DNA from: Crassostrea angulata
Lineage: Eukaryota
Length of the DNA stretch: 55,623 nt
Direction of reading: 5' to 3'
NCBI RefSeq assembly: GCF_025612915.1
Contig: NC_069115.1
Location: 8,423,492 to 8,479,114, forward strand
The position numbers and the translations under genes were made by a program. Every line of letters starts with the position of its first letter. Within the stretch, counting starts at the first letter, position 1. The notes below the pieces were generated by a model. The model made no database searches. It saw only the letters and a list, made by a program, of their open reading frames with translations, and was not told where the DNA came from. Shown here in pieces: positions 1-55,623 of the stretch.

Positions 1-460
1 TTTTCATACCAAATAAAATTTTAAATATTTTTTGTGTTTATTTGCAATGATTTTCATTCAATTTTTTATGTCACAGTTATTAAAATACATTTTCTTATAA
101 CATCAAGCAAACCTTTTCAGATGATTTGTCAACAGAGTAAGAAAATATGAAAAATAATGTTTTGGGAAAATACTGAACAAATTTGCAATAATTACATTTT
201 TTAATGTTAAGAAGTGTTATATTTTTTTGTGTCCGAAGGAAATATGCATCCTATGACAAAAAAATTCTCTCAGTTTGTCAATAGCTATCTTTAAAAAAAA
301 ACACGAAAAAAATTAAAAATTCTTTAAAAATACCTATAGAATCCCTATCATCATTTTAATATTTGACAAGTGAAAAGCTGTCAATGTGACAGCAAACCGG
401 GTTTTCTTTTATGTGAACTTTATCCATAATCCATGTCAACCCATATCCAGTGAAATGGTG

Positions 461-830
461 TACCCCTATATGCAATATTTTGCCAAAAAGTGACTAAGTT
501 CAAAAGCTGGTATTTTTTTCATAAATTATCAGAAATCAAAATCCTAGCAATATGCACACCTCTGATATACCCTATGTACAATTGATCTGCAAAAGAACAA
601 CTTCCTATCTTGAAATCTGTAGGAGGAGTTATACATACAATGAGGGTACCCTATATGCAATATTTTGCCAAAAGTGACTAAGTTCAAAAGCTGGTATTTT
701 TTTCATAAATTATCAGAAATCAATATCCTAGCAATACGCACACCTCTGATATATGTTCAATTGATCTGCAAAAGAACAACTTCCTATCTTGAAAACTGTA
801 GGAGGAGTTATCCGTACAATGAGGGTACCC
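461..830. repeat. Tandem duplication, about 183-bp unit x2
   Basis: The unit (gtacccctatatgcaatattttgccaaaaagtgactaagttcaaaagctgg ... tgagggtaccc) occurs twice head-to-tail (approx. 461-644 and 644-830) with a few substitutions. ORF 665..964 is largely an artefact of this repeat. Confidence 0.6.
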
Positions 831-1619
831 TTTTGGCAGCCGCCCGCCATTTTCACCAATTTAATAACCGGATTTTTCCTTCGGAAAACCCGGTTAATAA
901 GTATATGTTTTGTGGTCTTCTATTGAAAATTGGAATAAAATGTGGGTGTATAGAGCCACCTTAATTAAGGACGACGGGCCCAATTCATTTCCACAATAGA
1001 TTTTTAATCAAAATTTTTATATAATGTTAATCAGTCAATGGCGAGTGAAAATCAATAAAAAAAATTACATTATCATCGACCACCTATATTTTACTGGGGG
1101 CGTTTCAAAATTTTGGTACGAAATTCCTCAAATATAATAGAAAGAAATAGGAATTTTCTGGGGTGTGGTATATAAACTGATATTTTAAAAATTCTGCAAT
1201 AGATATTTTTACTCCTATTAAATTGTAATATTAAGATTTCAATTAGCTTACCGATGAACAGAAAAAGATGTAGGTAATCGACCGTAACTTTTTGAGGAGT
1301 TGTGTCAAAGTTAACATGGTTCATTTTTCTTCAGAAATATCATTGAAAAAGGACATAACGAGAATCTTCGGACTAATTTTTTTTCTTAATTTTTCTCAAC
1401 TAAAAATATTTTGGCATCTCAAATTATATTTTGGAGAATGAACATTTTATTATTTTCTTTTACTCTGATGTACGTAATTACGACAGTCATATTAATAGCA
1501 TATGCGCAGATTTCTGCGCATATGTACGAAATCTTGAAGTTAATGAAAGATGTTTTTCACACCAAATGTACAACTTAAATACCACCTATGCATTACACAG
1601 ACAACAATGGCACCGTTAA

Positions 1620-2896
1620 TTTTGCATTCTCAGATAACGACAAGATACATACTTCAGTTCAATTTCCAATTTAGATAATAACAATATGGACTTACCTGTT
1701 TTGCTACACAAGTGTACAGACAATTTTTCAAACCAGTTACCTTGTTATTCAAGAACACGAAGTTTTTGACATTTTGTCAGTAATACCTGTTAATAAAGCA
1801 GTGGTTCCTGACAGTGTAAGCAACAGAATGCTTAAATCCTGCAAAGAAACTATTTCAAAACCTTTGTGTCATCTATTCAACAAATCACTATCATCTAAGA
1901 CTTTTCCTGACTGCTGGAAATTGGCACATGCAATTCCTTTATTTAAGAAAGATGATCTATCTATCACATCAAACTACAGACCAGTGTCATTGCTGAGTTG
2001 TATTAGTAAAATGTTTGAGGGTTCCTGTTTAAACATAACTTTTATTTTATTGTACAATTTTTTATACTCCCACAACTTATTTTATAAATATCAGGCTGGT
2101 TTTTTGCCTGGACATGCAACTGTTTACCAACTTTTAGAAACATATCACTCTATGTAAAAAGTATTGATGATGGTAATTACTGCTGTGTTATCTTTTGTGA
2201 TCTTTCAAAAGCTTTCGACAGGGTCTGGCATAAGGGTCTCACTCATAAACTTAAATCATATGGAATCTCAGGGCCAATTCTTGAATGGTTTATTAGCTAC
2301 TTAATAGAACACATAAGGTTATGTATAAAAACAAACTCTCAACAAAAGTTGTATTCTTTAGTTTTTAAAAATTTCCTAATTTGATGTTTGATGATTGTGC
2401 TTTGAATATGTTTCACAATACAAGCATCTATGAGTATTGTTATCTTCAAATTTAAGTTGGTCTAATCACATAAACATCATTGTTAAAAAACCTTACAAAA
2501 AACATTTCTACTTAAAAAACTTAAATTTACTCTATCTAGAGATATTTTAGCACAAATGTATTTATCATTAGTAAGACCACAACTAGAGTATGCTGTTGAA
2601 GTTTGGTCTGGATGTATCCATAATTTGATATGGATAAGCTTGAAAAGGTTCAATTATATGCAGCATGAATAGTGTCAGGTCTTTTAGTCATAGCTTCCAG
2701 AAATTCGTTATATATGGAAACAGGATGGGAACCATTAATAATGACACGAGACCGCTTTAAATTATCTACTATGTTCAAAATTCATAACAATATTGTTCCT
2801 TTTTATCTAAAAGATATAACTCCTGTAATTAGAAATGTCACTTCCAACTATAATACTAGAAACTCCTCAAACTATTCTTTGCCTAGATATAGCGTA
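1620..2896 (+). mobile_element. Non-LTR retrotransposon (LINE) ORF2 reverse-transcriptase fragment, frameshifted; upstream part of a LINE interrupted by the pogo insertion
   Basis: Translation shows RT motifs: SNYRPVSLLSCISKMFEG; QAGFLPGHATVYQLL; CDLSKAFDRVWHKGLTHKLKSYGISGPILEWFISYL; LVRPQLEYAVEVWSG; TGWEPL ... YSLPRYSV. Several frameshifts and stops. The reading frame continues across the pogo insertion into 6002+. Confidence 0.6.
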
Positions 2897-2917
2897 AAGG
2901 CCGGTATCTTCGGACAG
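2897..2917. repeat. Left terminal inverted repeat of pogo element
   Basis: Reverse complement of 5981-6001 with one mismatch; preceded by TA. Confidence 0.75.
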
Positions 2918-3590
2918 CCGGTAAATTCGGACAGGACTCGTTAAATGCAGTCCTTTACCTTCAACAAATACACACTTGCTTTCTCTTTTTCACTTTCGGT
3001 TAATATTAGAAATAAAGTTGTACGACTTACCTTTTTTATCCGGATGTGTTGTTGTTATTATTTAAAACCAGCAAAAAACAAAACTTCTTTTCCGGATTGA
3101 TACAACAGTTGTCGACCGCGATAATTTCAAGGACTCGTTCCAAAGTTTTGATTAGGTAAGTAATATTTTTTTTTCACTCAATACACAATTTTCCCAAACA
3201 ATTTGATTATCATATTGTGCTTTTAAGGGAAATGAACATAGTTTTAAGTGTTAAATCATGCTGATTTTAAAGCAACATTGGTATTTTATAGTGTCCGAAA
3301 TTAACGGACGAATTTTTTTCAAAGTCATTTAATTCCGGACATTTTTTTTAAAATGTAAGAAAAATAGAAAGTGAATTTTTTATCGTTAGTTTGAAAATTT
3401 ATCAAGTCTATTAACGGTAAAACATTTTCAAAAACAATTTGCAATTATATTTTTTCCAGATTTTTCTAGATAATTAATAATTCAGTAACGTTTGCTTTTT
3501 ATAATTATACATCTATGTTGATTTTTTTTAAATGTCTCCGATGCTATTAATTTTTATTGTTTTTTTTAATAGGGAAAATTTTCTTTCAGC

Positions 3591-4907
3591 ATGGCCAGAA
3601 AAAAGGCAAAAACAAGGGGGAGCTACCAAAAAAATGACCCCTCAGTAATGGAGCAGGCGGTAAAAGCTGTACAATCGGGGGCGCTGTCTTTAAGAAAAGC
3701 CGCGGAGAAGTTTAATGTCCACAAGTCAACTTTGCACGACAGAGTGACGAAACGAGTTACTCTCGATGCAAAGCCTGGGAGAAAGCCTGTGCTCTCGAAC
3801 GAAATTGAAAAAAGAATTATAAAAAATGTTACTGAAAGTGCTGAGAAGGGTTTCGGTATATCAAGAAAACAACTCCTTCATCGAGCTGCTGTTCTTTGTA
3901 AAAGGAACAAAATTACAGGTTTCAAAAACTTCACACCATCTAAACACTGGTGGGAAGGTCTGAAAAAAAGGCACCCCGAGGTTGCGTTAAGGAAGCCAGA
4001 AAAGCTCGGCACAGTACGTGCAAGAATGCTTAATGGCTGTGTAGTAGAAAAGTATTTCGCAGACCTATCTAAAATAGTTGTTAACCCTGGTTTGCAAGAG
4101 AAACCAGAAAATATATGGAACTGCGACGAAACCGGCAAGCAGTTAGAGCACACGCCCGTCAATGTCATTGCCAGACGTGGCAGCAAATCTGTTGTTGGCC
4201 GCACTGGCAATGACAGGTCAAATATTACAATCATGGCCTGCGTAAATGCCACTGGGGATTCCATGCCCCCTATGCTTATAGTGAAGGGCAAGACTAAAAA
4301 GTCTTTATTCGGCTTCAACACAGCCGAGTCTCCCCAAAATTCAGTTTGGACATACAATGAAAAGGCTTGGATGAATGAGGAGTTGGGGGAACAGTGGTTT
4401 CGGGAGGTTTTTCTAGCGCACTGTGGCCCCGTGAGACCCCAACTTCTCATTCTGGATGGCCACGGATCTCACGAAACACTCGGCTTGCTAGAACTTGCAG
4501 CGGAGGAAAATATACATATATTAGCACTACCTCCCCATACCACTCACTTTTTGCAACCCCTAGACAGAACTGTATTCGGTCCGTTCAATAAGGCGTACAA
4601 CAGGGTTTGTTCTGAATTTTTGTCTGAAAATCCGAGTAACTTAATAAACAAATGGACGTTTCCAAAAATGTTTTCTAAAGCATGGGAGGCTGCAATTACG
4701 AAAGAAAACATCCAGAGTGGCTTCAGGGCCTGTGGGATCTACCCACTCAATCCCCATGCGATTCCGACATCGGCATATTTACCGAGCTCAGCTTACGAGA
4801 CAAGCATGCCCGTTGCGGAAACACCAGCAGCTTTAGGGAGACCGCCATCTCCAAGTGCCGCCGACAATGAAAATATTCCAAGCATCAATATGCCCATCCC
4901 GCCATAA
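3591..4907 (+). CDS. pogo/Tigger-type DDE transposase (N-terminal psq/CENP-B-like HTH, Tc5-like HTH, DDE_1 endonuclease domain)
   Basis: 438-aa ORF. HTH: SVMEQAVKAVQSGALSLRKAAEKFNVHKSTLHDRV. DDE_1 signatures: NIWNCDETG, LLILDGHGSHETL, ILALPPHTTHFLQPLDRTVFGPFNKAY. Sits inside the TIR-bounded element. Confidence 0.8.
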   Translation: MARKKAKTRGSYQKNDPSVMEQAVKAVQSGALSLRKAAEKFNVHKSTLHDRVTKRVTLDAKPGRKPVLSNEIEKRIIKNVTESAEKGFGISRKQLLHRAAVLCKRNKITGFKNFTPSKHWWEGLKKRHPEVALRKPEKLGTVRARMLNGCVVEKYFADLSKIVVNPGLQEKPENIWNCDETGKQLEHTPVNVIARRGSKSVVGRTGNDRSNITIMACVNATGDSMPPMLIVKGKTKKSLFGFNTAESPQNSVWTYNEKAWMNEELGEQWFREVFLAHCGPVRPQLLILDGHGSHETLGLLELAAEENIHILALPPHTTHFLQPLDRTVFGPFNKAYNRVCSEFLSENPSNLINKWTFPKMFSKAWEAAITKENIQSGFRACGIYPLNPHAIPTSAYLPSSAYETSMPVAETPAALGRPPSPSAADNENIPSINMPIPP

Positions 4908-4922
4908 ACAGAGTCACAACCC

Positions 4923-5516
4923 ATGCACAATGCACCATCTACAATGCCTCCTATTGATTCAGTAAGTCATGATCAGCCCACGCCAAACATCATATCTCTA
5001 GAGCAGCTTCCCCTTCAAACTACATCACTGCCCACAACGCCGTCTTCGCAGAATTTTGAAGTAGATGATCCCAGCTATTTACTACAGCTGATTAACAGTG
5101 GCGAAATTCAGGTGGTTGCCACAGCTGACAATGAAGGCGTCGCTACACTGCCTGTGGACACGGTTTGGAATGAACACATAGACGCAATCTTTTCTCCATC
5201 CGTAAATGCCCCACGCACTGCAGTCGAATCCAAAAAGAAAAGCCGCGCAAATACATCGCATCGGTTACTTACAAGTGTAGAGGTTGTTAATGAAAAACGG
5301 GCAGTTGCTGAGAAAAAGAAGAAAATCGAGGAGGAAAAACAAAACAGAAAACTCAAGAGGGAACAAAACAAACTTAAAAGAGAGAAAAAAAACAGCTTAG
5401 AATTTATACACTACATGATATTTCAATGTTTGCCTTCCGGTGTTGAATTAATTCAAATGAAATATATTTACATGTATATAACTTATAGCTTTTTTGTTAA
5501 ATTGTTGATAAATTAA
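4923..5516 (+). other. Same-frame continuation of the transposase ORF after a single TAA; basic/acidic C-terminal tail
   Basis: 3591 and 4923 are in the same frame and are separated only by TAA at 4905-4907. The downstream ORF ends in a K/E-rich low-complexity region (EKKKKIEEEKQNRKLKREQNKLKREKK). This suggests either a nonsense mutation in a once longer transposase, or a genuine stop. Confidence 0.4.
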
Positions 5517-5980
5517 AAGAAAATGATACTTTTTTGTTTTTCTCTTCATTACTCAAATAAACGAAACATCGAAATAAAGAACAAGGATAATTTGATATAT
5601 GAGCGCAATTCTTTTTTTTCTTCAGAAATCCAAAATGTTTTTTTTATTCCATTATTTTTAAAACAATTAAATTACAATGCAATACCATAATACGTATATC
5701 TGTGCATAGATTTTTAAAATATTACGCATAATTATTATTTTTCTATCAATGTCCGAACTAACCGACTGACCGTCCGAATTTACCGACTTGCTGTCCGAAT
5801 TTACCGACCTCTGTTACGTCTTGGTTTTTATTTTATATTCTTTTGTTAACATGATAACATCATTCGGAACTCTAGATTTTTCGTAAGTATTGTTGTTTTC
5901 ACAATCGATGCACATTCACTCACACGATCGTGTCAAGGTGCTCAAACTCCAACCTAATCTGATTTCCGAAGAGCACCAGA

Positions 5981-6001
5981 CTGTCCGAAGATACCGTCCT
6001 T
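5981..6001. repeat. Right terminal inverted repeat of pogo element
   Basis: Reverse complement of 2897-2917 with one mismatch; followed by TA. Confidence 0.75.
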
Positions 6002-6480
6002 TACCCTAGACTAGAAGTTTTAAACAAGTCATTTTTTCCTGACACTATTCGCAAGTGGATTAGTCTGAGTAATAATACCAAGGAAGCTACTTCCTTTAAC
6101 ATTTTTAAGAAAACACCACAGAGCGATTATACACAATCTCCAAAGATTTCTTTTGGTAATAGATTCTTAAATATCATTCATACGAAATTAAGGCATAATA
6201 GTGTTCCCAACTATGATCCTTATCGATGTAACATAATAGCCAACCCAATGTGTTTAATATGTGGACGTTACGAAGATGCATATCACTTGTTCTTCGTTTG
6301 TAAAAATTATTCATTATTAAGACAATCATTTATGTATAATCTTTTATCGTTGAACTTCTTGAATATAATTGATGTACATTTGATACTTTGGGGAGACGAA
6401 ATTTTATCTTATGATGAAAACATAAAAATATTTAAAGAAGTTCATACATTTATACAAAAGTATGATAGATGTGTATAAGT
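6002..6480 (+). mobile_element. 3' part of the LINE ORF2 interrupted by the pogo element
   Basis: Translation: SFFPDTIRKWISL ... IHTKLRHNSVPNYDPYRCNIIANPMCLICGRYEDAYHLFFVCKNY. This carries the SFFP.TIR.WN.L motif and a C-terminal Cys/His motif typical of many LINE ORF2 tails. It is homologous to 10440-10870. Confidence 0.55.
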
Positions 6481-7249
6481 TTTTAAATTATTTGCATAAC
6501 TTTCTTATCCATACTAATTCTAGATTTAAAACTAATGATTTATTTGTATTTCATTGAGTGTACTATAACTGTTATAAATGTAATCAATACGTGCAAAATT
6601 CATTATTTGCCAATAAACAAGGTTTTTTTTAACGTTGTCCGTGCGTAAATTTAATAAACATTTATCTATTTCAATATCAGAGTGCACTACATTATTGAGC
6701 TTTTTGATTTAGGTATGGAAGATTTGCATAATTTCTGGTCTTAAAAAACTAAGACTCCAGAAATGAGAACGTGTGTCTATGCTTAATAAAAAGAACACTA
6801 AAAACAGAACATAATTCAGACTAATTAATATAATATCAATAAAAGCTATTATAAAAATGAATTTTTTTGTAATTTTTTTTTTATGTATTTGATGTTTAAA
6901 TTCTTTTTTTTTCAGAGAGCTTTATAATTCTAAACTTGAACATTGGCTCAATTTTATCGTTTCGTCTCAATTAATTTCTCATTTTTATTGCATCTCCAAA
7001 TTATCGTAAAACGGTTTGTGTTAATCAATTGTAGATTAGGTATCGGTTTGGTCAATCATCAAACAATTATCACCTTTCAGGACAAGTGTCGCATGAATAA
7101 ACAACCCGTGACACGGGTCCCTGGTCTAACGCCAGGAGCCATGTAAATGACCATTTTTAAAATGAAAATACTACTGTAACAGTTTTTACATAATTTTTAT
7201 GTTGATAAGCTTCTTTTTATATTGATTAATGGTTTTATCAATTGATTCT

Positions 7250-7860
7250 CTGTCTACAAAGAATCCATATTTTTGTAGTTCCATAAAATCGTTAGATCTA
7301 CAATTTGTAAAATGTTATCATCTAATACCGGGTTTTCAAGATCTACGAGGTCAAAATAGTCTTTCTCACATGCTACTCTACTGTTAAAATCACCAAATTG
7401 AATCAGACATATACATTCAGTAACAGTTTAAAATGTTACAATTTCTCTTTCAAGTTCGTCAAAAATTTCTAGGAATGAATAACGAGAGTTCACAGGTGGT
7501 ATATAAAAAGTTCCTATAATCAATTCTTCATATAAATGAACTACATCTTTTTTAAACTCTAATCCATACAACATGGTCACATTCATTTGTAATTAAAGAG
7601 ACAATGTTACTTAAAGTGTTACGTACATAGACAACAATTCCACCCGATTTATGAGATAATATTTACATTTACTATCTTTCCCCCTATCAAATTGCATTGA
7701 TTTATTTGAGTGATATTTACGAATAACACAGAAGACCAAATCACCAAATCTGGTGCGTATGATTACTTCCTTAGTATTTCTCGAAGAACATGACAGACTC
7801 TCCTCGCGACTTCAAGCCAGAACACAACCTGATATTATACTTACGCTGATTAATATTTCA
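7250..7860 (-). mobile_element. LINE apurinic-like endonuclease (EEP) domain fragment, degraded
   Basis: Minus-strand translation contains SGGIVVYVRNTL (GGVAIYVR-type motif) and, further on, LIQFGDFNSRVACEKDYFDLVD (GDFN motif), separated by stops and frameshifts. Confidence 0.45.
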
Positions 7861-9327
7861 TTGATGTAAACATATTTTAACAGTAAAATGAATTCAATTG
7901 ATTAATTTCTTAGTATACCAAAAGTAAATTCTTCAAATTACAGAATGAAAAATAAAATTCTCTTATAAGTTATCAAATCTACGTGCACTATTTTTGTCAG
8001 CATGATTCGACTGTTCCAATGGCTATTCCGTTAATTGCACATTACTTGTTGAATAAGGCAGAGCTTTTTAAAAATAAAATAATGTTTTCGAAAAGAGAAT
8101 AAATGTTAATAAAATAATAATTCAATGCATAAATAGGTCTGTGTTTACTAATGACGGTGTAATTTTCCACGTCTAAAACATCAGCACAATCTGTTTTGGT
8201 TTCCGTTAAACACACAATGTCATGTTAGTTTATAAATTCTAGAAAATCTGGAGTTTGTAATATATAGAAAATTTTTAATGAAAATTTACACGTATTTGTA
8301 TCATTGTTTTTTAGTTTATCCATGCAAATGTGATATTGTGGAAACATAAACTACAGAGCATCCCGTAATTAAGCGTGATCGAATCTAATGCGCATGCACA
8401 AGATTGTAAAATCCGAAAAATTCAGACGATTTCCGGAGTTTTTAAAGGAGTTTTCGTTGATTATTAATTAGCGAAGCCTAATTGAGAAAAACAAAAACAA
8501 ATTGGTAATCTCAAAGTACCAATGATGTTAAAAATATATAAAACAAAAGACAGTACTCTTCCAATTTCTCGGTATTAAAGCCCAAAAAGTCAAGTCTATT
8601 ATTTTAATATAGTAGTATAGATTCAACCTGTTTTGACATCTTACCTGGCACTTGTGAGCGTTTTAATCATATAATTTGAACAGTGGTTATTAACGCTAAT
8701 TATAATTATTGTTACCTGTTCGTTTCATTTTTATCCACGCCCATACGTAATTAAATACATGTAACCAATTATATTTTATATTTCGGGATTAACTTTATGG
8801 GCTTGACTTTGTAATTATCGTTAAAATAAAACCAAAAGCCAAACGCAAATTGTTATCTTTTGATATTTGCAATCTAAATTAATAAACTTTATAATTTGAT
8901 CTTTATTCCCCAGTACCTCAGCAAAGCGAGTACACAGAGCAGAACCCGTTGTAACAAAGGTCAGAATGGTAGGATATGGTAGGATATGATAAAAATGGGA
9001 ATAATTTATCTGCTGAATAGATTTAACGTGCGTTATACAATTGTACAAGCAATTGTTGTCCCAGAGAACTGGATGTGACATCTGTAATGGGTGCGCCACA
9101 TCATCCGGCACTATTATAGATGCAATCATATTCAGAAAAGTTAGCGATACTGCTGAAGTTTATGTTATTTTTTTCCACATGTTAACTCAGTGAAGTGAAT
9201 ACCGGATGCTGACAGAGAGTACTTTATTTCGATAAAAATATCGATAGCGTTTTTTCATATAAGAAATAAATTCCGGTACGTTGTACGAAATTCTTTAAAT
9301 GGGAAAAATTGCCTTTAAATAGGCACT

Positions 9328-9381
9328 GGGGTGGGGTGGGGTGGGGGGGGGGATTCCAACCCCCGGACCCCCCCCCCCCCC
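9328..9381. repeat. G-rich tract (GGGGT)3 G10 followed 5 bp later by a C-rich tract (C5 GGA C14); inverted homopolymer pair
   Basis: Read directly: ggggtggggtggggtgggggggggg attcc aacccccggacccccccccccccc. Could form a hairpin or G-quadruplex. Confidence 0.5.
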
Positions 9382-9479
9382 GATCCGCCAATGATCATTC
9401 ATTGGCTGAAAATAGTGAAAAGATGTGCATACGGACTGTGCAGTAGTGATACTAGGTATCGGAATAAGGAGGTGGTATT

Positions 9480-10870
9480 TTACCCTTTTCCTTAGTCTAA
9501 AACAAATTTAAACAAATGTTTAAGGTGGATCAAGGCGTGTAATCGACCCAGACAAACTGAATGAATTGCAGACAGAAATTTTACAGCTTAAAGAAACAAC
9601 TGATACTTTACAGGAGAGCCACATTAATAACATTTCTAGTAAATTGTGTAACTTGTTCTTATCCGCAGCAGATTTGACTTTAGATGTTAAACGAAAACCA
9701 GGACTGACAATTAATTGCAATACTAAAAAGCCATGGTTCAACGCACAATGCAGAACAGCGAGAAGAAAAATCCACAACAAATTCAGGACTCAAGAGAACT
9801 GTACATTAATGTATATAATGTATATAATTGTATATTAACGATTTAGAAAACTACTTCATACAAAATGGTATTAAAGGAGTCACTAGCCTAAGTGAGAAAC
9901 TGGAAACTGTGATGTATACCATGTTAAAACTTTTTATCCTTTTTTTACGCTGATGACACGGTAATACGCAGACGATTTACAAAAATCACTGAACTTTTTT
10001 TCTGAATATTGTGATATGTTGAAACTGCAGGTAAACATTGAAAAGACTAAAGTGTTAATCTTTTCCAAAGGTCGGGTTACAAAAAGAATTCTTTTATACA
10101 GATATGTACCTGTTGAAATTGTTAATGAATTTAAATATCTTGGTGTTATTATGCCTCGTAGTGGATCTTTTAAAGTACGAAAAACATTTAATTGAGCAAG
10201 CCTCAAAAGCTTTGTACGGTGTATTTAGAAAAATAAGATATTTTGATTTACCAATCGACTGACAATTTGATGTGTTTAATAGTGTTATTAGCCCAATCTT
10301 ATTTTATGGTTATGAAGTGTGGGACTACGAAAATACAGTTATTTTAGAGAAAATTTTCCCTTCTATCAGGACTTTAGAATCGAATTACAATACACGCAAT
10401 CGATAAGACTATACTATTCCAAAATGTAGAATAGAAACATTCAAGAAATCGTTTGTTCCTGACAGGATCAATATATGGAATAGTTTAAGTTTATTTATCA
10501 CAAACAATTCCTCCTTTACAGGTTTCAAAAGCAGTATTCAATTAATCCAAATTAAACCTCCGTCCTATTTTTGCTTCGGCAAGAGACGACTTAATATCAT
10601 ACATACAAAACTTCGACATAACTGTATCTTAAACTTCGACCTTTTCAGAAAAAATATCTTGGAAAGCCTTAATTGCCAATGCGGATTACCAGAAGATTCT
10701 TATCATTTGTAAAAATTATACCAATGCACGAAATGAATTGTTTTCAAACCTTTTGAACGTAAATCAAATTGACATTATTAATTGTCATTTACTTTTGTGG
10801 GGAGATGAATCTCTGAGTATCAATTTAAACCAACATATTTTTTTTAGCTGTTCAAAGATTCATAAGAGAT
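9480..10870 (+). mobile_element. Second LINE copy (same family as 1620-2896/6002-6480), internally deleted and degraded
   Basis: ORF 9566..9838 (KKPWFNAQCRTARRKIHNKF, the EN-RT linker region). Then YADDTVI (RT YXDD motif) near 9950, LGVIMPRS, SFVPDRINIWNSLSL, IIHTKLRHNCILNFDLF, and a Cys/His tail that aligns to 6002-6480. Confidence 0.55.
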
Positions 10871-11057
10871 TGTAGCAGATTCTTGTAATTTCAATTTTAC
10901 TGCCTAGACCGAATTCAACAGAACTGTTTATACATGTTTGTTCAATAACTTAACTCTATTAGTAATAACCATTTCTATGTACTTTCCATTATAAACTACT
11001 ATACAGTTGTAAATTGTTATACTTGGTAATTAAGAACCTCGTAAGTTGTAAGAACTT

Positions 11058-11650
11058 GTGTTCGAACCATTTGTATATGTTTATGCAATAAAATATGTTC
11101 AAACCAAACCAGAGAAAGTTCATTTAAATTTTTTGAAATTTGTACTGCATATTAAGTCCAGTACCCCAAATTGTATGGTTTATGGAGCAACTGGGCGATA
11201 TCCTATGATAATATTTATCAAGGTACAGATAATAACGTACAGGGCTAAATTTTTAGTGGGGCATGATTGTAAACTTACGCATATAATGTATCGCTATTTT
11301 TTTTAAATGTTTTTCTGACGGTCCGTTTATGCACCCATGGTTGAAATATGTTAGAGATATTCTTAACTCATGTGGTCTTTCCTATGTCTGGATTAATCAA
11401 GGTTTATCTAGTACCAAATGGCTAAAATCTATTGCATTGTTAAGGAGACGCTCATAAATCAGTTTTTACAACATTGGTACAGGAGTGCAGAAAATTCACC
11501 CAACTGTTTTAATTACAGAATCTTGAATCAAAGGTGCTTGAAGTAAAGTGTCCTTTCAGTGCAAAGAGCATGACAATATCTGAGGCAATAGAATCAGTCA
11601 AAGACTTTTGTTTAGGTAAATTTAAGATTGAAGTGTAGAATTATGTTGGT
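11058..11650 (+). mobile_element. C-terminal ORF2 fragment of a different LINE family
   Basis: Translation: HIKSSTPNCMVYGATGRYPMIIFIKVQIITYRAKFLVGHDCKLTHIMYR, then (frameshifted) NQFLQHWYRS...SPNCFNYRILNQ. This resembles the conserved ORF2 C-terminal tails of CR1/L2/I-like LINEs. Confidence 0.45.
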
Positions 11651-11939
11651 AAATATTTGAATGTTTATTCATACATGTATATAATTGTTTATTGTAAATC
11701 TTGTTTTTCTATTTCTCAGAATATCAGTCGATAAAACAGGACTATCCACAGTCTCGTTTGAAGTAATCTTTTCATAAGTTCTATGGTCGATGCAACGACC
11801 TTGTCAGCAAATACAATCTTCCACTGGGTCGCATGCTGACTGACGTTTTTCATACTAATTGTTAGACCATACTTAATCACCTAATTTTCTACGGACTTTT
11901 GCGATTTTTTCCCCAATTACGACAAAGAGCAAACGGCGA

Positions 11940-12312
11940 GTGTGACCGGTCAGCAGAGGATGCTCACTCCTCCTAGGCACCTGATCCTACCTCTATCTAT
12001 TTGGAGGTCCGTGTTGCTCTGCTTTGAATTTGTATTTCGTTTTATGGATTTTCGAGATGGTTCACGGTTTGTTATTTTCATTTTTTCACGTACGAAGGTA
12101 GAAGTTTTACAAACTAAAGGAGTGTCATAGATACTATGACCAGGTGCAGGGACAACTGCACATTCTGAATAGATCGGCATGTGATTTTGTTGTTTGGACT
12201 ACAAAAGATATTGCCATTTTTTTAATCATTCGAGACAGTAACTGGACACCAAACATTTCAAAACTAATAGACTTCTATTTTCATAAAATTATCCCACATA
12301 TTCTTCAAGATT
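11940..12312 (+). pseudogene. YqaJ/lambda-exonuclease-like (PD-(D/E)XK) domain C-terminal fragment, frameshifted
   Basis: Frame-0 translation 12102-12312: KFYKLKECHRYYDQVQGQLHILNRSACDFVVWTTKDIAIFLIIRDSNWTPNISKLIDFYFHKIIPHIL. This matches the YqaJ C-terminal signature (YY.QvQgQl ... CDFVVWTp ... I.RD ... FY ... ilP). An upstream ORF in another frame ends ...FSRTKVEVLQTK, a possible E.K catalytic remnant. Confidence 0.4.
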
Positions 12313-12714
12313 GATGTTTTGCTTATCCATTTCAAAGATTAAAATGATGTTAGTCGTTCTCTACATGTAAAACAAGAAGGCTTTATGTGAATCTTATTAA
12401 ATCTCTTAACATATTTAAACATGTGTAAGTGCTCTCTACTTTTAAATAAGTAATAATATTCAAATTAGTACTCTTTTTTCTTTATTTGAAATTCCCAGTT
12501 TAGAATGCTGACAGACAGCATAAATAACACGAAAGAACAAATAATTGTAAATTATGGTCGATTACTGACATGCATACAATTGAAAGATCATAAAATAAAC
12601 AATTTCCATTAATTGCAGTAAATATTGAACATTTCAATTTAGCAAATTCCTCATATACATGTATACTGTAAATGTTTTACCGGTTAAATTTAGGGGACTT
12701 CCTGGTAAACATAT

Positions 12715-13650
12715 CTCTATGTGTGAGAATAGAGAAGAAGATTTTTAAACATTATATGCATTAACGCTATATTGCCCCCTCCCCTCATGTCCTGAACCCC
12801 TGACCCAGGGGCCATGATTTCACAATTTAGGTAAAGGAGATTGTGGATATCATAACCATGTATTCAGTTTTTTGCCCACATGTGTGGGAGTAGAGAAGGT
12901 TTAAAACATTTTTACTATATGGCCATATTGGCCCCACCCTAGAGCCTGAACACCTAACAAAGGGGTCATGAATTACACAATTGTGGTAGAGGGCCGTCAT
13001 GGACATCATAACCATGCATTTAGTTTTTAACAAATATATATGGGAGTAGAGAAGAGGATTTTCCAAGATTTAATACATTTTTACTATATGGCCATATTGG
13101 CCCCACCCTCGAGCCAGAATCCCTGACCAAGGGGTCATGAATTTCACAATTTAGGTTGAGGGCTTCATGGACATCATTATCATGCATTTAGTTTTAAACA
13201 AACATATATGATAGTAGAGAAGAAGATTTTCTAAGATTTAATACATTTTTACTATTTGGCCATATTGGCCCCACCCTAGAGCCTGAACCCCTGATCCAGG
13301 GGTCATGAATTTCACATTGTGGTAGAGGGCTTCATGGGCATCATAATCATGCATTTAGTTTTTAAAAATATATATATGGTAGTTGAGAAGAACATTTTCT
13401 AAGATTTAACAGATTTGTACTATATTGCCATATTGGCCCCACCCTCGAGCCAGAACCCCTGACCCAGGGGCCATAAATTTCACAATTTTGGTAGAGGGCT
13501 TCATGGACATCATCACCATGCAAACAATTTTTTTTCTCACATGCGTGGGAGTAGATAATAAGATTTTTAAAAATTTGGCTTTTCTGCATATTTGGCCCCG
13601 CCCGTGGCACCCCAGGGGTGGTAGAGCCATGAATTTCACAATTTAGATTC
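12715..13650. repeat. Satellite-like tandem array, about 165-170 bp monomer x about 6
   Basis: Direct periodicity of ggccccaccct...ggggtcatgaatttcacaatt at about 12780, 12935, 13100, 13270, 13437, 13590. ORFs 13362..13781, 13406..13639 and 13425..13646 are artefacts of this repeat. Confidence 0.75.
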
Positions 13651-13806
13651 TTCTTACCAAAGTGGTGCTTCACACCAAAATGGTAACGATTGGCCTGGTA
13701 GTTTTTAGGAAGAAGTTTAAAATGTAAAATTGTTAACGCACGGCGCACGACGACGGACGAAGACCAATTGCAATAGGTCACCCGAGTGACTCAGGTGACC
13801 TAAAAA
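12715..13806 (+). mobile_element. pearl/Helentron-like HINE-type element (5' truncated) carrying a satellite array
   Basis: About six tandem monomers of about 165-170 bp (12715-13650) with core ggccccaccct(a/c)gagcc.gaa(c)ccctgacc(a/c)(a)ggggtcatgaatttcacaattt. Then a GACG-type microsatellite (cgcacggcgcacgacgacggacgaagac), the subterminal palindrome ggtcacccgagtgactcaggtgacc and terminus ctaaaaaa (13806). This is the same build as the elements at 14914-16697 and others. Confidence 0.55.
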
Positions 13807-14227
13807 ATGATTTCTGAAATTTCACTCATGAGACTCAGTAATCTACTGAGTCTTGTCAGTAGAACTGAAATTATTTGCATAAGGATTTGATGTAATACTA
13901 TACTTAAAACCTATTATGTACATTACTGTGTTCTACCGAGTGACTTAAATTTAGCGAAATTCACTGCAATCTCGGCAATCATTGGATCTTTAAAATTTAC
14001 AAGAATGCAATAGACTTGAAATATTTTGGTGCTTAAGTGCCGTAATGTATGAGGAATGTGAGAAAAGATTTCAAAGTTTTTAATGCAATCATCATTGATG
14101 GTCTGAAAAACTTAGAAATGTACAACATGATCATTTAAATGCAGCAGATATTATTCATACAGTGTGCTTTGATTTCTATGTCATGTGGACAGGGAGGTAT
14201 TACAACGGATACATCTTCTAGTGACTC

Positions 14228-14400
14228 GTTTATGAACAAACCAGTATGAATAAAGATATACAAACATTTAGTGCTTTTAACTTTATAATTACATGATGAT
14301 AATAAAATATATATCAACAAACCAGTATGAATAAAGATATACACACATTTAGTGCTTTTAACTTTATAATTACATTATGATAATAAAATATATATCTTAA
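14228..14400. repeat. Tandem duplication, about 88-bp unit x2
   Basis: The unit acaaaccagtatgaataaagatatacaaacatttagtgcttttaactttataattacatgatgataataaaatatatat is repeated with a few differences. Confidence 0.6.
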
Positions 14401-14913
14401 GTTTAATTCATAATAGCATATAGATCCGGATCTTTAGTGTTAAGTAATAAGTACACTGATATGTAAGTGTTTCAGTGTGCTTGTGTTAATTTTCATTATT
14501 GTATGCTTTTATATCTCTTTGAACAGCTAATGACGTCTTGAAGACCACGGCCATGTCTGATATGATTCATTTCAATTTAATATTTCACTGTATTAGTCAT
14601 TTATCAACGGGAGTCCTGTTATCATTGTCCATTCATTATTATATACTTCATCATTTGTCTTTAGTACGTTATATAGTTTATATCTACTATGCCACGTTAC
14701 AAGAGATAGCTGTCAGCTCCAGATTATTCACCTCTACGCGAGGAGAGAGGAGTACATTACCTGAACTATGCGAGAAGATGCACCTTCTCAAGAAGACTGA
14801 TCGAGCCTACTCGCCTTGGTTACGATTATGGAACTCTTCACAGAGATATTTGTGATGTTATCCCTGAATAATACCGCTTTGCACAAGATGGATATGACGT
14901 ACGCTGAATTGAG

Positions 14914-14947
<34 letters not shown>

Positions 14948-16533
14948 GAACAATAGGTATAATAAAATCAGCTTAATAGAGTCATAATTAATACAAACTA
15001 TCTGGACAATGTACAATAATACATGTAGATCCTGTATAAATAAAATCCATTTTTCCCCTGGATATTCTTGTTTATAATCATTGGTCCCTTTTCTAACAGG
15101 ATGATTTTATAGTCATATCATATGTTGAGTATTGCAGTTTTCAAAAAGATCCTTAACAATAGTTTATATATGGGATATAAACCTACATCAAACTCTGAAC
15201 CTTCTTGTAAAGCCAAAGAATTGTCCTGGGGCCAAAGTCTTAACAATTATAAAGAATCATCTGGCTGATTAGTTTCAGAGAAGAAGATTTTTAAAGATTT
15301 ACTCTATATATTCCTATGTTTAATTTCAACCCCCCATTGTGGCCCCACCCTACCCCCGGGGGTCATGATTTTCACAACTTTGTCAATTGAATCTACACTA
15401 CCAGAGGATGCTTCCACACAAGTTTCAGCTTTCCTGGCTGATTAGTTTCTGAGAAGAAGATTTTTAAAGATTTACTCTATATATTCATGTGTTAAACTTC
15501 AACCCCCCATTGTGGCCCCATCCTACCCCCGGGGGACTTAATTTTCACAACTTTGTATCTACACTACCTGAAGATGCTTCCACACAAGTTTCAGATTTTT
15601 AAAGATTTACTCTATATAATCATATGTAAAAGTTTAACACCCCCCCCCCCCCCATTGTGGCCCCATCCTACCCCCGGGGGTCATGATTTTCACAACTTTG
15701 TATCTACACTACCTGAGGATGCTTCCACACAAGTTTCAGCTTTCCTGGCTGATTAGTGTCTGAGAAGAAGATTTTTAAAGATTTACCCTGTATATTCCTA
15801 TGTAAAAGTTCGACCCCCATTGTGGTCCCACCCTATCCCCGGGGGTCATGATTTTCACAACTTTGAATCTACACTACCTGAAAATGCTGCCACACAAGTT
15901 TCAGCTTTCCTGGCTGATTAATTTCTGAGTAGAAGGTTTTTAAAGATTTACTCTATATATTTCTATGTTAAACTTCAATCCCCCATTGTGGCCCCACCCT
16001 ACCTCTGGGGGTCATGATTTTCACAACTTTAAATTTACATGACCTGAGGATGCTGCCACACAAGTGTTAGCTTTCCTGGCTGATTAGTTTCAGAAAAGAA
16101 GATTTTTAAAGATTTACTCTATATATTCATGTGTTAAACTTCGAACCCCCATTGTGGCCCCACCCTACCACCGGGGGTCATGATTTTCACAACTTTGTAC
16201 CTACACTACCTGAGGATGCTTCCACAAAAGTTTCAGCTTTCCTGGCTGAATAGTGTTTGAGAAGATTTTTAAAGATGTACTCTATATATTCCTATGTTAA
16301 ACTTCGACCCCCATTGTGGCCCCACCCTACTCCCGGGGGTCATGATTTTCACAAATTTGAATCTGAATCTACACTACCTGAGGATGCTTTCACATAAGTT
16401 TCAGCTTTTCTGGTCTTATGGTTCATGAGATTTTCGAAAATTTCTCGAAATTTTTCATAAATTCCTAATTATCTCCCTTTGCAAAAGGGCGTGATCCTTA
16501 ATTTTCACAACTTTGAATCCCCTTAAGCTAAAA

Positions 16534-16566
<33 letters not shown>

Positions 16567-16697
16567 AGTGGTTCTTGAGAAGATGTTGAAAATGTGAAAA
16601 GTTTACAGACAAGACGGACAGACAGACAGACGGACGACAGACAAAAATGTGATCAGAATAGCTCACTTGAACTTTCAGCTCGGTGAGCTAAAAAAAT
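14914..16697 (+). mobile_element. Complete pearl/Helentron-like HINE-type element with internal satellite array
   Basis: 5' end acaagaggcccatgggccacatc|gctcacctgagg (14914-14948). A ~340-bp head is >90% identical to 28176-28510. Satellite array 15255-16415 (about 7 monomers). Then a (GACA)n-like microsatellite gacaagacggacagacagacagacggacgacagac (16600-16644), the hairpin gctcacttgaactttcagctcggtgagc (16661-16688) whose 3' arm is the inverse of the 5' motif gctcacctgag, and terminus ctaaaaaaa. Confidence 0.7.
15255..16415. repeat. Satellite-like tandem array, about 165-bp monomer x about 7
   Basis: Monomer core ...cacaagtttcagctttcctggctgattagtttctgagaagaagatttttaaagatttactctatatattcctatgttaaacttcgacccccattgtggccccaccctacccccgggggtcatgattttcacaactttgaatctacactacctgaggatgcttcca... 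One monomer contains a C13 run (about 15640). ORF 15553..15756 is an artefact. Confidence 0.8.
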
Positions 16698-16815
16698 GGA
16701 ATGAAGCGCATGATATGCACTGAAAGTTGAGGACAATCTTCCATCACTTATCCGAAGCTCCAATCCAAGAAGAATAGCATCTACTGCTACAGCTGCTTCA
16801 TCGTCACCATCCGGC

Positions 16816-17360
16816 ATGTGTGTTGACATTCGTCTTCGAAACAATCCCAACTTGGATCTTGTGCGTGAAAACGCAGTAGAGTGTCTGCCTTTTTACAGCG
16901 AGGAATCTGTGATGGAGATTGCTCACATTGACTGTCCCCTCTCCATTGATCAGGAAGTAGCGGGGTCAGCCGTAACTCGTGTACCGATGGAGCCTGTGCC
17001 TTTAGTGAAGGAGGTTCTTACGGAGGAGGACGAGTGTGTTGGGAACAAGGAGTCTTCACCCGCAGTTGTATCAAAAAAGCGAAGATTACCCTTGCGACAT
17101 GTCCAGCAAAATGACTATTCCGAGACGGCTGACAAACGTGCTCGTTTATCCCGGAAATTCAGGTGATAGTTGTAAGGCCACGTTTGAACTTTCAGTGGTG
17201 CCCATTTCCTGGCTGCAATGTTAAGAACAGAAAGATCAAGCGTCATGTTCAACAGTCCCACCTTCCTCGGATATTTAGTGACGTGAGACCGATTCGCTCT
17301 ATGGAAGAGTTTAAGCTATGCAAACTAAAGCTCACAGCGCTAGAGTCTTTCTTTGGTTAG
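16816..17360 (+). other. Frameshifted ORF pair with a possible C2H2/BED-like zinc-finger motif; origin unclear
   Basis: ORFs 16816..17166 and 17163..17360 are contiguous with a +2 frame change. The second contains WCPFPGCNVKNRKIKRHVQQSH (C-x4-C-x9-H-x4-H). The first has an acidic patch followed by a KKRR basic stretch. No family assignment is possible from sequence alone. Confidence 0.25.
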
Positions 17361-19099
17361 GATTGTTCTCAGACACATTAGATTCTTCAGAAAACTACTC
17401 TTCATCCTGACTCAGTCGCGTGCTTTAAGAGATTATGTGACCATCAGAACTGGGAAGAACCTTCAGAAGTTTTTACTTTGGCTCCAGTCAACTCAACAGC
17501 TCTATTAACCCACTGGAGATGTTTAGTAGTACTAATTTCAGCTTTGCAGCCTGAATAGTTTGGCATGCATGGGCGTGTTACAGGTGACAGTCTTTCGGTT
17601 TCTGATGTGAAAGTTGCATGGATACAGGTGTCAACCGTGGATTCAGCACAGAAGCTTTCTATCAAACCAGAAAGAGAAGCGTTAACTCCAGTTAATTAAC
17701 ATTCCATATACGAAAAATACTGCATATTTCTGGGCAAAAAAAAGAACCCGAAAAAAAAATCCATGACGAAATAAAAGGAATTGAAGATCGTACAGAGAGA
17801 GAGAAAAAGAATCAAATGAAATCTCGAAGTATTCAGACTGTTTCAAAGAAAGAATACATTTAATGCGATGTTTTAGTGTACTTGATGTTAACTTACATGT
17901 ACGATGACCACGTGCACCTGACTTATAACTACTTTTTAAGGATATGTGAGCCTGACAAAACAAATCCACTGCGCAACTCGACCTGCCGAAAATAGGTCGT
18001 GGAAGTCGCGCTGTATAAATCAAAATATTTTATCAATATCAATAAACATACAATTGACTAAGATGTGTAATAATGAAGTCCAATTTTTAATTAATCGAAT
18101 TATTAATTCTATAAATCTTATAAATATCAAATATTATCATGAACGACATAGCCTTTCCGAATTACGATAATGTTTTGACAGAACACTAAGTTGAAAGCAG
18201 ATGATGAAGAAATATCGCAAGTTGGCATAAGGTAGGCAGGAAATGCAACCAGATACTCTAAAGTAACAGATGCACAATATCAGCGTTGGACCAGACCGAG
18301 TAGACCCCCTGATCACGATTACTTCTGCAATGAGCATGGTAGGTATAATTATTATTTGACATCCACCTTCCTTCGGAACCCAGAGACGTGTATTTATACT
18401 GTATGTGTACATGGCCATCTATGAAAACACGAAGTACAACAAATATTAAAACTTGTATATATTCTGATATTCATTTAACCATGCCATCAGTAAGCATTAA
18501 TAGTCTTTCAAATCTTTCACAATGTAGCTGCTAAATTGCAGTTCTACGGAATAATCGGACTGACGTATCGTGCCCAAATTTATTTATAATGGTCCTTAAA
18601 TTAAATTTTCTTTGCCATTGATCTGGGGACATAGTAGAGGACGCCTTCTCTATCACCATCGAGAACTTCAACCTGCCCAATCAAAGAGCTGCTAATCGTA
18701 ATAGACAGAAGCTAAGGCCTGCCAAGCCCAAGGACCTAATTAACCTTTGAAGTATGAGTACATTCATTAGAAAACAATGAGAGTGTTGACTTAAATGCAT
18801 CAGTATTTAATTATAGACAATTTGACGACATATTGGATTTTCATTTATATATCTACAAGTTTAAAGAACTTATTTACTATTGTATTTTCAGATTGACCAA
18901 CAGTTCCCTGGATGTGACGATTTCACAAAGGGTGACGTACAGGTAGACAACAACACCCTCCTTGCAACCCCCCCCCCCCCTCAATTAGAAGGAACTTCTA
19001 AAGACAGTGAAGAACTGTGTTCACATTTAAGATAATCCGTCAACCATCTGAACAGCTGCTTTCCATATATGGTATCAACCAGAAGGACGACTGCATGAA

Positions 19100-19830
19100 G
19101 TAAGTCCCTCTTTTGTTAGTCCTAATATATTTTTCCGCCACATGGATTGCTGTAAAGGAGGTGTTTTCAGACGCTCGGGTGCAAGGCAGCTCTTTCACAG
19201 GGGACAGGCGGTGATGAGGAAGTGTTGCGGACCTTGGACTAAAGACTGCATACGAGGAGTGACAGGAAGTTGATCGCCTCATCAGGAAACTGCTTGCCCT
19301 GCCATATCTACCACCAGGCCAGATTCGGGGAGACTTTGTCAACTTGCTACAGTTCGCCAACAAACACCTTTGAGGCAACTGTTGCAGTATGTGGAAGAAA
19401 CCTGGATCAACAGCGATGTACGTGGAATCTGCGAGGGGTCCGTGTTTCGACTGGCGGTTAGGACTGACAACGATGTTGAAGGTACATATATTCAGTATGA
19501 CCAATTTTTATGCAATTTTATAAATGTTTAACAAATTTTTCAATAATTAAAAAAAGAGGTTTGTGTACTATACCGGTATTTATTAAATCATGCTTTTTAG
19601 CATGTTGAAAATTTATTTATCATTTCAAAATTATGGATTTTTAAGGCTGACATCGTTGGCTGATTGGAAAGGCTGGGTAGCCCAAACTACAGTTCTACGC
19701 CCTGGTTCCCCTGCTGATGAAGGAAGCCAGCCAGTTAAGTGTCACTGCGCGGCTCGTGAACAACAGCTGACGCAATACCAGAAGTTGACGTATTGTCGGA
19801 TCCACGAGACACTCCATGAGTTCTAGTCGG
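19100..19830 (+). pseudogene. Mutator-like (MULE/IS256-superfamily) transposase C-terminal remnant with a possible SWIM-like zinc finger
   Basis: Three frames give VKEVFSDARVQGSSFHRGQAVMRKC (compare IS256/MULE avfP.a.iQrC..H..RN), then about 100 aa later YVEETWINSDVRGICEGSVFRLAVRTDNDVEG (compare YTTNaIEs.N), then LTSLADWKGWV ... CHCAAREQQLTQYQKLTYCRIHETLH (CxC-x15-CxxH, SWIM-like). Frameshifts and stops separate the pieces. The antisense ORF 19040..19504 is probably spurious. Confidence 0.4.
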
Positions 19831-21150
19831 AATACGAGGATAGGACAATCGCCATATTTCTGTTTCTCAGAAAAGTAGGACAAGTGTTCGCGCTAGGTGT
19901 CCCAAGACCAGACGAGTGATTGTGCATTACGCGTTCAATAAGATTCCGGAACTAGTGATTGTGTAAATTAGTGTTAGTAATATTTCTGGATTGCACTGAT
20001 GGGAGGACTGTAAATAATGTATTATTTTGATTTTCTTAAAGGATGAGATCTCATCCCATATATAATACCCATAGTGGTCCTTTAAGTAAAATTTGGGGTT
20101 GTTTTGCATGTGAATTGATATTTGTGTTATTAATTAAAGGATGAAGAATGTCAGACATCATTCAAGATACCCATTGCAGACTTGGACATCATTTTTCCGA
20201 TCACCTTCCACTAAAGAATGGATAGCTGATAGCACTACAGAGGGAGATGATACATCGGACAATGAAATTGTTGCTGTTCTTTAGTTTTTAAGGCTTGACT
20301 GTTGTAGTTGTTTAGTGCTTGTTCAATATTATGCCTTATGCTGTGTTCTCAATCCGCTAATGACACGTATTTAAATAAAAAGTTTATAAATGACATTATT
20401 TTCATTTTATTGTGTACATGGGTTGAGAGAGTTACATATCCAGTTAGTAGAAAGAAATATTGAGTTAAATCAGATTCACAATTTCTAACAGCACTGACAC
20501 CATGGTCAAAGTATATTATATAAATAACATGAAAATACTTGATTTTATTCATACAGATATTAAGAGCTCAAAACCATTTGATTTAAATTTTATTTATGAT
20601 TATTTGTTAACTTAGTAAAATCTAGGATTCTGTTAAAAAATGCCAAACTTTTTTTCCTTTTTCTATGTTATCTACAACATTAGAAATCGAATCTCTTGTT
20701 GTCACAGTAAAATCAACAGGGTTATACATCCAAATGAGCTTTATGTCACCAAATTTTTCTCACGAGGATTATATAACTCAAGAAATTCATTCATGTTGGG
20801 TTTTGTGCGAGTTTTCAAAGCCAGAAGTCCCAGAGGGGAAACCTCTACTTCAGGTGCTACCTTTACAAATAGCAGACTGTCAGTTAAAAGGAATTATATA
20901 TAAATATATTTTAGTTTTACTGTTTATATGTGACTTATTGATAAAAGTTTAACTCAATCTGAAATAAAGATTGTTTATCAGGTGTTCCATTTAGACAGTG
21001 CATTAAATGATTATGAAGCAAAATGACAATATAAATGTTCAAAGAGAAAAAACTGAAATAAATCTGCCAATATATCCAAAATATCTACTAGTAAAATGAA
21101 TATGGTCTTCGCCATGATAGCATTTTTCAAGTTATTTAAATATTACTTTT

Positions 21151-21316
21151 TAGGTTAGTTACTGACTCACTACAGCTCGGCGTTTTTCTCATGAGGATCG
21201 TGCAACTCAAGAAATTCCTTCACGTTGGGTTTAGTGCGAGTTTTCGAATCTTCGCCTCGTCATCTATGAGATTGATCAACCCAAAATATTTTCGTAGTGA
21301 GTCAGTAACTAACCTA
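21151..21316. mobile_element. Small TA-flanked foldback/MITE (Stowaway-like), about 162 bp
   Basis: 23-bp perfect TIR taggttagttactgactcactac (21151-21173) against gtagtgagtcagtaactaaccta (21294-21316). TA lies immediately outside both ends if the TIR is taken as ggttag.... An internal about 75-bp segment is also found at 20745-20825. Confidence 0.4.
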
Positions 21317-22087
21317 GCTAACCTCGTCAAATTTAACTCATTTAAACTCTTCAAAATTTTCAAACTCACCTTTCAAATACTCTTTTAAAATCTTTGCTTC
21401 ACCCCTGTTCACTTACAATATTTTTTTGCTATTCAATTTTAAATGTTTTCTCCCTTTCCTCTGCAGATTCGAGCAAATTTCGACGCTGCCATTTTGGTCT
21501 GGCCCAGACAAAACAATGTGACGTCAAAATTGTACGGGCAACTATTCTAATTTCAAAGAACTTCAAAAAGCAACTAGTCTAAATACTTTCAGAACTAGCG
21601 GCATGCTGTTTATTTATTAAATACTATGAAATGTCGAAATGAGTAAGCGAAGCGTCGGCCAATGACGGCCATATTGCCTAATATTATTTCTTACCGAATA
21701 AATATAGAGATATATGAGGCAATCATGTGCTATGTTTAAACCAATAAAAGTGTGACATTTCAGTCCAAGGGAAAACAATAATTCTTAGGAGCTCCTGCAT
21801 ATATACCTGCTCTTGTGGCTGCTTTACTAAGATGGATCACTCTAACATCAAGATTGGATTTCAAAGGAGGCAGAGCCTTTGATTGAATGGCAAACCATCT
21901 CACCGACAAAAATAAGAAAATATTGGTATGAAGGACTGTGAAACTGCTAGAATCGGTCAGTCTCTGATAGGGAATGTTTAATTATATTTTTTTTAAGAAC
22001 AATTAGATATTAGGATTACCTCCTTTACTTCTAGAATGTTAGCCAAATCTGTGTTGATAATATTTGCAACTGCTTTAATTTCTCTCC

Positions 22088-22697
22088 TTTTCACATTTTA
22101 ATGGCATTCATAATAGCTAACTGCAATTTGTGCGCAATGCATCTTACAGGAATAAGATGGGGATACTATCTAAGTAGTTGACCAGATATACCGCTGTTTT
22201 CCCCAGCATTACAGCAGCACCGTCAAAATTGCAGCAAACAATAGAGGGACCTGGTTAATCCGATTTGAGAGATTCTCTGGTACATTGTAAACCAAACAGT
22301 AGCAAGAGCATGTATCAAAAATTCCCTTCAAGACATCATGAGCAGGAGAGTGCTTTACTCTTTCATACTGGCTAATATTGTTATTGTGTGCCAGTTGGTT
22401 GTTAATACCGTACACACATTTTTCTTGCTCTTTGGTGCTAGTATCAGTGGATTCATCCGCAAAAATACTGTTAATAGACTTGGTAATAAGTCGTTAATGA
22501 GTTCTTTCTTAAAAGATCCATAAATACTTTTTATAAAGTTAACACACTAAAAACATAATTTCCCTCTCAATCAACACAAAGCTTATAATCTTACAGTCGA
22601 GTATAAAGTCTGTGAATGGCTTACCATGTTTGGCTATTTTATAATTTTTAAGCAATGGTAAATACGTTTTTCAGTTACTCTTACTGCTTCTCAGTTA
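22088..22697. repeat. Dispersed repeat R (about 610 bp), copy 1; unclassified interspersed element
   Basis: About 90% identical to 35517-35782 plus 36451-36785. Shares the small conserved ORF MSRRVLYSFILANIVIVCQLVVNTVHTFFLLFGASISGFIRKNTVNRLGNKSLMSSFLKDP. No TIRs or poly-A seen. Confidence 0.55.
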
Positions 22698-46659: not shown

Positions 46660-47800
46660 AGAAATATTTTAACCCATAGCCTTCAGGCGAATCCAATCCC
46701 TGATGGCACATAAGACCTGAAAGTACACGAAACTTCACTAAAACTGAGTTGGTCAAACTGCATTTAGGACAACATGTGGTATGACGCGATGAACGTGGTC
46801 AACGTAACGGCCACACTCTTCAACAGAGAGTGTTCCAAACGGAACAATTCAATACACTAGTTTTTCCTTCTTCGGTTTCACAAAACTTCTTAAAAAGGTC
46901 TTAATCGCAGACCAGACATTTTCTATGGGATTCAAATCCGGTGATAAAGCTGGGATAGTCATGGCACTCCCTGTCAGTTGGTTCTCCTCCATCCATTGAC
47001 GAATTGACTAACTCGTATGCTCTCTGTCGTCGTCCCACAATCATGGGTTATACTCCCTTTTTGAACAATCAAATTTATGTATATATATTTGGATTGTAAA
47101 AAAAAATGATTTGTTAAAAATCCTCTGCAATTTTTGTTGTTTTTTTTTCAGAGACAAAATGCCGAGAAAGGAAAACATATTTAAAATTCTATAATAGATA
47201 TGCATTTGAATCATCTTTGCATTTGACTTTTACATGTATACTGCTAATGGAATCTACATGTATATTCTTAACCAATGATGTGACTGATTTTTTAACATTT
47301 CAAAAAAGTTACTTTTTACCAGATATATTCAAAATCCATCTGGGTACTTGGCTGCAGTAAAGGGCACTAATAATCCGCAAGAATCTTCTAATAAATTTCC
47401 GAATCCACAATTACAGAAAATATACACACACTAGTTCTTCCTCTGTACGATAGTCAGCCCCACACATTCACCTTGAATGAGTGATTTTGTGTGGTTGCCT
47501 TAGTTGGAAGTTTATCAAAATTGGATCCATGCTTATAGAAAAACAGACGTCCGGAAGTAAACATCTCCACTGTAGACTCATCCACATCACTTGGCCATAC
47601 TACATGTCTTTTGTTGTCCAATTCAGCTTGCAGAGAATAAAGTTAATATTTCACAAACATCACTTATTTGGAGTAGTAATACGTTTCAGGATCTGTAGTA
47701 TTGCTGGTAGGCTTAGCGTTAGGATTAGAATTGCAAGAAACTACAATCAAACTGGTTACATGGTATGACTTATAAAATATAACAATATTATATACAGTAT
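46660..47800 (-). mobile_element. Tc1/mariner-superfamily transposase remnant (pseudogene), with about 300 bp of AT-rich non-coding sequence between the DDE halves
   Basis: Minus-strand translations: LSLPAILQILKRITTPNK (HTH-like, about 47700); VVWPSDVDESTVEMF ... KVNVWG (WSDESKF ... MVWG, first D, 47450-47640); then LWDDDREHTS, RSIRQWMEENQLTGSAMTIPALSPDLNPIENVWSAIKTFLRS, TLSVEECGRYVDHVHRVIPHVVLNAV (46660-47045; compare QDNDPKHTS ... LDWPAQSPDLNPIENLW ... ESMPRR..AVI). Multiple frameshifts. ORF 47481..47768 (+) is antisense to it. Confidence 0.55.
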
Positions 47801-48096
47801 AATGTTCAAAAAACATAAAACATAATCGTTAAAACGCCAAAAAATATTATTTCATTTAATAATATTAAAAATGACTGTCAATGTCTTGTCCTTGTGTTGT
47901 ATAGGTGTTAGGTATTTTAATTCTGGTTTGCACCTAGTGAAAGTCAGTCGCTGTAATCTGTATTGCAGATCTTCTTGTTTGGATTCTTTGATTTCTTGGA
48001 TGATCTAGCTCTTTCTACTCGATATTACTTCTTTAGTTTGTTTGTATTTGAAATTTCGAACGTTTTGTTTATTTTTTTAGCATTCTAATCGTTCAT

Positions 48097-48180
48097 TTTA
48101 AAATTGAAATAATTTCTGATAAAATGTTTCTTTTAATGTCATTTAATTTCTGATAAAATGTTTCATTTAATATCATTTAA
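48097..48180. repeat. Tandem duplication, about 37-bp unit x2
   Basis: gaaataatttctgataaaatgtttcttttaatgtcatttaatttctgataaaatgtttcatttaatatcatttaat. Confidence 0.5.
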
Positions 48181-49171
48181 TAAGTATTTGTATCTCATGT
48201 CGCTGGAAAAAGTTTTGGAGAAATTTTGAATTTTGAGAGGTTGGCGAAAAGTTTATAACTTCTATACACGTTTCTCCTCAAGCCAGGCAATCTAAGGGGG
48301 TGACCAAAAACTGCTTATTGTTTTCAGTCGCACTGTATTTTCATTATGTTGTTCAAAGATTCTGTTAAATAGCTGTTGGTGCAAAGTTCCTTCATAATTA
48401 AACCGGTAATGAGCTGCATGACGTGGCCTATTTAGTTCTGCTTCACCTAGTGCTTGAAATATGTTTCAAACCGAGGTTTTTATTTGTATTAAGCTTTATG
48501 AATCATCACTTTTTTGGTTAAACCACATCGTCCAAATAATATCTTTACTATATTTTCAGTGTTTTTCCTTAAAAATCTATTTTTTTTAAATCATTTGTAT
48601 TGTCTTTCATATGTACATGTACATAAAATGTTTATAATTGTTAAAATGCATTTTAAATGGCTTTGGTTATTGTCTTCTCCCCGTTACTTCCAACGATGAT
48701 GTGTTGTCTATCGTCTGTCTAATGTGTGAAAGGAAAGTAAAGTATGTGTCATAGTCACTGTCATTATGCAACATCATGGTTCCTGGCATTATTGAAAGAT
48801 CTCGCGTCTATCTTTTGAATAACTGACTTTACGTATATGTCAACTCCGAAACAAAGTAAGGATTCAAACCTACAATTGGTTCTCCATTACTACAGTTGGC
48901 TTTTTGATTTGTTCTGTCTTGTAAAGTATTATTAAAGATATCTTTTTTTTTCATTGTAAAAGTTATTTGTTGGATGTATATGAGATTCTGAAGGGAGCAT
49001 GATATTTGATGTGTTTCATCTGCAATGGCAACAAGTTTAAATATATTCGTTCTACCATTTTCCTAAATGCATGATTTTCCTCGTCCTTAGTTTAATACCA
49101 ATTTATTTCATGAAGAATTCTTAATCGTTTTAAGATGTTCTAATATTGTCCACGTCTTTTAGTCCGCCTCT

Positions 49172-49216
49172 TTCCTCTCTCTCTTTCTCTCTCTCTCTCT
49201 CTATATATATATCTAT
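49172..49216. repeat. Compound microsatellite (CT)n-(TA)n
   Basis: tttcctctctctctttctctctctctctctatatatatatcta. Confidence 0.7.
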
Positions 49217-49602
49217 AAACACCACCACCCCCTCCGAAAAAAAAAATCATTTTATAGTGTACTTATAATACCTTTAATACCTTGATGACAGACGGAAAAC
49301 ACAATTCAATAGCCTAGTGGAAAGATCTTTAACACCGCTAACAATTGGATAGAGACTCTCTAGTTTAAACATGATGATAATGTTCTTGGCAATCATGGTC
49401 CATGAAGACAAAAATAACTACTGTCTTAATGCTTTTTCTGACATCTTATCATAGTCTAATGATAAACACAACGAAGTTGCCTTATCTCTGTGCTTCTGTA
49501 TTTTACGCCATTGGATACCATCCCAAACGCTTGCAATTGAGCTATACCGACATGATTTAACTACACACAATGTTATTTAAGGTAAGTAAATTGTACTCTA
49601 CC

Positions 49603-49892
49603 CAGAGTTATCGTTCCTGCTTCGCTCCACTTATACCTCTGTTAACGTTTAAAAAGTAGTGCCACGAAATCATTGGTAATGGAGTATTACTCCGAGAAAT
49701 AGTTCATTGTTGACCTGATTTACCAATATATTCTTTTTATTTCAAAATTTTAGCAAGGCTTTAACATCGAAATGTAGACTGAATACATATAAAACTATAA
49801 TTTATAATATCATGATTGAAATGGGTTTTGCCAAGATTCTTGGCATTTAGACGTTAACAGAGGTGTTGTAGCGCAGCGTAATACGCCCTCTG
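49603..49892. repeat. Imperfect about 45-bp inverted repeat pair flanking about 200 bp; possible MITE
   Basis: Left cccagagttatcgttcctgcttcgctccacttatacctctgttaacgt (49604-49646). The reverse complement of 49851-49892 is accagagggcgtattacgctgcgctacaacacctctgttaacgtc. The two share a perfect 13-bp core (cctctgttaacgt / acgttaacagagg). No TSD identified. Confidence 0.3.
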
Positions 49893-51412
49893 GTGAGAGA
49901 TTGAAAAATAGCGTAAAGTTAAAAGTAAAATTAACTCGTTTCAAAAATAATTATTAAGTCGTACTTGAACACATTCGGATTTTCTGATTTAAGTCGTTTT
50001 AAGAATAGGAAATGTTTATGTTAATTTGGATTATGTGTAGTCGTACCAGAATTATTCCATTTTTTTCTTTTGAATAAGTTACCCTTGTTATTTGTGTAAG
50101 AACTTTGATTTTACAAGTACTTCAAGTTTTACTCTCGACATTAATGGAATACCCACTCGTTGCTTTTGCTCTAGTTTCATCTATTTCTTTTTTAAAAATT
50201 GATTATTTCTTGTTTTATTAACTATGAAGAATTATATTAATTATTTTTTTTTTACCTGGGTAACAGTTTTCAACAGATCCTGCTTTGTGCTATCACTGCT
50301 TTATATTTCTAAGGAATTAACACATTAGCAAACTGTTTTCTGCTACGACACTCATACCGTGTGTCTAAAACCTTCATTATTGTCCGAAATCAGAAGAATT
50401 TACTGTTTTGTGCGGTCTTGGGTCTTTTAAAATTAAATTTGCAATACAGTCGGTATTTTCCTATGTAAAAATTCAAACCGCCATCACGGTCCCGCCCTAC
50501 CACTAGGGACTGTGATTTTGCAAACTTTAATTTATACTACCCGAGGATGCCTCTACACAAGTTTAAGCTTTTCTGGCCAAAAAGTCTCTAAAAGAAGATT
50601 TTTAAAGATATTCTCTATATATTCCCAAGTAAAAATATATCCCCCATTGTGGCACCACCCTACCCCCAGGGACCATGATTTGAACAAACTAGAGTCTACA
50701 TTATCTGAGAATGGTTACACACCAATTTGAACTTTCTTGGGCAAATAGTTTTTAAAAGAATTTTTTTAAAAGATTTTTTCTATATATTCCTATGTTAAAC
50801 TTGATCCCCAATTTGTGGCCCCACCCTACCCCCGGGGACCATGAGTTGAAGAAACTTGAATCTACATTATCTGAGGATGGTTACACGCCAATTTGAGCTT
50901 TCTTGGCCAAACAGTTTATGAGAAGAAGATTTTTAAAGATTTTCTTTATATATTCCTATATAAAAATTTATCCCCCAATTGTGGCCCCAACCTAGCCATG
51001 GGGACCATGATTTGAGCAAACTTGAATCTACACTATCTGAGGATGCTTCCACTCAAATTTGAGTTTTCCTGGTCTAATAGTTTATGAGACGAAGATTTTT
51101 AAAGATTTTCTCTTTATATTCATATGTAAAACTTGATCCCCCAATTGTGGGCCCGCACTACCCCCGGTAACCATGATTTGAACAAACTTGAATCTACACT
51201 ATCTGAGGATGCCTCCATTTTAATTTGTGCTTTTCTGGCCTAATAGTTTTTGAGAAAAAGATTTTTAAAGATTTTCTCTATATATTCCTATGTAAAACTA
51301 GATCCCCCAATTGTGGCCCAATCCTACCCCCGGGGATCACTATTTGAACAAACTTGAATCTACACTATCTGAGGATGCTTCTACTCAAATTTGAGCTTTC
51401 CTGGCCTAATAC

Positions 51413-52210
51413 TTTTTGTCCCCCGCCGCAACGCGGAGCGGGGACATAGAAATGCCGGGCGTCCGTCCGTCCGTGGGTCCGTGTGTCCGTGCGTCCGTCC
51501 GTCACACTTTTTTGTAAGCGCTCTCATGCCTACAAATTTTGACGGATTTTCATTAAATTTATACCAAATGTTTATACCACTATTACCTTGGTCAAGTTCG
51601 AAAATCAGCATTGGTCGATACTTTTTGTTGGCGTTATGGGACTTTGACCACAATCATGACTCCGTTTTATCCAAAAATTGACCTTGTAAGCGCGCTCATG
51701 CCTACAAATTTTGACGGATTTTCATTAAAATTATACCAAATGTTTATACCACTATTACCTTGGTCAAGTTCGAAAATCAGCATTGGTCGATACTTTTTGT
51801 TGGCGTTATGGGACTTTGACCACAATAATGACTCCGTTTTATCCATAAATTGACCTTGTAAGTGCTCTCATGCCTACAAATTTTGACAGATTTTCATTAA
51901 ATTTATACCAAATGTTTATACTACTAATACTTTGGTCAAGTACAAAAATCAGCATTGGTCGATACTTTTTGTTGGAGTTATGGGACTTTGACCACAATCA
52001 TGACTCCGTTTTTTTCCAAAAATTGACCTTGTAAGGGCGCTCATGCCTACAAATATTGACGGATTTTCATTAAATTTATACCAAATGTTTATACCACTAA
52101 TACCTTGGTCAAGTTCCTAAATCAGCATTGGTCGATAGACTCGATACTAGTATACTGCTTGACCGGCGGGGGACCCTGGAATTCTATTCTTGTTGAGAAG
52201 AAGATTTTTG
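51413..52210 (-). mobile_element. Nested HINE-like element of a distinct family, inserted in opposite orientation into a T-run of the host satellite monomer
   Basis: Read on the minus strand: 5' acaagaatagaattccagg|gtcccccgccg (from 52210); about 3.6 copies of its own 172-bp tandem repeat (51514-52140); (GACG/GACGGAC)n (51463-51508); the hairpin gtccccgctccgcgttgcggcgggggac; and aaaaa (51413-51417). The 11-bp gtcccccgccg / cggcgggggac motifs at 51418-51428 and 52181-52191 are inverted. The host monomer sequence cctaatagttttt|gagaagaag is split around the element. Confidence 0.6.
51514..52140. repeat. Tandem repeat, 172-bp monomer x about 3.6 (internal to the nested element)
   Basis: gtaagcgctctcatgcctacaaattttgacggattttcattaaatttataccaaatgtttataccactattaccttggtcaagttcgaaaatcagcattggtcgatactttttgttggcgttatgggactttgaccacaatcatgactccgttttatccaaaaattgacctt repeats at 51514, 51686, 51858 and 52030. 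Confidence 0.8.
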
Positions 52211-52436
52211 AAGATTTTCTCTATATATTCCTATGTAAAACTTGATCCCCCAATTGTGGCCCCACCCTACCCCGGGGACAATGATTTGAACGAACTTGAA
52301 TCTACACTGCCTGATGATGCCTCCACACAAGTTTAAGCTTTTCAGGCCGAATAGTTTTTGAGAAGAAGATTTTTGAAAAAATACCTAAAAATTTACAAAA
52401 AATCTCAATTATCTCCCCTTTAAAGAGGACGTGGCA

Positions 52437-52468
<32 letters not shown>

Positions 52469-52673
52469 TAGTGGTGCTTTGTGCCAAATTTAGTTGAAAT
52501 CTGCCCAGTGGTTCTTGAGAAGAAGATAAAAATGTGAAAAGTTTATAACAACGACGACAACAACGACAGACAACGGACAAATTGTGATCAGAAAAGCTCA
52601 CTTCAGCCTTTGGCTCAGGTGAGCTAAAAATTCCACAACACTCCTAAGTATTCCTTCAACAAATTCTTTATAA

Positions 52674-53143
52674 ATGCATGCCAATTTTTCTACTATTGGA
52701 CATTCATATAACAGCCAATTTCACAGTCAAAAAATGCACTACACAAGGTACAGTAGAAATAATGTTAAGAATTCTTCAAAGATCATAGGGTTACACGGCA
52801 GAAAAACCCGATTGCTGGATGACTTTGCAAAGCAATTTAAAAGGCATACAATAAAAGTACAGCGATTGGCTGCAAGAGACTCTCAGAAGTCGGTAGGAAA
52901 ACTGGAAAGAAACAGTTTGACTGAGAAGAAAAATTGGTGCAAAAAGAAGAAATCTGACGTCTTGGCAGATAATGTAGGCACTTTTCAAAAAGCACTAATC
53001 AAGATTTCTGTCCTCCCTTAGTATTACAAAATCAGAGATTCATTCTGTCCTGTTGACAATCTTAGTGCAACTTGCTGGTTCAATGCATATTTAAAACAAA
53101 CATGGCAATGTCCAATCTCTGCTTGTTTGAAACTGCACCAGTA
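52674..53143 (+). other. ORF interrupted by one in-frame TAG; downstream part carries a cysteine-protease Cys-box-like motif
   Basis: ORF 52674..53021, then the same frame after TAG (53019-53021, inside tgtcctcccttag|): YYKIRDSFCPVDNLSATCWFNAYLKQTWQCPISACLKLHQ*. The motif N.SATCWFNA.L.Q resembles the USP/C19 Cys box (GNTC[YFW].N[SA].LQ), but no His box or longer catalytic domain follows. Confidence 0.2.
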
Positions 53144-53963
53144 AATTTAAACAAAGACAAAATTGATAAAATGAAAGAATATGCATTACGCGGCATTAAG
53201 AACATCAGTATGCAAAAGGCTTTTATCTGCAGGCATTGCCACCAAAGTTAAATAATGTATATATATTACATATCAGATAAGAAAAAAGAAGACATTTAAG
53301 TGCTTAAAATAATTTTGTTTTATTTTCATTTATCTCTATTAAAATTATATATATTACATATCAATGAAAAAACAATAGAAACTGAATTAATGCCAAAAAA
53401 AGAAGACATTATTGCCGAAATTAATTCAAAATTTTTTTTATTTAAATGTAGATTTATTAAAATATTAAATATCTATGGAAATACAAGAGCATCATATGAT
53501 GGAAAATAAAGACAATTAAGTGCTTATTGGTGCAATATCTGGGTTGCAGATTTAGCCTTAAGGAGCTCTTGGCAGTGGAGTGTGTTTAATCAGGTAGCTA
53601 TATTTTTCACTTTTGTTTAACTCTGGATAAAATAACTAGAAACTTCTATCTAAGGTATAAAAAAATATTGATACTGAAAATATCTAGAATTAATTTCTTC
53701 TTCAATTAAAACCAGTAATATTTTTAAAAAAATAATATATAATAGGTGATTTATCAAATGTTCTTTTACAACAAGAACTTACACAATTGTTTTCTTTCAT
53801 TCATAGGCGGGATGTACAAACGACGATCTGGAGGAATGGCACCGCCGTTTGAACCACGCCGCAGAAAAATCAACTTTTCCCCTTTATTTTCTCATCCAGC
53901 TTCTCGAATGGTCCACGTACAGGCCCGACTCCTTCTATCATTCAGGTGTGGTTGAGTTCATTC

Positions 53964-53984
53964 TAACCCCCCCCCCCCCCCCCC
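53964..53984. repeat. Poly-C homopolymer (about 19-21 nt)
   Basis: taaccccccccccccccccccctact. Similar long G or C runs are at 9343-9352, 9368-9381, about 15640, about 18964, 40908-40920 and 43347-43362. Confidence 0.7.
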
Positions 53985-55623
53985 CTACTAATCCATTCTG
54001 GCGAGAAGCTGCGACGTTAGCATCATAAACAGATTGCGGTTCCAAGGACAACTCTTCACGGGATGGGAGGGCTTAGGACTGGGGGAGATGTCGGCATGGA
54101 ACGCTTTTAAGAAGATTTCGCGGATGCAGGCAGCCTTTTAGTTTGTTTTACAGTGCCGTGAAATGTGATATTTAATGTGACAGTAAAGGTTTAATGGGAC
54201 AAGGAAGAAACTTTTTATGCATATTGATTTGTTTTCTATTTATACATCTTTACAAGTTAAGCAACTTCTGGAAGGAATGTTTTGAACAGCTTCAAAAGGA
54301 AACACAAATTTAAATGGGAACCTATTGCAAGATGAAATTCATGCAATAGGAAAAGTGCTGTGCAAGAGACGCAGTATTAAACACATTTTTCATCTCATGC
54401 GATGATATAGCAAACTCCTTCTGTCTTAAAATGCTTGTCCTCTTTGCTTGTCTTAAGGAGTCGATTGCACATTATAGGTGTCGTGACTTCCTGACACAAA
54501 AGTGTATAATTAGAAACAAAATGCCTACAATAGAAAATCTACAATAAGATTTTGATCTTGAAGAATTCATATTTACGACTGTTCTTCTGGTAGGTTAGTT
54601 ATAAGATACAAACTTTGCCTGCTCATCATAGTGGAGAATATGTGGTTTTTATCAACAAAAAAGGAATTAATACATTAATGATTCTATTGGTGAAATCTTC
54701 CAATTCGAGCCCAACAAACTAAAAGATATGGGCATTATATAATATTTTTATAATAGAGTCCTGAGACAGGATTAGTTGAAGTATATCCGTAAAAAGATTT
54801 TCAATCTCTCTTAACCTTCAACTTTAAATATTCAAATATTCCAAAGCAAATCGCAACAGAAAAACAGATAAGAAACTTGCAAGGGTATTTTTACAAGCTA
54901 AATACCAACTAGACAGATTTGCAATTCAGTCCATATCAAATGACACGGATTAGCTCTCGAGTGGCAATATGAATTGCTTAATGAAAAGGCTGTCCATAAA
55001 CAAAAATGAAGATGCTGGATAGTTCTGTCACAAAGTTATCGACAGTGTATCCACTATTCTAAAATGTGACATGTTTCAGCTTCAGCGCAAAAGTGCAATT
55101 TGTTTTCAAAATCGCACAAAATCATTCCAATTAACATCATAATGTTCACTGGATTCTAGTATTGGTGTATGTAAAGGAGAAACAAAAATATTCCCGCGAT
55201 TCCATTGGCAAAAGAAATGGAATGATTCTCTTTCTGTTGTATAGGTAACAAGTCTACGAATTCCTGATGAGACATGGTGAAACATTGAATACTAGTCGCT
55301 GGCAATATGTAGAATACTGCAGTGATTCAAAATTTCTTTTGCAAAAGGATAGCACAATCTGAGGTGTACAGAGTATTCGCCTGTCTAATAGCTAAAGCGG
55401 CTTTGTTTGGAAGAAAGTTGTCTTTGATGAGAAATCATCTTGTTCTTTACACGCGTACGCAGATAACAAGGGAATTATTGTTCAGAAGAATTGAAATTTT
55501 GTTAATTCAAAAATAAATCTTCGTTACGTCAAAAACAAAAGGTCAACTTTTCAATTAATTCTTACATGGTTTAAACGTTTTTCAAGTAATAAAAACAATA
55601 AAGTATTCTAGTTTTGGTAAAAA

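Follow-up and report, generated by a model that had tools for sequence, protein, structure and literature searches.

An apparently young, non-autonomous pogo-superfamily transposon copy in a decayed oyster LINE

The 55.6-kb window (the whole stretch of Crassostrea angulata DNA analysed here, 55,623 nucleotides) contains a transposon that interrupts a LINE and whose 438-aa transposase reading frame ends at a TAA beyond which the same frame stays open. The question is whether this TAA is the native end of the gene or a lesion, and what the copy can still do. A sequence-only reading had called the element structurally intact and left both possibilities standing. We are highly confident that 2892-6006 is a pogo-superfamily (IS630-Tc1-mariner group) DNA transposon of the cut-and-paste type, present as a recently inserted copy that is non-autonomous: an ordinary though real element, belonging to an already known group.

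The ends of the element and the host LINE comprise the following features, with the evidence for each in brackets.

1675-2889, + strand: host non-LTR retrotransposon, decayed, part upstream of the insertion (weak RVT_1 match; protein relatives)
2890-2891, no strand: left copy of the TA target-site duplication (flanks of other copies; single TA in a paralogous LINE copy)
2892-2917, + strand: left terminal inverted repeat, 26 nt, GCGTAAAGGCCGGTATCTTCGGACAG (inverted-repeat pair; other copies; related elements L012 and L013)
5981-6006, - strand: right terminal inverted repeat, 26 nt, reverse complement GGGTAAAGGACGGTATCTTCGGACAG (inverted-repeat pair; other copies)
6007-6008, no strand: right copy of the TA target-site duplication (flanks of other copies; LINE empty site)
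6009-6478, + strand: host LINE ORF, part downstream of the insertion, stop at 6476-6478 (continuous ORF after excision; paralogue alignment)

The inverted repeat pair in the window runs from 2890-2917 to 5981-6008 with a TA included on each side, giving 26-nt terminal inverted repeats that match at 24 of 26 positions. Because of this extent, and of the points at which other copies diverge, the element is placed at 2892-6006 (3115 bp, ~3.1 kb). Ten Logan contigs of ~99% identity end or diverge at TA/GGG...CCC/TA, with five left and four right flanks that all differ, and similarity between the window and the other copies stops exactly outside TA/GGGTAAAGG...CCTTTACCC/TA. TA precedes GGGTAAAGG in four of five independent left flanks, being absent at one (L007), and follows CCTTTACCC in all four distinct right flanks. 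In the majority sequence of the other copies the termini match each other over all 26 nt, and the same termini, starting TA/GGGTAAA, occur in L012 and L013, elements from other lineages whose proteins are 56-57% identical. Within the window, a 21-nt terminal motif is found at both element ends only (0 expected by chance).

Removal of 2892-6008 yields ...YSLPRYRLEVLNKSFFP..., which stays open for all 228 residues until the stop at 6478, and relatives of the LINE read ...NYSLPRCRLEAFNKSFFP.... The empty site that the sequence-only reading proposed to look for is provided by the paralogous LINE copy L014, which is 89% identical and runs without a gap across the junction with a single TA. Insertion of a pogo element into a LINE with TA duplication is thus borne out, but the ends had been placed 5 bp too far in on each side, at 2897-6001 with TA at 2895-2896 and 6002-6003 and 21-bp repeats. 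TA does occur at those positions and the 20/21 match between the repeats is real; the outer matching bases would then be a chance palindrome in the target. However, the five extra bases on both sides are common to independent copies with unrelated flanks, in which the repeat extends to 26 nt, and elements of other lineages also begin TA/GGGTAAA. The claim that excision restores the LINE ORF exactly holds for the revised ends, whereas the inner ends give ...YSVP*, a frameshift and stop, and would leave 10 surplus bases relative to the paralogous LINE copy. The LINE reading frame, the flanks of other copies and the paralogue together rule out the inner boundaries, whose probability is practically nil. 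Upstream of the revised insertion point, reverse-transcriptase motifs of the LINE (NYRPVSLLS..., FCDLSKAFDRVWH) are scattered among three reading frames, and this part also has stops and an internal deletion; the LINE was old and already decayed when the element landed in a TA of its 3' ORF.

The coding region and its lesions are as follows.

3591-4904, + strand: transposase codons 1-438 (domain matches; predicted fold)
4905-4907, + strand: premature stop TAA, a nonsense mutation of GAA (Glu439) (G at 4905 in 11/11 other copies)
4908-5390, + strand: transposase codons 440-600, now untranslated, a linker and then the C-terminal module (open frame; homologue alignment; profile; model)
5385-5392, + strand: A-run of 8, against 7 in other copies (extra A absent from 11/11 other copies; codon comparison)

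A 438-aa DDE transposase had been claimed and a profile search proposed; the ORF at 3591-4907 indeed matches Pfam DDE_1 (6e-33, residues 211-378), HTH_psq (2.5e-10, residues 20-55) and HTH_Tnp_Tc5 (2e-6, residues 70-134). The catalytic residues D179, D289 and D325 are spaced as DD35D. The structure predicted for the DNA-binding and catalytic parts matches chains of the Mos1 transpososome (E about 1e-6) as well as the catalytic domains of SETMAR and Sleeping Beauty. Against four reference proteins, pairwise scores were 125 bits for Fot1 (26% identity over residues 12-411), 84 for Passer, 60 for Drosophila pogo and 37 for CENP-B. [quoted passage not shown] Published work already places oyster sequences with Fot1: the Fot1 subfamily of Dupeyron et al. 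2020 includes six from Crassostrea gigas (PMC7325037); Gao et al. 2020 found Fot-like elements only in protists and algae (PMC7386202).

Passer (PS) elements (PMC7386202, PMC9976928) share DD35D, TA duplication, inverted repeats below 30 bp, animal hosts including molluscs, young near-identical copies in several genomes, and an inner inverted-repeat part directly repeated alongside (compare CCGTATTTTCCGGCGTATAAGACGACTGGGCGTATAAGACGAC in PasserC entries). They differ in carrying BrkDBD on proteins of 400-500 aa rather than HTH_psq on one of 602 aa, in ends that begin CCGTA rather than GGGTAAA, and in a short acidic C-terminal tail where the oyster-type element has a basic helix; the stickleback Passer transposase (26% identity, 84 bits) scores below Fot1. 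Mos1 mariner and Sleeping Beauty resemble the element in predicted fold, TA target and two binding sites per end (putative here) as in the Sleeping Beauty IR/DR layout, but at 10-16% identity; the element described here has DDD with 35-residue spacing, an extra 190 C-terminal residues, and asymmetric ends with three internal repeats at the right end only.

Drosophila pogo and pogoR, Tigger, CENP-B, JRK and TIGD also have DDE_1, HTH_Tnp_Tc5 as a second, CENP-B-type DNA-binding motif, TA duplication and short inverted repeats. A Tigger, Jerky or pogoR-type element would fit the names that NCBI automatically gives to bivalve homologues ('tigger transposable element-derived protein 1/6-like', 'jerky protein homolog-like') and the DD29-36D range reported for Tigger (PMC7386202), which takes in DD35D. 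We nevertheless consider it improbable, as CENP-B_N is unmatched even at E<=1, the N-terminal domain being HTH_psq, the ends read GGGTAAA against the CAGT-type ends of bivalve pogoR/Tigger-like elements, bivalve pogoR-type entries are DD30D, and the scores of 60 and 37 bits are low beside those of Fot1 and Passer. Nor does an immobile host gene domesticated from a pogo transposase carry more than a vanishingly small probability. Such domestication is frequent (PMC7386202) and some relatives carry an added PHD finger, but the inverted repeats, TA duplication, insertion at many sites whose flanks are unrelated, location inside a LINE and pseudogene-type lesions all speak for a transposon.

Turning to the stop, codon 439 is GAA in each of the 11 other copies, which encode a 602-aa protein ending ...KLKREKKTA*, and E439 is present in the intact proteins P0001, P0121 and P0123. 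The same-frame open stretch after the TAA covers all 161 remaining transposase codons, which encode a disordered Ser/Thr/Pro-rich linker, then DDPxxLLxLIxxG, WNxxIxxIF, ITSHRLLTSxEVxxEKR and a Lys/Glu-rich helix. This C-terminal module is conserved in all 26 aligned homologues, with F534, H557, L560, T561, K569 and K583 invariant; a profile of it found 229 representatives (DDE_1 on 10/10 long ones tested), and the predicted model has a high-confidence helix at 563-601. Compared with Fot1, the ITSHRLLTS-type module scored 18 bits, not significant. The module, on DDE_1 proteins only among those tested, looks to be undescribed.

Because of GAA in the other copies and the conserved tail, the TAA is, as judged from these comparisons, an inactivating GAA-to-TAA lesion and not the native gene end. 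That the 438-aa ORF might be the complete transposase, with a genuine stop and a coincidental frame downstream, would agree with the 400-500 aa of Passer-family transposases (PMC9976928) and with the position of all recognised domains inside the 438-aa product. Yet 0/11 other copies end there, the downstream motifs are invariant in homologues at 41-60% identity, and the downstream region recurs as a profile in 229 cluster representatives; codon 439 of the other copies and the conserved tail rule this reading out, leaving it next to no probability.

The sequence-only reading was right that a single TAA interrupts a frame that continues, but it missed the A-run insertion, a +1 frameshift after codon 600 through which the terminal Thr-Ala-stop gives way to a 40-residue read-through and the native TAG (5398-5400) falls out of frame. 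Of 12 copies compared, only the one in the window has G4905T and the extra A. Both inverted repeats differ from the family majority by a single substitution each (majority G at 2893; G at 5997, T in the window), and the protein has eight missense changes, of which I554N falls in the conserved ITSHRLLTS motif. Since these accompany the TAA, it is not the only lesion, and 'structurally intact' was too generous.

The window copy cannot make full-length transposase and is non-autonomous. Its activity has probably been lost, as the conservation of the tail suggests; the 438-aa product itself retains the whole DNA-binding and catalytic core, and Passer transposases work at 400-500 aa (PMC9976928). 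Autonomy through occasional read-through of the TAA, or through an active truncated product with its DNA-binding domains and DDD core, would draw on the open 161 codons and on a frameshift that alters only the last two residues; clade-wide conservation of the C-terminal module, implying selection for it, together with mutation of both inverted repeats and of I554, makes this highly improbable.

The window copy had been thought young, and by its divergence from the majority sequence of the 11 other copies (35 differences in 3115 bp, ~1.1%) it is young and recently inserted. Synonymous and non-synonymous differences from the majority stand at 8:9, against ~1:3 expected under pure neutral decay, and the window variants L58 and P454 recur in other cluster members; part of the 1.1% is therefore subfamily history and not age since insertion. 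P0001, P0121 and P0123 are three distinct intact 602-aa variants, P0121 being recorded in 32 index blocks (24 contigs read), which indicates that intact copies exist in related samples, although Logan contigs are short-read assemblies that may collapse several copies, and an 'intact copy' could partly be a consensus path. The family looks to have been recently active elsewhere and may still be so; intact copies could at best mobilise the window copy in trans.

Candidate regulatory and binding sequences within the element are these.

2892-3155, + strand: putative first exon, non-coding (5'UTR) (three diverged elements share the donor position)
2919-2934, + strand: second, directly repeated copy of the 16 inner nucleotides of the inverted repeat (CGGTAAATTCGGACAG), 17 bp on from the first (repeat and motif search)
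3156-3589, + strand: putative 5'UTR intron, GTAAGT ... tttctttcAG, ending 1 nt before the ATG (donor and acceptor positions in three elements)
3291-3306, - strand: internal match to the 16-nt motif, weak (3 mismatches) and of uncertain significance (motif search; inverted repeat)
5556-5561, + strand: AATAAA, candidate polyadenylation signal ~155 nt past the native stop (sequence reading)
5573-5578, + strand: second candidate AATAAA (sequence reading)
5749-5806, - strand: 16-nt motif repeated three times in tandem, once every 21 bp, 200-257 bp in from the right end (motif search; tandem repeat, 2.8 copies)

The subterminal repeats that had been claimed are confirmed by seven matches to the 16-nt motif (<=3 mismatches), all within the element, where 0.25 would be expected in the 55.6-kb window. 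The 17-bp-spaced pair is also present in L012 and in L013, a Saccostrea element with internal motif copies at a similar distance from its own right end. We infer that 2919-2934 may be a second transposase-binding site and the repeats at 5749-5806 accessory ones.

The distance from the left end to GT(A/G)AGT is 264 nt in the window element, 272 nt in L012 and 273 nt in L013, and in all three a pyrimidine tract and AG lie 1-11 nt before the ATG, in 5' regions that are otherwise unalignable. GC content is 23% in the putative intron and 38% in exon 1. An intron at 3156-3589, apparently undescribed, is thus probable.

Judging from the anatomy of the element and from known relatives, an intact copy would express the 602-aa transposase, probably from a transcript with a ~430-nt 5'UTR intron. 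This protein would bind the 26-bp inverted repeats and adjoining subterminal repeats; its DD35D RNase-H-like domain would excise the element and insert it at a TA dinucleotide, which becomes duplicated. The window copy would have entered the 3' ORF of the decayed LINE in this manner; the change at codon 439 deprives it of the clade-conserved module, and the +1 frameshift affects the last two codons. Within the putative first exon there is also a conserved patch, ACCGCGATAATTT, at 3115-3127.

The 438-aa ORF at 3591-4907 matched all three of the Pfam profiles expected of it, DDE_1 (6e-33), HTH_psq (2.5e-10, residues 20-55) and HTH_Tnp_Tc5 (2e-6, residues 70-134), and the same-frame ORF that follows the TAA matched no Pfam family. 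Given these domains and the terminal and subterminal repeats, the core of the sequence-only reading is therefore real. That reading was right about the kind of element, a pogo transposon, and of the two options that it left for the stop the comparison of copies supports the lesion, but its ends, its account of how excision restores the LINE frame and its number of lesions all required correction. The catalytic residues are D179 (in NCDETG), D289 (in LILDGHG) and D325 (in LQPLDRTVF), and the last two are separated by 35 residues (DD35D). Searching the PDB with the predicted fold, Foldseek returned chains of the Mos1 transpososome and the catalytic domains of SETMAR and Sleeping Beauty, so that the model fits an IS630-Tc1-mariner fold; a sequence search of the PDB gave a weak match to the HTH_psq domain of LCoR alone, and an exact look-up of the 438-aa ORF returned no record.

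Within window positions 2700-6200, an AT-rich stretch is bounded by an inverted repeat that a repeat finder extended to 28 nt at 93% (2890-2917 / 5981-6008), against the 21 nt used previously; the 21-mer itself occurs only at the two element ends across the 55.6-kb window, with 0 occurrences expected by chance. We used other copies of the element to locate the ends, fetching the contig of P0001 and ten with P0121 (both intact 602-aa transposase variants), which are 98.5-99.0% identical to the window. Wherever these contigs ran beyond the element, similarity stopped exactly at window 2890 or 6008. The copies share the termini GGGTAAAGGCCGGTATCTTCGGACAG ... CTGTCCGAAGATACCGGCCTTTACCC with TA on the outer side of each, their majority sequence has a perfect 26-bp inverted repeat, and TA is present at 4/5 distinct left flanks and 4/4 distinct right flanks (8 of 9 independent flanks). 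One Logan contig (L002) holds a complete copy with 26-bp inverted repeats and TA on both sides, as in the window. Two related elements, L012 from another Logan sample and L013 from a kinesin-gene intron of Saccostrea cucullata, have identical termini and the adjacent 17-bp-spaced repeat unit, and their transposases are just 56-57% identical. From the divergence points of the copies and the termini of L012 and L013, we therefore place the element and its target duplication as follows, replacing the earlier ends at 2897-6001 and recognising a longer, 26-bp repeat:

2890-2891 and 6007-6008, TA duplication
2892-6006, pogo element (3115 bp)

Both inverted repeats of the window copy are mutated at a single position, the left one by G2893C and the right one by G5997T. 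Mobility of the family is seen in five distinct left and four distinct right flanks among the Logan contigs, in addition to the window site. A 3-bp, TAA-type duplication is excluded by flanking triplets that differ (ATA and TAG in the window, ATA and TAC in L002), and a 6-bp CCTAGA duplication is ruled out by the independent copies and by L014, a paralogous LINE copy, which fix the ends at GGG...CCC with TA immediately outside. In one copy (L007:1-40, Logan ERR13913536) the left flank reads ...GATC directly before GGGTAAAGG and lacks the TA, possibly because the duplication mutated, because the assembly was joined there or because the insertion itself was aberrant. Within the window, the terminal repeat (<=3 mismatches) revealed no derivative miniature copies.

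The claim that excision restores the LINE ORF exactly fails with the earlier ends, for which the LINE would read ...YSLPRYSVP*, a frameshift with an immediate stop, but holds with the revised ones, for which it stays open over all 228 residues (...NYSLPRYRLEVLNKSFFPDTIRKW...) until the stop at 6478. The revised ends thereby account for the interrupted LINE ORF in the annotation of the window. The revised site is confirmed by three comparisons, each of them uninterrupted at the insertion point. Protein relatives of the LINE read ...NYSLPRCRLEAFNKSFFPDTIRKW... with nothing extra; L014 (89% identical, 745 bp) aligns without gaps across the junction, TTGCCTAGATATAGACTAGAAG against TTGCCTAGATGTAGATTAGAAG, with a single TA at the empty site; and a second LINE 3' fragment in the window itself (10407-10709, forward strand), more diverged and of a related family, has the intact site motif ...YTIPKCRIETFKKSFVPD.... 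Upstream of the insertion the host LINE is itself decayed: its reverse-transcriptase motifs fall in three different frames, and it contains stops as well as an internal deletion.

A multiple alignment with the 11 other copies gave 35 differences between the window copy and their majority sequence, or about 1.1%. At position 4905 all 11 have G, making codon 439 GAA (Glu), and none of them stops there, so that by this comparison of copies the window TAA is a nonsense mutation. The opposing view, of a genuine stop followed by a non-coding tail, is contradicted by the tail itself, which is a conserved coding module present in 26 homologues, and by the other copies, which read on to 602 aa. An intron that skips the TAA was also considered: the sole GT...AG candidate found by eye (4857-4911, 55 nt) shifts the frame, and the other copies have GAA. 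The suggestion that the nonsense mutation might be the only lesion does not survive, given the substitution in each inverted repeat and a second coding lesion, where one A of the run 5385-5392 is absent from 11/11 other copies. The extra A in the window shifts the frame after codon 600, and a 40-residue read-through replaces the native ...KKTA-TAG. The window copy is thus most likely a pseudogene-type, non-autonomous insertion.

Over the ORF 3591-5390 the window differs from the majority by 8 synonymous and 9 non-synonymous changes; among the nine are the nonsense change and I554N, which alters a conserved motif. A ratio of 8:9 is an excess of synonymous changes for purely neutral decay after insertion, and two window variants, L58 and P454, are seen again in other cluster members. 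Part of the divergence thus reflects subfamily history, which implies subfamily structure within the young family. In a protein search, P0001 (602 aa) was 98% identical to the conceptual read-through product, and it represents a 214-member Logan cluster in which three intact 602-aa variants (P0001, P0121 and P0123) are mixed with frameshifted fragments, as is expected of a young family.

In the tail removed by the TAA, a C-terminal module conserved across the 26 homologues (41-60% identity, mostly bivalve) comes after a Ser/Thr/Pro-rich linker that is variable and disordered. The motifs of the module are DDPxxLLxLIxxG, WNxEIExxF, ITSHRLLTSxEVxxEKR and a Lys/Glu-rich stretch, and F534, H557, L560, T561, K569 and K583 are invariant. 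In the AlphaFold2 model (mean pLDDT 74.9) the DNA-binding domains and catalytic core are confident, 410-491 is disordered and 563-601 forms a long confident helix. We read the TAA as probably inactivating because, on the evidence of conservation, it costs the copy both this module and the helix. When 1.84 billion cluster representatives were searched with a profile of the module, 229 of them matched at E<=1e-3. DDE_1 was present in 10/10 long hits tested, HTH_psq in most and a C-terminal PHD finger in two, and the module therefore looks specific to the transposase clade, a specificity that rests on these ten long hits, as most of the 229 are short fragments. The PHD finger follows the module (PF00628, E about 1e-5) in the relatives P0219 and P0295, with its Cys/His pattern also visible in P0027 and P0080, and suggests a chromatin-reading extension in some relatives.

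The subterminal regions contain a 16-nt motif, CGGTAAATTCGGACAG, for which a search of the window at <=3 mismatches gave 7 matches, all within the element, against 0.25 expected:

2902-2917 and 2919-2934, a pair of neighbouring direct copies at the left end
3291-3306, a weak internal copy
5749-5806, three tandem copies with a 21-bp period
right inverted repeat, itself the seventh match

The asymmetric layout is kept in the Saccostrea element L013. We infer that CCGGTAAATTCGGACAG represents candidate transposase-binding sites. By analogy with Tc1/mariner and Passer elements, the transposase would bind repeated CCGGTA(A/T)NTTCGGAC units, of which the left end has two and the right end four (one terminal, three internal), and would then pair the ends, excise the element and integrate it at TA. 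The window copy, having no full-length transposase, might still be mobilised in trans by intact copies, although the mutations in its inverted repeats may make it a less efficient substrate.

Another feature of the element is a probable 5'UTR intron. The left end and the ATG are 699 nt apart in the window, with GTAAGT 264 nt from the left end (3156) and a pyrimidine tract plus AG (3588-3589) ending 1 nt before the ATG. The corresponding site is GTGAGT at offset 272 in L012 and GTAAGT at offset 273 in L013, and in both elements a pyrimidine tract and AG lie 1-11 nt before the ATG. The 5' regions of the three elements align only over the first 43 nt, which are the inverted repeat and the repeat beside it, and over a short conserved patch, ACCGCGA(A/T)AATTT (window 3115-3127; CCCGGGAAAATTT in L013), about 30-35 nt upstream of the putative donor, which may be a promoter or regulatory element. 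It is therefore unlikely that splice-site positions kept in otherwise unalignable regions are simply neutral sequence passed down by descent. GC content is 23% in the putative intron against 38% in the putative first exon, and the putative splicing would join ...TTTTGATTAG to CATGGCCAG (window 3155 to 3590).

The marks of the superfamily are all present, namely a DDE_1 domain with its D-D-D residues, a bipartite HTH, inverted repeats with TA, and dispersed copies. For placement within it we ran P0001 by pairwise BLASTP against references taken from two supplements (Fot1, Passer, pogo and CENP-B).

Pairwise BLASTP scores with P0001 as query.
Fot1 (F. oxysporum): 125 bits, 26% over residues 12-411
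Passer (stickleback): 84 bits, 26%
pogo (Drosophila, exon 1): 60 bits, 29% over 172 columns
CENP-B (human, first 393 residues): 37 bits, 22% over 217 columns

The element belongs to the DD35D group of the pogo superfamily and by these scores would be closest to Fot/Fot-like, but its short inverted repeats and TA duplication resemble those of Passer. DD35D is the mark of Passer and Fot/Fot-like, and HTH_psq with HTH_Tnp_Tc5 is the Fot/Fot-like architecture, the window element being like Fot/Fot-like in both; BrkDBD occurs in Passer and CENP-B_N in Tigger and pogoR (Gao et al. 2020, PMC7386202), and neither was matched in the window transposase even at E<=1. Most Fot/Fot-like members, however, have inverted repeats of 40-60 bp, as opposed to 26 bp here, and the duplication is TAA in Fot and TAAA, TA or TAA in Fot-like; that of the window element is TA. 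Most Fot-like elements have TA duplications, as do a minority of Fot elements (PMC7386202), so that TA neither includes nor excludes it. In Passer elements (PMC9976928) the transposase has 400-500 aa, the inverted repeats are shorter than 30 bp and the duplication is TA, and the window element is like them in DD35D, duplication and repeat length, but it differs in having HTH_psq and 602 aa rather than BrkDBD and 400-500 aa, and stickleback Passer scored lower with P0001 than Fot1 did. Tigger and pogoR pair CENP-B_N with HTH_Tnp_Tc5 and have CAGT-type termini, whereas the window element starts with GGGTAAA; the DD29-36D range of Tigger takes in DD35D, whereas bivalve pogoR-type entries differ (DD29/30D). 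DD35D groups and six Crassostrea gigas sequences have been placed inside the Fot1 subfamily (Dupeyron et al. 2020, PMC7325037). Nearly all named homologues of the transposase are bivalve. The L013 element (JAVVLV010023697.1, about 1968-5783) is 3.8 kb long, lies inside an annotated kinesin gene span and is annotated by NCBI as an ordinary 'uncharacterized protein' gene. Its inverted repeats are perfect over 24 nt and the TA flanking each of them, and its ORF of 723 aa is intact.

Thus, we conclude that the window element is a genuine but ordinary young copy of the pogo superfamily, and that it documents a young DD35D pogo lineage in bivalves that is probably still active. For the field this holds little surprise, as the literature already has Fot1-like pogo sequences from oyster and young pogo families from many animals. 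Two features of the clade, the C-terminal module and the probable 5'UTR intron, may be undescribed. Going further, one might propose an undescribed animal, bivalve-centred branch of Fot-like/DD35D pogo with four defining features (termini, 5'UTR intron, C-terminal module and current activity), a proposal that we consider tentative and rather unlikely. Its termini would be the conserved GGGTAAA...CCGGTANNTTCGGAC, and its module would comprise DDPxxLLxLI, WNxEIxxxF, ITSHRLLTSxEVxxEKR and a basic helix, sometimes with a PHD finger; that there are many insertion sites and more than two different intact 602-aa variants suggests that the family is currently active in the host. If the branch were real, its module might be a tether to chromatin or to a host factor that directs integration, and molluscs could gain from the family an active transposon tool of their own. 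To our knowledge, few native gene-transfer vectors for molluscs exist, and the family would be a candidate for one if its activity were shown; evidence that the module, accompanied by a PHD finger in some relatives, tethers the transposase to chromatin would also raise its value.

The window as a whole is gene-poor, with GC of about 33-35%, and contains short, dispersed tandem arrays of a related unit that is about 166 bp long, with 2-10 copies per array and 78-88% matches; a 172-bp array is separate from these. These and the other features outside the transposon are as follows:

12794-13597, 15261-16413, 28520-30260 and 50521-51417 (and 51512-52137), tandem arrays
16714-17163, forward strand, 150-codon open stretch in a GC-richer segment
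27388-27642, reverse strand, 85-codon open stretch like a DEDD-type exonuclease (…LVGHNCKSFDIPVL…)
41721-41792, reverse strand, Rfam tRNA match just above threshold (29.7 vs 29 bits, E=0.034)

The arrays of about 166 bp resemble the satellite-like repeats carried by mobile elements; exact 16-21-mers of this repeat and of the inverted repeat were absent from the literature searched. ARAGORN found no tRNA anywhere in the window, and the match at 41721-41792 is probably due to chance or to a degenerate repeat derived from a tRNA. Outside the transposon, window ORFs matched a Logan protein at 83% and, as the best named match, a Saccostrea cucullata 'uncharacterized protein' at 59%, for which 16714-17163 is probably the query segment, judging from coverage figures only. 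No other feature outside the transposon points to the host lineage; with the bivalve homologues of the transposase, it makes a pteriomorph bivalve the probable host. Relatives of the 27388-27642 stretch, 84-90% identical in Logan assemblies, match PF00929 (RNase_T) and PF25244, and the stretch could be a host-gene exon or part of another mobile element.

What the first reader, a model, noticed from the sequence alone, without database searches (positions are those of the whole stretch)
12715..52630. Cluster of at least seven pearl/Helentron-like non-autonomous elements, each carrying its own satellite array, with a shared terminal architecture
Elements at 14914-16697, 28176-30283, 50455-52630 (with a nested copy at 51413-52210), 12715-13806, 31740-32115 and 40463-40925 share one modular build. 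From the 5' end: ACAAGA plus an about 20-bp leader; a TIR motif (e.g. gctcacctgag); a unique head; an array of 165-172-bp tandem repeats; a (GACA/GACG)n microsatellite; a subterminal hairpin whose 3' arm is the inverse of the 5' TIR motif; and finally CTAAAAA. The ACAAGA...TIR / hairpin...CTAAAAA pairing is seen independently in three sequence-unrelated families here (gctcacctgag; gtcccccgccg; the 40463 family). That argues it is a mechanistic requirement of transposition rather than shared ancestry of one copy. The '5' region / tandem-repeat core / tetranucleotide microsatellite / 3' region' layout is the one described for pearl elements of oysters, which were later interpreted as Helentron-associated HINEs that carry satellite DNA. 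Seven copies in 55 kb is a strong local enrichment and shows satellite monomers being seeded by transposition.
Basis: partly seen in the sequence, partly recalled or inferred. Interest (0 to 1): 0.8.

Follow-up and report, generated by a model that had tools for sequence, protein, structure and literature searches.

The report
Known oyster Helentron satellite-carrying transposons (Cg_HINE)

Summary
Seven repeat-bearing elements lie at the stated places. Four of them (E1 14914-16696, E2 28176-30281, E4 about 31737-32114, E6 about 50450-52630) match published terminal sequences of Crassostrea gigas Helitron-N2_CGi/N2C_CGi at 89-97% (E2's 5' end matches only over its first 13 nt). The E1 and E2 arrays are 87-91% identical to published CL1 (Cg170-type) arrays.

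E3 (about 12715-13807) is a diverged relative of the same group. E5 (40463-40928) and the nested E7 (51413-52193) are unrelated in sequence but built the same way.

Its "ACAAGA + leader" is the Helentron 3' end (subTIR, palindrome GGCCCATGGGCC, TCTTGT). Its "hairpin + CTAAAAA" is the 5' end (oligo-T, subTIR, IR). Three copies lack the 3' end, and E2 lacks the IR and microsatellite.

In 121 independent copies from metagenome contigs, similarity stops at TCTTGT and the next base is T in 88%. The nested copy gives an empty-site test: insertion inside an oligo-T run, with no target-site duplication.

The pearl/Helentron interpretation is supported and already published (Vojvoda Zeljko et al. 2020; Tunjić-Cvitanić et al. 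2021). The local enrichment is modest (about 3-4 fold) and post hoc.

The parts
14914..16696 (-). E1: complete Cg_HINE_1-like element (Helitron-N2_CGi type). In canonical order on the minus strand: oligo-T 16696-16690; Box 1 (5' subTIR + IR hairpin) 16690-16648; (GTCY)n microsatellite about 16643-16606; Box 3 16604-16452; 166-bp Cg170-type array 16413-15261; 308-bp non-repeated segment 15260-14953; Box 2 14952-14914, made of 3' subTIR 14947-14937, palindrome GGCCCATGGGCC 14931-14920 and terminal TCTTGT 14919-14914.
   Evidence: Box matches are (Box 1 89%, Box 2 97%, Box 3 87%). The array is 87-91% identical to published CL1 arrays. The 5' hairpin has z = -3.15. No TSD.
28176..30281 (-). E2: the same subfamily as E1, with 10.5 monomers. 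Box 2 lies at 28214-28176. The 5' end (oligo-T 30281-30277, then AGCTCACCTGAG) is fused directly to the array at about 30265. IR, microsatellite and Box 3 are missing, so this is an internal deletion derivative.
   Evidence: Box 2 97%; Box 1 matches over its first 13 nt only. The subTIR is a perfect 11 bp. It aligns with E1 from base 1 (14914/28176) at 84.7% over 1537 bp, and the flanks are unrelated.
12715..13807 (-). E3: diverged group-1 relative (Cg_HINE_4-like; the family is not sequence-verified). It has oligo-T + AGGTCACCTGAGTCAC-TCGG-GTGACC (subTIR + IR), a (GTCS)n microsatellite, a Box3 homologue and a 168-bp array. The canonical 3' end (subTIR, palindrome, TCTTGT) is absent.
   Evidence: The hairpin has z = -6.7. 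The pre-microsatellite segment is 70% identical to E1's Box 3 (z = 9.6). The same 5' terminus, with unrelated upstream flanks, occurs in L113, L015, L069, L100 and L055.
31737..32114 (-). E4: 3'-truncated N2-type copy. It has oligo-T, Box 1 at 32110-32068, a (GTCY)n microsatellite at 32055-32028, and then two tandem Box3-like units (32030-31894 and 31893-31737). There is no CL-type array.
   Evidence: Box 1 93%; Box 3 positions 1-75 at 89%. Unit 1 against unit 2 gives z = 15.6. The hairpin has z = -4.6.
40463..40928 (-). E5: short complete element of an unrelated family. It has oligo-T + ATGCCCC... (subTIR), a short microsatellite at about 40866-40852, about 2.2 diverged units of roughly 160 bp, the 3' subTIR GGGAGGGGACATAA, a small stem-loop TGTTTcaaAAACA and terminal TCTCTTGT.
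   Evidence: subTIR pairing is 12/14 (5 of 300 shuffles score as high). The units are 72% identical. An independent relative in L083 starts its similarity at the T-run. The 5' hairpin is weak (z = -0.9).
50450..52630 (-). E6: 3'-truncated N2C-like copy. It has oligo-T 52630-52626, Box 1 at 52626-52583, a degenerate microsatellite, Box 3 at 52544-52406, and a 166-bp array at 52377-52194 and 51417-50450 that is interrupted by E7.
   Evidence: Box 1 95%, Box 3 86%. The array is 75-82% identical to published CL1 arrays.
51413..52193 (+). E7: complete element of a third, unrelated family, nested in E6's array and in the opposite orientation. It has oligo-T 51413-51417 (mostly host DNA), 5' subTIR GTCCCCCGCCG + IR, a (CGTC)n microsatellite at 51455-51503, a 172-bp array with 3.6 units at 51512-52137, the 3' subTIR CGGCGGGGGAC, a small stem-loop GAATtctATTC and terminal TCTTGT ending at 52193.
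   Evidence: The subTIR is a perfect 11 bp. Array monomers match at 94%. Empty-site test: sibling host monomers read TAATAG-TTTTT-GAGAA, while the interrupted one reads TAATAC-TTTTT[E7]TGAGAAG.

Best explanation
These are non-autonomous Helentron elements (HINEs). Their older name in oysters is pearl, and in Crassostrea gigas they are called Cg_HINE or Repbase Helitron-N*_CGi.

**Structure (canonical orientation).** A short oligo-T boundary is followed by an 11-12 bp 5' subterminal inverted repeat and a nearby complementary IR that closes a hairpin. Then come a (GTCY)n microsatellite, a spacer (Box 3 in the N2 group), an array of 160-172 bp tandem repeats, the 3' subTIR, a small palindrome and the terminal TCTTGT.

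**Shown here.**
- The architecture is present in three unrelated families.
- Four copies are identical in sequence terms to published Cg_HINE/Helitron-N2 termini and CL1 monomers.
- The boundaries are exact and reproduced in more than 120 independent copies.
- Insertion is into oligo-T, with T on both sides.
- There is no target-site duplication.
- One array-bearing element is inserted inside the array of another.
- There is no coding capacity.

**Inferred from what is known of Helitron/Helentron biology.**
- A Rep/helicase(/endonuclease) protein made by an autonomous Helentron elsewhere in the genome recognises the subTIR/hairpin ends.
- It nicks at the 5' T|T boundary and after the 3' CTTG(T).
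- It moves the element by rolling-circle or peel-and-paste replication through a single-stranded intermediate.
- The internal satellite array is a passenger. It is copied to new sites with the element and then grows or shrinks by unequal exchange.
- Copies that keep the 5' end but lack the 3' end (E3, E4, E6) fit either premature termination of 5'-to-3' rolling-circle copying or later deletion.
For: - **Published sequences.** Boxes 1, 2 and 3 map to the termini at 87-97% (E2's Box 1 only over its first 13 nt). Published CL1 arrays match the E1 and E2 arrays at 87-91%.
- **subTIRs.** They are perfect in E2 and E7 (1 of 300 shuffles reach the score) and 12/14 in E5.
- **5' hairpins.** z runs from -2.2 to -6.7 in six copies.
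- **3' boundary.** In 121 independent copies conservation stops at TCTTGT. The next base is T in 88%, against 38% after background TCTTGT.
- **Complete copies elsewhere.** Twelve complete independent elements of 387-1070 bp all start with a T-run + AGCTCACCTGAG and end TCTTGT.
- **Other families.** E3-type and E5-type 5' ends recur with unrelated flanks.
- **Empty site.** The E7 test shows insertion inside a pre-existing T5 run.
- **No TSD.** Shared words of 3-7 nt fall within the null distribution.
- **No Rep/helicase ORF.** No ORF of at least 110 aa has the size expected of a Rep/helicase, and the eight ORFs scanned against Pfam gave only a DDE_1 transposase.
- **Literature.** The defining HINE substructures, TT insertion, lack of TSD, frequent one-sided truncation and the re-classification of pearl are.
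Against: - No autonomous partner is in the window. The literature could not link any C. gigas autonomous Helentron to Cg_HINEs, so trans-mobilisation is inferred.
- The 3' palindromes are short and are not thermodynamically distinguishable from shuffles.
- E5's 5' hairpin is weak.
- The families of E3, E5 and E7 could not be matched to named published entries. Table S2 of the 2020 paper is illegible, the xlsx is cut after CL1, and there were no hits in other texts.
- Whether the terminal Ts belong to the element or to the target cannot be resolved to the base from a single empty site.
Confidence: 0.93

Rival explanations
1. These are SINE-like retroposons. In the reader's orientation the elements end in an A-run, three copies look 5'-truncated, and insertion is at T-rich sites, as expected for LINE-mediated target-primed reverse transcription.
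For: An RT-like ORF fragment exists at 1774-2157.
Against: - There are no target-site duplications in 7 window copies or 12 independent complete copies.
- The E7 empty site shows the T/A run pre-existed in the host monomer, so it is not a poly-A tail.
- Subterminal inverted repeats and a conserved opposite terminus (TCTTGT followed by T in 88% of 121 copies) are not SINE features.
- Published Helitron-N2_CGi consensus termini coincide with the ends.
Confidence: 0.02
2. These are cut-and-paste MITEs, as pearl was originally classified, mobilised by a DDE transposase such as the pogo-like gene at 3591-4907.
For: Inverted repeats lie near both ends. A DDE_1/HTH_psq transposase ORF is present in the same window. 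Pearl was first described as a MITE.
Against: - There is no TSD. Pogo/Tc1 elements would give TA duplications.
- The inverted repeats are subterminal and the two termini are asymmetric: oligo-T + subTIR + IR on one side, subTIR + palindrome + TCTTGT on the other.
- Insertion is into oligo-T.
- The literature has re-classified these elements as Helentron derivatives.
Confidence: 0.03
3. These are ordinary dispersed satellite arrays whose flanks resemble each other by chance or by segmental duplication, with no transposition involved.
For: E1 and E2 lie 11.5 kb apart in the same orientation. All six non-nested copies are on one strand, which could hint at local duplication.
Against: - Similarity between E1 and E2 starts exactly at the element end, and the flanks are unrelated.
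- The same termini bound more than 120 copies in unrelated contexts.
- E7 interrupts a host monomer precisely.
Confidence: 0.01

Closest known systems
[quoted passage not shown] 2020, PMC7492417; Tunjić-Cvitanić et al. 2021, PMC8268682)
   Same: - The terminal Box 1, Box 2 and internal Box 3 sequences are the same at 87-97% identity (E2's Box 1 only over its first 13 nt).
- The monomers are the same CL1/Cg170-type at 87-91%.
- The module order is the same.
- The GTCY microsatellite, oligo-T insertion and lack of TSD all agree.
   Different: There is no essential difference for E1, E2, E4 and E6. E2 is a deletion derivative without IR, microsatellite and Box 3. E4 carries duplicated Box3-like units instead of a CL array. 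E6's monomers are only 75-82% identical to CL1 arrays, so it is probably another sub-cluster (CL2, CL10 or CL13), not resolved here.
pearl elements of Crassostrea virginica / Anadara trapezia (Gaffney et al. 2003, as summarised in PMC7492417)
   Same: The layout is the same: 5' region, core repeats of about 160 bp, tetranucleotide microsatellite, 3' region. The repeats are related to Cg170. Pearl was later re-categorised as a non-autonomous Helentron.
   Different: The species and sequences differ. No pearl sequence was available here, so only the architecture could be compared.
DINE-1 / HINE elements of Drosophila, mites and mosquitoes (Thomas, Vadnagara & Pritham 2014, PMC4067079)
   Same: subTIRs of 12-15 bp, an IR next to the 5' subTIR, a microsatellite, central repeats, a 3' stem-loop, TT target preference with variable terminal Ts, and no TSD.
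   Different: There is no sequence similarity. The oyster elements carry longer satellite-type (nucleosome-length) monomers. Here the E7 empty site suggests that most of the 5' T-run is target DNA rather than element.
Canonical Helitrons
   Same: Asymmetric ends, a 3' palindrome close to the terminus, no TSD, and presumed rolling-circle transposition. The 3' terminal CTTG|T resembles CTRR|T.
   Different: The 5' end is not TC, the insertion is T|T rather than A|T, and subTIRs are present.

Membership tests
HINE (non-autonomous Helentron) | Subterminal inverted repeats of about 11-15 bp at both ends | tested here: met
   E2 and E7 have a perfect 11 bp (1 of 300 shuffles as good). E5 pairs 12/14. 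E1 pairs 7 bp plus further bases across one indel. The exact reverse-complement pairs are listed. E3, E4 and E6 lack the 3' end, so only the 5' arm can be seen.
HINE (non-autonomous Helentron) | Short IR complementary to the 5' subTIR, a few bases away (DINE-1/Cg_HINE type) | tested here: met
   DNA folds give z = -3.2 (E1), -4.6 (E4), -2.4 (E6), -6.7 (E3) and -2.2 (E7). E5 is weak (-0.9). The IR is absent in E2 because of a deletion.
HINE (non-autonomous Helentron) | Short palindrome / stem-loop between the 3' subTIR and the 3' terminus | tested here: inconclusive
   The N2 group has a perfect 12-nt palindrome, GGCCCATGGGCC. It was part of the exact search pattern used to collect the 121 independent copies, so its presence in them is not an independent test. 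E5 (TGTTTcaaAAACA) and E7 (GAATtctATTC) have only 4-5 bp stems. None of the three folds better than shuffles.
HINE (non-autonomous Helentron) | Microsatellite and central tandem repeats between the two end modules | tested here: met
   (GTCY)n or a related motif is present in six of seven copies. Arrays of 160-172 bp are present in six of seven (E4 has Box3-like units).
HINE (non-autonomous Helentron) | Insertion into TT / T-rich sites without target-site duplication | tested here: met
   The E7 empty site lies inside a T5 run. T follows the 3' end in 107 of 121 copies, against a 38% background. T-runs precede the 5' end. No TSD.
HINE (non-autonomous Helentron) | An autonomous Helentron partner (Rep/helicase/endonuclease) sharing the termini | not testable with these tools
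   No Rep/helicase-sized ORF is present in the window. The published work could not link Cg_HINEs to any of 10 autonomous C. gigas Helentrons.
[quoted passage not shown] | Sequence identity of the termini and monomers to the published consensus | tested here: met
   Box 2 matches 38/39 in E1 and E2. Box 1 matches at 89-95% in E1, E4 and E6, and over its first 13 nt only in E2. Box 3 matches at 86-89%. CL1 arrays match at 87-91%. Only 39 nt of published 3' sequence were available, not 60.
Cg_HINE_4 / Helitron-N2e_CGi (candidate for E3) | CL4 (SAT-2_CGi) 170-bp monomers and group-1-like flanks | not testable with these tools
   No CL4 or N2e sequence could be read. Indirect support: 168-bp monomers that share two motifs with CL1, a subTIR core TCACCTGAG shared with N2, and a Box 3 homologue.
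Canonical Helitron | 5' TC, 3' CTRR, insertion between A and T | tested here: not met
   The 5' end is oligo-T + AG/ATG/G, the 3' end is CTTGT, and the flanks are T...T.
MITE (cut-and-paste) | Terminal inverted repeats plus a fixed-length TSD | tested here: not met
   The inverted repeats are subterminal, the termini are asymmetric, and there is no TSD.

The most novel reading that the evidence does not exclude
Two details may go beyond what the papers I could read state.

1. **Box 3 is a diverged monomer.** Box 3 is the 156-bp 'unique' segment between the microsatellite and the array in Helitron-N2/N2C_CGi. It is colinear with, and a diverged copy of, the Cg170-type monomer. In E4 it is itself tandemly duplicated. 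This would favour the 'array born from intrinsic element sequence' scenario for the origin of the main oyster satellite family over the 'captured satellite' scenario.

2. **A shared 3' terminus.** Three sequence-unrelated HINE families in this window share the 3' terminus CTTGT followed by T. The published Box 5 family ends CTAGT, also followed by T in the one copy seen. This would mark a common Rep cleavage motif close to the canonical Helitron CTRR|T.
Probability: 0.35. Interest if true: 0.3.

Novelty: already known. Interest (0 to 1): 0.12.

Why it matters
These elements explain how satellite-type repeats (the Cg170/HindIII family and others) are scattered through oyster euchromatin. That question links transposons to satellite DNA evolution. 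The system has already been described genome-wide for C. gigas, so this window adds only a clean illustration. It shows one complete element, one deletion derivative, three one-sided truncations, a short element of a second family, and a third family nested inside another element's array. The nested copy supplies a built-in empty-site control. For annotation, the value is practical: about 8 kb (14%) of the window should be masked as Helentron/HINE on the strand and with the boundaries given here.

Tried and rejected
- **Table S2 of PMC7492417** (subTIR, IR and palindrome sequences of all 11 Cg_HINEs) is illegible in the held text. Its xlsx is cut after cluster CL1, so CL2-CL13 arrays could not be compared.
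- **Literal sequence probes** for the E3, E5 and E7 monomers found nothing in the supplements of PMC8268682. They found nothing relevant in the full-text library; the only two hits were unrelated base-editing papers. PMC11136912 has no held supplements.
- **A viral-contig scan** for the E7 5' terminus gave 0 hits.
- **BLAST of E5, E7 and the E1/E2 308-bp internal segment** against the 475 kb of metagenome-derived oyster DNA gave no hits. E7's family therefore rests on one copy plus its empty site.
- **A homology-free structural scan** (T-run + hairpin + microsatellite) was too strict and mostly re-found the N2 group. A looser microsatellite-anchored scan gave one E5 relative, in L083, which is cut by the contig end.
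- **The (GTCT)4 at 23834** was considered as an eighth copy and rejected, because it has no subTIR or T-run context.
- **A Box5-like match at 50146-50164** is weak (E = 0.001) and has no Box 4 partner.
- **Cg_HINE_9 for E7** was considered, on its 172/173-bp monomer, low divergence and perfect subTIR. It was not adopted, because the paper does not list Cg_HINE_9 among the elements with GTCY-type microsatellites.

Full report

Yes. Tandem Repeats Finder reports arrays at the following places:
- 12794-13597, period 168
- 15261-16413, period 166
- 28520-30260, period 166, 10.5 copies
- 50521-51417, period 166
- 51512-52137, period 172, 94% matches

A self-BLAST adds two diverged units of about 160 bp at 40513-40777 and shows which parts of the window are repeated.

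GCTCACCTGAG is at 14937 and 28199. Its exact reverse complement, followed by TAAAAA, is at 30265, 32098 and 52614. GGTGA[GC]CTAAAAA occurs five times on the + strand and never on the - strand. E1 (14914-) and E2 (28176-) align over 1537 bp at 84.7% identity, starting exactly at ACAAGA, and their flanks are unrelated.

**2. What is it?**

The literature describes this architecture for the Pacific oyster. Vojvoda Zeljko et al. 2020 (PMC7492417) define 11 Cg_HINE elements, which are non-autonomous Helentrons.
- The left flank holds the 5' subTIR, a complementary IR and a microsatellite (often GTCY).
- A variable spacer and a 140-180 bp tandem-repeat array follow.
- The right flank holds the 3' subTIR and a palindrome.
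- Insertion is into TT/T-rich sites without a target-site duplication.
- The same paper states that pearl was re-categorised as a non-autonomous Helentron and that its repeats resemble Cg170.

Exact 21-23-mers from this window's 166-bp monomers occur hundreds of times in that paper's table of CL1 arrays. Three of those published arrays align to the E1 and E2 arrays at 87-91% identity, and to the E6 array at 75-82%.

Table S3 of Tunjić-Cvitanić et al. 2021 (PMC8268682) prints the conserved ends of Repbase Helitron-N2_CGi/N2C_CGi. They map on the minus strand of the window:

| Box | Positions (identity) |
|---|---|
| Box 1 (5' end) | 52626-52583 (95%); 32110-32068 (93%); 16690-16648 (89%); 30277-30265 (first 13 nt only) |
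| Box 2 (3' end, ...GGCCCATGGGCCTCTTGT) | 14952-14914 and 28214-28176 (97%) |
| Box 3 | 16604-16452; 52544-52406; 32025-31951 |

E1, E2, E4 and E6 are therefore members of that published family. The window is C. gigas DNA or DNA of a very close relative.

**3.

- Its "ACAAGA + about 20-bp leader + TIR" is the Helentron 3' end read backwards: 3' subTIR CTCAGGTGAGC, spacer, perfect palindrome GGCCCATGGGCC, then TCTTGT.
- Its "hairpin + CTAAAAA" is the 5' end: oligo-T, AG, 5' subTIR and IR.

Other corrections:
- Only E1 is complete in every module.
- E2 keeps both termini, but the 5' subTIR is fused directly to the array, so IR, microsatellite and Box 3 are deleted.
- E3, E4 and E6 keep the 5' end but lack the whole 3' end.
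- E4 has no CL-type array, only two tandem Box3-like units (z = 15.6).
- E7 is inverted relative to the others and spans 51413-52193, not 51413-52210.
- E5 ends CATAAAAA.

One-sided truncation is described in the literature as frequent.

**4. Structural tests**

- subTIR pairing is a perfect 11 bp in E2 and E7 (1 of 300 shuffles as good). It is 12/14 in E5 and 7 bp plus an indel in E1.
- The 5' subTIR-IR hairpins fold better than shuffles in E1, E3, E4, E6 and E7 (z from -2.2 to -6.7). E5's does not (z = -0.9).
- The small 3' stem-loops are not thermodynamically distinguishable from shuffles.
- E3's pre-microsatellite segment is homologous to Box 3 (70% identity, z = 9.6), so E3 belongs to the same broad group. 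It is Cg_HINE_4-like, but that family could not be verified by sequence.
- E5 and E7 show no similarity to that group (z < 1).

**5.

One scan of public metagenome contigs for the last 23 nt of Box 2 returned at least 120 contigs (475 kb) that evidently carry oyster host DNA.
- **3' boundary.** In 121 copies, conservation ends at TCTTGT. The next base is T in 88% and the second in 65%, after which composition is background. T follows other TCTTGT hexamers in only 38% of cases.
- **Complete elements.** Twelve complete elements (387-1070 bp) start with a T-run of 3-9 followed by AGCTCACCTGAG, and end TCTTGT.
- **E3 family.** E3-type 5' ends (T-run + AGGTCACCTGAGTCAC...GGTGACC + TATTGC + microsatellite) recur in five loci with unrelated upstream flanks.
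- **E5 family.** An E5 relative in L083 begins its similarity at the T-run.
- **No TSD.** No target-site duplication is seen around 7 window copies or 12 independent copies.

**6. Built-in empty site**

E7 interrupts a monomer of E6's array. Sibling monomers read CTGGCCTAATAG-TTTTT-GAGAA. The interrupted one reads CTGGCCTAATAC-TTTTT[GTCCCC...TCTTGT]TGAGAAG.

Removing E7 restores the monomer with one T to spare. The insertion therefore lay within a pre-existing oligo-T run, between two Ts, without duplication. The exact base cannot be fixed from one site: the element could be T+G...TCTTGT or TT+G...TCTTG.

**7. Mechanism**

Shown:
- the architecture
- the boundaries
- the target preference
- the absence of a TSD
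- the nesting of one element inside another
- the lack of coding capacity

Inferred from Helitron/Helentron biology:
- mobilisation in trans by a Helentron Rep/helicase(/endonuclease) that recognises the subTIR/hairpin ends
- copying from 5' to 3' by a rolling-circle mechanism
- integration into oligo-T
- the array travelling as a passenger and then changing length by unequal exchange

Three of seven copies lack the 3' end and none lacks the 5' end. That fits premature termination, but later deletion explains it equally well and the numbers are small.

**8. Rivals**

- **SINE-like retroposon.** It is rejected because there are no TSDs and the T-run pre-exists in the host.
- **Cut-and-paste MITE.** It is rejected because there is no TSD and the ends are subterminal and asymmetric. 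The pogo-like DDE_1 ORF at 3591-4907 is an unrelated neighbour.
- **Coincidental satellite flanks.** This is rejected by the boundary data.

**9. Enrichment**

The 2020 survey found 14,591 arrays (100-500 bp units, at least 2 copies) in 559 Mb. That gives 1.45 expected per 55.6 kb, against 5 detected by TRF here. The Poisson p is about 0.016, or about 0.06 if the nested copy is not counted as independent.

The window holds roughly 17-24 Cg170-type monomers, against about 3 expected from the 32,066 monomers reported genome-wide.

This is a modest excess, judged post hoc on a window flagged because of it, and measured against an old assembly that under-represents repeats. "Strong local enrichment" is not established.

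**10. Novelty and score**

The finding is correct and well read, but it re-describes a published system. The relevant papers are:
- pearl, 2003
- HINE/Helentron, 2014
- Cg_HINE, 2020
- Boxes 1-5, 2021

Two small points may go beyond the papers I could read.
- Box 3 is colinear with a Cg170-type monomer (published against published, z = 6.5; 65% identity in E1). It is tandemly duplicated in E4. This favours an intrinsic origin of the array.
- Three unrelated families share the terminus CTTGT followed by T. The published Box 5 family has CTAGT, followed by T in the one copy seen.

Neither point changes the classification.

Noticed in passing
window 16452-16604 (Box 3 of E1), 52406-52544 (E6), 31737-32030 (E4): The 'unique' Box 3 segment between the microsatellite and the array is a diverged, colinear copy of the Cg170-type monomer. 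Published Box 3 against a published CL1 monomer gives z = 6.5, and the E1 copy is 65% identical. In E4 it is itself tandemly duplicated (z = 15.6). This suggests the array arose from intrinsic element sequence.
   Followed up: partly
window 3591-4907 (+), 1774-2157 (+): An intact-looking 438-aa pogo/Tigger-type transposase ORF has Pfam DDE_1 (6e-33), HTH_psq and HTH_Tnp_Tc5. Just upstream is a reverse-transcriptase-like ORF fragment that has no Pfam hit. Both are unrelated to the HINE copies.
   Followed up: partly
window 22087-22697 vs 35517-35782 + 36449-36785: Two copies (84-88% identity) of another, unclassified interspersed repeat. The second copy is split by an insert of about 665 bp (35783-36448) that begins with a long hairpin (about 35785-35915). 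This is a second case of nested insertion.
   Followed up: no
window 12715-52630, all HINE copies: All six non-nested copies lie in the same orientation, with the canonical strand being the window's minus strand. The two-sided chance of this is about 0.03. It is possibly orientation selection inside a host gene or local transposition. No host gene was identified.
   Followed up: no
window 30264-30281: In E2 the 5' subTIR (AGCTCACCTGAG) is fused directly to an array monomer, deleting the IR, the microsatellite and Box 3. If such copies are still mobile, the IR and microsatellite would be dispensable in cis.
   Followed up: no
window 50146-50175 (+): A weak match (E = 0.001) to published Box 5, the 3' end of the Helitron-N3/N4 group. 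It ends ...CTCTAGT followed by T, and no Box 4 partner was found. It is possibly a relic of another Helentron family next to E6's truncated end.
   Followed up: partly
window 464-831, 14231-14396, 37849-37991, 41439-41837, 39408-39496: Several small local tandem or near-tandem duplications lie outside HINE copies: 2 x 185 bp, 2 x 81 bp, 2 x 70 bp, 144 bp twice and 32 bp x 2.8.
   Followed up: no
loci L001-L120 (ENA metagenome sets OBLZ01..., OCZB01...): These 'metagenome' contigs contain abundant oyster host DNA. At least 120 contigs carry the exact 23-nt 3' end of Helitron-N2_CGi. The commonest variant upstream of the subTIR (AACTGTTTTCTCAGGTGAGC) differs from the E1/E2 subfamily (CTATTGTTCCTCAGGTGAGC). 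The 308-bp internal segment of E1/E2 is absent from all 475 kb.
   Followed up: partly

Follow-up and report, generated by a model that had tools for sequence, protein, structure and literature searches.

A probable Helentron-type insertion in the T-run of a satellite monomer within an older oyster HINE

The window analysed here, by which we mean the whole 55.6-kb stretch of DNA, contains an array of 166-bp satellite repeats that is broken by a block carrying a different tandem repeat of its own, and this raises the question of whether the block is a mobile element that moved into the array and, if so, of what kind it is, which way it points and what it did to its target. The original prediction was that a second, unrelated tandem-repeat-carrying HINE lies nested in the array of an older HINE, and the notion is borne out both by the empty site and by the structural modules of the block. 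We consider it very probable that positions 51418-52194 represent a complete non-autonomous, Cg_HINE-like element of the Helentron type, which transposed without target-site duplication into the T5 run of a 166-bp monomer in an older and more decayed minus-strand HINE that has no 3' flank. The features on which this reading is built are collected in Table 1.

Table 1. Features of the inserted element and of the host element that surrounds it
Feature	Position	Strand	Evidence
Host array, left part, 5.4 copies of 166-bp Cg170/CgiSat01a-like monomer	50521-51417	-	TRF, phasing, alignment
Inserted HINE, complete, 777 bp	51418-52194	+	Empty-site reconstruction; sole copy in window
5' subTIR GTCCCCCGCCG, directly at 5' boundary	51418-51428	+	Perfect 11-nt inverted repeat with 52164-52174
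5' IR CGCGGAGCGGGGAC, complementary to 5' subTIR	51432-51445	+	DNA fold of hairpin 51418-51445
Left-flank microsatellite, imperfect (GTCC/GTCY)n, 8-nt sub-period	51455-51503	+	TRF periods 4, 8 and 16
Central tandem repeat, 3.6 x 172-bp monomer	51512-52137	+	TRF, monomer alignment
3' subTIR CGGCGGGGGAC, 20 nt from 3' end	52164-52174	+	Inverted-repeat match to 51418-51428
3' tail CCTGGAATTCTATTCTTGTT, 20 nt	52175-52194	+	3' junction comparison, fold
Host array, right part: monomer 52195-52359 and start of next	52195-52374	-	Phasing
Host left (5') flank	52375-52630	-	79-81% identical to left flanks of copies A and B2
Host microsatellite, plus spacer in same flank	52547-52580	-	Sequence comparison
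Host IR	52595-52608	-	Hairpin fold with subTIR, -8.6 kcal/mol, z = -2.0
Host 5' subTIR AGCTCACCTGAGCC	52612-52625	-	subTIR search, sequence comparison
Host T5	52626-52630	-	Sequence comparison

When the array is phased on GAGAAGAAG, the host monomer that precedes the break (51252-51417) measures exactly 166 bp and ends in ...CTAATACTTTTT, or in a longer reading in ...CCTAATACTTTTT, with its T5 run at 51413-51417, and the next in-phase monomer starts exactly at 52195 with GAGAAGAAG... (in the longer reading GAGAAGAAGATTTTT). Removal of 51418-52194 therefore restores the 166-bp periodicity of the host to the base. The reconstruction of the empty site, which the original prediction had proposed as a check, yields a sequence contiguous with the other monomers and with CgiSat01a. 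The published C. gigas consensus of the latter, taken from the supplement of PMC8268682, provides an empty-site reference that is independent of the locus; it reads ...ATAGTTTTT up to the join and GAGAAGAA... from there on, also given as ...CATAGTTTTTGAGAAGAA..., and the rejoined site of 80 nt, which reads ...ATAGTTTTTGAGAAGAA... over the junction, aligns to it with no gap at the join. Two single-base gaps relative to CgiSat01a are found 8-10 nt downstream of the join, and this difference is common to every monomer of the host array. The limits of the insert are accordingly not those first proposed, 51413-52210, which overshoot it by five host T's at the left end and by 16 nt of the next monomer at the right end, and the ACAAGA end that had been located at 52210 actually corresponds to a TCTTGT at 52188-52193.

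The target can thus be written ...ATAGTTTTT^GAGAAG..., i.e. TTTTT/GAG, within one 166-bp monomer of the Cg170/CgiSat01a-like type. Because the block ends in ...CTTGTT and is preceded by TTTTT, its boundaries may slide by 0-2 nt, from 51416-52192 up to 51418-52194, and its length of 777 bp carries a corresponding latitude of 1-2 nt in either direction owing to the flanking T's. It follows from this slide that the insertion point lies between the last T's of the T5 run or else at its 3' edge, the nick being placed in the run to within these 0-2 nt. Beyond the flanking T's there is no target-site duplication at the junctions, and deleting the block gives back the exact monomer with nothing duplicated, which upholds the proposal of an insertion inside the monomer T-run without a long duplication. 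Insertion into a T-rich or TT site in this manner is characteristic of HINEs, and indeed at each of the six HINE-like 5' junctions in the window the subTIR is immediately preceded by five or more T's.

Thomas, Vadnagara and Pritham, in 2014, left it undecided whether T's of this kind are part of the element or of its target (PMC4067079). In the present nested case five T's are found to the left and two to the right of the insert, and since the target is known to have been a T5 run, the element can have contributed no more than two terminal T's, and of the five upstream T's three or more come from the host. The locus has a modest practical value as a natural empty-site experiment, in which neighbouring monomers and the published consensus both reveal the monomer as it was before the insertion, so that most of the T-run can be attributed to the host and the termini of the element are bounded within 2 nt. 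A target of fixed sequence is rare, and this one could furthermore help to settle at which point of an oligo-T tract the Helentron nick is made.

T-runs of low complexity, like regions rich in repeats, are liable to misassembly and template switching, and with HINE copies as crowded as they are in this window it should be considered whether any transposition took place at all, or whether the 777-bp block was instead introduced by double-strand-break repair, by ectopic recombination at T-runs or as an assembly chimera. Such an origin is however extremely unlikely, since the two junctions meet at a single point of one monomer, where the phase of the host is kept to the base, and since the limits of the block are full element termini, the 5' subTIR beginning with the first inserted base and the TCTTGT shared with other copies standing at the 3' end. 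Random filler or a chimeric segment would not be expected to start and stop at the termini of an element.

The nature of the transposed element is apparent from its modules. The 11-nt subTIR sequence occurs twice in the 55.6-kb window, both times at an end of the insert, as against 0.05 expected occurrences, and the 28-nt hairpin of subTIR and IR (51418-51445) folds with -11.8 kcal/mol and z = -4.55, none of 200 shuffles being as good. The number of hits and the z-score of the hairpin together argue that the insert termini are not a product of chance. The insert had been predicted to contain a 172-bp repeat of its own as well as a (GACG)n microsatellite, and TRF finds both, the latter being called as (CGTC)n at 51460-51503, which is (GACG)n when read on the minus strand. 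The 172-bp repeat shows 94% matches by TRF, its monomers are 94-98% identical to one another and its GC content is 34.8%; it is unrelated to the host monomer, and sensitive blastn finds no match to it elsewhere in the window. As the 166-bp array resumes after the 172-bp array, two different satellite families are indeed interleaved at a single locus as had been supposed, and this interleaving is a passive consequence of the insertion. HINEs are recognised by subTIRs of about 11-15 nt, an IR that follows the 5' subTIR at 1-22 nt and a left-flank microsatellite that is followed by repeats in the range of about 140-180 bp, all of which the insert has, so that apart from a clear 3' palindrome it possesses nearly all the modules of such an element.

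The left flank of the insert comprises 94 nt, and its right flank is 57 nt long and holds the 3' subTIR. In the tail that follows it, a short imperfect palindrome, GGAATTCt, is present at 52178-52185 ahead of the terminal TCTTGT motif, and it is a weak one, the fold of 52160-52200 having a z-score of -0.09 and thus being no better than that of shuffled sequence, whereas the host-family copies have a clear GGCCCATGGGCC palindrome in its place. The TCTTGT terminus is on the other hand common to the insert and to the host-family copies A and B1, whose right flanks are otherwise unrelated to that of the insert, and the common end hints, across these three copies, at a shared terminal requirement.

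The insert has no coding capacity, the longest ORF that overlaps it being one of 96 aa which runs through the repeats, and the 80-aa repeat ORF, the one insert ORF that was searched, gave no protein homologue; we therefore regard the element as non-autonomous. When two ORFs from the insert and a 438-aa transposase ORF were looked up exactly, no record was found either, and an Rfam scan of 50300-52800 produced one sub-threshold chance match only, which speaks against an RNA-gene origin of the 172-bp monomer. No other copy of the insert family was found in the window by blastn with word sizes of 11 and 7. A 30-mer of the monomer is absent from viral contigs, a 22-mer of the monomer from metagenome and prokaryote-genome contigs, and a 22-mer of the right flank from metagenome contigs; a control 26-mer of the very abundant host satellite is likewise absent from the viral and prokaryote-genome sets, so that the negatives in these two sets tell only of a lack of oyster DNA in them. 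The structure of its one copy in this window suggests that the insert belongs to a mobile family which is repeated and has these ends as its consensus.

The original prediction had the two elements in opposite orientation, and this holds, but each of them lies on the reverse of the strand that had been assumed. In the published layout of Cg_HINE and DINE-1 elements the 5' end consists of a subTIR, a complementary IR and a microsatellite, and the 3' end of a subTIR and a short palindrome (PMC7492417, PMC4067079), and it follows that the end bearing the hairpin and the microsatellite is the 5' end, which gives the insert plus-strand and the host minus-strand orientation. In blastn comparisons the insert microsatellite resembles the host-family elements at their microsatellites only, and there on the opposite strand only. 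The 3' end that had been proposed, a hairpin plus AAAAA, is accordingly the 5' subTIR and IR next to the T-run of the host monomer, and the supposed starting motif ACAAGA is what the 3' terminus TCTTGT gives when read on the minus strand.

The proposed minus-strand polarity amounts to a Helitron-like element that has ACAAGA... as its 5' end and closes at the 3' end with a hairpin and AAAAA. It is not without appeal, as the strongest hairpin of the insert is the one at 51418-51445 and canonical Helitrons have their hairpin near the 3' end (PMC12628747). We nevertheless find it very unlikely, because in HINEs the subTIR/IR hairpin adjoins the microsatellite at the 5' end, exactly as it does in the insert, and because the AAAAA is part of the host monomer T-run. 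Furthermore, the flanks would on this strand read A...A and not T...T as reported, whereas with the insert on the plus strand they do read T...T on the element's own strand and so agree better with the reported TT preference; the suggestion that the insertion fits the T preference of Helentrons can therefore be retained for its oligo-T target, if not for the polarity under which it was put forward. It should also be mentioned that the insert lacks the marks of canonical Helitrons, which have the form 5'-TC...CTRR-3' and insert between A and T, for it ends in (T)GTCCCC... and ...TCTTGT(T), lies in an oligo-T target and possesses subTIRs. What it has in common with canonical Helitrons is the absence of a target-site duplication, the existence of non-autonomous derivatives and a presumed rolling-circle-type mechanism.

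The host repeat is, as judged from its sequence, a member of the Cg170/HindIII satellite family, which is carried in C. gigas by non-autonomous Helentrons of Cg_HINE group 1 (PMC7492417). The left part of the host array has 82% matches by TRF, and its monomers are 82-87% identical to the CgiSat01a of the C. gigas satellitome (PMC8268682); the neighbouring arrays (15261-16413 and 28520-30260) share 94% identity with CgiSat01b, and these matches mark the window as DNA of C. gigas or of a species very close to it. The minus orientation of the host is inferred from the position of its left flank. To the left of the array there is neither a 3' subTIR with up to 3 mismatches nor any similarity to the right flank of copy A, and the host copy is thus truncated at its 3' end. 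The insert is younger than the host: it has 94% matches in its repeats and perfect subTIRs, as compared with 82% matches, 82-87% identity to the consensus and no 3' flank in the host. The greater age of the host is furthermore consistent with nesting, which requires that the host be the older of the two.

Elements with two kinds of array are known among the Cg_HINEs and multiple insertions have been proposed as their origin (PMC7492417), and shuffled loci with different arrays inside one element have likewise been reported in C. gigas (PMC12628747). It is therefore conceivable that the locus is a single composite HINE whose two kinds of tandem repeat were brought together by capture of sequence or by recombination, in the way of Cg_HINE_10_13 and Cg_HINE_11_12. 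This is made highly improbable by the facts that the inner segment has a full subTIR pair, an IR and a microsatellite of its own, that it is opposite in orientation to the host flank, and that one monomer is interrupted in exact phase with the host array resuming afterwards. In addition, the published double arrays are consecutive between a single pair of flanks, and their repeats are always oriented as the flanks are (PMC7492417), whereas the two arrays of the nested locus do not share one flank pair and its empty site is exact to the base. Set beside the complex, shuffled Helitron/Helentron loci of C. gigas (PMC12628747) and its double-array elements (PMC7492417), the present case is a simple nesting in two layers that can be fully resolved and whose inner element is intact.

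The closest parallels to a nested HINE of this kind are found in the Cg_HINE elements of Crassostrea gigas described by Vojvoda Zeljko et al. in 2020, which are non-autonomous Helentrons with satDNA-like arrays (PMC7492417; Helitron-N*_CGi in Repbase). Their subTIRs measure 11-12 nt, and the one at the 5' end is followed after 1-12 nt by an IR; the left flank further holds a GTCY-type microsatellite with units of 4-8 nt, the monomers of the short array are 140-180 bp long, and the right flank, of about 60 bp, contains the 3' subTIR (PMC7492417). They insert at oligo-T or TT targets without a target-site duplication and in both genomic orientations, and insertion into repetitive DNA and into other transposons has been reported (PMC7492417). 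The insert is the same in the order of its modules and in its insertion behaviour, and the likeness extends to the surroundings, in that the host array matches CgiSat01a and the neighbouring arrays match CgiSat01b; its 3' palindrome is however much weaker than that in the right flank of the host family.

Among the individual Cg_HINEs, Cg_HINE_9 (CL9, equivalent to Helitron-N23_CGi) has a 173-bp monomer of 33.2% GC, about 3.45 monomers per array, a right flank of 56 bp and mostly perfect subTIRs (PMC7492417), and the insert, with its perfect subTIRs and closely corresponding values of 172 bp, 34.8% GC, 3.6 monomers and 57 bp, is similar to it as far as these summary figures go. Five invariant 10-16-mers from the 172-bp monomer were compared, on both strands, with the 52 published C. 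gigas CgiSat consensus sequences (PMC8268682), and not one of them occurs there; fragments of the insert and of the host termini likewise had no match in the relevant full texts or in the supplements of PMC7492417, the 12-nt subTIR strings matching unrelated papers only.

Similar elements outside oysters include the DINE-1 elements of Drosophila and the HINEs of mites and mosquitoes (Thomas, Vadnagara and Pritham 2014, PMC4067079). The insert likewise has subTIRs, an IR near the 5' subTIR, a microsatellite and central repeats and no coding capacity, and it likewise lies at a T-rich or TT target without modification of the target site and with some uncertainty as to the ownership of the T's, although this uncertainty is confined to two terminal T's by the known nested target; the likeness is a structural one. 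Some measures differ, since the 3' subTIR stands 38-60 nt from the end in mite HINEs as compared with 20 nt in the insert, and the 5' subTIR 2-4 nt from the end as compared with 0-2 nt in the insert, whose stem-loop is moreover weak. Points that tell against a Helentron-type element are the occurrence of the insert family as a single copy in the window, the weakness of the 3' palindrome, which in HINEs is a defining part of the right flank, a 3' subTIR just 20 nt from the end and the lack of an autonomous Helentron in the window.

As the element encodes nothing, it would have to have been mobilised in trans, and what is known of Helentrons and HINEs suggests as the agent an autonomous Helentron, whose Rep/helicase(-endonuclease) protein would recognise the subTIRs or terminal sequences. 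The element would then move by way of a single-stranded intermediate of the rolling-circle type and be joined, without any duplication, at a nick within the oligo-T tract or at its 3' edge.

It was also claimed that these elements target each other's arrays. Only one such event is seen here, and runs of at least five T's or A's are no denser in the arrays than elsewhere, as 48 of 541 such runs (8.9%) fall in the Cg170-type arrays, which make up 8.8% of the bases of the window when the insert is removed. An element with a preference for oligo-T would thus land in an array about once in every 11 insertions in this window without any special attraction. With a single event and no enrichment of runs, a special targeting of the arrays was rejected, a plain preference for oligo-T being enough. 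A further-reaching idea is that insertion of one HINE into another at the conserved T5 of Cg170-type monomers is recurrent and preferred, making this position a hotspot, and that nested intermediates of this sort, having lost their inner termini, gave rise to Cg_HINE_10_13, to Cg_HINE_11_12 and to new mixed satellite libraries; we regard it as unlikely.

Nested Helitron/Helentron insertions with mixed arrays are already known in C. gigas, and the present locus is a clean but ordinary instance of them. Such nesting has indeed already been invoked to explain the scattered and shuffled organisation of oyster satellite DNA, and the value of the locus lies rather in being a textbook illustration, resolved to the base, of a repeat-carrying Helentron derivative that landed in the satellite array of another. 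An annotation should count two elements here, one on each strand, in place of a single composite repeat.

No autonomous Helentron is present in the 55.6-kb window, and its sole long ORF is that of a pogo/Tc5-type DDE transposase. The window is otherwise dense in HINE copies: apart from the insert there are five HINE-like 5' ends, all on the minus strand, namely copy C at about 13807, copy A at about 16690, copy B1 at 30276, copy B2 at about 32110 and the host at 52625, and each of them shows the same succession of T-run, subTIR with IR, and microsatellite that is found in the insert.

At least five T's lie immediately upstream of the 5' subterminal inverted repeat (subTIR) in all six of the HINE-like 5' ends in the window, and in the nested case, i.e. 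the insert carrying the 172-bp repeat, at least three of the five upstream T's are accounted for by host sequence. At the other end, the terminal hexamer TCTTGT is common to the host-family copies A and B1 and to the unrelated insert; in A and B1 it is preceded by the 12-nt perfect palindrome GGCCCATGGGCC, and in the insert there is only GGAATTCt ahead of it.

Positions in the window of the HINE-like elements, their parts and the transposase ORF
Feature	Position	Strand
HINE-like 5' ends	13807, 16690, 30276, 32110, 52625	minus
5' end of insert	51418	plus
3' end with TCTTGT, copy A	14914-14931	minus
3' end with TCTTGT, copy B1	28176-28193	minus
3' end with TCTTGT, insert	52188-52193	plus
Right flank and spacer, copy A	14914-15260	minus
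Right flank and spacer, copy B1	28176-28519	minus
5' subTIR joined to monomer, copy B1	30263-30281	minus
Orphan left flank B2	31800-32110	minus
Copy C	12794-13807	minus
Copy C array, 168-bp period	12896-13522	minus
Copy C array, 336-bp period	12794-13597	minus
Decayed host monomer	~50388-50520	minus
Monomer/right-flank junction of insert	52120-52160	plus
438-aa ORF	3591-4907	plus

Copies A and B1, which have the same orientation and lie 13 kb apart, appear to be two young members of one subfamily; their right flank and spacer (347 bp) are 93% identical, and the arrays of both are of the CgiSat01b type, with 94% identity to this published C. gigas satellite consensus. In B1 the 5' subTIR AGCTCACCTGAGAA, with TTTTT before it, is joined straight onto a satellite monomer, the IR (the short repeat complementary to the 5' subTIR) and the microsatellite being deleted. 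About 1.5 kb beyond the B1 5' end is found B2, an orphan left flank that belongs to this family too; it has the full set of subTIR, IR and microsatellite and is devoid of a regular array. The further HINE-like element, copy C, has a left flank composed of TTTTTT abutting AGGTCACCTGAGTCACTCGGGTGACCT and a (GTCG/GTCC)n microsatellite, and since TRF reports both a 168-bp period and, over a wider stretch, a 336-bp period in its array, a higher-order unit of two monomers is suggested.

The array of the host element degenerates into a decayed monomer, and the element appears to be 3'-truncated, because neither a 3' subTIR nor a right flank can be recognised past the array (window 49000-50520). It should also be mentioned that an uninterrupted 438-aa ORF in the window, with Pfam matches to DDE_1 (6e-33), HTH_psq and HTH_Tnp_Tc5, codes for a DDE transposase of the pogo/Tc5 type; the public gene index has no entry identical to this protein.

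Within the insert, the last, truncated 172-bp monomer meets the right flank at the short repeated motif GGTCGATA-GAC-TCGATAC, which hints that the repeat and the right flank have sequence in common, and that the array may have arisen by growth from element-internal sequence.
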